A stretch of DNA of 63,670 bases, filler included, from Octopus bimaculoides (GCF_001194135.2; 3 parts of 3 records of this genome joined end to end with filler, not necessarily neighbours in it), one strand, 5' to 3'. Shown: positions 1-63,670, counted from the first letter of the whole stretch. A program made the numbers and translations. The notes: a model not told the origin generated them from the sequence alone.

Positions 1-15
1 AAACCCGTCGTATAC

Positions 16-60
<45 letters not shown>

Positions 61-255
61 TGTGTTTGTCCCCCCAACATTGCTTGACAACCGATGCTGG
101 TGTCTTTACGTCCCCATAACTTAGTGGTTCAGCAAAAGATACCGATAGAATAAGTACTAGGCTTACAAAGAATAAGTCCTGGGGTCGATTTGCTCGACTA
201 AAAGCAGTGCTCCAGCATGGCTGCAGTCAAATGACTGACACAAGTAAAAGAGTAA
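1..255 (+). mobile_element. 3' half of a SINE-like interspersed repeat (family C here) with internal (TG)n
   Basis: Nearly the exact reverse complement of 28782-29005; related copies at 25955-26190, 26555-26700 and 11770-11900. Ends aaatgactgacacaagtaaaagagtaa. Confidence 0.85.
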
Positions 256-404
256 TAGCCAGCAGACTTATACAAAAAGGAATGAACACATTTATGGTGA
301 AGGTAATTTGCATAATATAAACAAAAGTGATTTATTTTTTCTGAGTTATTATGTCTATTTAACACACACACCTAGTACAATCCTTGTATAGTACAACCAT
401 GTAT

Positions 405-712
405 GTATGAAGGCATGTGGCTCACAATCGTAAGGTCACGAGTTCGATTCCTGGTGGCACATTGTTCCTTCAGCAAGACACTTTATTTCACATTGCTCCA
501 GTTCACTAAGCTGGCAAAAATGAGTAGTACCTGTATTTCAAAGGGCCAGCCTTATCATATTCTGTGTCACACTGAATTTCCCTGAGAACTATGTTAAGGG
601 TATGCATATCTGTGGAAATCTCAGCCACTTGCATGTTAATTTCACGAGCAGGCTATTCCACTGGTCAGGTCAACTGGAACCCTCATTGTTGTAAGTGACA
701 CAGTGCCAGTTA
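405..712 (+). mobile_element. tRNA-derived SINE (family B here), decayed
   Basis: B-box-like gagttcgattcc, then cagcaagacactttatttcacattgctccagttcac shared with 4903-5248 and, inverted, 21841-22152. Confidence 0.75.
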
Positions 713-864
713 TGTATTTGAGTAACATAGACAAATATGAGCATCTCAAGTGGATTTCATATCTCCAGGCTTGACAAAATGAAATACAAGTACTGGAGAC
801 AATGTAATCAACTACCTTCCAAATTGCTGGCCCTGTGCCTAAATTAGAAACAATATTTTATTAA

Positions 865-1322
865 AAAGGGAGGCAAGCGAGCAGAATTAGTACAACAATT
901 CTGCAAAAAATGCCTAGTGGCATCTTATCTGTTTCTTTACATTCTGAGTTCAAATCCTGCTGAGGTAAATTTCATCCCTTTGGGGTTAATAAACTGAAGA
1001 ATGAGTCAAGTACTGGGGTTAATGATGTCAACTAACCCCCTTCCCTTAAAATTACTGACTTTGTGTCTAAATTAGAACCCATTATTATCATTATTATTAT
1101 TATTATATTAGCACATTGGATAGAATGCATAATGGCATTTCTTCTGTCTTTATGTTCTGAGTTCAAATTCTGCTGAGGTTGACTTTGCCTTTCATCCTTT
1201 TGAGATCGATAAAATAAGTACCAGTTGAACACTGGGTTTGATGTAATCGACTCATCCCCTTCTCCAAAACTGCTGCCCTTGTAGCAAAAATTTGAAATTA
1301 TTATTATTGTTATCATTATTAT
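865..1322 (+). mobile_element. Two tandem copies of an (ATT)n-tailed SINE (family A here)
   Basis: Each has ttctgagttcaaat(t/c)ctgctgagg...tcatcc...gtactggg...ccc...aaa ending in attattatt; inverted copies at 10480-10820 and 20990-21225, direct copy at 42045-42330. Confidence 0.8.
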
Positions 1323-1327
1323 GAAGA

Positions 1328-2340
1328 ATGATGACAATAGTGATATCTAGTAGTCAATGTTCAGAGGCATTTTCTGTTGCCACTGGAACCAAACAGGGCT
1401 GTGTTTTAGCATCAGTACTTTTTTCCATATGTTTTTCAATGATACTCCAACATGCTTTCAGAGATAACCATGAAGTTGTAAAATTCCAGTTTTGCACAGA
1501 AAGGGGTCTACTAAACCTGAAGGGGCAAAGTTTCAGATCAAAGAAAAAGACCAAGGAAGAGATTTTACATGACTTTCTGTTTGCCGATGATTGCACTCTG
1601 ATTTCTCATACATTTGAAAGAATTCAGGAAATGGTCGACAGGTTTGCTGCAGCAGCTTGTGCAGTTTGACTGATTATCAATATCAAGAAGACTGAAGTTT
1701 TATTCCAACCAAAGCCTGGGACAGAATATACTCAAGAATCAAATGACAACAAGCCACTCAAATGGATCAGGTCACTTAAATATCTTGGAAGTACAGTAAA
1801 CTTTAAGAGTACTCTTGAAGAAATCAATGTTAAAATATCCAAGGCTACAAATGCTTTTGGAAAATTTTTCCACCATTTGTGTGATGAACACAGTGTCAAT
1901 CTGAAAACTAAAATAAATGTATACAAATCCTGTATTTTGAGCACACTTTCATAAGGAGCAGAAATATGGACTCCCTAATACAGACATATAAAGAAACTTG
2001 AAATCTTTCACATGTGCTGTCTGTGCAATATCTGCAACATAAAATGGCAAGATGAGATATCAAATATCAAAATCTTAGAAAAATGTGATATCTCCAGTAT
2101 CCAAAGCATGCTGCTGAGAATTCAGTGCAGATGGATAGGACATGTTCGAATGAAATATGACCACATTCCAAAAATTCTTCATTATGGCCAACAAGTGGAA
2201 GGATATTGTGGTAACCTGTCCTTAAGTTAAAGCAATCAGTAAAATCTCTACAGCTTAACTTGGGAAAGTCATTGTTTAGATCAATCTACATGGCGTAAAA
2301 TGTGTCATGATGCATCAAAACAATCTGATTTGAAAAAAAA
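1328..2340 (+). mobile_element. 5'-truncated, decayed RTE-BovB-like LINE (RT core and C-terminal ORF2)
   Basis: GTKQGCVLASVLF, DFLFADDC (RT motifs), then INIKKTEVLFQPKPG, KYLGS, KTKINVYKSCILSTL, CNIKWQDEISN, RWIGHVRM across stops and frameshifts. Confidence 0.88.
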
Positions 2341-3389
2341 CAGAATGATAAAAGAATTATATCCTGCAATCAACAGACACATTTGCCCAATCCCAGGCAA
2401 AATCAAAAATCACCAGTATCCCTATAGCATGGACTCAAATTACATTCACACATCCATCGCAAGTAGATGCAGTTTCTTCTGTTCTTTTATTTTTAAAAGC
2501 TATTTTCTCTTTTGTTTTCTTTTTAAATCCTCTCCTTCAAACACTCACATGTTGAAATGAACGGGAGCAACCATCATCATTATTATTATTATTTTCATTC
2601 TAACCTCTGAGCTATCTCTGTCACATCTCAGCTCCAACCCATAGCTAAGAGACACAACACTTTTCTCAACACATGAACCCTTCCAAATATTGCTGCCAAC
2701 TGAGTTTGGTATTTGCAGCTTTTGATGCCAGAATATTGCTTTCTTTGAGATGGTCCTAAGTAAACTGATCACAATGAGTACCACTCACTTTTGAAGCACT
2801 GTGGATGCATTTCACTTCCATTATCATTATTTACTAACTCCATAGGATAATGGAGTTATTTACATCAGAAATAATTTTAACAAAAGAGATCTCAGCACCA
2901 CTAAATGAGAATTCCACCATAAGTTGTATAATTTGAGATTGTGTCAAAGCAAATAAGAGTTTCCTGTTAGCTTGCGTACCTCTTGTCTATTTAACATTTG
3001 AAGTGGATGTCACATAAGTGTTTCAAGTTTCAAGTCATCTCACTCATTTAAAGTGTTATCAACAATACAAGATGTCTGTTGCTGCGTTGCTACCTATCAA
3101 CTACTTTTCTCTTTTTTGTGAATGAATGTAAAAAACTAGGAAAACAACAACACAAAACATAAAACAAACAAAAACATTACAAGAAACATGTCTTTTAATC
3201 ATTTCATTACCATATTCCTAATGAAATACACTGCCTTCATTTCAATTAATTTTAGAATTACTGTCATTATTAATTCTTTTGATGCCAACTTGTCTGAAAT
3301 CACTCTTGATTCTAGAATACATACTTCCTGTTTTGAAATGATCTAAAGCTGGTCTTGGTGGGATTTGAACCGATAATGTTTATAAGTAC

Positions 3390-3620
3390 AAACATGGCTG
3401 TGTGGTTATGAAGCTTGCTTCCCAACCACATGGTTTTAGGTTCAGTCTCACAGCATAGCACTCTGGGCAAGTGTCTTCTACTATAGCCTCCAAATGAGTG
3501 GATTTGATAGACAAAAATAGAAAGAAGCCCATTGTATATGTATGTGTGTGTGAGCATTTCTCTTTCTCTTGACATCATGTGATGGTTGTAATTGAGTATC
3601 ACTACCATACAAATAACAAC
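3390..3620 (+). mobile_element. SINE head and body (family C type) abutting an RTE fragment
   Basis: gcttgcttcccaaccacatggttttaggttcagtc...gggcaagtgtcttctactatagcc...gtggatttgatagac matches 25800-25940 and 34035-34200. Confidence 0.75.
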
Positions 3621-4530
3621 ATTCCTGATGCTTCTTAGGTCCAACTTTTCTCTCAAGGTACTTGCACTCTGACGAGTATGCACATTGACATTACACATCC
3701 ATCGGAGCATACTGGCTTCATTCCTTGCGAGCTTACGCATGTCTTCAGCAGTCATGGCCCATGTTTCACTGCCATGTAGCATGGCTGTTCATACACATGC
3801 GTCATAGAGTCTGCCTTTTACTCTGAGTGAGAGGCCCTTTGTCACCAGCAGAGGTAAGAGCTCTCTGAACTTTGCCCAGGCTATTCTTATTCTAGCAGCT
3901 ACACTTTCAGTGCACCCTCCACCGCTACTGACTTGGTCACCTAGGTAATGGAAGCTATCAACTACTTCTAGTTTTTCTCCCTGGAATGTGGCAGAAGTTG
4001 TTCTCTGCACATTTTCAGTGTTTATTGCTCCTGAACATCTGCCACATACAAAAACTAACTTCCTAGTTAGCCTTCCTTTGATATTGCTGCACCTCTTATG
4101 TGTCCATAGCTTACACTGGGTGCATCTTATAGAGTTTCTACCTACACCTTTTCTACAGATCGAGAAGGGCCATCTACCTGAAGGGGTTTGTGGTTTGTCT
4201 ACCTTTCTACTTATTAGGACTTTGGTTTTAGCTAGGCTGACTCTAAGGTCCTTCGATTCTAATCCTTGCTCCACACCTGAAACTTCTCCTCCAGTTCTGA
4301 TAGTGACTCAGCAATTAGGGCAAGGTCATCAGCATAGAGGAGCTCCTAGGGGCATCCTGTCTTGAATTCCTNNNNNNNNNNTCAGCATAGAGGAGCTCCT
4401 AGGGGCATCCTGTCTTGAATTCCTGTGTTATTGCCTGGAGGACTATTATAAATAGGAGGGGGCTGAGGACTGAACCTTGGTGAACCCCTACCTTTACCTG
4501 GAATTCTTCACTATACTCATTGCCAACCTT
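3620..4530 (-). mobile_element. RTE-clade LINE fragment: RT core, PHD-like Cys/His insert, post-RT region
   Basis: Minus strand reads VGNEYSEEFQVKVGVHQGSVLSPLLF...ELLYA(DDL), then ICRKGVGRNSIRCTQCKLWTHKRC...CGRC, YLGDQVSSGGGC, LHGSETWAMT. Same family as 11905-13405, 30490-31445 and 31552-31830. Confidence 0.92.
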
Positions 4531-4559
4531 CTTGGTATTAATACTAATAAATATTAAAT

Positions 4560-4860
4560 GGTATCATCATCATCATTTAATATCCATTGTCCATGCTGGC
4601 ATGGGTTAATTGGTTTGACTGGGGCTGGTAAGCTGCACCAGACTCCAGTCTGATTTGGCATGGTTTTCTACAGCTGGATGCTCTTCCTAACACCAACAAC
4701 TCTAAGAGTGTAATGGGTGCTTCTATGTGCCACCAATATCTGCCATGACTACCATTTTGCTCGGCTTGATGGGTCTTCTCAAGCACAACATAATGTCAAA
4801 GGTCTCAGTCATTGCCTCCGTGAGGCCCAATGCTTGAAAGGAACTCAGCCACTTTACCTC
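4560..4860 (-). mobile_element. 3' end of the same RTE family with (GAT)n tail
   Basis: Reverse complement contains ttcaagcattgggcctcacggaggcaatgact (as at 30760-30795), then the shared 3' UTR and gatgatgat tail. Confidence 0.85.
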
Positions 4861-4902
4861 CATGAGATTTATATATATATATACATATATATTAGGGCTG
4901 CA

Positions 4903-5248
4903 ATGAAGGTACATGGCTCAGTGGTTAGAGAGTCGAGCTTATGATCATGAAGTTGTGAGTTCGAATCCTGGACTGGGCTGCGTGTTGTATTCTTGAGCAA
5001 GACACTTTATTTTACGTTGCTCCAGTTCACTTAGCTGCAGAAATGAATTGCGACATCACAGGTGCCAAGCTGTATCGGCCTTTGCCTTTCCCTTAGATAC
5101 CATCGGTGGCGTGGAGAAGGGAGGCTGGTATGCATGGGCAACTGCTGGTCTTCCACAAACAACCTTGCCAAGACTTGTGCCTGGAGGTGGGGTGGGTAAC
5201 TTTCTAGGTGCAATCCCATGGTCAGTCATAACCAAAGGGGGTCTCAGC
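4903..5248 (+). mobile_element. tRNA-derived SINE (family B) inserted into the hAT left end
   Basis: A-box-like tggctcagtggttaga and B-box gagttcgaatcct; flanked by the 9-bp direct repeat agggctgca (4894-4902, 5249-5257). Confidence 0.9.
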
Positions 5249-5356
5249 AGGGCTGCAGAATTTAACGATTAATTAATCGATTAATCGTTAATTTATTTTA
5301 ATGATTAAATTTTTATTAATCGGTTTCAAATTTAATTTTCTACCCATCATTAATAA

Positions 5357-7181
5357 ATGTGCCAGAAGTCGGGAAGCAATACTAATGACAGTAAAATGGC
5401 GGCAGAGAAGAATCGAGTTATGAAATATAAACCTTTATCAGGTCGACTACATGAACATTTTGGATTTAAATTGTTGGCTGATGGTAATATCCAAATTCCT
5501 GATAATGTTTATTGCATCCATTGTGACAAATCATTCGCATACCATGGATCTAACACATTGCTTACTTACAACCTTCAAAACAAACACTTGCTACAGTATT
5601 CGAAACCTCACCTCACAAAGTCAGCTTCATTTAGTCAGTCTACAGCAGCGGTGTCATCTACCACCAAGCAGACTACTTTGAGTTAGTTTTATTGTCGGTC
5701 TGATCATCCAGTGAGTGCTACCGTACAACGGGACATTAAAACATCACTTGCAAACTGGATAGCTAATAGTGGTAGACCAATATCGATGATGATCTTCAGC
5801 AAGTATTGCGTACAGCGCTTCAAAATACCGAATACAAACTACCTTGCTGGCGCACTATTGATAGAAGGTTGGCTGATATTTATAACAGCAAAAGAGAAAG
5901 TGTTAAAGAAGGAGTGAAAACTTTGAAGGCAATTGTGCTAACGTCTGATTTTTGGACATCCCTAGGTAATGAAAGTTATTGTGGAATTACTGGCCATTGG
6001 ATTATTGATGACTGGAATTTAATAAGTGTTGTTCTTGAATGTGTGCATGTTATTGAACGTCACTATTCTAACAATGTTTCTGAGTTATATAAACAATTTG
6101 TAAAAGACTGGGATATAACAAAGAAGATTCAGGTTTTAGTAACAGACAATGCACGAAGTTTGATTTCAGCTGTTAATCAAACTAGTTTTGCTCATAGCCT
6201 GCAGTTGAGCATATTGCATGGATTTAAAGCCACAGATACAGAAACATTGTTTGTTAAATTTCGAAAAATCATAGGATATTTTAAACATAGCCCTATCCAC
6301 ACAACTGAATTGCAGAATTGTAGTGATTCACCATTGCGTAAGCTACAGCAAGATGGAACAGTACTTTTCTAATGCTGCAGAGTCTGCTGCAGGCCAGAGA
6401 AGTAATAACCATTTACATGTCAGACAAAGAGAAACAATATAAAGGTCCAAAACTGTCCGATTCTGAATCAGAAAAGATTTCAAAATACATCAACATTTTA
6501 GACTATTCTGTCAGGCTACAGTCCAGCTTGGCGATGAAAAATATGTGTCGTGTAGCTGTGTATTGCCACTGTTATTTTCTTTGACAAAGTACATGACTGT
6601 AAATGATGAAGATCCAGGTTATATAGCCAGATTCACGGAAGCATCTGTTAATGACTTCAGCAAATGTGTAGCTGACATGAAAAGTATTGAAATATTACAG
6701 ATTGCAACAGCACTTGATCCATGATACAAAACCTTGAAGTGCTTATCAGATGATTCAAAAGAACAAACTTGGTTACTTATTGGACAACAAATAGCAGTTG
6801 ATGTTAATGATAATCGGTTGAAGACTAATGCACATGATGATACTGACAGTGTCAATAAAACTATATGCAAACCTAATGAAAGGTGCATTAAGCTGATGGA
6901 GCCTGACTCAGACTTAGAAGAGGGTGTCAAAATCACTTCTGATGAAGTACAGTGATATAAAATGAAGAAAAAAGTTGCTGAATCAGTTGATCCACTACAA
7001 TAGTGGAAACTTAATGAACATCAATATCCAAAATTGGCATCTTTTGCCGAAACTGTTCTGTGCATACTCGCTACCTCAGTTCCGTATGAACGATTATTTA
7101 GCTCTTCTGGTTACATTGTTAACAAGACGCATTCATCACTTGAACCAAATACTGTTAACATGTTTGTGTTTGCGTAACTAG
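5357..7181 (+). pseudogene. hAT (BED zinc finger, ZBED-like) transposase pseudogene
   Basis: BED finger VYCIHCDKSFAYHGSNTLLTYNLQNKH; catalytic-region motifs LTSDFWTS and LVTDNARS; C-terminal dimerisation segment WKLNEHQYPKLA...ATSVPYERLFSSSG; many stops and frameshifts. Confidence 0.92.
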
Positions 7182-7360
7182 TTATCCAACAACATATGAG
7201 TAAGCAAACGCCTATGCTATGTCTTGTTTTTAACTGAATCATAAACTTGTCAATAAATGCAACTGCAGACATTTTTATGTTTTAATTGAAATTAACTATT
7301 AATTAATCATTAATTTCTCACTAAAGTTAATTATTAAAATTAAATTAAGCATTACCAGCC

Positions 7361-7400
<40 letters not shown>

Positions 7401-7605
7401 NNNNNNNNNNNNNNNNNNNNNNNNNNNNNNNNNNNNNNNNNNNNNNNNNNNNNNNNNNNNNNNNNNNNNNNNNNNNNNNNNNNNNNNNNNNNNNNNNNNN
7501 NNNNNNNNNNNNNNNNNNNNNNNNNNNNNNNNNNNNNNNNNNNNNNNNNNNNNNNNNNNNNNNNNNNNNNNNNNNNNNNNNNNNNNNNNNNNNNNNNNNN
7601 NNNNN

Positions 7606-7792
7606 TGATGGTCCAGAACCAGAAGAAGCAGGCGGCGCAGGTGGAGGTGGTGGTGGTGGTGGTGGTGTAACAGGTTTTGGTGGCAGAGGTGAAACAGGTC
7701 TTGGTATAGGGGATGGTATTGGACTTGGTGGTGCCGCCGCAGTTGAATTTATATTCAACTTGTTGATGTCTAAGACACCTGTTGAAGAACTC
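7606..7792 (-). CDS. Coding exon of an unidentified minus-strand gene, proline-rich (SSSTGVLDINKLNINSTAAAPPSPIPSPIPRPVSPLPPKPVTPPPPPPPPPAPPASSGSGPS), runs into the N gap
   Basis: Acceptor cttcttaacttttgcag| at 7793; open frame, phase-2 entry; CCA-rich codons with mixed amino acids rather than a pure microsatellite. Confidence 0.75.
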
Positions 7793-9065
7793 CTGCAAAA
7801 GTTAAGAAGCAGTCATTCAGTTAAATATGTCAGAAATTCAGTCTTCATTTGATGTTTTATGGAACACTTCAACATGTTATAAAAAAGTCTATTAAATTAT
7901 TCTAGAATGGCGATTTAGTGGAGTCATTAGAGTGTTGGAAGGAAGGTCTTGAGTTATTTGGTCCAGTTCTCTGTGATCTGAGTTCAAATCCTACCAAAAG
8001 TAAAATTTAAGCACAAGACTATCAATTTAATTAGTTGATACCATTGACCCCTGTACTAGACTAGTACCATATATTAGCAATCCCGGAGGGAGGAAAAGGA
8101 AAGTTGACCTCGGTAGAATTTGAACATAGAATATAAAAAGTTAGAGCCACACCATAAAGCATTTTCTCTGATGCTCCAATGATTCTGCAAGTTCACTTTC
8201 CTAATTTTGAGGCTGATGAATAATTGCTTTTAATTTAAGCCCCAAGCCATCAATTTAATTAGTCGATGCCATCTACCCCATTATTTGACTAGTATTTTAT
8301 TTTATACCAACTCTGGAGGGATGAAAGGCAAAATTGATCTCAGAATATAAAGAACCAGAGGAAAATACCTCAGCTATTTTGTTTTCTGACTTTAATACAG
8401 GCATGACTTTGTGGCAAGAAGTTTGCTTCCCAACCACATGGTTCTGGGTTCAGTACCACTGCATGGCACCTTGGTGTAGTGTTGGAATATAAATTAACAT
8501 GAAATTTTAACAGGTTTTGATTTTGATCACTTTAAAACAGGATATTTATAAAATAGAACCAATGATATCTTAGGTAGGTCAGTATCAAAGGGGTTAAAGA
8601 AAATAGATAGCACTTAATAATGGTTTTCAGGAATACATAAAGATTTAATCAATATTAAATGCAGGATAAAAAAAAATTACAATATGCCAAAACATTTAAA
8701 ATAAAATTCAGAGTAAAGAATGAAAATTATCAAAGGAAAAAAAATAAAATTGAAAAACAAAATGAACTTTAAAATCATCAGTAAAAAAAAAAAAAAGAGC
8801 ATTTAAACTGTTAGCAATGCAATAACATTTTGTAGTAAATTTGGTATTAATAAAGAAATATTCTCTTCTAAAAATAACATGAACAAAAATACAGATTTTC
8901 AGTGTAGCTTTATTTTACACAACAATTCAAAAGCATAAATCAAATATTTTTTTCTTCTTCCATTTAATCTTGTTTATAACTGCTGGAAAGATCTAGTTTA
9001 ACGGTGTTTTCTAAATCATTCACTAATGAGAATAACAGCATTTCAGTATTTTGGATAATATATAG

Positions 9066-9396
9066 TTTCGAGCGTGGCCTTTGCCAGTAAGACATCCGAG
9101 TGAGATCGTTGCCAGTGCCCCTGGACTGGCCCTTGTGCAGGTGGCATGTAAAATACACCATTTCGAGCGTGGCCGTTGCCAGTACCCGCCTGACTGGCCC
9201 TCGTGCTGGTGGCACGTAAAAGCACCCACTACACTTTCGGAGTGGTTGGCGTTAGGAAGGGCATCCAGCTGTAGAAACTCTGCCAAATCAGATTGGAGCC
9301 TGGTGTCGCCTCCTGGTCCACCAGTCCTCAGTCAAATCGTCCAACCCATGCTAGCATGGAAAGCGGACGTTAAACGACGACGATGATGATGATGAT
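9066..9396 (+). mobile_element. RTE 3' UTR fragment with two hairpin units and (GAT)n tail
   Basis: Collinear with 31090-31445; ends ggacgttaaacgacgacgatgatgatgatgat. Confidence 0.85.
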
Positions 9397-9714
9397 AATA
9401 TAGTCTAGATGAGTGGAAAGTAGTCTTTTCATATATTTTAAAAATCCATTGTTTTAATCTAAAAGAGTGATACATTTCACTCAACCAAATAATAAGTCAA
9501 TTAAATAATTAAAAAAAAAAGATTACATTCATGTGAAGAAAAAGGTTTGAACTAAATATGTCTGGTTGATTAATTTAAAAAATGCTTAAAATACTAATTA
9601 TTGTTGAACAGCCATGATCACACTGGGTAACATTCTAACTAACCCATTCAATTTACATGTCTAAATATGACCATTACAAGGTGGGACATACTGATCAAAA
9701 GATTTAGCACTTCA

Positions 9715-10085
9715 CCCTTTCATTACCATATTTCTTTTGAAACACTGCCTTTGATTCAATTGATTTTTTGAATAATGAAGAATTTAGTAAAATAACTTTA
9801 TCATAACTATATTGGTATAAGGCATGAAGCTGGCAGAACTGTTAGCATGCTGGGTAAATTGCTTGGGGTTGATAAGATAAGTACCAGGTGAGTACTGGCA
9901 TTTGATGTAATTTGACTTCCCCATCCCCTTAAAACATTGCTGATCCTCTGCTAAAATTTGAAACTTATTAAACTGGTATTTGGGATATAAATTAGCATGA
10001 AATTTTAACAGAAGGGTTTAATTTAAAACAGGAAGTTTGTATAATAGAACCAGAGACAGTTTCAGACAGATTGGTATTAAAAGGG
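9715..10085 (-). mobile_element. piggyBac-type MITE (family 1) with an internal SINE remnant
   Basis: Ends ccctttcattacca and tggtattaaaaggg are inverted repeats; TTAA on the right (10086-10089), ttca on the left; other copies at about 8480-8596, 18375-18590, 19472-20015 and 21640-22192. Confidence 0.7.
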
Positions 10086-10479
10086 TTAAAGCATGAGGCC
10101 CTTTTCTGAAGATTATAAAAGAGATTTAACTATTACAAGTGCAGGTCAATTGACTAGAGTCCCCTCATTGACTGAAACATTTATGTAGCTTAGCCCCAGG
10201 GCAACCCTGATCAAGCAGACCTATGATCAAAAGCATTCCAGTTGTGACCATCCTATCTGTTAAGAGCACATAAGACATTATATATCCTTTCCCTATTTAA
10301 GATGAAAGAGTGGGATTTTAGAGGGATTTGATTTAATTTTATAACTGTACTTAATATATCATTTTATTGTTAGACTTTACAAACTAATCAACGTTGTTAC
10401 CATATTTCTGTGAAACAATATTGTCTTTGTCTTTGTTAATTTTGAAAATAACAAAGAATTTAGTAATATAACTTTTGTT

Positions 10480-10820
10480 ATAATAATAATAATAATAGTA
10501 ATAATAATAGTGATGATGATGATGATGATGATTTCAAATTTTGGCACAAAGCCAATCATTGAGGCCAAAAGGATAAGTTGATTACATTGACTCAGTGTTC
10601 AACTGGGGCTTATTTTATCAAGCCTGAAAGGATGAAAGGCAAAGCTGACCTCAGGCACAAGGCCTGAAATTTGGGGAGGGGATAAATTACATTGACCCAA
10701 GTACTCAACTGGTACTTAATTTATTGACCCTGAAAGGATGAAAGGCAAAGTCGACCTCGGCAGAATTTGAACTCAGAATGTGCAGACAGACGAAGTGCCA
10801 CTAAGCATTTTGCCCCGCAT
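10480..10820 (-). mobile_element. Family A SINE with internal partial duplication
   Basis: Reverse complement of the 1110-1322 element; the ctgaaaggatgaaaggcaaag block occurs twice (about 10624 and 10731). Confidence 0.8.
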
Positions 10821-10821
10821 G

Positions 10822-10890
10822 CTACAAGAAACTCAGAAAACTGTTCTATTGGGAACAGCAAGGATGTTGAGATTGGTACTTGGGTGTTGA
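10822..10890 (+). mobile_element. Relic C-terminus of an RLE-type (R4/Dong-like) non-LTR retrotransposon
   Basis: Translates LQETQKTVLLGTARMLRLVLGC*, matching the QKxxLLGTAxILRxVL terminus I recall for this group; only 23 codons. Confidence 0.5.
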
Positions 10891-11904
10891 GTATCTTCCA
10901 TGATACTTAACATCTAGGCACAAAGTCTTATAATTTGTGGAAAGAGACCCCAAGAAACCCCTTGAGACCTTTGACAACATGTTGCTGTCTGTTCTCACAG
11001 AATTAACCAGAGTAAATAAGATCGAAAGCTCTGTGAAGTAAAATAAAGTAACCACATCATAAATGCTTTTCTATCAGCTCTACTTCCATGATTGAAACAC
11101 CAAACTTACCTATTATTATTTCCCCCAGAATTAATAACAATGACACAGCAATGGAGTATAAATGAGTACAAATACAATGTCAACATCTACTTTGATGTAA
11201 AAGTCAAGCTAAGAAGTCAGCCAATATATAATGGTTATTTTCCATTTATCTTATCTATTAATTCAATCATTTTCTCATTTGAGATAAGACCCACCTGCAG
11301 CTAATTAAACAGTTTCATGATTAAGCCAACCATACATCACTAATGCCAGACAGTTAGCCAGACTAAAATCTCTGCTATAAACAGAGAAAATATTTGTCTT
11401 CTTGTCTGTAATAAATTACTAGAAAAGCCAAGGGATAGCTTTTATAATAAAAGTAATAAAGACAGGTTTTGCTTCACAATAAATCATATTAAGTTGTTGT
11501 AGCCATGGGATTATTTCTAATTACAGTCTTATCCACTTGCTTGCAGAGGCCTTTCTTTTTCATTCAAGGCACAGGCCTAACTGCATTGTTAAGAAGTCCA
11601 CTTCCCAACTACATGGCCCTGGGTTCAGTCCCACTGCATGGTATCTTGAGGTCAGTGTCTTCTACTGTAGCACCAGGCCAACCAAAACCTTCAAAGTGGG
11701 TTTAGTAAATGGGGAAAAAAAAAACAAACAAAAATAAAAACAATTACATATACATATATTTATCTTTTTCTTGTTTCAGTCATTAGACTGTAGCCATGCT
11801 AGGGCACTGTCTAGAATTTTTTGTCAACTGAATCAACACCAGTACAATTTCTTTTTTTTTTTTTAAGCTTGGTACTTATTCTGTTGGTCTCTATTGCTGA
11901 ACAA

Positions 11905-13405
11905 CTAAGTTATGTAAATACCCCAACACTTTTACCTTTATAGCAGTTGACTATGGTGCTGCTACACCAGTCATTGGGTATGACTCCTTCATGTATCACC
12001 TGGTTAATTATATGGGTGACTAGGCTATAGTTGACACTACCAGATATTTTGAGCATCTCTGCAGTGATTCCTGATGGGGCGGGGGCTTTCCCTGTCTTCA
12101 TACTCTTGATCGCTTTATGTACCAAGGTACTGTCAATTAGGATAGCTGGTCCCTCTGTTTTGCCGACATGCGGCAGAATCTCTTCCTCCCATTCACTCTC
12201 TCTATTAAGCAGCCTTTCATAGTGGCGTCTCCAAACCTCTCACTTTGCAGCCTTATTTAGTGCAAGTGAGCCATCATCCATGTGGACACATTTCTCTCCT
12301 ACGACATCACGATTCTCTCTCACACACTGTCTTGCAACACGAAATACTTCAAGTTTTTGGTCCTCATGGCACAGAACATTGGCAATTTTTTTCTTATCTG
12401 TTTCCCCTCTGGCTAAGTAAACCTGTCTCCTAGCTTCCCTTCTGGCAGTCTGATACAATTCCCTGCTACCTCCGTTCTTCCAAGCCTGTTTCTTTTGTCT
12501 AATAACCCTGTCAACCACATTGTTCCACCACCACTTTACTTTGGATCGAGAGGGGACTTTACGCCAGCCACAGATCTGGTCGGTGGCTCTCAGCAAGTTA
12601 TCTCGTAGAAACCTCCAATTGTCTTCCACGTTGTGTGATGCTATATCCCCTTCTATTTTGTCAAATGCTTCGAGTAAGATATTTCTAAATCTCTGACCAT
12701 TTGCAGGATCTTTAAGCTTCCAGACCCTTCTCCTCCAAGCTGATCTACTTCTGGGCATCCATTTAGCCTTGATCCCGAAGTCGCTAACTAGTAATCTGTG
12801 TTGAGGGGTACATTCTTCACCTGGGAAGGTTTTGGCATTTATAAGCAGTCCCCTTTCCCTATTTCTGGCAAGGATGTAGTCGATTTGGCTAGTGTGTCTG
12901 CTGGAACAGTAGGTGACTTGGTGACAGGCAGGTTTCCTGAAGTTGGTATTGCAAACCATAAGATCATTTGCATCACAGAACTCCAGCAGTCTGGTTCCCT
13001 CCTCATTGCGAGAACCGAAGCCACAGCCTCCATGTATGCCATGGAAGCCCCCTGTATGTTGTTTCACATGTCCATTGAAGTCTCCAACCACAAAGAGAAG
13101 GTCCCTGTCATTCGTCAATGAGGTAGTTTGCAAGAGGGTGCCGTAGAATTGGTCTTTCTGCCCATCCGGTAGCCCCGGTTGAGGGGCATAGGCCGAGATG
13201 ACAGTAGCTAACCTATGGTGAAGCACTAATCTAATCTTAAGTACTCTGTCACATACTCTGACTACCTCGATTACCTTATCAACCTATTTCTCTGCAAGAA
13301 GTATTCCCAGTGTCCCCATAAAATCTTGTACCTGCATTCTTTGCCTGTGAGGAACCTAGTGGAACCTCCTCTCCACCTTACTTCTTGGATGCAGCACAGA
13401 TCTAC
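11905..13405 (-). mobile_element. RTE-clade LINE fragment: APE endonuclease and linker
   Basis: DLCCIQEVRWRGG, VISAYAPQ, VVGDFNGHV, GFGSRNEEGTRLLEFCDANDLMVCNTNF, SQIDYIL, PQHRLLVSDF, then KSMKTGKAPAPSGITAEMLK; truncated before the RT. Confidence 0.95.
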
Positions 13406-13413
13406 GTGTGTGC

Positions 13414-13516
<103 letters not shown>

Positions 13517-13534
13517 TCTATGTATGTATCATCA

Positions 13535-13765
13535 CCGTTATTGTCATTACCATCATTTTAACATCCACTTTTCCATGCTTGCATGGGCCAGATGGTGTTT
13601 ACTGAGGCAGATTTTCTGTAGCTGGATGTCTTTCCTGTTTCCAACCCTCACTTGTTTCAAGCATGCTAATAGTTACCAGTGGCCAAACATGTATGACAGC
13701 CAGAAGCATCTTACAACTATCACGCAATGTCAAGACAAGGGGACACAAATGCACACACATTATAT
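13535..13765 (-). mobile_element. 3' half of a SINE carrying an RTE-like tail
   Basis: Reverse complement matches 34255-34470. Confidence 0.75.
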
Positions 13766-15404
13766 GTAATACCTTGAACAAAGCTGCATAAGAATGTCAC
13801 CCTGTGGACAAATATGTACTGCAACTGATTTAATTTAAATAAACTAAATTTACATAACTGCCACATTAAAGGACACTAGGACACTTATCCAGCAGAAATA
13901 CATGTCGGATTGGAATTAGATGAAATTAATACTTTAATAAATAAATTTTGGAGATGTATAATTTTCCATCATGATGTCATGATTATATATCCAGTATGCC
14001 GTATAAAATCTAATGAAGTATCAAATAGATTAGAGTTTAATTGTTTATCTTAAATAATTCTGAATGTTCCCTATCATTCAATGTGGTTAGCCACATCTGG
14101 ATTATATCAGAGTACTCGAAAGGTACCTGCCCAGATTCCAAATCCTTATTCCTTTACATTATACACATGCACACAAACACACACACACAAAGATTCCTTG
14201 GAGAAATCAATAACACAGAGCTTGGTGTTAGTTGGTCTATCCACTTTTGGTTTAAAAGTTCATGGTTGCTGCAGGCATTTTTATGACTTTGGGCTGGTCC
14301 CTTAGCTCTGTATGCTTCAGTTCACACGGTTGTGATGGTAAAGGAGATATAGCAGGTTTGGGGTAGTTGCTTGTCATAATCTAGTAACATATCTACTTGT
14401 CATAATCTAGTATCATATCTCGAGCTGTATTTTTATAAAACTTGAAACTAACCCACTATCACCTGATTTAATTAACAGCTGCCTTGATTTGATATTTATT
14501 CATAGTTATATATGACACAACTGTATATTTAAAATTATATTACCCAAGTCATCAGCAGCAGCATTAAATTAAAAATGAAATTTGCATAAAAGAAATTGAA
14601 ATATATTTCTGACATTTATTTTCCTTTTAGAATTTCACAAACTTGTAAGTTTATTTATTTTAAAATGTTTCCATTGATATGTTGTGAAATATTTCCATTG
14701 GTATGTTGTAAATGTTTTGACAAATAAATTGCATGTTTTTACAGCCAGAGTATTTAATGGCTGTTATAAAGTTTTTAGCTTAATTCTTTAACCTATTTTG
14801 TATTATTCATATAAACATGTAGTTACAATACTTCAGTTCAAAGTTGACAGCATGAAGTAAGGTTTCTAACTGGTATTGTTTATCTCTTTCTTCTCAATTG
14901 TTTTATCTATTTATTAAAACACACACACATGGAGAACATTTCACAACTGTGATATAAACTTTGCCTTATTGTGAATCTTTGTGCGTGCACACACACACAC
15001 ACACATCTCACCCTAGGCTGATTTCTGTGCTATTAAACAGACTGAGAGGCAATCCTACCCCTAGATAATAGAAGACCAGATCATTTCAGGTAAATTTGCA
15101 GCACTGCCAAAATAATAAACTGCAGGTCAATTTCATAGTGCTCTTGCTGTCACCCAGACACACCCTAGAAAGTTATACCACCATATGTGATATTTATTTG
15201 GAATTAAGAGGAGTTGGCTATCAAAAAAAAATTAAGTGTTTTAGTCACATACACAAAAATAAAACAGTGACAGAACATGAATTGCTGAGCCAATAAGGTG
15301 CAAGTTCAGCTATTCCAGAATGTCCTGAGTTGGAGTTAGATGAATAACAACGAAACGACAAATTATATATTTGTTTTTGTCTTTTAGCATCATTGTTTTC
15401 ATCA

Positions 15405-15835
15405 TCATTTTTTCTTTAATGTCCTCATTTCTATACTTGTATGGGTCAGATGGAATTTGTTAAAGAACAGTTTCTATGACCAGATGCCCTTCCTGTCACC
15501 AAACTTCACTTGTTTCCAACAAGATATTTTCTCATGGCAAGATATGTTTTCATGGAAAACTGGAAATAAACAACATCATTTGTATGATGAGGATGATGTT
15601 CGTTTACAATATTGCACCATGTCAAGACAAGGAGACAGAAGCATGCATGCACAAACACACACAGAGGCACATATATGATGGGTTTGTTTCAGTTTCTGTC
15701 TGCCAAATCCACTCACAAAGCTTTGATTTATCCAGGACTATAATAGAAAACATTTTCCAAGGTATTACGCAGAAGGACTGAACTTGAAATCATGTGGTTG
15801 GAAACAAGCTTTTTAACCACACAGTTATGCCTGTT
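15405..15835 (-). mobile_element. Near-complete SINE (family C head, RTE-like tail)
   Basis: Reverse complement collinear with 34035-34470. Confidence 0.75.
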
Positions 15836-16584
15836 CCTAGAATGGATGGAACAATTTGTTTCCTTTATTTTCCAGGAGAAATTTGTATTTTGTAGATGCC
15901 ATTGATTTTGATTTCATATCTTTCCGACTGCTTACTGATAATTAATTTTCAATAATGAAGTGATAATTGAACCTGTTGTTAGCCAAGTAGACTGAGGCAA
16001 GCAGAGTAACAAGCAATACACATACATTACACAGGGAGCACAGCACAAAATTGCTTAACTCAACTGATTCATTTAATCTATAAAGAACAGCTTAAGAACA
16101 GCTTAAGAAAATTAAGTGAAACATTAACAAGTAAGCAAAGGTAACTCATTAGCAACTTAAATAATAATTATTAGTGTTAGATAACAGGGTAATGAATTCA
16201 CAAGTAATAAAAGGGCAAAATGATGATAGAACATTAGCTTTCTAGATGAATCAACAATTGTGGAACTGTTTGAACAAAAAAGGCCCTATTTTTAAGGGAG
16301 TTGAATTTTTTTCCTGTTCAAAATGCTGAAAAGGGTTAATAAGTAAACAGAAAATTGCTTGCTGTAAAATGAAAATAAAAATTTGGCAAAAAAATAAACA
16401 AATAAAACAAAGATAAATTTCATGCAACATGGATGCAATGAATGCACCAAGAAGCGATAACTAGAATAAGTAGAATATATTAATTAAACGTATTAATTTT
16501 GACTGAACATAGTAATTTGAACATGCAGCCAGTTGTTGCACAGTAAGACAACAGCAACTGAGCTGAAAATTTCAAAAAACTTAC

Positions 16585-16623
16585 CATGGGCTGTTTAAGA
16601 CGATTTTCTTCTTATCACGGATT
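16585..16623 (-). CDS. 39-nt symmetric (phase 2-2) microexon, (x)IRDKKKIVLNSP(W), same gene as the 7606-7792 exon
   Basis: Consensus donor TG|gtaagt at 16584; acceptor ttctttttgtctggaag| preceded by a pyrimidine tract of over 100 nt; TG+G joins in frame to 7792 (LNSPW-SSSTG). Confidence 0.6.
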
Positions 16624-16984
16624 CTTCCAGACAAAAAGAATAAAACTGAATTATTGTGGGAACCCACAAGAAAAAGGGAGACAGAAGGAGGAGGAGAAGC
16701 GAGAAAGAGGTTGAAAAAGAGACCGGCAATAGAGAGGAAAAATGAATGAAGAAATGAGAGACTAAGAAGGAACTTCAATTGCTTCTTCATTTATGTTTGT
16801 ATATTATTTTACTGCCATCTCTCATAGATATCTTTAATAGAAACAAGACATCAAATTTATAAAGGAAAGGATTGTTATATTGTAGCATTTATGCCTTTAG
16901 TTGCACCTTCAACTAATGAAAAAAATTCATGGTAATGGTGTTATACAGTTTCAGTTTGATGCTCATTATCTATCTGTTACTACA

Positions 16985-17350
16985 TCATCATTATCGTTTT
17001 AACCCTTGGATGGGTTGGATGGAAATTATTGAGGCAGACTTCTATAGCTGGAGGCCATTCGTTTTGCCAACCCTCACCTGTTTCCCCATGGCCAGACATG
17101 TTTATCATTGAGATTGGAAACAAAGGAAGGACACTGTTTGTACAACCCCCATGCAATGTCAAGACAAGGAGACAGTAACACACACACACACAGAGGACAG
17201 GCTTCTTTCAATTTCTGCCTCCCAAATTTACTTACAAGGCTTTGGTCAGCCCATGGCTATTGCAGAAAACACTTGTTGGAGGTGTCACACAATGGAACTG
17301 AACCTAAAACCATGTTGTTGCGAAGCAAGCTTCTTAACCACAAAGCCACA
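16985..17350 (-). mobile_element. Near-complete SINE (family C head, RTE-like tail)
   Basis: Reverse complement collinear with 34035-34470 and similar to 15405-15835. Confidence 0.75.
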
Positions 17351-19471
17351 TTTGAAAAAAAAAAATCCTAATGATTTTTCAGTGGCTATCTTCATTATTG
17401 AGGTTAGAGTTAGATATGATTAATAGATAAGATTTTAATACAGATACTATAAACACCAATTTGTGAAAGAAAACAGATCACCAGGTCAATCAAACAGAAC
17501 TCAAACTACATACTAATTGCTTGCTGTTTGATCACACCCCCCATTGCTTCAACAAATTAATACCTATAATCTATTCTCTCTTTTTTCTTTGTTTTTTTAA
17601 ACAAGCTATTTTATCTCTGTAAGTGTTTCACTTGTTTCACAGATAATCTGTAAACAACTTAATATTATCAGCATAAGATATTCTACTAAAGGTATGACAT
17701 AGTGAGGTGTGCTATCTTGATTCAATGTTACAAAGAGAAATAATTGTTTTTTTTTTTTTTTACTCTCTGAAAATGGTGATAACAATATCTAATATCATTT
17801 ACATTTAATTCTGGACTAACCTCCTTATTCTAGATAATTATTTGGCCAACCTCATTATCTCAAGTTATAATTAAATTTGCCTTTCATTTTATTGGGTTTC
17901 ATTCTGTTGACTGTAATGGCTACAAGCATGTGTGTGAGTAGGACAAACTATTTATACACTGTACATAAGAGTAAGATTAGATAGGTCCTTAACTGTAAAA
18001 GGTCTTTGTTTTTATATTTTATATATCCAGTTGATTCTCAAGCACTGAATATTTAATCTGTCATGAAAAGGGAGTACAAGCCTTCTTCCTCGAAATATGA
18101 TGTGGTAAATGTACATATTACCATAATTATTGCAGCATGGAAGACATATATTAGCTATTCAAAAACACACAAAGACTGTTTCACTTAAACATTTACTATT
18201 TGGGGCCAAAATTTTCATCACACCAACTGTGACCTGGTCACTGGAAAATTTTGATTCCAAATAAAAGTCTTTGTGTGTTTTTGAATGGCTAATATGTTTT
18301 CCATGCTGTAATCATTTTAGCATCAACACACAGTCTCAGATTGGATCGCTTGCAGAGCAAATAGACTTCCAGAATGTTACCTTAACAAATTTCTGTTGAA
18401 ATACATGGCTTTTGTTTCAATTGATTTTTAAAATAATGAAAAATTTAGCGAAATATCCAGTGTTAAACTGGTATCTGGAACATGATTTAACATGAAATTT
18501 TGAAAGATTTTAATTTAGATAACTTTAAAGCAGGAACTTTATATCATAGAACCAGGTGTGATCCCAGGTGGATTGCATTCAAAGGGACTAAGTCTAACTC
18601 GTTAAAATCTGCCACACTGCATCACCTCAATTCATGAACAGGTCATATCAAGTATCACATTCTTTAATTAATAAAGAAAATTCTTTGCCCACTTCTTATT
18701 AGCTCTTTTCTTTTCAAAACAACTAATCCAATGTATTCAGTTCTTGGTTCATTAGAATTTAATCCATTTATCCTTAAATTTCACACTGAAGGTCCTCTTA
18801 AATTTATTGTAAGGATTCTACCTAGTTTCAAACTATCTTGCATAGATACCTTATTTATAACCATGACCTAACTATATTTCTATAAATAGCAAGACCAGCT
18901 AAAAGAAAATTAACTGCATCACCATAAAAGGTATGAATGTCTATGTGAACATGGTTCAACCAATCAGTATCAGGTGGTATGTAACCAATTAGGTGATATA
19001 CTTGAAAGAAAGTTGTGTAAATTTCTCACTCAGTAGTTTTGCTGAAGGTTCTAGAAGTCTTGCTAAAAATTATTAAAAGCTGGGATACTGAACTCCAAAA
19101 CAGAATGACCTCAGACACTACAGGTAACTCTGTCACTCACTTTCATTATAGATGTTCTCACTTTTTGTATACTCGTTTTGCCTATAACAGCTATGGATAA
19201 TTATCATGTAACTAACTAAAATGTTATTTCTATTTCACTCAGTGAAAAACTTTAAACTGTAACATACACCATAGTATGCATGTTTTTCAGTTCAATTACT
19301 TCATTATACATATGTAAATACAACTGTTCAAAGTAGTAAAAGTATGCTCATTCTCTCTTTAACACATAACCTACCAACTTACCTTCCTACCGTTGTGCAT
19401 TACCAATGATGATATGATGACCACTACTAAAAATTAATTCCACTTTTGCCTTTATCATGCATTCTTTTTAA

Positions 19472-20015
19472 CCCTTTTAATGCCATGTTTCTGTTGAAAT
19501 ACACTGCCTTTGTTTCAATGAATTTTGAGAATAATGAAAAATTTACTAAGAAGGCAATGACAAGTAACTGATACTTGGTGATTTGCTGTGCTTAAGAAGA
19601 CACGTCAAGCTAAGTGAAATCGTAGTCATGGCCAATGCTGGTGACATGTAAAAGGTACACTCTGTGGAGTGGTTTGCATTAGGAAGGGCATCTAGCCATA
19701 GAAACCAAGCAAAAACAGACTGGAGCCTGATGCAGCTTTTCAGATACCAGTTCCAACCAAATAGCCTAACCCATGCCAACATGGAAAACGGATGCTAATG
19801 ATGATGATGATGATGATGTTGATGATGATGATGTTGATGATGATGTTGATGATGATGATGTTGATGATGATGATGTTGACTGTCATTATTAAGTTGATGT
19901 TTAGAACATAAATTAACATGGAACTTTGATGGGTGTTTTAAAGTTAGATCACTTAAAAACAGAAAGTTTGTATCAGAGAACAAAAAGCAATTTAAAGTGG
20001 GTTGGTATCAGAAGA
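19472..20015 (-). mobile_element. piggyBac-type MITE (family 1) split by an RTE 3'-end insertion
   Basis: TTAA (19468-19471) then cccttttaatgcca; MITE sequence resumes at gtcattattaag (about 19881) after the insert. Confidence 0.7.
19548..19880 (+). mobile_element. RTE 3' UTR with expanded (GAT)n/(GTT GAT GAT GAT) tail
   Basis: Matches the reverse complement of 4560-4790; the tail explains the poly-His ORF 19795-19983. Confidence 0.85.
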
Positions 20016-20989
20016 CTTAAAGCAATACAGAATAGTAGAAGACTTACAGTGCCACTGATGAATAGAAGCAAGCAAACCCTAGCTGAGACTATAACATTTT
20101 ATTCATATTTGGGAAACACATGTACATCCTGACATTCTCTTCACCCTATCTTTTGATAAAACTGTGATGATATTAATATCAATGAATAACTATTTCTATT
20201 TATACAAATGGAAACAACATATTTAAGTCTATATGTAGACTGGGATGCATTCATGCAGAATCAAGAGATGGAGGAAGGCAAAGTGTAGTGTTTTTCATTT
20301 GGTCCATCTTTGTGGAAAAATGGACATGAAATCCATGATGATGATGATGAAGAGGAGGATGGGTAAGAAGGGGAGTGGAGGGAAGAGGACGACAATGATG
20401 GTGAAGTCACCAATGGGTGAGAATGATAATGATGAGAAGGCAGAGGACAAGGAGAAGTGTAATTATGGATTATGATAATGACAACGATGATGACAACTAA
20501 ACTTTTCCTTTGCATTACGTAAGTTAATATATATTTATTTTAAGCATAGAAAGAGTTAAAGAAAAAAGGAAAAGGGAATGAGAGAATAACAGACAAAAAT
20601 ACTAGGAAGTGGTGATAGAAATAAAAATTGTAATCATATCACAAGCATTAACCAGTTTCCTTTATGTTTTGTTGATAAGAGAAAAGAATCCAAAGATAGA
20701 AAGAAAAATTTAAAAAAAAATTGGAAGTAGGAAATGGTAGGATTATATATCAAAGTTTAGAATATTTTCTAATGAGACGAAGAAGTAAAGTGGCCTGAAA
20801 CTAAAGGATTGGCAAAGCAACCTAGCTGAAGTGGTTAGTTTTAGTATGATGCAAACCTGAGAGTGTTTACTTTTTTTCTCTTTTAATTTCATTGATGTTT
20901 AAACTTGAACTATGCTAGGAAGAAATGGGTAAATACTCTAGCCTACTTTTGGTCAGTTTGACTAACCACATAAATTCCATTAGTTTATT

Positions 20990-21225
20990 GAATAATAATA
21001 ATAATAATAATAATAATAGTGATTTCAAGTTTTGGCACAAGGCCGCCGACTTCAGGGGAGGGGGTAAGTCTATTACATTGACCCCAATGTTCAGCTGGTA
21101 CTTATTTTATCAACGCTGAAAGGATGAAAGGCAATGCTGACCATGGCAGCATTTGAACTCAGAACAAAGCCAGAAGAAATGCCACTTAGCATTTTGTCTG
21201 ATATGCTAATGATTCTGCATGATCA
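20990..21225 (-). mobile_element. Family A SINE with (AAT)n tail
   Basis: Reverse complement of the 1110-1322 type. Confidence 0.8.
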
Positions 21226-21639
21226 TACAATTAATTAAATCAGGCCTTATACTTGACATGTGTCTATTTTATTGACTAGTCCACACTCACTACCAGAAAG
21301 GAAAATATGACCCTGGTGAAATTTGAATTCTATAATACTAGTAATAAATTATGCTTTCCAACAGAAAGAAGAATTTTGGGAGGAGCATAGCTCATTAAAT
21401 TGGGTTCAGGAGATCAGAAATATGGTAACAAAAACTTTAAATGCCAAGATAATATTTTCCAAGTCCTAATAACACCATGTCTGATTTAAAACTATGATGA
21501 CACAAGCTTTCAACCACAACTATGGACAATTCACACCATATTACTAACCCAACAACACCCAATTTAAACAGAGGGAGAGAGTCCCAGTTAGATAAAACAA
21601 CTAAGACAAAGATTCTGAAGTAGAATTTTCTGTCATTTG

Positions 21640-22192
21640 ACCCCTTTTTATACTAACCCATCTAAGACCACCTCTGCTTCTATGACACAAACATCCTGTT
21701 TTAAAGTGAAATAAAAATCTTCCATCAACCTTTCATGTTCATTTAAGTTCCAAATACCAGCTTAATAATGACAAAGTTATTTTACTAAATTCTTCAGTAT
21801 TTCAAGAATAATTGAAATAAAAACAGAGTAAAAGGATAAAGACCCCCTTCAGTCATGAATAGCCATGGGATTGCACCTGGAAAGGTCCCCTCCAAGGCAC
21901 AAGTCCGGGCAATGTTGTTTCTTTATGGAAGACCAGCAGTCACTTATGCATACCATCATCCCCTCTCCATGCCACTAATGTTCTCCAAGGGAAAGGCAAA
22001 AGCCAATACAGCTTGGCACCAGTGATGTGGCAACTCATTTCTACAATTGAGTGAACTGGAGCAATGTGAAATAAAGTGTCTTGCTCAAGAACACAACACA
22101 GCCCAGTCCGGGAATCAAACTCACTACCTCAGGATTGTGAGCCTGATGTTCTAACCACTGAGAATTTCAACAGAAATATGTTAACAAAAGGG
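21640..22192 (+). mobile_element. piggyBac-type MITE (family 1) interrupted by a family B SINE
   Basis: Ends aatatgttaacaaaaggg followed by TTAA (22193-22196); the body is the reverse complement of 9715-10085. Confidence 0.7.
21841..22152 (-). mobile_element. Family B SINE
   Basis: Reverse complement of 4912-5245. Confidence 0.85.
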
Positions 22193-22966
22193 TTAATGTA
22201 TGAGCTAGTTAACAAGCACCATTTAGCTGCAGGGTCCTCTATTCAACAAAAGCTGAAGATTGATGTTTTATGTTTCATGTAGTACGCCAGTCCCAGTCAA
22301 AAAGCATTAAGGACTCGAGGCTCCACCCTTAGCCACAGTGATATACTAAGAATTCATCATAGTTTACTCTGCTTGAGTATATTTGCAAGGCCCTCTCTTG
22401 GCACAGAACCCAGTTTGAACAAACCTGGCTAATTTGTTTACAATCAGCCATGTTTAGTTGTGTCCACAGTTAGTGGCCTTATATTGCCTTCCAATCTGTT
22501 CAAGAGAGCAAAATTTCCATCAAAAGGCCAAGCAACTTATTCTAAATTGTTCTTGCTTTTCTACTAATTTGGAGTGTCCAGCACTATAATGCGAGACCAC
22601 ATAAATTTGATCTATTTTTCCAAGCTTGCATAAGTTGGATGGAAATTCACTGAGACATATGTTTCTATGACCAGTCGTCTTTCTTTCAGTTGTCAGCCCT
22701 CACTTTGTTTCCGAGTAAAGTAGTAATTCCCCAAGGAGGACAGGTTTTCATGGAAGGTCAGGAAATGAACAACCCTGTTTGTATGATGGTGACAATCATA
22801 AGAATTCTCAAATGATGTCAAGACAGGGAGACACAAACATGCACAAGTATTACCTACTGATGATAGAGAAAGGTTTCCAGCATTGCAATGGATTTAGAAG
22901 AGCTTGCAAAACCTCTGAAAAGTTCTTGACTTTAACCTCCTAAAATTCTTCATTACTAGAAATATA

Positions 22967-23135
22967 TCATCATCATCATTTAATGTCCGTTGTCCATGCT
23001 GGCATGGGTTGGATGGTTTAACCAGAGCTAGCAAGCTGGGGAGCTGTACCAGACTCCAGTCTAATTTGGCATGATTTCTACAGAAGGATGCCCTTTGTAA
23101 TGCCAACCACTTTACAGAGTATGGTGGGTGCTTTC
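22967..23135 (-). mobile_element. RTE 3' tail fragment
   Basis: catcatcatcatttaatgtccgttgtccatgctggcatgggttgg is the reverse complement of the shared RTE tail. Confidence 0.8.
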
Positions 23136-23138
23136 ACA

Positions 23139-23972
23139 CGGCGATGAATACTGCATCTACTGCTCTCTCTGTCCTCTATACATTAGTCAAATGGGACGCC
23201 GCTTGACTGACCGGTTTGTGGAACACTTTCGAGACATCAGACTTGGCAATGACACCCCGGTCTCATGCCATTTCCGCTCTACCGGTCACTCTTTACAACA
23301 CCTGTTTGTGTTCAGATTTTCCTTGCACAGGGGCCATCCGGACTCCTGTCTTCGCTCCTTTGTGCCACATGGGCTCAACTCTCTTCCCCTATTCATCTAA
23401 CCCTCCTCCACTCACACCTACTTCCTCCCACCCACCTCGCCTCTCTTGCTCTGACATCTACTTCTTCTCTTCACTCCTACCCGCTTTCTCCTTTTCACCC
23501 TCTGCCTCATTACCCCACCCCTACCATCCCTATACATCCCATCCCTTGCTTCTCCCACACCCCAACACCATCACATCACTCCGCACACATTAGTACTGAC
23601 CACTTCCCAGCACCTACACCAACTTCCACACACGCACACATTGAGGTCACCAGCCCTCTCCCACACGCAAATACTCGCTCTCACATACACATGCACCTTC
23701 ATTTTGGGATCACCACTACTTTATTATCTCCCCTTCTACCTAGCTCTCCTGTGTGACCCCTCTGTCCAGCATTTGCCATGATAGATCGCTAGCCACTAAA
23801 ACTTTTCTATTTTCTCTTCCTGTTTATTTCTGTGTTTCTTTCTGTCGAAGAGCATAGGTTTGAAACGTAAAAGACTTCCTCACTTCCTGAGTGTTAAACT
23901 AATACATCTGTTTGCTGTTTACACACCAGTCTTCATCTTTTGGTTTTTTTTTGTAAATTCTCACTATATATA
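23139..23972 (+). mobile_element. Penelope-like element: GIY-YIG endonuclease C-terminus, C/T-rich 3' region, terminal-repeat-like end
   Basis: YCIYCSLCPLYISQMGRRLTDRFVEHFRDIR...PVSCHFRSTGHS...PHGLN matches the PLE GIY-YIG pattern (LYIGQTGRRL..RF.EH ... PxGLN); gaagagcataggtttgaaacgt near the end. Confidence 0.82.
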
Positions 23973-24285
23973 TATACCATGCAACATAAATTTTTGATTT
24001 TATTAAAATTATCTGTGCCTCTTGTAGAAATATCATAATTACCAAATGGCAATCAAGAACAAGTTCCATTTGAGAAGGGGAGGTAATCTTAAGACTCATG
24101 TATTCTCCAGATATGATATGCCATTAAGGAAGAGGACAGGCTTCCTATCTGGAGATAAGAGGACAGTTATAGACATGTGTTTCTGGCTCAATAGTCATCA
24201 TCAGCACAACAATTGTCCTATCTTAACTCCAGTTGCATATACAAATAAAGTAGAACACATACCCTAAGTAATGTGCATAATTTAA

Positions 24286-24503
24286 CCATTTAGCAATCAC
24301 ATTATTCTGTCAAAAGTAACGCTTACTTATTCACATTGCTTTGAATGAATTATGCATTATTTTGTAGCTTTGAGATTTTGAAGAGGTAACTTAATTTTTA
24401 GAATGATATTGTAATGCTGGTGTGATAGGTCAAATCTGGCCAATTTAAACATAAAACAAGTAGGATATTTTGGCTGGATATGACCGGTTTAAATGCTAAA
24501 GGG
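24286..24503. mobile_element. 218-bp piggyBac-type MITE (family 2)
   Basis: TTAA-ccatttagca ... tgctaaaggg-TTAA: TTAA TSD on both sides (24282-24285, 24504-24507) and a 10-bp TIR with one mismatch. Confidence 0.8.
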
Positions 24504-24639
24504 TTAAAAATAATCTAAGAGAAATAATTCAATGGCCAGTGGAATGTATTTGAACAATATAGACAAATATAAATATATCAAATACCTGAATGTGGAGGCT
24601 GCAGAGGAATGAAGTTGGATGTGTGATGTCAGTGTGCAT

Positions 24640-25105
24640 GTGCAACAGAGTATTAGTGTATTGAGAGAGAGGCTGGGTGTAAGAGGAATTAGATGCAATG
24701 TGTAAAAGAGAATACTGCGCTGGTTTTATTGAGGATGAATGAGGACAGCTGCATAAAGAAGTCATGGAAGAACGAAACCCAAAAAGACATAGAATGAAGT
24801 ATTGAAGGCTGATCTCAAACTGCTGAGCCTTATGAAAGAGATGACAGAATACCGAGTTATGTGGTGCACTGCTGTATTCAAGACCCGCCCTCAACAGAAT
24901 TGAGGTCCCAAAACCAAGGTGCCACTTAAAAAACACCCAGTACATTTTGTAAAGTGGTTGGCAGTAGGAAGGGCATCCAGCTGTAGATACCAAGTCAAAA
25001 CAGACTATGGAACCTGGTGCAGCCCCTGGGTAGTCAGTTCCTGTCATGTCATCCAACCCATGCCAGCAAGGAAAACAGATGTTAATGTTGATGATGATGA
25101 TGATG
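24640..25105 (+). mobile_element. Decayed RTE 3' end (ORF2 C-terminus, UTR, GAT tail)
   Basis: Residual RMNEDSCIKK and KPKKT similarity to 30576-30800, then the shared UTR and gatgatgat. Confidence 0.75.
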
Positions 25106-25114
25106 GCCTCAGCA

Positions 25115-25129
<15 letters not shown>

Positions 25130-25175
<46 letters not shown>

Positions 25176-25937
25176 CGAGCTTCTTTCAGTTTCCATCTAC
25201 CCGATCCGCTCACAAGGTGATAGTAGAAAATACTTGCCCAAGATGGCATGCAGTGAGACTAAACTCAAAGCTACATGGTTGGAAAACTAACCTCTCGACC
25301 ACATAGTCATGCCTACACCAACACAATCACTGTAGGTAAATTCTGTTTGACATAAGGGTTTGTTTTGAAACATTCTAAACTTTTAGGTAGCAACAAAGCA
25401 CAGACAAGTTATCTGAATTTTAAAGTCTTAGAAATATTTAAGTTTCTGTATAGTGGAACTAAAAACTAAAAGAGAAAGACCTAACACAAAAATATGCTAA
25501 ACTTAATTCCACTTCACCAAACACGTAGGAGAAATCTTAAGCTAATTAACTAGAAATACACTTACTTAGCCAATTAACTACCGCAAACACTCAAGAAGAA
25601 ATTAACTACATATCTAGGAACAGGGTCCTGTGAGGTTAAGAAGTCTACTTCCCAACGATGTGGTCTTAGTTTCAATTTCAGTGTGTGGCACTTTGGGCAA
25701 GTGTCTTCTACTATAGCTTTGGGTTGACCAAAACTTGAGTAGATTTGGTATACAGAAACTGGAAGAAGCCCATTGACCATATGTGTATAAATATATATAG
25801 GCATGGCTATGTGGAAGAAGCTTGCTTCCCAACCACATGGTTCCGAGTTCAGTCCCACTACTTGATACCTTGGGCAAGTGTCTTCTACAATAGCCTTGTA
25901 ATTGGATTTGGTAGACAGAAACTGAAAGAATCCTGTC

Positions 25938-25973
<36 letters not shown>

Positions 25974-26700
25974 CTGATTATCTCCCATGACCACTTGACA
26001 AACGAGTGTTGGTGTGTTTATATCCCCGGAACTTAGTTNNNNNNNNNNAAAAAAAAAAAAAAAAAAAAAAAAAAACGATAGAATAAGTACCAGGCTTAAA
26101 AAAAAGTACTGAGTTGATTCATTTGACTAAAAATTCTTCAAAGCAGTGTCCCAGCATGACTGCAGTCTAATGACTGAAACAAGCAAAAGAGTATAGATGT
26201 GTGTATGTGTGTGTGTGTGTACCCTTGTCTTGACATGTGATGGTTGTAAATGTGCATCCTTGTCAAGAGATGATGTTCTTTTCTAGTTTTCCATGAAAAA
26301 AATGTGAAGCTATGGGAAAAATTATCTTGCCCAGAAACAGTCAAAGTTTAGCAACAGAAAAGGCAGCCAGCTGTAGAAAATTTGCCTCAACAAATTACAG
26401 CTGACTTATGCAAGGATGCACAAGGGGACATTAGAAGATGGTGATGATGTATCAATGCCATTAGGAAGGTTTAGCGGTTTAACATATGAGGGGGATAAGG
26501 AAACTTACTGTGTTAGATTCAATCACAGCTACGTCTTATGATAGGCATATCTTTTGTCTTACTTATTTCAGTCATCAGATTGTGGCCATGCTGGAGCACC
26601 ACCCTGAAGAATTTTTAGTTGACTGAATTGATCCCAGGACCTATTTTTAAAAGTCTGGTACTTATTCTATCAGTCTCTTTTTGCTGAAGTGCAAAATGGG
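25130..26700. mobile_element. Cluster of family C SINE pieces in both orientations
   Basis: 25130-25315 (-), 25620-25790 (+ head), 25800-26190 (+ near-complete), 26200-26440 (+ RTE-tailed 3' half), 26555-26700 (-). Confidence 0.75.
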
Positions 26701-26728
26701 GAACAAATACGGACACAAAGATATATAT

Positions 26729-26763
<35 letters not shown>

Positions 26764-26932
26764 CACATGTACACACACATATACATAGACACACACACAC
26801 AAGGTGGCCCAAAAGTCACTAAGGGGGTTGCAATTTTTAATAATTCTTTTATTTTTTGATCTCTTCTTTTTTTTGTCAAGGATTTTATAGACTAGGTCCT
26901 GGAAATTAATAATGGAAAAATATTGCACTGCA

Positions 26933-27170
26933 CAATGCACCAAAGTGGTGAAATTGTTCTATCAAAATCAAGGGTCAATTATTCAAACCCAGAGAGCATA
27001 TCATCGGCACTTTTAAGTTAGAGATGCTCCAAGTGAAAAACAAGGGCCACGATCTGGGAGACCTCACACTGTCAGAACTGATGAGGCAAGGGAACAAGTG
27101 CAAGAGAGTGTTGAACAGAATCTGGGCACATTGACTTGAAGGTGGTTCAGACAGCTTGGGATTTCACAAA
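26933..27170 (+). mobile_element. Tc1/mariner transposase N-terminal HTH relic (DUF4817-like)
   Basis: One frame reads QCTKVVKLFYQNQGSIIQTQRAYHRHF*VRDAPSEK-QGPRSGRPHTVRTDEAREQVQESVEQNLGTLT*RWFRQLGISQ; RSGRP is the mariner linker motif. Confidence 0.72.
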
Positions 27171-28781
27171 CTTGGCTGCTGGTGCCACACAGTGGAGCTG
27201 AACTTGGAATCATGTGGTTGGGAAACAAACTTCTTACCATATGGCCATGCCTGCACCTGTTTTTTTAATCTTCTTAAATATATTTAGACTTAGGATGTAG
27301 AAAATGGTTATGTGCTTGATTAAAAAAAAAAATTTCTTGTGTGGTTATGTGATTTTATATATTTCTAAGTATAAATTCCATCAGAGTTGATAAAATGGTT
27401 GAAGTAGATTGATTGCTATTTAAAAGTTTACTGAGTCAAGAGAAATCAATATCTGGTAATTAGTTGATGATTTATTTCTATTCTATATTAAGAGGGAGTC
27501 ATTTGTTGCTAAAATTTGAGAGAAAGAAAAGCATGCATACATGGTGACATAAAAAGGGAGAGGCAGAGGGAAGAGGAGAGAAGAGAAAATGAGAGAGAGG
27601 GTGGGGATAGAGATAAGAGATTATATAATAGTTTACAGATCATGTCTAAACTGGAAGCTCCACCCAAACATGAAAATAAAATAAATAAAAAACATGGCCC
27701 ACAAAAAGACCAAACATATTTTAGAGACTCGAAATACTGCAAAGTCACTCCCTAAATTTTTAGAATAGCTCAGTGTTATCCAAGACAGCCATTACCAGCC
27801 ACTTACATTTCGTTTATTGGATGCCGGTAGTAGGAATATGTGTATGGACATGTGCGAATATTTTAATTTGTACTTTGAATACTTTTCCCTGACAAATTAT
27901 AAAGAATAATAATGTTTGTTTTACCCTTTCTTATTTGTTTAGCCTATTTCCATGAAGTTCACGCAATTACATATAATTCCTAAAGACTTCATATTGTCAT
28001 AAAACTGATGTAGTACCTGTTAAAAATGACAGGGTATAATTTCTGTTCCCTTTCAGTTATTCATATTCTTTTTATCTTCACTCAATCTCTTTCATTATTC
28101 TAACTCACTCACATACCTCATTATTTCTTCTCCTCCTCTCTAGCTAATTTTTCTTTCTCTCTCTCTTTTTTTTTGTCTTCCTCTCATCTTTCCATTCCCT
28201 CTGCCTTCTTGTCCTACTTTTCCCTCCACTACATTATCTCTCTTGCTCACCTTCAGAATGCTAGAAATAGCATCCCCCACCACCACCCTTAATCAAACCC
28301 ATCTTTCTTCAAGGAAAAAAGAAAACAAGATATGTTGGATAATAATGTAATCCTTTCAGGGGTTTACTCATAACAGCTTACCTGGAAGTAACAACAACAA
28401 TACTGGAGGCCTATACAATTGCCCCCAAAAGAGATGAAAGACAAACATTGACTTTGGCAGGATTTGAACTCAGAATAGTACTACAATGTATTAAATATAG
28501 CGTTGTACTTTGTCAGACAGTTCATTTATTCATGCAATAAAACAATAACTGAAATTTTAAATTTGTAGAGCCATTCAACCCATTTCAGCTTGAGCAACAA
28601 AACAAAGCTAAAGACAGTAAAACACTTGAAACTGGTGTTAATTGTCTTTGTAAATAGATTAAGCACTCAGCTCTGAGTCCACAACATCTTATAGCAGAAA
28701 CAGCTGTAAGATAATGAAGTTCATAAGATAAACATTTATTCCTTTGTTATCTCATTTTCTTATTAATAGATTGAGATACTC

Positions 28782-29005
28782 TTTTACTTGTTTCAGTCAT
28801 TTTGACTGTGGCCATGCTGGAGCACCGCCTTTAGTCGAGCAAATCGACCCCAGGACTTATTCTTTGTAAGCCTAGTACTTATTCAATCGGTCTCTTTTAC
28901 CGAACTGCTAAGTTACCGGGACATAAACACACCAGCATCGGTTGTCAAGCGATGTTGTGTGTGTGTGTGTGTGGGGGGGGGGACAAACACAGACACAGAC
29001 AAATT
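28782..29005 (-). mobile_element. Family C SINE 3' half
   Basis: Reverse complement of 55-255. Confidence 0.85.
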
Positions 29006-30489
29006 TACACACACACAGGTTTCGCTCTTAGGAACAGGGAAGATCATCAGAAGGGTATTTGAGTACTTGATGGCTTACTGAAATTATGTGGATATTCTAG
29101 GTTACAGATAGTAACTTACTATCCACAAAAATTCTACTAAGAATAAGATCAATCCATTCATGGGTTAGTATATTCATTCTACATGTGCATAATGCATGTG
29201 CTTCTTGATATATACTTATGGAGTATCTTAAAAGAAAAAGGAAAGTATGAGTAACATATGGTAAACGAAAATGATAGATTTCCCCACCACCACTGCTAAT
29301 TTTGGGGGTAGGCTTGTTTAGATAGCAAATAAATGTGATTTATCATATATTTATCTAAGCAGGAATTTTCATGCAGAGATGCACTTCCTTAATATCTAAT
29401 ATCACATTTGTATAAATTAGGTTACATAGATAGGATGGGGCTCACCTGCAAAGAAAAAATAAATAAACAAAACCTTACAGGTATGAAACTGGAAGGATGT
29501 GGAAAACAGATGTATACAAAGACATTCTAAATACATTCCTCATTTGATTGATATGAAAACTTCATCTTTGAGTTTTTATTTTTCAAAACCCAAATATACA
29601 AGTAGAAACTACAACTATAACAAACATTTCAAGTCCATTTTCAGGCTCAATGATAGTAACTGTACTCAGCATGATTACCTTTTTTCTCTTTCCAGCTGCA
29701 GTAGCCATGTATTGCCTCTGTAACCAAGACACTCATTCCTGTCTCTCTCACATAGTTTAAGTTCTCAACACCAGACATAAAGCCACCTCCCTCTCTACTA
29801 CAACTCCATGTAGTTGAAGGGATTTTGACTTGTGAGTTATATGCTGACCTCACTGGTGCTGGTGTAACAAAGGAAAAAAAAAGAGCACTAAGTGAGTACA
29901 TTTTGTAAAGTGGTTGATGTTAGGAAAAGCATCCAGCCACAGAAACTATGTCAAAATAGACACTGGAGCTCAATGTAGCCCTCTGGCTTGTCAAATCCTG
30001 TTGAACAGTCCAATCCAACTGATACCTGCTGATGTCAAAGAATGACGATGATGATGATGATGATGCAATTCTTATCACTAACCCTTTCTGTCTTAACTTA
30101 TGACATCGTATGTACATATGAATGTGTTTGTATGTGTATATGAATGTGTTTGTATGTACTGGGATAAATGTGGGCTTATTCTAAAACATAGCAAAGATAT
30201 ATATATATATATATATATATATCGTTGCTACTATATTAAACTGTTGTATGTCCAAATTTGGCCAAATGTGATTTTCAATATTTACTTTTGCTTGCAATAG
30301 CTGGTTCTTTTGGTCAAACTATTGCATCTCCAGCTGCTTCCGATGCCAAGAAATAAAAAAAATTGTCAAAGTGTAGTATAATGGCTTTGCTATGGAATGA
30401 TGAAACTATTTTTTGTTTTCTGAAAAAAGCAACATTTTGAACTTATGACACTTTTGCATAATAGCAGAAGCCAGTATGCTCTGATGGAT

Positions 30490-31445
30490 GTGTAATGTTA
30501 GTGTGCATACTAGACAGAGTGTAAGCGCCTTGAGAGAAAAGTTGGACCTAAGAAGCATCANNNNNNNNNNGCGCCTTGAGAGAAAAGTTGGACCTAAGAA
30601 GCATCAGATGTATGCAAGAGAGACGATTGCGCTGGTATGGTCACTTGGCGAGAATGGACGAAGATAGCTGTGTGAAAAAGTGCCACAGCCTAGCAGTTGA
30701 GGGAAACTCTGGAAGAAGTAGACCCAAGAAAACCTGGGATGAGGTGGTGAAGCACGACCTTCAAGCATTGGGCCTCACCAAGGCAATGACTAGTGACTGA
30801 GACCTTTGAAAATATGAGTAGACCCAGCAAGCCAAGTGAGACCATAACTTATGGCCTATGCCAGCGGTGTAACCAGCCTACTTATGCGTACCTTTCTTTC
30901 GTTGGACACTAAACTTTGCTTGCAAAGACCTGTTGAGGCAAGTGAAATCACAATCAAATTTGCTGATGCGGCCGATGACAGCACCGCCTGACTGGCACCC
31001 ATGCCAGTGGAAAGTTAAAGCACCATCCGAGTGTGATCGTTGCCAGGGCCGCTGACTGGCTCCCATGCCAGTGGCACATTAACAGTGCCATTCGAGCGGG
31101 ATCGTTACCAGTGCCACCTAACTGGCACTTGTGCCAGTGACATGTAAAACAACATTTGAGGAAGGTTGTTGCCAGTACTGCTGAACTGGCTCCTGTGCAG
31201 GTGGCACATAAAAAACACCATTTGAGCCAGTACCGCCTGACTGGCCCTCATGCTGGTGGTACGTAAAAAACACCCACTACACTCTCGGAGTGGTTAGCAT
31301 TAGGAAGGGCATCCAGCTGTAGAAACTCTGCCAAACCAGATTGGAGCCTGCTGCAGCCATCTGGCTCGCCAGTCCTCAGTCAAACCGTCCAACCCATGCC
31401 AGCATGGAAAGCAGACGTTAAGCGATGATGATGATGATGATATAT
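30490..31445 (+). mobile_element. RTE 3' end: ORF2 C-terminus, long 3' UTR with five about 65-bp units, (GAT)n tail
   Basis: MQERRLRWYGHLARMDEDSCVKKC...GRSRPKKTWDEVVKHDL; actggc recurs at 30991, 31055, 31121, 31185 and 31240. Confidence 0.9.
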
Positions 31446-31451
31446 ATCATC

Positions 31452-31551
31452 NNNNNNNNNNNNNNNNNNNNNNNNNNNNNNNNNNNNNNNNNNNNTTAAT
31501 TAATTAANNNNNNNNNNNNNNNNNNNNNNNNNNNNNNNNNNNNNNNNNNNN
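31452..31551. other. Artificial 100-nt scaffold spacer (44 N + TTAATTAATTAA + 44 N)
   Basis: Identical construct at 61633-61732; the palindromic 12-mer puts TAA in all six frames. Confidence 0.92.
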
Positions 31552-31830
31552 GAATTCATTGCTGTACTCATTTCCAACCCTCACCTTACTGGCCGCATCT
31601 CTGTACATGGCTCGCACAGCTCTCACTAGCCATTCTTCTATCCCAAGTTTCCTCATTGACCACCAGATAAGGGATCGGGGGACCCTGTCAAAGGCTTTCT
31701 CCATGTCAACGAAAGCCAGGTACAGAGGTTTATCCTTGGCTAGGTATTTCTCTTGCAACTGTCTCACTAGAAATAAGGCATCAGTAGTGCTTTTACCTGG
31801 CACGAACCCAAACTGCATCTCATCTAAATT
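31552..31830 (-). mobile_element. RTE RT N-terminal fragment
   Basis: QFGFVPGKSTTDALFLVRQLQEKYLAKDKPLYLAFVDMEKAFDRVPR, intact over this stretch. Confidence 0.93.
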
Positions 31831-34034
31831 GATTCGCTCCCTAATATATAGTGGTGTGTCCTGTTACATATTGTCTAGTCAGTTATTTTTGTATAGTGTC
31901 CAGTTCAATATGCTTACAGTATTGTGCCCCATTTTATTCTTTAGGATTTTGTGATTATGATTTGGCCGTTTTATGTTTTTGGACAAATGTAGGCTGAACA
32001 TTTTCAGCACTGATTACACACTGACTCCTAATAAAGGTTTTGTGAATGAATACTTATAAATTTTTTTTTTTTTAATTATCAATATAATTATTATTATACT
32101 AATAAACTAAACCTCATTTAGTAAAATATAACTGATTGAATCTTACTTGTTAATCACTATTTGTGAGCAGTTTCAAATATCTTTTGTTTCCCTATTCCCC
32201 TTGTCTCCCAACATATATTTATATATATATATATATATAATTTTAATTATTCTGACTATGAAATAACATTTTTCAATGTATTTGCTCTTTACTAATCCTC
32301 ATGTAGCCATGTTGACCTTGATATTTTTTTTTTTTTTTTAAGACTGTAAACCATTTTTTTAACTACAACCTGTATGCCAGTTCTGTTCACATTTTCTGTA
32401 ACCAATTCACAGTGGTTATTTTCATTTAACTTTTACTACACATCTTTGGAAAGCAGACATATATATATATATTATATATATATAATGTCATTTTTTTAAT
32501 ATGTGTATACTTCTTGCATAAAAACCAATCTACCAAAGCATACAATCCAATATGTTTTTTGAATTTTTTCAAAAAGGAAAAAAAAAAATGATAAAATTGC
32601 CAAATGACTAGAAATGTATATATTTTGTCAAAAGAAAAAACAACCTATATTTTGGCTTTAGCTTGCCTCTGCATGTAACCAGTATTTTAGATATTTTTAA
32701 CTATTTCCTCTGTCTTTTTTTTCAAGTGAGATGTTCAATAATTTTAACCCCATCTTCCACACATTTTTTTCTTAACCTTTTTCTAATAATAGATCTCTTG
32801 TTTTACCATATTTGATGGCATATAAGATACACATTTTTTCCCCCGAAAAAGAAAAAGTGTTTGAAAAAAACCACCATGGTTCCTATATGCAAAGTTGGGC
32901 CTCTCATAAGTTAATTTTATCCCTAGTGCTTTTTCTTTCAATATGCTCTGCTGAAATTGAGGTGCATCTAAATTGCCTATGCATCTTTTACACCATCAAA
33001 TACAGTATATATTAATCCTTAGATACACCTGCACTCACCAATTAACATTCGAAAGGTGCAGTTGCTGTAAGATTAAAGTGCAAGATTACTAACCACACTG
33101 CATGATCAAAAGTTTAAACCCTTCTACTATAGCCTTTTTGGTGTCCTTGAGCAAAGTACGTAAATCTGCTATTGCAGACCATTACTTGTTTTTTCCAACT
33201 GTACATTTTAGGGGAAGAGTAGCTTAGTCTTAGTTTGCCAAAGTTCCACATTCCACTTCACACTGGCTAGAGATAAGAAACTGTAAAAAAAAAAGGGAAT
33301 TCTCACAAGTAAACCATGTCCAAAAGCATGGCCTTATTGTTAGTGTATTGGATTCATGAGTGTAATGTCATGGTTTTTAATTCCTAGACCAGGCAGCACA
33401 TTGGGTCCTTCAGCAAATCACTTCATTTTACATTGACCCAGCCCACACACTTGGAGGTTGACTCTGCGAAGGACTGACATCACATTCTGTATATGTGTAT
33501 GGCAGGGCTATTGTGCCATGGAAACAGGAGAAACTTATTGTGTCATGACCCAAGGCATCTCCCACCATGCCTACTTGGTAAAAATAGATATGAACTATGT
33601 AAAGAATTATGTTTGATGCCAGAAACTTTGTGTGTTAGTGTCTATGTATATACACATAAAGAAAAATATATATAGATATATTAAGTATATGTATACATTC
33701 ATATATTCTGATATTAACATATCTCTTTGTCTCTACACAAGTATATGTTATCTATGTGTATATACATGTACATAACTTTAACACACACACATACAAACTT
33801 ACAATATCTAACTCAGTTTAAATGGTATGTTGAAATATATCTTTTGGTATATTTACCTTTTGTTTTTTACTGAAAAAGAACTGGTTGTGAAGTCATGTTT
33901 TAACAAGTCTAATCTTTTGTACTGCCACTAATTCATCAGTATAAACATACAAGAGGGAAAAAAGCATCCTTGGTCCAAATTAGTCTTTTAAAATGGATAT
34001 TAAGTAATTAATGGGATTTATCACTTAATGAGAT

Positions 34035-34470
34035 GAAGGCATGGCTGTATGTTGAGGTTTGCCTCCCAACTATGTGGTTTTTAAGCACAGTCTCATTGTA
34101 CAGCACCTTGGGCATGTGTCTTGTATATCTTCAAGCTGACTAAAACCTTGTAAGTGGATTTAGTAGATGGAAACTGAAAGAAACTTGTCATATAAATATA
34201 GATAGATAGATAGATAGATACAGATATATGAGAGAGAGATGTGTGTATTCGGGTGTGAGTCTTATCTTGACATTATGTGATAATTGTAAATGAGTGTCAC
34301 CATCTTATAAGTGGTGGTGTTCATTTCCAACCTTCCATGGAAATATGTTCGATTATAAAGCAAATGTTACCTTGCTTGGAAACGGGTGAAGGTTGGCAAC
34401 AGGAAGGGCATCCAATTGTAGAAAATTTGCCTCAACAAACTCCATCTGACTAATGCAAACATGCAAAAGC
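34035..34470 (+). mobile_element. Complete SINE: tRNA-like head, internal microsatellite, RTE-like 3' tail
   Basis: Head shared with family C; (GATA)n/(GA)n in the middle; tail ggcaacaggaagggcatccaattgtagaaa...catgcaaaagcagacattaaaataatg parallels the RTE tail at 31295-31435. Confidence 0.78.
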
Positions 34471-35395
34471 AGACATTAAAATAATGAAACTGCTGGGGGG
34501 GGGGCACTATAAATGTTTTTCAGCTGATACTCCCTCACTTGTTTAGCAGAGTATGAACCATCATTGTCCATGATGCTAAATTCAGCTTGAGATATGTTAT
34601 TCTTATTTTATTTGTATGTCAGAATTAAAGATTGTGTTATCACCAATGATGAGCTGCTTCTATGGCAAAGTTATAATTCTTGGCAGAAATACTTTTAAAA
34701 TATTTATCAAGATCACATTAAGGAATAAAATACTTCACATAGTTTCTTGTTTTACTGGTTTCAATCAAGATGGGACACTGCCGTCAAGGACTTTAGTTGA
34801 TTATATACCTGCTCCCAATACTTATTTCTATCTGATATTTGTTTTATCAATCCCTATACGTCGTACTGTTAAGTTGAGATGTAAAGGGACACAAAATAAG
34901 CAGTAATGGTTTTTAAATTTATCTAAATACACAGTCACACACACATATATGTACACGCATATGGAGAGAGAGAGAGAGTAAACAAGCTTCTGTACAATTT
35001 TCATCTATCAGATTCAACTCCTGGGTATACCTGGGATAACTGATGAGATGAATCTAAACTAGAACTTGGAAAGAATCTAAAGCAGTGTTTACAACTTCTA
35101 ATCTGTAAATAATATGCATCAATTTTAAGACTCCTAGGATAAATAAATGGGGGAAAAAAATGACTCCATGTTATGAGTTTTCTTACAACTTTTTGATATT
35201 GTTTGCAGTATTAGTTATGTTCTACCATGATTCATTGTGTGACTTGTCTCGCCTCAGAAGCACACATTTCATCGACTAGCAAACATCAAATCAATGTGAC
35301 ACCTGCTTTGAAACAACAGAGCAAGAAATCTAATTCTTCTTAGCATAACATAGCCATTAACTCAAAATGGCTTTACTAGAGCATGATATTTATAT

Positions 35396-35499
<104 letters not shown>

Positions 35500-35636
35500 A
35501 CAGTGTACTGGTTGTAAATCTTGTTCTCAAAGAGTTTGAACAACTACCTCTGTATATGACAATCTTCCAAAATCAGTGGTTACTTGGTTTATTTGTCAGT
35601 TGTGTCTGAAAAAAGCCAGTTTTGTGTGTGCCTTAG

Positions 35637-35677
35637 CAACAGGACTTCCAGATAGTGATGATGGACTGAGAAGTGTG
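35637..35677 (+). CDS. Candidate small exon (x)TGLPDSDDGLRSV
   Basis: Acceptor tgtgtgccttag| (alternative caacag| 6 nt downstream), donor GTG|gtatgt, mostly A/T-ending codons; exits phase 0, so it does not join directly to 39555. Confidence 0.35.
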
Positions 35678-38600
35678 GTATGTGGACTTTGTTGATGCAT
35701 CCCAGATTGGAACCCAACCATAATAAAATTAGCAACATAGTTTCTGTATTTGTTAGCAAAATTACAGGTGTTTACGTAAGGTAGGAGTAAGTGTGGTAGG
35801 TTTGGACTTTGGGTTACATGTAGGCAATGCAACCTTTTAATTTGTTGGTACTTAGAGTAGAGTTAAGGACACTTGGCTAGAAACAGTGGCTAAAGGTACT
35901 TAAAAATTACATGGCTAGATCTGGCACAAAAATGATTAGAATATATATGGTAGTGATGAAGGTTTTCTGAGACATCCTATATTCACTTTTCTAACAAAAT
36001 TTTTTATATATATACACTAAAAAATGTTTAATCTTTAAATTTACTACTAATTAAATATGCCATTCCCTTGATTAGAACTAATTATTGATTTCTCACTTTG
36101 GTTAGAACTAATTATTGATTGTCTCACTTGATATGATTTTTTAAATTCCAAAGTAAGTATCATATTTTATCAACAAACATTTTTATGAACACATGTTCAG
36201 CTTCCTACTCAACCAACCATTTATAAACTCCACTATATAAGACTATATAGTATATTTATAACCAACTACTATATAATATTATAAAATATGTAATGTGTGT
36301 GTTTATTGAATCTGGAAATTGGATTGCTACAATCTTTCTGTTATTCAAAACTGAAAGACTTTATATTGTTTATTGTGGATTTTATCCACTCACCCCTTGA
36401 AATATTGTAATTTCAAACTTGACCCCTTGACAAGATAAATTGTAAATTCCAACTTGCACATAATCTTTATACATTTATTTATTTTTTTAAACTTCATTAC
36501 TAAACTAAATAAATGTCTTTTATACAATAATGAAAGCCTTAAGGAAAAAAATTGAAAATATAATCTGATCTGAGAGTAATTTAAAATTCCAGACTATCAA
36601 TTTGTTAACCTCATCCTTCTGAGTACTCTTATTTTATTATTCTGCACTACTTTTTAGTGAGTTTATTTTCCTATCAATTTTTAATGCATCAATCAACAAA
36701 ATAGTGTAAAATACAAGAAAGATAAAGATGGGCAATTTAAAATTAATTCTAATAACTACTGACAATCTTTTCTCTTTTGCTATAATTCTTCTACAGTTAA
36801 CCTTTTTTTCTTTCTCATTATTATAATTATTTTTACATTTATTATTTTCAACACCAACTTATTTTTGGTCTTGCCTTGCACATGCTTTAGAAATAACATA
36901 GTTTGGCTTTTTTTCATTCTTGCACTTTGTTGTGGGTGATGGTCATGATGAAACTGTCATCACTAGGTGATGATGTTTGCTATAATAACAACAGTAGTAA
37001 CCACAAACAAAAGTAAACTAAATAATATATTCTAACATAACATTGAAACTAACCTTTAAAAGTTCTAAATTTAAAGTTAAACATTTCAGGATCCCCACCA
37101 ATAAAATATATCGTGCTTTGTTTCAAATTTTATTTATTCACTTTCTTATTTTAGAATTAACAGTGAGGCAGGAAAATGTTGAAAAATTTGTGTTAGTTGT
37201 TAGTATGTTGATAAGGCAGCCTTGAGTCTTCATAGAAATTCAGTATTACCCAGACTCTCACTATAATAGCTTCTATTAGTCAGATTTTATTTTCTCTCCC
37301 TATTGGCAAAATTGTTACTATAGTAACTTTAATCAGTTAGTGTTTTCCTATAGTATCATCTGTCAGATTGTCACTATAGTGAAACATGATCAGTTAATTT
37401 GTCTCTAAAAGTCCTCATTGGTCCTTCCATCAACATTAAGTCCCCTCATTGGTCTTTGTCACAGCAATAAGTCAGCTAATATTTGATGAATTACTCCTTT
37501 CCAGAAACAAAATGTCTTGTATATTGCAATCAGAAGTATCTTAGTTACCTGGAGTAACTAAGATAGTTACTCCAGGTAACAGTTGAATTAAGCATAGTAC
37601 ATGACATGTGTTTTATTGATTTAATAGGGATATAAGACTGTCTAATTCAGTTGGGTTTCAACTAAGACTGTAAAGAAACCAAAGTAAATAGTACAAACTC
37701 TCTGGTCCAGTAACCTATTTTTTCCTGCCATTACTCTGTCTTACTCTAATAATAATGACTATTATATTTCAAATATGTATATATTGGCCAAAAATCTTCT
37801 CTTCTATCACCCTCACTAAATAAGTTAAAGGTGTCCACTTCATTAAAGTAATGAAATAAACTATAGTTCAGCTACTTAATCTGAAGATATGAAATTGTAA
37901 GTCAGATGAGAAGGAAGTGGTAGAAAGCATTGCTCAATGAGGAGCTAACAAATAATTGCTCAACTTCCTGAAAATAATGATCGGAATTTTCACAAATCAT
38001 GTCCTGCAATCTGAAATAGCACTTATATACATACTGTACGATTATCGCAACTGAAACATCTTTCACCATAATTTTGTTTGACAAGTGATTTGAGAATACA
38101 ACACACACACACACAGTGGCTTTCTTCAGTTTATCTCTCAAATCCAATCACATGACTTTGGTTGGTCTGACCTGAGGCAATGTAGAAGTCACCCAGAGTG
38201 CCATGCCAGAAATACATCAGATTTAAATTCATTTCATGAGCTATGAGTTTCTAGTTTAATACCTGAATAATCTTACCATTCCCCATACTTCTTGCCCAAC
38301 TTTGTATGAAGTTCTCCTCTCTCTTGTTACTACAATGGACTTTGCACCTCTAGCTTTTATAAAGTCTCTTTCCCTTTAATGTATTCTTCCATAATTGCTT
38401 CTTATCTGAGACACCAACACTGACTTAATTTCTACAGCAAAGTAATGAACACTCTGCCCATATCTCTTAAGGTTTTTACCTGTCACAATTACATGCAATT
38501 TCCTATCACGCATTACACAACTGTTATTGAAACAATCAAATAATCCATCTGATTAACTCTTTCATGCCCTGTTTTCTAGCCTCAGCAGTTATCCGTAGCC

Positions 38601-39554
38601 CTTATACTATTATGCCCCTTTCTAACTTCATGTTTAGTCCTTGTTCTATCTTGTGTTGAATGTCTCCAAGACGTTTTTTCCCCTGTTATAGCTTTTCTTT
38701 TAAATCCCAAAACAATAGAGTAGATTCTAACACAGAACATAAACTCATTTTTAAACATTCTATCATAACCCGAAATTATCTTTTTCTAACACCTCTCAGA
38801 ATTAAACTCTTAGTGTATTCTCTTCTACCGACTCATTTTTCACAATTAAAGCATAATTACTTATACGAAGGAAGATCATCTGTGCAAGCTGGAGTGTTTT
38901 ATTCTTTTACATAATTTTATATATATCTTAACACTTTCACTGTCAGTAGCCCCATCTACCAAATGCGTTGCTCCCTAAAGGTCTCTGTTAAAAGATATCT
39001 TCCAGCTGCAGCAATTTTCTTTCTGAGTAATTTTTTTTTATCTAAACAACAAAGCTTGATAGGCAGTAATTGCCCAACAGCAGACATTGTATCCTTAATG
39101 ATCACAAATTAACGGTCTAACCAGTGTTTTTAAAACCCATGTTTAACTGTTTTCCTTATAGGGAATTAACCCTACTATCAGTGAATGTGTTACTTATTGT
39201 TATAATTTTGGGGATTTTTCACCCACATCATAACCATTTATAAACTTGTATTAACAATATTCTCTGGTGAATTATAAACCATTTTCAGGGGTTCTGTGTT
39301 GTTTCCCCTCATTTTGCTTTGTCATTTTTAAACCCTTTTTTTCCTCTCTTTCATCATTGTAACAAACCTCCAAGAACTATTGTAAATTCTAGGTCAGCAA
39401 AAAAAGGCTACCATGGTTTCTTTTTTTTTTTTTTTGTAGTTTATTTTTTATATCATTACCCAATTCTCCTTTGTCCCCCTTTATTTTCATCATTGACAGT
39501 CAAACAACTCTCTTCTACTGAACCATTCTATTGTATTCATTTTATTATTTTCAG

Positions 39555-39647
39555 AGCTTGTTAGCCATAGAACTACTGAACTTGCACAAGCAAGAGACCG
39601 ACTTTCTGAAGAAATGGAGAGTAACCAACACACGCCATCAGCGACGG
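39555..39647 (+). CDS. 93-nt symmetric phase-1 exon (E)LVSHRTTELAQARDRLSEEMESNQHTPSAT(G/E)
   Basis: Acceptor cattttattattttcag|, donor ACGG|gtgtgt; 21 of 30 full codons end in A/T in this frame versus 12 of 31 in the also-open phase-0 frame. Confidence 0.7.
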
Positions 39648-40307
39648 GTGTGTAGACTTTGTGAACCTTGTCAACAGCATGTTTAACAAAGTATAATCTC
39701 TTTCAAAAAAGTTAATAATAATAATGATAATAATAATAATAATATTATGCATGCCATTGGTCAACTAATTTTTTTTTTTTTTTNNNNNNNNNNNNNNNNN
39801 NNNNNNNNNNNNNNNNNNNNNNNNNNNNNNNNNNNNNNNNNNNNNNNNNNNNNNNNNNNNNNNNNNNNNNNNNNNNNNNNNNNNNNNNNNNNNNNNNNNN
39901 NNNNNNNNNNNNNNNNNNNNNNNNNNNNNNNNNNNNNNNNNNNNNNNNNNNNNNNNNNNNNNNNNNNNNNNNNNNNNNNNNNNNNNNNNNNNNNNNNNNN
40001 NNNNNNNNNNNNNNNNNNNNNNNNNNNNNNNNNNNNNNNNNNNNNNNNNNNNNNNNNNNNNNNNNNNNNNNNNNNNNNNNNNNNNNNNNNNNNNNNNNNN
40101 NNNNNNNNNNNNNNNNNNNNNNNNNNNNNNNNNNNNNNNNNNNNNNNNNNNNNNNNNNNNNNNNNNNNNNNNNNNNNNNNNNNNNNNNNNNNNNNNNNNN
40201 NNNNNNNNNNNNNNNNNNNNNNNNNNNNNNNNNNNNNNNNNNNNNNNNNNNNNNNNNNNNNNNNNNNNNNNNNNNNNNNNNNNNNNNNNNNNNNNNNNNN
40301 NNNNNNN

Positions 40308-40346
<39 letters not shown>

Positions 40347-41415
40347 GGACCATACATATACATACGTATATGTTTCTTGATACAGTGTATAATTTAAATT
40401 CTAGATCTTTTGGATTAGTTTGAGTGTGTGTATGTATGTGAATGAAGACTATTTCCAGTCGTTCAAGCTAGTCTATTTCTACCTCATAGTAAAGATGGCT
40501 GTTCACCAACTCCAGTGTTCAAACTCATTCAAGGAAACAGATTTCACCTCACTGTACCATACTGCAAACTTTCAATTTTCGCATTTCGATAATTCATCAA
40601 ATTTGTAACACTCTGGAAGGGTGGGGAGGAAACAGAACAATGCAGAAGGTTGATAGAAAACCAGCCCTTCTTCTCATCTAAAAAAATTTAAATATGGCTA
40701 TATGTTTTTCGGCAGAGAACAGTGAAGTATTCTTCACATGCTGGTCTTTGGTCATTAATGTTTTCTTTTCATCTTGGCCTGTGACTTTTCAACATTTTTT
40801 ATCTTTTATTTTTAATTCTTGCACTAAAATCTTTATCTTTATTATTTGTTTGTCTATCTTTTTTTTATATATTAAAAATAAGATTGATTAAATTGGGTTG
40901 GAAATGCGTTTGTAAACATTGAGATTACAGCAGTTGGGTGGGCTACATTTGGAGAGGGATTTAGTGGGTTTCATCTGTGAGTTCTTTTTTTAAGAAAAAA
41001 AAGCATTATCTGGGTGTTTTATTGTGCAAATTTTAATGTATTCTTCAATCTGACAGACTGATTATATCAGTAACAAACTCTCTTGCTATTCATGTTTCTT
41101 ATTATGCAGATTTCATACTTTGGAGTATATTGGCAAAAATCTTCCTAAACTTATAAAGCTTTCTGTCTTAATCTTTAAAACTAAGCCAGATTTTGCTCTG
41201 AATTTTTCCACAGTATGTTCGTGTCATGAATATATTTTCAAGTTTTAATTTTCAAACTCATTTCCACTTTATAATTTTGATAAGGGCCATCTTAACGTAA
41301 ATTAAACTTCAAAGTAAGATTTTTAACAAATCCAAGTCAAGGGTTTTTTTCCCCTTTATATTTATTTTTGTATGTGTGTGTGTGTGTGGCCAAAAAATTT
41401 TGTGTAGCGTTGCAG

Positions 41416-41455
41416 AAAGTTCTAAGTCGGAGCATATAGACACTGTGTCAAGATG
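41416..41455 (+). CDS. Candidate 40-nt exon (E)SSKSEHIDTVSR(W), phase 1 to 2
   Basis: ttgcag| and TG|gtcagc; links 39647 to 43638 in frame. Confidence 0.4.
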
Positions 41456-42044
41456 GTCAGCAATGCCAGTTTACTTGGGCTTCTTGATTCCACTTGATCT
41501 TCCAAAACTCAAGTTTTTCAAGTTGGGCCTTCTAAAGCAACTGAGCAAAAGCATGTGTGTGTATGTATGCATATATGTACATATATATATGTGTGTCTGT
41601 GTCTGTGTGTGTATCTATCTATATGTGTAAATTTTTCAAAGTATAACAATATAGTATTATAATTTTTCAGTATATTTCAAATATTTGAGGTTCATCTTTT
41701 TTCTGATTTTCTTTTTTCTTTTCTTCTCTTTGGTTTTTTTCAACTTTAGCAATTTTTCTTCTATATCTCTGCCTTCCTCACTTCACTTCTATACTCCCTT
41801 TTTTATTCTTGCAGTATCACAAGACTTGATTCAAAATTTCTTTTTTCAAATTTTGTTAATGATATTTTGGTTTATATGATACTGTTTGTATATGATATAC
41901 ATTCAAAAATTAGAGTTGTCAGCTAGAGACCAAAATATACCTACTATACAAATTTACACTAGAAATTTTCAAATTTATTTATACATATATATATATTAGC
42001 TTTTATTATTATCATCAAACTATTATTATTGTTGTTGTTGTTAG

Positions 42045-42330
42045 GGAAGTGGTTTGGCGGAATCATTAGAACATTGACAAAATGCCTTGTGGTATTTAGT
42101 TATTGCTCATTGTATTCTGAGATCAAATCCTGCAGAGGTCAACTTTGCTTTTCATCCTATTGATGGGGATGGGGGTGAAACAAGAACCAGTTAAGTACTG
42201 GGGTTGATATGATCTACTGTTCCCTCTCCACCCAAAAATTTCTGGCCTTGTGCCTATGTAATTATTGTTGTTGTTATTATTATTATTATTATGATTATTA
42301 TTATTATTATTACTATTATTATTATTATTA
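42045..42330 (+). mobile_element. Family A SINE with (ATT)n tail
   Basis: Collinear with 1110-1322. Confidence 0.75.
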
Positions 42331-43637
42331 TCAGTAAGTTTAGACTTCAAATTTCATTGTAAATTTGAATTTTTTTCCATAATATTCTGCTCTCACCTGC
42401 TATTTTTATTTGAAGAATATTTTTTTCTTAAAACAACCAATATAATATTAAAAGTGATAATGACAGTTTTGAAAATGATAATGTTAACAAAATTTTTCTT
42501 CGGCTTCTAATTTTTTCCTTTTTTTTTNNNNNNNNNNNNNNNNNNNNNNNNNNNNNNNNNNNNNNNNNNNNNNNNNNNNNNNNNNNNNNNNNNNNNNNNN
42601 NNNNNNNNNNNNNNNNNNNNNNNNNNNNNNNNNNNNNNNNNNNNNNNNNNNNNNNNNNNNNNNNNNNNNNNNNNNNNNNNNNNNNNNNNNNNNNNNNNNN
42701 NNNNNNNNNNNNNNNNNNNNNNNNNNNNNNNNNNNNNNNNNNNNNNNNNNNNNNNNNNNNNNNNNNNNNNNNNNNNNNNNNNNNNNNNNNNNNNNNNNNN
42801 NNNNNNNNNNNNNNNNNNNNNNNNNNNNNNNNNNNNNNNNNNNNNNNNNNNNNNNNNNNNNNNNNNNNNNNNNNNNNNNNNNNNNNNNNNNNNNNNNNNN
42901 NNNNNNNNNNNNNNNNNNNNNNNNNNNNNNNNNNNNNCTAATTGACCTAGCTATTCCATATGAAGAAAAAAAAAAAATAACAGTAATTAAATATATATAA
43001 ATTTTTAAAAAGAGCAAAAAGAACTCCTTACTCATGGTGCTTGTGATGTTTTTCTGTTGGCTCTCTCCTTGAGGGACATTAAGATTCTTGGCTTTAAAGA
43101 ACATTAATTTTTTTTGTTGTTGATTTTTTTTTTTTTACTTCCTTATAAAGGGTGTAGTTACGGGGATTTTTATATTGTATGGAAAACTATAGTAGTTTTG
43201 AAATAATACCATGGTAGAACAGTATTTGTAGCTTTAACATGATAGCTGGGGGATACTTGTAGCTATGACTCGTAATAACATAAGGTAAGGACATTGTTAG
43301 TTATAGAGTTAACATTTGATTGGGTAACTAGTAACTATGGCTCCAGCAGTCCAGAGTAAGAAGACATTGAGCTGTCATAATTTTAATATTCTAGGACTTA
43401 AGTGGCTCCAAGTAAATTATTATCATTATTATTATTATTAATATTATTATTATTAGTAGTAGTAGTAATTTACATGTATGTATATGTATGAGTGTGGGTA
43501 AAGAAATTATTGTTAAAAATTTTAAAAAAAAAAGAAAAAAGATGTTACAAAGTTGTGGAGCCTCCCACTGCCTCATGGTCTGGTGTATAAAACTGTAACC
43601 CATCTGAAATACAAATCTTCCATGTTGTTTACTCTAG

Positions 43638-43668
43638 GGATTCACTAGAGATTGTAGATCCATTCTGA
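43638..43668 (+). CDS. Candidate last coding exon (W)DSLEIVDPF*
   Basis: Acceptor cttccatgttgtttactctag|; phase-2 entry; TGA at 43666-43668; AT-rich UTR-like sequence follows with AATAAA near 44758. Confidence 0.4.
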
Positions 43669-44301
43669 GGTATTTTTGTAAGAAAAACCACCATTTAACT
43701 TATTATTCCAATATCATGGATCCATATTTTGCTGCATTTCACCAAATTCTTCAGACAGCAAACCATAGTTTATATATATATATATATATATCCCCCTCAC
43801 ACAAGAGAATTGTTTAATCTACAGAGAAAAGGGCAAGAATACATATAGTATTCTGTGTTATTGATATATTATATAATCTTTATAACCAATAAGTCAAATG
43901 GGTGTTAATTGATCTATTTTTGAATGATATTTAAAAAACGTCTTTTAATAAATATATATGTATATATATATACATATATATACATATATATTTCTTTTCA
44001 TTTTTTTTCCTCTCCTACTATTTATCTTTCTATTATCTAATAAACTGCTACTTATTTGGAGCCCAAAGGGTTAAATGATAAATACCTGTGCAATTTTTTT
44101 GATCAGTTTGACATTCTCACCTGACTGAAGAGTTCTTATATAACATTGTTATATTTTATCGTTTCAAGCATAAATTGCCTTTTTACTAATCTCAAAGATT
44201 GTATGGACAAACTTTTCTCTGCCTACTCCTCACTTTATTTCTTTTTTTTTTTTTTTTTCTCTTTCCCTTCTCTCCTTGTGTGTGACACATCTCTCTTGAT
44301 C

Positions 44302-44375
<74 letters not shown>

Positions 44376-45186
44376 TCACACATATATATACATATACATA
44401 CTAGTTTGTGTGTTTATGTATGCATGTATGTGTATTTATATAGGTGTATATGTGTATACATAAATACACACACTCTGCACATTTGTGTGTGTATATATAT
44501 ATTTATGTATGTATATATGTATATACACATACACACACTTGCTCTCTATCTGTGTCTCTATCTTTCTATTTCTTAGACTTTCTCATGTCCTGCTAGGCAG
44601 CTTGGCTTAGCTTTGCCAAGTTCCACTGCAATGTTGCCTCATAATGCTGCATGCTTAACTATTGTTTTATTTTTTTTTTTTACATTTTTTCCTCCTCCTC
44701 CTTCTCCTTGTGTCTTTCCTTCTTCCATATACATGTTGTCATTTCATGTGTAATATGAATAAATTTGATGTGCCTTTTTGTATTGCTCTTAATATTATGT
44801 TTGTTTATTCTTAACATTAAACAAAGCAAAAAAAAAAATTGAACGAAAAGCAAAATCTTCCTGTTTAAGTTGATGATGTTGTAAGTTATTGTCTTGATAT
44901 ATATATATATTCTGTAATATATATAATATATATAAATATTTATATATATCTATATATATTTACTTTGGTTTACACCAAGAGCATCCATCATAGATTAATA
45001 ACTTAGTCATATTGTTACATACTGTTAAAATATAGATATTTAATTTAACTACATTTTTAAATGTATTTAATGTTTCTAATTTTCTTGTGTATTTATTGAT
45101 CTCATAGGGAAGGGACTGCTTTGTAACATGGCTTCCTTTAATATATTTCATCACTAAAAATTTTCCTATTCTGTTTAAAGCAAAAT

Positions 45187-45222
<36 letters not shown>

Positions 45223-45562
45223 ATTGAGAGAACGCTAACCATTTGCAATATGTACTAACATCTTCTCATCTCTCACTCTCTGAGTTTCACACAGCATTTA
45301 TATTTCCATATTTTTAATTCTTTCCATTCTAAATCTAATGAATCAAAAGTCATCTCTCAAGCTATTAACATTTAAAGTGCATCTTTCTTAACTCCATTAA
45401 TTCTTAAAAGTTTTCTTCCTTGATTGTTGCTTTGGTGTGAACCAATTTACTTGCATAAATCACATCTGATTCATAACTGGGTAAACACTAAACACATACA
45501 ACTGAATAACATAACCTTGGGTAAAACTCATTTAATACAAAAGCTGCTGCGTCTAATACACA

Positions 45563-45635
<73 letters not shown>

Positions 45636-46044
45636 ATATATGTGCATGTATATATATATAATATGTACATATATATGCATATATGTATTATAATAATTTT
45701 TTAATACTACTAAATAAATGGTGAATATTACTGCATGAAAAATGCAAAACTGATAAATTACCAGATAAGGATAAAAGCAATATGAGCAACTTAAAATGCA
45801 TGGATATTCACAATTGGCCACTTGTTACATAATGGATTTCAGAAGGAAGATAATGATGCCTGATCTCATGAATGATAATTAACTGAAGATTAATTTATCA
45901 TTAGCTTAAAAGAGTTCCATTTCTTCAAGGCTGCAAGAATGCATGCTGCCATTTTGGTCAATGGCCAAGCTCTGTGGGATGGACTTCAATCAAACCTGTT
46001 CTCTATAGAAATTAACTGTTATTTGTGAATGTGTGATTTTCCAG

Positions 46045-49000
46045 AGGCAGACATTGCAGATGGCCAAATGATAACTCATGACTACACACTTGACAGTTCC
46101 TTTGAAAGCCAACGGATTCCTGATGACTCTGAATTGCAGAGTGTTGAAGTAGAAGATATCTATTATGAGCGCTCCTTAACTCCATTGTTGGGAAGAGAAT
46201 CTGATATGGTATGGAGAAATGAATGCCAGCAGAGGGATAGGAAAAATTCTTATCTCTCTGAGAATTTCCAGGAACTTGACAGTGTGCGCAGTCATAATTA
46301 TCTCCCACAACTGAAGCATTTTCACAGAGAAACAGATGAGTTTTCTTCTACTCAATCCATGCTAATTGATTCCAGATATTCAATGTCTTCAAACTTGAAA
46401 GAGAAGCCTTTCAACCTAAATTCACACATTCATGATGAATCCTTACACGAAGAGGAATCAATCGTTTCACACGCGGAGACCTCCCATTCCATATCATCAA
46501 ACATATCGGATGATTATGATAACAGTTCCACGTCCTCCTGTATTACTGTTGTTGCTGCTGATACACCAGCTATCCAAAGTTCCTCTGTTGAACAACTTGA
46601 CCCAGTATTAGGCTCCTTTGAAACAAATTTAGCTCCAGAGAAGTGTTCAGAGATTGAAAATAGTTCCAATGATACACACATTCATTACAAAGCACCATCT
46701 TCACAGCAAATGAACAATTTCAGACCACCCATTTTTCCCTTTCCCCCTCATCCAACGTATTCTAATGCATATAACTATGGTGGAATGCCTTGGTATATGT
46801 CAGGTACAGGCAAAAGCTTCCCACATATGTACAACCAACACAAGAGTCTTCCAGGCATGTATAACTACAATAGAATGCCTTTTCACAAGCATTACTCAAA
46901 CAGAAATGCTGAAGACCCCTCTGACTTTGATAACATGTCTGAGTACTCGTGTGTCCTAGACAGAAATATTATGGACACACGTGACATAGGCAGCAAGTCT
47001 CGCTACTCAAGTGAGCAAGATATAAACTCACAGAGTTTGGGTGGATATAACCTAAAAAGAGGATCTCTGGAAACATTTGACATAGACAGGCAGTCTGTAG
47101 ATACTTTCAATGCAAAGAGGAAATCTCTTGACACTAGCCGTGACAATGTATCCCAAGATTCCTTTAACTCTGACTCTTCACATAGAAAGGTATCTGGTTG
47201 TGTGCAACATGCTCCAAGCGCATTCAGTTATGACAGTGACTCACTGGATATTTATAAGGATGATAGCATGAGACTTCTTGATACCTACGACATTGAGCCT
47301 TTGTCACCAGACTTGGATTGCTATAGCTTGACTTCTGATTTGTACGAACATGACAACATGCCATCCAATAGATATGATACCAATGAAATGAATTCTATCA
47401 GAATGAGCCTTAGTGCACGGGACAGTAATACAATTCTATCAGACACATATGACTCTGGTAGAATGACTCCAGATGTGTATGACTCACATAAAATGACAGC
47501 TAATGCAAATGACTCATGTAGAGTAACAGCTGAAGCATATGATTCGCATAAAATGATGGCTGATACATATGACACACATAGAATGACAGCTGATTTGTAC
47601 GACTCATGTAGAATAACAGCTGATTCATATGACTCTCGTAGAATGAAAGCTGATTTATGTGACTCTCGTAGAATGACAGCTGATTTGTATGACTCTCGTA
47701 GAATGACAGCTGATTTGTATGACTCTCGTAGAATGACAGGTGATTCATATGACTCTCGTAGAATGACAGCTGATTCATCTGACTTGCATAGAATGACAGC
47801 TGATTCATATGACTCACGTAGAATGAAAGCTGATTCATGTGACTCTCATAGAATGACAGCTGATTTGTATGACTCTCGTAGAATGACAGCTGATTCATAT
47901 GACTCTCGTAGAATGACAGCTGATTCATATGACTCTCGTAGAATGACAGCTGATTCATATGACTCACGTAGAATGACAGCTGATACATCTGGCTCACATA
48001 GAATGACATGTAACTCTCATAGATTGACAGCTAATGCATATGACTCTCAGAGAATAACAGCTGATACTTATAACTCAGGTACAATGACAGGTGATATGTA
48101 TGACTCACATACAATGACAGGTGACATGTATAACTCAAGTACAATGACAGCTGATACATATGACTTGTGTAGTGTGATATCTGATACATATGACTCCCAT
48201 CAAATAACAGCCAATAGATATAACCTCCATAGAACAACAGCTGACACATATGACTCTAGTAGAATAACAACTAATGCATATGACTCTAGTAGAATGACCA
48301 CTGATACAAATGACTATAATATTGTGTCGCATGATTCCTATGATTCTGGCAGACTGTCACCAGACACATATGACTGTCATAGTTTATCACAATATATGTA
48401 TGACTATGATAGACATTCACCAGATACATACAGCTTAGATCAAATGTCTGCTGATTCATGCTGTGAGGAAGAATATGATGAAGTCTTTTCCTCACAAAAT
48501 AATCCATTAGCTACAGACACTGCTCCAGACTTCTATTGTTCCAGAACCTCACCTGGATCATTTAAAGAAAACCCTGCACTTCTTCATAGTAATATTTACA
48601 AACCAAGGAGTTTCTTTAAAAAGTGTGACAACCAGCGGCCACCAGTTAAAAATATGTATAACATGTTGCCCTCCAGGGGCTATCACACACCTGTTGTTCC
48701 TAACAGAGGTTCAGTGTTCTACAGAAGATTTAATACTGGAAGCTGTTGTGATGACAGTGATGAAAGTGATGCTTTGTCACTTGAAAGTCTAATTAATGAT
48801 GATCCCAATGAGAGGAATAGTGACATAAATGGCACTGATGGTCTGTTTGTAAACAACCATGATTTAGGGTTATTTTCTGATCTGCAACGTAGACTTAGCC
48901 AGACAAAGGACAAGGGCATACCCAACTGTGATGACTTCATATACCCAACAAGTGCTAGGAATCAACAGTTTTCTAGTCAAAATGCTTTCAATGTTGATAA

Positions 49001-50858
49001 AACAATTCCTAGCAATTTCCCTACTGACCAGAATAATATGCTATGGAACAAACGTAATATTCCACTATATAGCAGCTCTTGTTACAATGATTACAATGCT
49101 GACCGCTGGACTGTAGAAATAGGTACCCATAACAGTGACCAGGTGTATCAACAGTCAAAAGGTTCTCATTTCCAGAATGACCACTTGAAGTGTTACAACT
49201 CAGAGAAGCCTGATTCCAAAAATAGCTGCCTATTGCCTTCTCGATCTGAAGACTCTATACAAAGTCTACAAAACATTGACAATTATGGCCCTATGTTACT
49301 CCCTCCCCCTTACAGTAGCCCTAAATCAAACTTATCCTTCAAAGGTTATGACAGGCAGTACCCTTATTCTAACAGGTTCAACAACCATTGCCCATACATG
49401 TTTGACCAACACTGTCCAACAATACCAAATTATAACAGTGAAGATGGTGATCACATGCCTTTTAATAGTTCTGACGAGAAAAGTTTGAATAGCAAAACTT
49501 TCAATCAATCAAGTAATCCAAGCTTCACTCATAAAAATTTCCATGATTTCTCAAAGAGCATGTCTACATTAGAATTTGATAACAGAAGTACAAGTTTTCC
49601 TCGACGTTCTACCAATGCAGGAACTTATAACTCCAGTCAGTCTTTAGATTTGCACCCTAGATATGAAAACAATCCCCCAATATTTGGGGCTTCTACAAAT
49701 GAAAGATTATTCAAGCCCCTTCAGAAGGCAAACTATGTGTACAATTGTTCCAGCCGTTCTTCAAGTCTGGCAAGATATCCCAGTAATGTTACACAAATGT
49801 CTGATTCTGATACCTCATATTCTAACATCTTGGATAGTAGTTGCTATACAGGTTTCAGAAGTAACAAAGTGCCTTATCTAAACTTACCATGTGGTCCGAA
49901 TCGGTTTGGCTTGCAAGAAATTCCTTTCTCTTTCCAAAGTTTTCCTCCTTTTGGTACCCGCACCTCCAGATCTGGTCTTAACAATCACTTCGGTAAGAAA
50001 CAAATTCTTTATGACTTCACTAAACCATTTTCTAACCAGTTTTTCTCTCTTGGAATGGTCTCAAATATGATGGATGAAAATTCTTTGAAGACCAAAGAAT
50101 TACTGAGTGGACCAGTAAAGGGTTCAGACAGTGTATGCTCACACAGAATTCCCCAAATGGATAACCATTTTTGTTATAAATTTCCATTTGATGATGATAT
50201 CTTGTCTAGGAATTCTTCAAGTAGGTATAAAGGCTGTTTAAAGAAAATACCTTCTGATATATCATTAGAACATGAACCTATTCAGATTCCATCTAGGCAA
50301 GAGGTATCTAAGTCATCTGTAACACCTGGGAATGGTAAACACTGTCATGCAGTGATGCAGCAGCTAAATCCTAAACAAACTTTCCCATTGACATATTCTG
50401 TTGGTTCTTTGTCTTTGTTGGATTTTGAAATATTCAGAGTAGAAGAAAAAGTAACTTTTGAAAGACCCAAATTGGAAAGCCTGTCTATTATGAGAGGACA
50501 GAAAACCCATTCTTTCACTGATGTGTCTTGTAGTTTTGATGCCCTTGATGGTCAAGCTGGTGGAAGCAGCTGTGATATTCCTATGGTAGATGTTCAAGCA
50601 CTTGCAGTACCACCATGCACAATAGAAGATGTAACTTACCCATGTCTTTGTGATAAGGTTAATGTTAATGATGCTACTACAGCTTCTCAAGTCAAAGTAA
50701 TACCTTTAGAAGAATCAGGTTTGTTCACACAAGAATTTGAAATAGCTCCACCCAAAGACGAATATATGTCCATCCTACATGGTTGTGCTACCAAGTCCAA
50801 TCAAGATGTGTTTCTACATGAAGGTCTAAGTGTCAGCAAAGGTAATTATGGATTTTAA
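46045..50858 (+). CDS. 4.8-kb terminal coding exon, about 1600 aa, S/D/N/Y-rich, probably disordered, with a decapeptide repeat array; host possibly a giant ankyrin
   Basis: Uninterrupted 1609-codon ORF in AT-rich DNA; in-frame TGA immediately before the listed ATG (46026-46028), so the phase-1 acceptor gtgattttccag| at 46044 is the likelier entry; stop TAA at 50856-50858. Confidence 0.88.
47442..48452 (+). repeat. 30-bp coding tandem repeat, about 34 units, consensus D-S/T-Y-D-S-R-R-M-T-A
   Basis: Core unit atgacagctgattcatatgactctcgtaga; near-identical at 47620-47990, degenerate on both flanks, frame preserved throughout. Confidence 0.97.
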
Positions 50859-52904
50859 GCTGTAGTACCTCACCAAACCATTGACAGAAACCATAAAACA
50901 TTACAAAGAACACCCAAGCCACTTGCTAATATTCATATCCATAAATGTAGAAAAATAACTCATTCTTTGCAAGTGCTTTAGATGTACTGCTACAGAATTC
51001 AGGTAATTAAATGTCTTGCTCAAGTAGGGTTATAATCATAGCATCAATGTTCTGATATTTTGTACAAAATATTTGGCCACTACCTCATGCATCTGACATC
51101 AATAGTATCATGAAGACATTTTTTGGATAACTGCTTATGATGTGGGTTACATCTTCAGTATTAATTTCACAGTCTGTGTCAGTTATCACATCATAATCTT
51201 TTACTTGCATCCCAATTGTTTTTCTGCATCAAGAATTTTCTTATTTCTTGTTCTTGGATTGACTGCAGATGCATATTCTTCAAAGTGAAATCTAACTTGC
51301 CAGATGTTGGCCCAAGATTAACTACTTTTGTTATCTACATTACTGTCACTCTAACATTTTCTGACTTCATAGCTGTACATCACCTTTTGCATATTAGCAA
51401 AAAGCCTTTTCTTTGATGGTCTATTGTGATACAGCTGCACAACTTCTGATATGTAGCCTTGATCATCAATCAAGAAATGCTTTACAAGCAACTCCTTTCC
51501 AATTTTCATGTTGCTATTTGCCTCGTGGATATACACTTGTTCCATTGATGCACTTCAACCCTTGGTGCTTAATAGATAGTGTCAAAGATTTATGATGTAA
51601 CATTCTAAGGCTGTTTTAATAGATGTTAAGCCTCTAACTCCTTATTTCCCTATTAGGTAGTATCAGTCAGTATCAGTATTAATGCGAAATGCCTGGTATA
51701 TGTTGTTCATTTTCTGGGGTTAACATCAAATCCCCAGATCTCATCAAGCATCCAAATGATTGTCTCAAATGCTGGTATTGGTACTGAAACAACACACATT
51801 GTGGAGAACTGATTTATTCTATTCAGGGAGCTCTAAAGATCATATTTTTTAACTGGGTATTTTATTTCCTTGTTACACATCCTTTGTAACACATGCTATC
51901 ATAAGTATGTATTTTCAACCATCCCTAGGTACCTGTAACATAGCTTATCAGATACCATTGAATAGTTAGACCGTTGACAAATGTTGCTAGATTGGAATGT
52001 AGTTTGCTCTTCTTTTACAGTAAGATAGGAATATTTATTCTACTCCAATTTTTTTTTTATATATCAGTCAAGAACGTCATAACATGGTCAAGGCTCTTCT
52101 TCATACCATTCATAATTGTATGAATGAACATATGTATGAGTGTGTGTGTATATATGTATGTATAGGTATGTATGGGTGTGGATGCTTGATGACTGTATCC
52201 ATTGTATGTGTAGATAAATGTATATGTATATTTATACATGTGTGTGTGTATGCCTCACCTTTTTGAATATACCTCAGTATCATAAATTTCTAATTATACT
52301 TTAAATGCACCCCATTATCATTTTCTTATTGCACCCTTACCTTCGAAAATTTACCCAGATTATAATCTTCTCACTCAACTTCAACTTCAACTTCAACCTT
52401 ATCATATTTTTGCCTCAGTCATCAAATTTGTATGGTACTCCACTTTCATTAATATAACTCTATTTCATATATATACTCCATCTCTATACTGATATCAACC
52501 CTAACCTCTGCATACAAATCCATCACATTATACATACCCACATGAATGGAACAGACGTATAATAGGATGGATTTGCATGAGTGTATGTGTGTGTGTGAAA
52601 ATGAGAAAAGTATTGTTTTGTGTGTTTTTTTGAGTGCAGCAAGAGACAGCTCTGCTGTGTTTATGTGTATATGTGTATGTATGTGTCCAGTGAACAGCAG
52701 AGAGAGAGAGAGAGAGGTGTGTCTCACAAAATTAGATTATGCAAAAATTGTATACTTGTTGTCAGTTAAGTCAGGTGTTCAAAGTTTCAATTGTATTAGG
52801 TTCACAAGATCTAAACTAATCTATTCTCTGAGTATTTTGTTGCTATAATCTAACATTCATGGTTTCTGTGCAGATGTTATTAAAAACATATATAATTACA
52901 ACAG

Positions 52905-53885
52905 AGTAAGTTGATCAAAAATTTCAAGGCAGGTATAAACTGTTAGTTAGTACCTCATTGGAGCTCCTTTGGCAATAATGCCTGACTGAATACTTCATAG
53001 CATAGGTGAAAGTAACCTTTGACTCCATTTGATTACTGTGATGTGAGTTAGCAATCTTTTTAACCATACACCATAGATTCTCTATGATATTTAGGCCAGG
53101 TGACTTACTTGGCTGAGTAAATACATTGAAGGGATGATCAACAAAAGAAACAGTAGTCATTTGGGCACTGTATATAGGTACCATATCCTAATGGAACAGA
53201 AATCCACATCACCAAATAGCCTGCTGGTCGATGGAAGCTTGAAGTGTTCCAAGATATTTTAGTTGATTGCTACATTGACTGTAACTCTGCGGAAATACAG
53301 TGATTTAGTTCTTGCACGTGACATGTCTGTGATAACTTGAAGCTGGACTTCAAACAGTTGGGTTCTGTGCTTCTCCAGCCCTCCTCTTAGCTCTGTAGCC
53401 GTTGTTTCCAAATAAGATACAAAAGTTACTCTCATCGAGGAAACAACACTTTGTACCACTACTAAACACTCCATACCTACTTTTCTTTGGGCCCAAATCA
53501 ACTAACTGCCTCTGATACTATTTATTGTTGAATTGAGGCTTAGTGTTGGCTACCATGCAAATGTTCTCCATCTCTTGAAGCCATCTTGTGTCAGGAGTCC
53601 CTTAATGTTCTAATTCTCCACCCTTATAGATCTCCTGCACATTGTCTAATAGGCTCTTTTCCATGGTTCTCTCAAGGCTGCAGTTGTTCCACTTGATGGG
53701 GCTCCTCTTTCTACCACACTTTGTTCATTCAGATGATATTTCAATGAAATGTTTGATACAGAACTCTGAGAACGGCCAGTTTTTTCAGTGATAACCATCT
53801 GCGTCTTCTCCTCTTTGTAGAAAGTGTCAATGGTGGCCTTTTGGATGACTATTAAATCAGAAGACTTGCCCATGACTGCACCAAC
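52905..53885 (-). mobile_element. Decayed Tc1-family transposon
   Basis: MGKSSDLIVIQKATIDTFYKEEKTQMVITEKTGRSQSSVS (ATG 53873), VLF-DESNFCILFGNNG...AGEAQNPNCLKSS, PSKSPGLNIIENLW, IAKGAPMRY*; frameshifted. Confidence 0.88.
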
Positions 53886-56073
53886 AGCATTTACTGCAAA
53901 ATATATGGCAAGGCTAGTTAAGAAGTTTGCTTCTGAACTACATGGTTTTGGGTTCAGTCCCATTGCATGGTATCCTCGGCAAGTATCTTCTACCATAGTG
54001 CAAAGTTAACGAAAACTTGAAAGTAGTCATAAATTGAAAGACGCCCATTATATATACACACATACACACACAGATATGTGTATATGTGTGCTTGCTCACA
54101 CTTGCACTTCTCCAAAACTCATTTAGCCGACATTGTTGCCATTTACTGTCAACAAGTCGGCGACTGACTTTTCACCCTCAAAAATGTGTGCATTAAGGGA
54201 AGATCTTTTACATAAGAAGCTGGTATGGGTTAGTGACAGAAAGCACATCCAACTATAAAAAGAATACCTCAATAATATGTCTTGTATTGGAAAACAGAAC
54301 AGACATAAAGACAAACAAGCAGAGTGAACACACAAACACATGCACAAATACACATACATGTACAAACACACACACACACACACACATGCACAAGCATATA
54401 CATACCCAAACACATACTTGCCCAAACACATACTTGCCCCACATCTCTTATGCATAAGAACTATAAACTTTTTTGAATAGTCATTGATATTCTAATTTTC
54501 TGAGATACACATGGGTATGTAAGTACACAGCAAGACACAAATGCAGTCTGGAGTTGAAGGTATGAAAGTAACTTTTGTGTTTGAATTGTGGTGGTCATAG
54601 TGTTGTTAATGGTGGTGGTGGTGGTGGTAGCAGCTCCAGCAGTAGTAGTAGTAGTAATAATGACAGCACCAATACTAGTAGTGATATCAGCACCAGTATC
54701 TATTGTACTTGAAAAGGACCCTTGTCAGTCATCCTGTCCTCTTTGGTGAAGTGGACATGCTTTACAAAGATTTACTGTTCAAACACCTGTAACAAGTTTA
54801 CTCAATGTGTTATTCTCTAGGCACAGATATAAGAAAGGGATGAAAGCCATTTCATGCAGAGTACAGGGGAAAAGGAATGAGTCTGTTCGACTGGTCACTA
54901 CATAAGAACTGAAATATATTTAAATAAAATGTGTTTTGATTTTTCTGTTGTTGGCATTACCATGTCATTTAAATAGATGCTTCAATTCATTGTTATAGTG
55001 TTTCAATGCCAAAATATTGATAGACTTTCCTTTATTAAGCAGCTTCTGTCAAGCACATGTAGTTCATCTTCAAAGAAGACTGAATGCCTATTGGGCTTCA
55101 AAGAAAGCTCAGTAGGCATTTAGTCTGTTGACTCCTTAGCCTCCTTGTTGATTTTTTTCTCATTAGTTCTAAATAATTATGGATTTACTTCACGTCCTAC
55201 ATTCCGCATCAAGTCCTTCTGGTTTGTAAGAGTTACATTTGTATTTATATCCACCAGTATTTGCTGCAAAATATTGTTATATACTGAAGCTTGTTCTTGT
55301 ATGGTTAGGATTCATGCTTTTTGTGGATAGGAAACTAGCTTGTTGAATACTTTAACAATATGGATGAATGCTTTCAGGGAAATTCTTGTACTGCTTTTCA
55401 AAATATTACAGTAGTGTTTCGCTTATTTAGACTTATTTGTATGTACATGAATTTGGCAATACAATACAATATCCTTTTGTCCTAAATGTACAATAATTAT
55501 CCCTTTGTCTCAAGTGCCCTACAATGCATCTTTGTCCTCAGGGTACAGCAATACAATTTGCATTTACCCATAACAGCTTTGCCAGAAATACATTTCATCA
55601 CCTATCAATCAGTTATTTAGTATGATTACATGCAAATTATGTAGAAATACAAGTGGACAGCATTAATATGAAGGGTCCATACCATAGCATGGTCTGTAAC
55701 ATGGGGAGGAATTGTATTGAAGCAAGGATCTAACCAACAGCACTGGCTAGTGATTGTAGGATAAACATTTCTCTGGATCAGATCCTAACAAACAGCACCA
55801 GACTGGAATGATTTTTTGATGAATCAGATAGAGCTTAGACAGCTAGGACTCTGCTAAGCCAAAGATTATAACCACACATCTCATGTCAACAAAATCTCTT
55901 GGTCTCTGCCTCTCAGATATTCCAATTTTAGCAATGGTTTATTACAAAGAATTTCATGGCTGTTTTATTTATANNNNNNNNNNNNNNNNNNNNNNNNNNN
56001 NNNNNNNNNNNNNNNNNNNNNNNNNNNNNNNNNNNNNNNNNNNNNNNNNNNNNNNNNNNNNNNNNNNNNNNNN

Positions 56074-56113
<40 letters not shown>

Positions 56114-57865
56114 GAGAGAGAGAAAGAAAGAAAGAAAGAAATGTGTGTATGAATTTAGTGATGACCAAATGTAGTTTCTGTGTATCAATATCTTGTTTGC
56201 ATATTTATTTAATGTTAAACCCAATTTGTCCTTAGAGTCAAGTTTCTAATATGGTAACAAAAAGAAATACAAATCTTCCCATGAAGTACATTGCTAGTCT
56301 AGTATTGATAATTTCTCTTGAAAGATTTGCTAACTGTTCTTAAACTAGGAACACTAAAGTATGTTGAATTAAATATTTTGCTCTCTCTTAAATAGAGGAC
56401 ATAAGATATCTAAAGCTGTCATACAATTTATTGGCTTGTTGGGTATCACTGAATTTTTTGTCTTCTTGTACTGTAACTAATATAAATGCCAGTTTAGGGA
56501 ATAACATTATGCTCAAAGTTACACCATTGATAGGATTTGAAATTGGCAGTGTTAACAAAATGCTTGCCCGTTGCTCACTGATCCTAGAGTGTACAGTATT
56601 TCACTTTCAACAAGAATTAAGTGTTATGGTCGTAGATCTAGCATAGTATTAATTATAGAATCTGAACTATCAGTAAATTGAGGGTTAGTACAAAAATTGT
56701 TTTTTAATAGTTATTGTACCATTTAAGTGAAAATGCCAAGATGTAATTCACTGCCATGTCATATTGGCATTCAGTCTAAAATAAGGAGGACATCATCATA
56801 TGTTGTACTTCTTCAGAAAGATTTACAGAATTAATATGAAGCTGACAGAAAACTTTGTTTTCTAGTGTGGTAGTTTTTTCTGATAAGGTCAACAATCAGA
56901 AAACAATGTTTGTCATTACTGGTGATAAACCATCTCAGATTCAGACATATAATTTATCTTTAATCTGACACTGCATAAGTTTTGTAAAGTGAAACAAGGC
57001 ATTTCTAATATTCAGTTGATTGTTACCAGTCATGTTTTGATGCCAATCAGTCTAGCTCTTCCAAATTTATAGATCAGCCTACCTTCCTGTCTTTGATTTA
57101 GACATCATGTATCTAAGACTAAGTAATCTAATGTGTCATTCCTTTTTTTTTTAAGGATGCTTCTAAGATATGATTTGAGAAAGCTATGGTTACCATTTCT
57201 AGCAAGTCAGGTAGAAATGACAGCCATAGAGACTCTTGTCTTTGGTTCATGTTTTGCTGATAAGGTCCCTGATTCAGCAATTTTCCATTAGAGTTACAGT
57301 AAGGAAACTGGAGATCAAATGAATTCAATTAAATTTCTTCAGGGTCTTTTTTAATAATTTCACTCTTTTAGCTACATTCCTTTTGTTTCTAAATTGTGGG
57401 ACCAGCATTTGAAACAATAATAAATAATAGGCAGTTTATTTAGGTAGGCTCATTGCTGATTTGTAATTTTGTCACTTAATATCTCATAGATATATCTTAT
57501 CTATTGCTGACTATCTAATGGCATCAAACTTCACAATACCTTGGCATAATTAATCATCCTATCTTTTTATACATCTAGAACTACATTATTCAGTTGGTTC
57601 TTCAACTTCTGTTTAAAACAATAATATGTGGTCTGAGGGCAAGATGGCTGCTATTTCTAGCTTCTCAAGTTACTACTGGACAGCTTTTTGGTTAACTCCT
57701 ATTTTAACATAGTTCTGGCCTGTGTCAATGACAGAGTTGGGATGGGCAGGCTGATGTGAAGATATATAAAGTTGTAAGCTTATCTCTCATTCAAACTCAT
57801 GAACACAAGACAAAGATCAAAACATGAAAAAACCCCAGTGGGAAATATTAGAAAATGAGACTGTG

Positions 57866-57897
<32 letters not shown>

Positions 57898-58363
57898 AGC
57901 AGTGTCTAGCCATAATATTTACAGAACACAACATACACATTCACACACACTTATATAAATATTAGACATAGATGATGTAGTCATGTATATTTACTTACAT
58001 AAAACTCTAAAACATGTATTAAGTACTTTCTCTTCGATTTGTACATCATAAATGTACATTAAAATAACATTGTAGAGTGTGTGTGTGTGTGAGTGATATG
58101 TAAGGTAAACATGATTACATATCCAAACTAAGGTTTAGTTCATTTGACCTTTTAGTTGACTGCACATGTCAGTAGACTGAGAGCTGAAAAGAACAACAGA
58201 AGAAACTTTGGTGTTTGTATATGTAACCTGTGTGCCTAACATTTGATAAATACATGTCTGACTCTATATACTTATAACACAGGGATATATTGAGCACTCA
58301 CATGACTGTGTACCACAAAATGTATGAATGTGTGTGTGTGTATGAATAGCTGTTGCTTATATG

Positions 58364-58899
58364 CAGTGTGTCCCCAAAAAACTGACATCATTTTGTTGTC
58401 TAATAACATAGCGACTTCTTGCTCAAATGATCTCAAATTTTAACAAAATGTGTAAAATCTAAGTTCGGATTGGGCATACCAGTGATAAGGACAATGTGCT
58501 GTTGAAGTGGCCCCCACATCCACCTGACTTGATACCTTGTGATTTTTTTCTATGGGGCTATACAAAAGGACTGGTCTATATCTCATCTCTTCCTACATGC
58601 CTAGAGGAACTCAAGTAGAAAATCACTGAGGTGCTAGAGAATGTTACACAAGACATGCTACAGCATGTTTGGCAGGAGCTGGACTACCGACTTGATTTGT
58701 GTTATGTCACAGGCGGTGCACATATTGAACATTTGTGAAATCAGTTAGAAGATCTACATCCCTCTAAATTTCTTGTTCAAATTTCGATAATTAAATCTTT
58801 TATTGTTCAACATGAAGCCTATTGAATTTCGTTTACTTTGGACTTGTAATTACTCAGATATTAACATTTCAAATGATGTCAATTTTGGAGGACACCCTG
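58364..58899 (+). mobile_element. Internally deleted Tc1/mariner element with both TIRs
   Basis: cagtgtgtccccaaaaaactgacatcatt versus reverse complement of aatgatgtcaattttggaggacaccctg; TA on the right; residual WPPHPPDL.PCDFFLWGY.K...ELDYRLD...GGAHIEHL*. Confidence 0.88.
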
Positions 58900-59702
58900 T
58901 ATATTATAGGCTAATATCATTGGATAATTACTATCTATATGTATAAATGATATAACAACCACCAGTAATGTTGCAGTGTTCTGCAAAAAATAGTAAAGAA
59001 ATTATCACTGACCATACACAGAGACCAGTGAATGGCATTAGATACATTGATGGAAGCTACTCTCCACTGAGACAGATGACTTCCTGTTAGCAATCAGGGT
59101 GGAAAAATGGGATGAGGTGAATTAAGAAATTTGTTGAGGATTCTTCAGTCTGTTTAGGAAAACTGAAGTTGCTTCTTTCCAACTCTGTTGCACCACTTCT
59201 TTTCACACTTATTTATTGCTATTCTAACTTCTCATCATTCTTCTCAATGTGATCTAACACTTTCTCAATTATGCAATCTCTATATGCAAACTAATGATCT
59301 CTTATTGCTCAACTTTGGTTGTTTTCTGTATTTCCAACTTATTACTCAGCAAATGTAGTTAAATTATATTTTGTTTTGTTTACAGTTTCCCATTATGCAT
59401 ATACACTGATATGTGTGTATGTTGGCAAATTTTATTTTGTGTGCATGGGTGTATGTATGTATGTATGTATGTATGTGTGTGTATATATACACACACATAC
59501 ATACAAAGCATTCACCCATGATCCATAAATCACATACATCCTTGATATCTGGTGGTATTTATGTGTCTTCTATTGTCCATCCATTACAGTGTCTTTCTCA
59601 CTTCAACTCTGATTAGCTTATCTCTCTGGTCTCTTTCGGTTTGGATTATTGGCTTATCATTTTTCAGCCATTAGTAACCTTTCAGTAATTTTTGCTTTAC
59701 AG

Positions 59703-61632
59703 GCCGTTGGAAACGTGCCAATGCTATGAAAAAAAGAAAACACAAAAAAAAATCACCCAGTGGTGCACAGATAGAACGTGAGGCTGCGAGAGTAAAATCC
59801 CCTGGAGTAGAGAATAAGGTAGGAGGTGAAGTTTTCAATACCCCTCCTACAGAAAAGACTGATGTGGAAGAATATGAAAAGGTTTTGGAGGATGGTACTG
59901 TGTACCATGTTAAACGAATCCGAACACATTCACTGTCTCGTGTTCAGAGAAAAATTGTTTTAGAAGATGGTACTGAAAAAATGGTTGAGGAAAACATTGA
60001 TATACCTGGAACAGAGAGTATTGACAGTATTGAGACTTTTGAACAGCCACCTCATTCTATAAGTGTGATTGAAAAAGTAACAGAAGAACTTCCTTCTGGT
60101 AAGGTGGTAGAGCGCAAGGTGCAGAATGTTCGAATGGTGCACAATATCAAGACAAAGCACAAACACATTGACCCAGACCAGACTATCAAATTTCAGGAAT
60201 ATGAAATCAATGAGGTTATTCCTGGTACAGAAACTTGCTTTTACATTGATGATGAGTCTACAAGAGTGACTGATGATGAGTCTACAAGAGTGACTGATGA
60301 TGAGTCTACAAGAGTGACTGATGATGAGTCTACAAGAGTGACTGATGATGAGAGTGAGGCTACCAATAGAACTACTCAGAAGCCTCAGATACCTGTTGAC
60401 AAAAATCTATATCGTGTAGATTTACCATTTGAGCTGGAACGCTTTTACCATGTTGATCAAGATAGGCAGCAAAAAGAACATAGTCCTCTTAACCATGTTA
60501 AAGTAACTGATGGTCAAATGGTCCAAGGAACTGTTGAATTGCATACTGATCAATATAACCAGGAAAAGATTGAGAAACCAACCACCAAAGATATCAGACG
60601 TATTGAGCTATCACATGAAGATCCATTCCAAGATAATAATATCAAATCTGATCAAGTTGACAACCTACCTCTTGAAACAGTCATGCGTAAAGATATTCAA
60701 AATGTTGAAATGTCAGTTGGTCAAGATCGTGTTCATTTGTCAGTGGATTCAGATGATGTACATAAAGATCTAACAGCTGCTCAAAATGTCAGACGATCTG
60801 TAGGTGGAGGTGTTTATCATGTTGACCAGCCTGTTGCTCTGGAAACTTTGCACCGTGTTGAGAAACCTCCCTTTCAAAATGGAGAATATCCTGTCAATCA
60901 ATCAGTTGATAGCATTGAACCAGTTGATGCCAACATTTCTTATAGTCAACAGATTCCATCTGATCAAGATTATAACATTGGAAATCTATCTGCTCCAGAT
61001 ATTCCACATGTGGAAATGTCAAAAGGTGAAGATACTTTTGAATATCGTGATCTGCCACAAACTGGTGAAGAGCTGCCAGTTACTAAAGTTACCAAACCGA
61101 CTGGTCCATTTGGTGTCTACCATGTTGATCTTCCTGTAGATCTAGAACAATTACATCGTGTTGACCCACCTTCTCGTCCAGTCAGCTCTCAAGATATTGA
61201 CAAATCACTTACCGAAGCTGACATCCCATCAACTGAAGGCTTCTCGGAAGGTATTGAACACAGTATTGGAGAATATCATACCACACCTGTTGATGTTGTT
61301 CGTGGTCAAGGTCACCAGCTACCTGTAGAGCCACTCACTCGTAAAGATATTCATGTTGTTGAGTCATCTGTTGATCACATTGATCAACAAGTCCCTCTTC
61401 CTCATGCTCAAAATGTCAGACGATCTGTAGGTGGAGGTGTTTATCATGTTGACCAGCCTGTTGCTCTGGAAACTTTGCACCGTGTTGAGAAACCTTCTTT
61501 TCAAAATGGAGAGTATCCTGTCAATCAATCAGTTGACAGCATTGAACCAGTTGATGCCAACATTTCTTATAGTCAACAAATTCCGTCTGATCAAGATTAT
61601 AACATTGGAAATCTATCTACTCCAGATATTCA
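59703..61632 (+). CDS. Large coding exon (at least 1.9 kb, truncated by gap), internally repetitive; possible ankyrin C-terminal or giant exon
   Basis: Acceptor taatttttgctttacag|, phase-1 entry, (G)RWKRANAMKKRKHKKK; open to the gap; DVEEYEKVLEDGTVYHVKRIRTHSLSRVQRK and VTEELPSGKVVERKV resemble ankyrin tail motifs (from memory, unverified). Confidence 0.85.
60248..60355 (+). repeat. 24-bp coding tandem repeat (DDESTRVT) x4 plus partial
   Basis: gatgatgagtctacaagagtgact repeated identically four times. Confidence 0.97.
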
Positions 61633-61732
61633 NNNNNNNNNNNNNNNNNNNNNNNNNNNNNNNNNNNNNNNNNNNNTTAATTAATTAANNNNNNNNNNNN
61701 NNNNNNNNNNNNNNNNNNNNNNNNNNNNNNNN
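61633..61732. other. Artificial 100-nt scaffold spacer
   Basis: Same N44-TTAATTAATTAA-N44 construct as 31452-31551. Confidence 0.92.
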
Positions 61733-61770
<38 letters not shown>

Positions 61771-61829
61771 GCGGCGTACGTACACCTTGTCTCTTATATG
61801 TAAGTATACATTTTTCTAAATCTTGAATG

Positions 61830-62575
61830 ACTCTATTTCTGTCTGTCAGCCTCTTCACCCTTATTCGTTCATTCCACTATTCGTTCTTGCGTTCCCCCTC
61901 GCTCACACTTCCTTGCCTTCTATTCTTACTCACTTTCCCTCCACTTTTCACTTCACTGTGTCCCTGTCATTTTTTCTCGCCCCTCCTTAATTTTTTTGTC
62001 CCTCTGCCTCTACTTCTCTCTCTTCTTTTCCCATGTGACCGATGTTCGGCCGAGCCTGACCTTTCTTTCTTGTCCGGCCGTTGTGCGTGCAACATCGTTA
62101 TTCCTCCCTGTGCCTGTGAAATCTTGTATCCCTGCTGTTAGGCCTTATTTCCATACACGCCAGCTTAATTTAATTCGTCCTTAGTCGAAAGACAGCTGTT
62201 GTTATGTCCTGTTATTATTTTTACTGTATTTGTGTAACATTGTTCGTTTTTTTCTGTCCTTGTTTTTGTATACATTCGCTGCTTTCTTCCAAGGAATCTA
62301 ATGCTCTTAGCTTAGTTTTTCCTTNNNNNNNNNNTTCTTCCAAGGAATCTAATGCTCTTAGCTTAGTTTTTCCTTGGGGCTGGCCAGATTGGAGCAATAT
62401 CGAGAATAACCAGCCGAAATTGCAAGGATAATTTGGTTCTCGACTGAAGAGAGAAAACTCCGAATGACCTCTCGGTGTTTTCTTTGTATCGTCTATCTGT
62501 GTTTTGTCTCTTTCTTGTATCACCTAACTATCTGGATGTTTTGGGTTCTTGTCGCATTCTGTATTATTTATATAT
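61830..62575 (+). mobile_element. Probable Penelope-like non-coding 3' or terminal-repeat fragment
   Basis: CpG-retaining C/T-rich block, then ctgaagagagaaaactccgaat and a T-rich end, the same organisation as 23400-23972; no coding evidence. Confidence 0.45.
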
Positions 62576-63639
62576 AGTGGGAAACGAGAAGTTCAGTACT
62601 TCAAAATAACGAACGGTTTCATCTCGAGTCAAGAGTGACTTACTATTTAGAACGAATCTACTTCTAGAATCAGCAATATTGCCTCAGTCGGGAGGAAAGC
62701 GACCGAACTTTTTCAATTGCTTCTCAAACACCACTAAAAAAGAAGTGATATCTTTTTTATTCTCTCACCTGCCCCTCAGTCCCTCTCTTTCTCTTTCTCC
62801 CCCTCTCTCTCTCTCTCTCTCTCTCTTTCTTTTTTTGTCCATCTCTTTCTCTCTCACAAGTCATTCTGACGTGCTAATCAAAACAAATATGGATAATCTC
62901 GGACATAAAGTGTATTACGTATATGGATTACACACACAAACACACATACACGTACACACACGCACGCTCGCGTGCAGGGTTCCCATGAACCCCTATTTCT
63001 TCCTTTCTCTTTATTTCAACTTCATCAAGTTTCTTCAGCTATTTATCATCATCACTGTCACATCACTTTTATTCAATGTTTTACCACTCTTCTCATGGAG
63101 TATATTATAATGTGTATGTGAGTGTGTCTGTTTGTGTGCGTGTGTGGGTGTATGTGTGCGTGTGTGCGTAATAGATTTATCATTTATGCATACATATACA
63201 TATGTATATATATATATATATATAATACATATATGTATGCATATGAGTATATATGTGCATTATATATGTATGCACACATATATGCACACACGCGGACATG
63301 CATGCAGCTACATAAATATCTGACACATATACACACAATCGCACATACACACACACAGACACACACACCCGTGCACATAAACACACAAAGAAACACACAC
63401 ATACATACAAAAGACTATCTACCTGTCAACCTACGCCTGCTTACTCACACTTCCATGTTATATCACTATTACTCTACTTTTGTATTTTGTTTTTTTCTTT
63501 GTTTTCTATTTAGCAATCTCTTCTAAATCGGATTCTTTCTGTTATCCCTTCACTCACCACTTTATGGCGCCAACCTTCCTTGTCTATCTTCACATACATA
63601 CATACATACATACATACATACATACATAATACATACATG

Positions 63640-63670
<31 letters not shown>

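Follow-up and report, generated by a model that had tools for sequence, protein, structure and literature searches.

A stretch of Octopus bimaculoides DNA most likely holds the tail region of a giant ankyrin gene, in exons that share one frame-break point

The window analyzed here, a 63,670-nucleotide stretch (filler included) of Octopus bimaculoides DNA, most likely carries the tail region of a gene for a giant ankyrin, encoded by exons that share one frame-break point and therefore combine freely. A giant-ankyrin tail is an expected kind of gene; the public annotation splits this gene and names its tail 'titin-like'. Specifically, we hold it reasonably probable that the window contains part of the 3' half, lying downstream of where the death domain (DD) is encoded, of an octopus giant ankyrin gene, in the form of three phase-1 coding exons on the + strand:

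39555-39647, + strand: exon 1, 93 nt, symmetric, phase 1-1, encoding LVSHRTTELAQARDRLSEEMESNQHTPSAT; AG/GT boundaries read directly
46045-50841, + strand: long exon b, 4,797 nt = 3 x 1,599; phase-1 acceptor ttttccag/AG; phase-1 donor AAAG/GTAATT
59703-61632, + strand: start of long exon c; phase-1 acceptor ctttacag/GC; first Met at 59726; the open reading frame (ORF) runs past the end of this piece of the window

We infer that exon 1, b and c are spliced together and to upstream ANK-ZU5-UPA-DD exons, and the function of the tail is likewise deduced. In a single transcript, exon 1 would lead into b, with its 10-residue tandem repeat, and then into c, which opens with a conserved beta-rich module of ~150 aa and continues as the 'titin-like' products of 7,487-7,707 aa, whose last part is the conserved ankyrin C-terminal motif. 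The likely products would be exon1-b-c and exon1-c, both giant tails, while truncated forms ending in ...SATGV or ...KGNYGF before a stop codon may arise when the donor of exon 1 or b is skipped. By analogy with other giant ankyrins, the long, largely disordered tail would reach out from the membrane-spectrin adaptor core and organize axonal and synaptic microtubules.

The ORF of exon c spans more than 651 codons (>1.9 kb) within the window, an event with a chance log10 P of about -18. This exon forms the 5' end of RefSeq O. bimaculoides LOC106881226 ('titin-like / uncharacterized protein'), a locus with at least 19 isoforms. It encodes the N-terminus of the RefSeq product, being identical to residues 1-381 of P0003 (XP_014787059.1, 7,658 aa), and the frame continues for ~7,000 more residues beyond the end of the piece in the RefSeq proteins. 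An earlier sequence-only reading had c as an alternative C-terminus, a role that does not suit an exon opening a tail of 7,487-7,707 aa. The composition of P0003 (S+E 24.6%; S, E, T, D, K and P together 55.6%) agrees with the signature described for giant-ankyrin long exons, in which Ser+Glu make up ~25% and these six residues together >55% (PMC5135030).

Two repeats lie within c:

60247-60352, + strand: 4.4 copies of a perfect 24-nt repeat, translated as DDESTRVT
60778-61632, + strand: tandem units of 627 nt (209 aa) each, with 97% identity across their overlap

RefSeq isoforms X2-X17 are without exactly one 627-nt unit, and isoform X18 (P0050) starts at Met 61016 with 201/205 aa matching. 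Titin-type arrays of Ig and fibronectin-III domains were not seen: a Pfam scan of b and of in-window c gave no hit of any sort at E up to 1, and over these segments the 'titin-like' label finds no backing. Both this name and the RefSeq gene boundary miss the homology to ankyrin tails.

That homology emerged from an exhaustive protein search with c, which returned P0003 and ~40 proteins sharing only c residues ~45-220. The shared region defines a conserved module:

59825-60274, + strand: ankyrin-tail module, conserved over ~150 aa, EEYEKVLEDGTV...VRMVH...EYEINEVIPGTE (alignment A1)

The module is predicted to be all-beta (AlphaFold2 mean pLDDT 93.6). It matches no Pfam family and no PDB fold, and among PDB sequences human ankyrin-1 gives no match to its profile. 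It may resemble the extreme C-terminus of AnkB and AnkG. The link to ankyrins is provided by two proteins that carry the module downstream of a DD in one polypeptide. The first is the mollusc protein P0025, which has UPA_2 and Death domains and whose first 364 aa match human ankyrin-2 ZU5-UPA-DD (4d8o; E=1e-102). Residues 30-172 of P0003 align with P0025 1097-1236 across the module (E=3e-19), and residues 7583-7645 align with P0025 1444-1507 across the C-terminal motif (E=9e-14). The second is the Arion 'Death domain-containing protein' P0011, which matches P0003 at residues 53-193 (4e-21) and again at 7582-7658 (1e-14). In P0003, P0025 and P0011 alike, the module comes first and the C-terminal motif follows. 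As judged by these alignments, the octopus tail is homologous to, and collinear with, the C-terminal region of mollusc ZU5-UPA-DD proteins. The earlier proposal that this is the 3' region of a giant-ankyrin-type gene is thus supported, with both ends of the tail matching mollusc ankyrin tails. The homology of exon peptides, which had been suggested as a check, holds for c, which matches ankyrin tails, and fails for exon 1, b and the proposed mini-exons, for which no homologue was detected.

The RefSeq models could instead be taken at face value. All of the LOC106881226 isoforms examined (15/15) have their start within c, either at Met 59726 or at Met 61016, without an upstream coding exon, and b has its own stop with an ATTAAA at 51006, 148 nt beyond. 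In this arrangement c onward would be transcribed alone, whether from a promoter located in the b-c interval or following gene fission. The ~7,700-aa product would have no domains for membrane or spectrin binding, and the upstream gene would keep exon 1 together with b as its last exon. We regard this as unlikely. Upstream of its first Met, c stays an open frame as far as a strong phase-1 acceptor, the module and the DD share one polypeptide in P0025 and P0011, and the consensus phase-1 donor of b would be pointless in a terminal exon. Moreover, messages of >23 kb are presumably covered poorly at their 5' ends, so a link missing from an automatic model is weak evidence. A bolder version, which we rate as distinctly improbable, is that a cephalopod ankyrin underwent fission to release a separately transcribed, free giant tail of ~7,700 aa with no membrane- or spectrin-binding domains. 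Such a tail would start with a previously undescribed all-beta module, and the orphan 1,599-aa b would have become the new C-terminus of the truncated ankyrin, a suggestion to which we give similarly little credence. Some observations do count against the giant-ankyrin reading: no RefSeq model joins c to exon 1 or b in the 15 isoforms examined, and b is annotated as a separate single-exon gene.

The giant-ankyrin reading also draws on the phases of the exon boundaries. By motif and phase, all of those visible in this piece are phase 1, including the acceptors at 46045 and 59703 and the donors at 39647 and 50841. The same holds for two other invertebrate loci (L001 and L002), where the module exon lies between large ORFs, all with phase-1 cag/ acceptors and G/GTA donors. 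In both, a spliced large exon sits just upstream of the module exon, which is the position of b, and ORF3 of L002 is homologous to P0003 4061-4271 (E=4.5e-12). The common phase reflects a conserved run of phase 1-1 exons rather than a special three-way switch. Because exon 1 and b are symmetric, with lengths divisible by 3, either can be included or skipped with the frame kept. A phase match alone is a 1-in-3 event for each junction.

Exon 1 has the boundaries ttttcag/AG...ACGG/gtgtgt and translates as xLVSHRTTEL...NQHTPSAT+G. As the sequence-only reading had stated, it exits in phase 1, and its leftover G is in frame with acceptors at 41416 (G/AA), 46045 (G/AG) and 59703 (G/GC); both coordinates and frame arithmetic are correct. 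Its donor ranks at the 99.6th percentile and its acceptor at the 97.3rd among all GT/AG sites, as scored with a crude matrix. Codon usage gives a log-odds of 15.3, within the top 0.3% of open 30-codon windows, and outside b and c exon 1 is the best unique coding-like segment on the + strand, the maximal segment (39551-39649) matching its limits. If the donor is unused, read-through ends at ...SATGV and a stop. Sequence searches with the exon 1 peptide detected no homologue.

The ORF of exon b (46029-50858, 1,609 codons) has a chance log10 P of about -45, given that stop triplets make up 6.2% of DNA here. Its product is rich in Ser, Asp, Asn and Tyr and apparently disordered, with no Pfam domain at E up to 1. 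The exon includes the following elements:

47446-48315, + strand: tandem array of ~29 copies of a 30-nt unit, encoding the 10-aa repeat YDSRRMTADS and variants
50842-50858, + strand: read-through of b, (G)NYGF and a TAA stop, only if the b donor is skipped

Tandem Repeats Finder reports the array with period 30, as 18.8 copies at 83% match and 10.3 more diverged copies. The composition of b (S+E 18.7%; S, E, T, D, K and P 44.3%) falls below the giant-ankyrin long-exon signature. The absence of detectable homologues for exon 1 and b and this less typical composition also count against the giant-ankyrin reading. A word-indexed search found no detectable relative of b and no homology to any ankyrin tail, although the index also missed the RefSeq protein of c. 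The earlier view that b is lineage-specific therefore agrees with the search result but leans on a method with a known miss.

The earlier view that b is a 4.8-kb terminal exon fares less well. Within five codons of each end, its ORF has a phase-1 splice site, an acceptor at the start and a consensus donor at the finish; the donor, at 50841/50842, is five codons ahead of the stop. Among control ORFs, a phase-1 donor equally good in the last 10 codons was found in 2/222, and both sites in 0/222. Because of this donor, b is best read as a symmetric cassette exon of 4,797 nt spliced in frame into c, which on its splice motifs would fit no worse than a terminal exon does. The same sites bear on whether b might be an independent, intronless, lineage-specific gene with its own ATG inside a long ankyrin intron. 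The genome's own annotation places a single-exon protein of 1,196 aa (P0001) within b, starting at the 14th Met of the ORF, an ATG directly follows the upstream stop, and homology to any ankyrin tail is wanting. Against this, both boundary sites are phase 1 and the length between them is exactly 3n, the position corresponds to a spliced large exon upstream of the module exon in L001 and L002, and T at -3 gives the first ATG a weak context for initiation. We consider such a gene quite unlikely.

The sequence-only reading also included a route through two mini-exons:

41416-41455, + strand: mini-exon a1, 40 nt, not symmetric; unsupported
43638-43668, + strand: mini-exon a2, TGA stop, then GAG/gtattt; unsupported

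Joining exon 1 to 41416-41455 and then to 43638 does reproduce ESSKSEHIDTVSRWDSLEIVDPF followed by a stop, so the frame is right, but the exons themselves have no supporting evidence. The acceptor of a1 is poor (68th percentile), its donor is ATG/gtcagc with C at +3, and neither a1 nor a2 has a homologue or an annotation. We consider this route unsupported and not beyond chance, given the poor acceptor and the post hoc choice among many short open segments.

As a whole, the sequence-only reading had the single donor at 39647 choosing among three C-termini: the mini-exons (stop 43668), a terminal b (stop 50858) or c. All three joins are in frame, codon usage in the concatenated mini-exon peptide looks coding-like, within the top 0.8% among open windows of 23 codons, and Drosophila Ank2-L and Ank2-XL do have alternative C-terminal tails (PMC6703079). 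Nevertheless, c does not end the protein, a strong donor in the right phase precedes the stop of b, a1 is asymmetric when every other exon seen here or in L001 and L002 is symmetric, and the a stop has no polyadenylation hexamer (AATAAA or ATTAAA) nearer than an AATAAA 279 nt downstream. We judge a three-way choice of this kind very unlikely.

Returning to the giant-ankyrin reading, the piece contains three assembly gaps, each inside a putative intron:

39784-40307: assembly gap in the putative intron from exon 1 to a1 or b; poly-T and (AT)n flanks
42528-42937: assembly gap in a putative intron; poly-T flanks
55974-56073: assembly gap in the putative intron from b to c; (AT)n after the gap

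Since all three fall between proposed exons, no reading frame crosses a gap; small hidden exons or mis-joined contigs may conceivably be present there. Upstream, stop-to-stop ORFs and tblastn with P0025 and P0011, the proteins carrying UPA/DD, revealed no ANK, ZU5, UPA or death-domain exon in the 8 kb at 31552-39554, just as the sequence-only reading had seen no ankyrin-repeat, ZU5 or death-domain exon.

In protostome giant ankyrins the long exons lie on the downstream side of the death domain, and a bilaterian-ancestor origin has been proposed for such exons (PMC5135030); that survey analyzed no cephalopod (Jegla et al., 2016). By description, the giant ankyrins of Aplysia californica and Lottia gigantea have long exons placed downstream of the DD, a position that the octopus exons would share, and their Ser/Glu-rich composition recurs in the octopus tail; the two tandem non-homologous long exons of A. 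californica (7,569 bp and at least 6,560 bp; PMC5135030, S4 Table) are like octopus b and c. In contrast, the tail in octopus has a much greater length (7,487-7,707 aa counted from c, plus 1,599 aa with b), and b differs in composition and carries a 10-aa Tyr/Asp/Ser/Arg repeat. Drosophila Ank2 similarly places repeat-containing L and XL exons (5,132 and 27,804 bp) downstream of the DD, with several giant isoforms and an overall tail size similar to that in octopus, although sequence similarity is not expected. Whereas Ank2 L and XL are alternative C-terminal tails (PMC6703079), octopus b resembles a cassette that keeps the frame and precedes c, and the giant tail still finishes with the canonical C-terminus. 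In vertebrates the giant exon lies upstream of the DD, between UPA and DD (PMC5135030), unlike the protostome position. Regardless, ANK2 and ANK3 each yield, from one gene, canonical isoforms as well as giant neuronal ones (440- and 480-kDa ankyrin-B and ankyrin-G), and their very large exon adds an extended, mostly disordered segment, both features being like the octopus reading.

If this reading is correct, the octopus tail of ~7,700 aa, or ~9,300 aa with b, would rival Drosophila Ank2-XL. In flies, worms and vertebrates, giant ankyrins organize axon initial segments, axon caliber and synapse stability, and cephalopods have, to our knowledge, the most elaborate nervous systems among invertebrates. 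LOC106881226 and the 1,196-aa model inside b would probably need to be merged into the ankyrin gene, and a run of symmetric phase-1 exons would offer a simple explanation for the gain, loss and alternative inclusion of very large exons. Finally, the module at the start of c provides a defined, testable handle on the binding partners of invertebrate ankyrin tails.

Exon c, which is cut short by the end of the piece from NC_068984.1 of Octopus bimaculoides (31552-61632), belongs to a gene that is already annotated. Specifically, an exhaustive protein search with c recovered P0003 (XP_014787059.1, 7,658 aa), annotated as 'titin-like isoform X6' of LOC106881226 from the same species, along with about 40 proteins that match only c residues ~45-220. 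Because residues 1-381 of P0003 are identical to c, c is the 5′ end of LOC106881226, a gene with 19 or more isoforms, 7,487-7,707 aa long. No mention of this locus or of an octopus giant ankyrin was found in the literature. The principal features, in window positions, are:

39555-39647, + strand: exon 1, 93 nt, bounded as ttttcag/AG...ACGG/gtgtgt, peptide LVSHRTTELAQARDRLSEEMESNQHTPSAT with one G over
46029-50858, + strand: ORF b, 1,609 codons, containing long exon b (46045-50841)
59678 to the piece end at 61632, + strand: ORF c, open at the end, containing long exon c (from 59703)
59825-60274: conserved module of ~150 aa at the start of exon c, belonging to no Pfam family
60778-61632: tandem 627-nt (209-aa) units, 97% identical in their overlap

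The sequence-only reading had proposed the 3′ region of a giant ankyrin gene but called that identity unproven. It is now supported by tail homology, since both ends of P0003 match death-domain proteins and its composition fits. In composition-corrected BLASTP comparisons, the N-terminal module of P0003 (residues 30-193) matches residues 1097-1236 of the mollusc protein P0025 (E=3e-19) as well as P0011 from Arion vulgaris (E=4e-21). The last ~75 residues of P0003 (...MMKKEIHKKTY...PEELRESMQQIIDQFM...EDDV) match P0025 residues 1444-1507 (E=9e-14) and P0011 (E=1e-14), and the order of the two matches is the same in all three proteins. P0025 carries UPA and Death domains, and its residues 1-364 match the human ankyrin-2 ZU5-ZU5-UPA-DD structure 4d8o (E=1e-102), while P0011, which shares the module, is named 'Death domain-containing protein'. 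The module and the C-terminal element are separated by about 200 residues in the gastropod proteins, whereas about 7,400 residues lie between them in octopus. Serine and glutamate make up 24.6% of P0003, and S, E, T, D, K and P together 55.6%, which is the compositional signature of ankyrin long exons described by Jegla et al. (PMC5135030). In protostomes these exons lie downstream of the death domain, and Aplysia has two (Jegla et al., PMC5135030). ANK, ZU5, UPA and DD exons are not found in the piece, and tblastn of all homologues against it gave no match outside c.

P0003 and c disagree past residue 431 because isoforms X2-X17 skip one repeat unit. These isoforms lack exactly 627 nt, and GT...AG pairs lie at 60804-61430 and 60810-61436. 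The missing unit could be explained by splicing inside exon c, by a different number of copies or by a duplication introduced in assembly. A different species of origin for c was ruled out, as isoform X18 (P0050) agrees with the window in this region. In isoforms X18 and X19 the protein begins at Met 61016, and X18 equals the window in 201 of 205 residues there. Near the piece end, at ~61619, the window has Thr where RefSeq has Ala.

The module at the start of c seems to represent a folded part of invertebrate ankyrin tails that has not been described before. An AlphaFold2 model built from alignment A1 (29 module sequences; mean pLDDT 93.6, pTM 0.72) predicts an elongated all-beta structure in which eight long strands form successive hairpins. 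Fold comparison with the PDB gave no significant match (best query-normalised TM-score 0.25), and a module profile searched against PDB sequences, full-length human ankyrin-1 included, gave no ankyrin match. A presumed likeness to the C-terminus of AnkB and AnkG serves as a lead only. One homologue, P0017 (2,706 aa), matches in 20 stretches. Short module homologues with hydrophobic N-termini were considered as small-ankyrin-like, membrane-anchored isoforms. This idea was rejected because the hydrophobic N-terminus in the comparison locus L001 is a translated polypyrimidine tract upstream of an acceptor; such N-termini, present in many short module-bearing database 'proteins', are ORF-caller artefacts.

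Two invertebrate loci, L002 (a 13.7-kb Logan contig, 1-13684) and L001 (1-21482, from a 335-kb ENA contig), have the same tail architecture, with tandem large ORFs around the module exon and phase-1 boundaries. Their features are:

L002, ORF 1: repeat ORF rich in E, 957 codons or longer
L002, ORF 2: module ORF
L002, ORF 3: 1,153 codons, with homology to residues 4061-4271 of P0003 (E=4.5e-12)
L001, ORF 1: homologous to the death-domain-to-module region of P0011 and P0025
L001, ORF 2: module ORF
L001, called gene: 2,224 residues; it begins some 7 kb after the module ORF and overruns the locus end

Each of the three tandem ORFs in L002 has a cag/ acceptor and a G/GTA donor in phase 1, and every boundary in L001 is likewise phase 1. 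These boundaries bear on the earlier claim that one donor serves several in-frame acceptors. The phase-1 exit of exon 1 is indeed in frame with all three, its leftover G completing GAA at 41416, GAG at 46045 and GGC at 59703. The observation is therefore real, and the phase-1 boundaries of L001 and L002 attribute it to a series of phase 1-1 exons that is conserved in ankyrin tails.

Exon 1 is probably a real exon. Under a log-odds model of codon usage, with b and c as the coding training set and non-coding piece DNA as the background, it scores 15.3, as is typical of coding windows (mean 12.2), and so ranks among the highest 0.3% of open windows of 30 codons elsewhere. When both strands were scanned, the maximal-scoring segment 39551-39649 came out ahead of every other unique + strand segment not in b or c, and it matches the AG/GT boundaries of exon 1. 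By a crude splice matrix, the donor lies at the 99.6th percentile of GT sites and the acceptor at the 97.3rd percentile of AG sites. No homologue of exon 1 was detected; local alignments of its peptide with the Arion, Mytilus and P0025 tails scored no better than shuffles, and a by-eye 'IAEVATRL / LAQARDRL' likeness was dropped for this reason. A short Arion vulgaris isoform, P0058 (A0A0B7BJ62), ends in ...SDTGV, where longer isoforms continue as ...SDTEDKDG. Read-through of exon 1 ends similarly, in ...SATGV and a stop, which hints at a common phase-1 G/GTGT exon boundary; the peptides beside it show no significant similarity.

The two mini-exons of the proposed first C-terminus (41416-41455 and 43638-43668) are weaker than exon 1 as exons. 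Joining exon 1 to 41416 and 43638 reproduces the reported peptide exactly. By the same matrix, the 41416 acceptor ranks at the 68th percentile of AG sites and the donor of this mini-exon has C at +3. Its 40 nt shift the frame, and no polyadenylation hexamer occurs within 279 nt past the stop.

The features of exon b suggest a symmetric cassette exon inside the gene, instead of or besides a terminal one. Stop triplets make up 6.2% of the piece, so the lengths of ORFs b and c are not due to chance (log10 P about -45 and -18, respectively). The 3′ end of b reads ...AGC AAA G/GT AAT TAT GGA TTT TAA, placing a consensus phase-1 donor (AAAG/GTAATT, 50841/50842) five codons ahead of the stop. From acceptor 46045 to this donor, b spans 4,797 nt (3 x 1,599), and exon 1 is likewise symmetric in phase 1. 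The predicted splice to 59703 keeps the frame (...SVSK-G-RWKRANAMKK). As a control, 222 ORFs of 40 codons or more were taken from the two strands of the piece. In 17 of them the first ten codons hold a phase-1 acceptor that equals that of b in quality, in two the last ten codons hold a phase-1 donor equal to that of b, and none has both. Together with the donor and the 3n length, this control result makes b seem a cassette.

Other readings of b and c are possible, in which the gene is tail-only from c onward, or b is a nested gene or a terminal exon. RefSeq models join no exon to c; poor 5′ coverage of very long messages may, we infer, account for the missing links. The genome annotation places a separate 1,196-aa protein (P0001) within b, starting at its 14th Met, and b is atypical in composition. 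Word-indexed search and pairwise comparisons found no homologue of b: the former returned only P0001 and a low-complexity bacterial match, and comparison with ankyrin tails, the L001 and L002 ORFs and P0003 gave nothing significant. Pfam matched neither b nor c. Exact look-ups of ORF b, P0001, P0003, P0015 and nine alternative Met starts of b gave no match, nor did word-indexed searches with c or with a query combining exon 1, the module, the mini-exons and the b N-terminus. Because the word index missed P0003 despite its 381 residues identical to c, negatives from such searches are weak.

The piece is AT-rich (G+C about 30-40%), with many microsatellites. Its three assembly gaps, each bordered by runs of poly-T or (AT)n, all lie between proposed exons, and thus the reading frames cross none of them; small exons concealed in gaps, or wrongly joined contigs, are possible. 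Other segments are:

31552-31863, - strand: RVT_1 reverse transcriptase fragment (Pfam E=1.2e-8), truncated by the piece start, probably an intronic LINE-type retroelement remnant
34271-34450, + strand: 60-codon open segment, the next-best coding-like one on this strand (codon score 17.0), with no match in Pfam and no homologue among ankyrin tails; it could be a further small exon or a repeat remnant
52927-54005, - strand: broken DDE transposase ORFs, judged from sequence to be a decayed DNA transposon within the predicted b-c intron; the fragment 52927-53187 matches DDE_3 under the Pfam cut-off (E=3e-4), with Tc1/mariner-like motifs by eye
54590-54697: low-complexity Gly/Ser/Asn-rich open segment with a coding-like score on either strand; the likeliest explanation is a simple repeat, not an exon

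The earlier observation is largely correct, with one change of interpretation. Rather than three C-termini, a chain of symmetric phase-1 exons, in which exon 1 would lead to cassette long exon b and then to giant exon c, fits better given the phase-1 donor of b ahead of its stop. The position of b is that of the exon directly upstream of the module exon. The octopus locus is most likely a new, cephalopod case of the giant ankyrin tail, a known kind of gene, and the value of the finding lies in the annotation correction, the conserved exon-phase architecture and the module.
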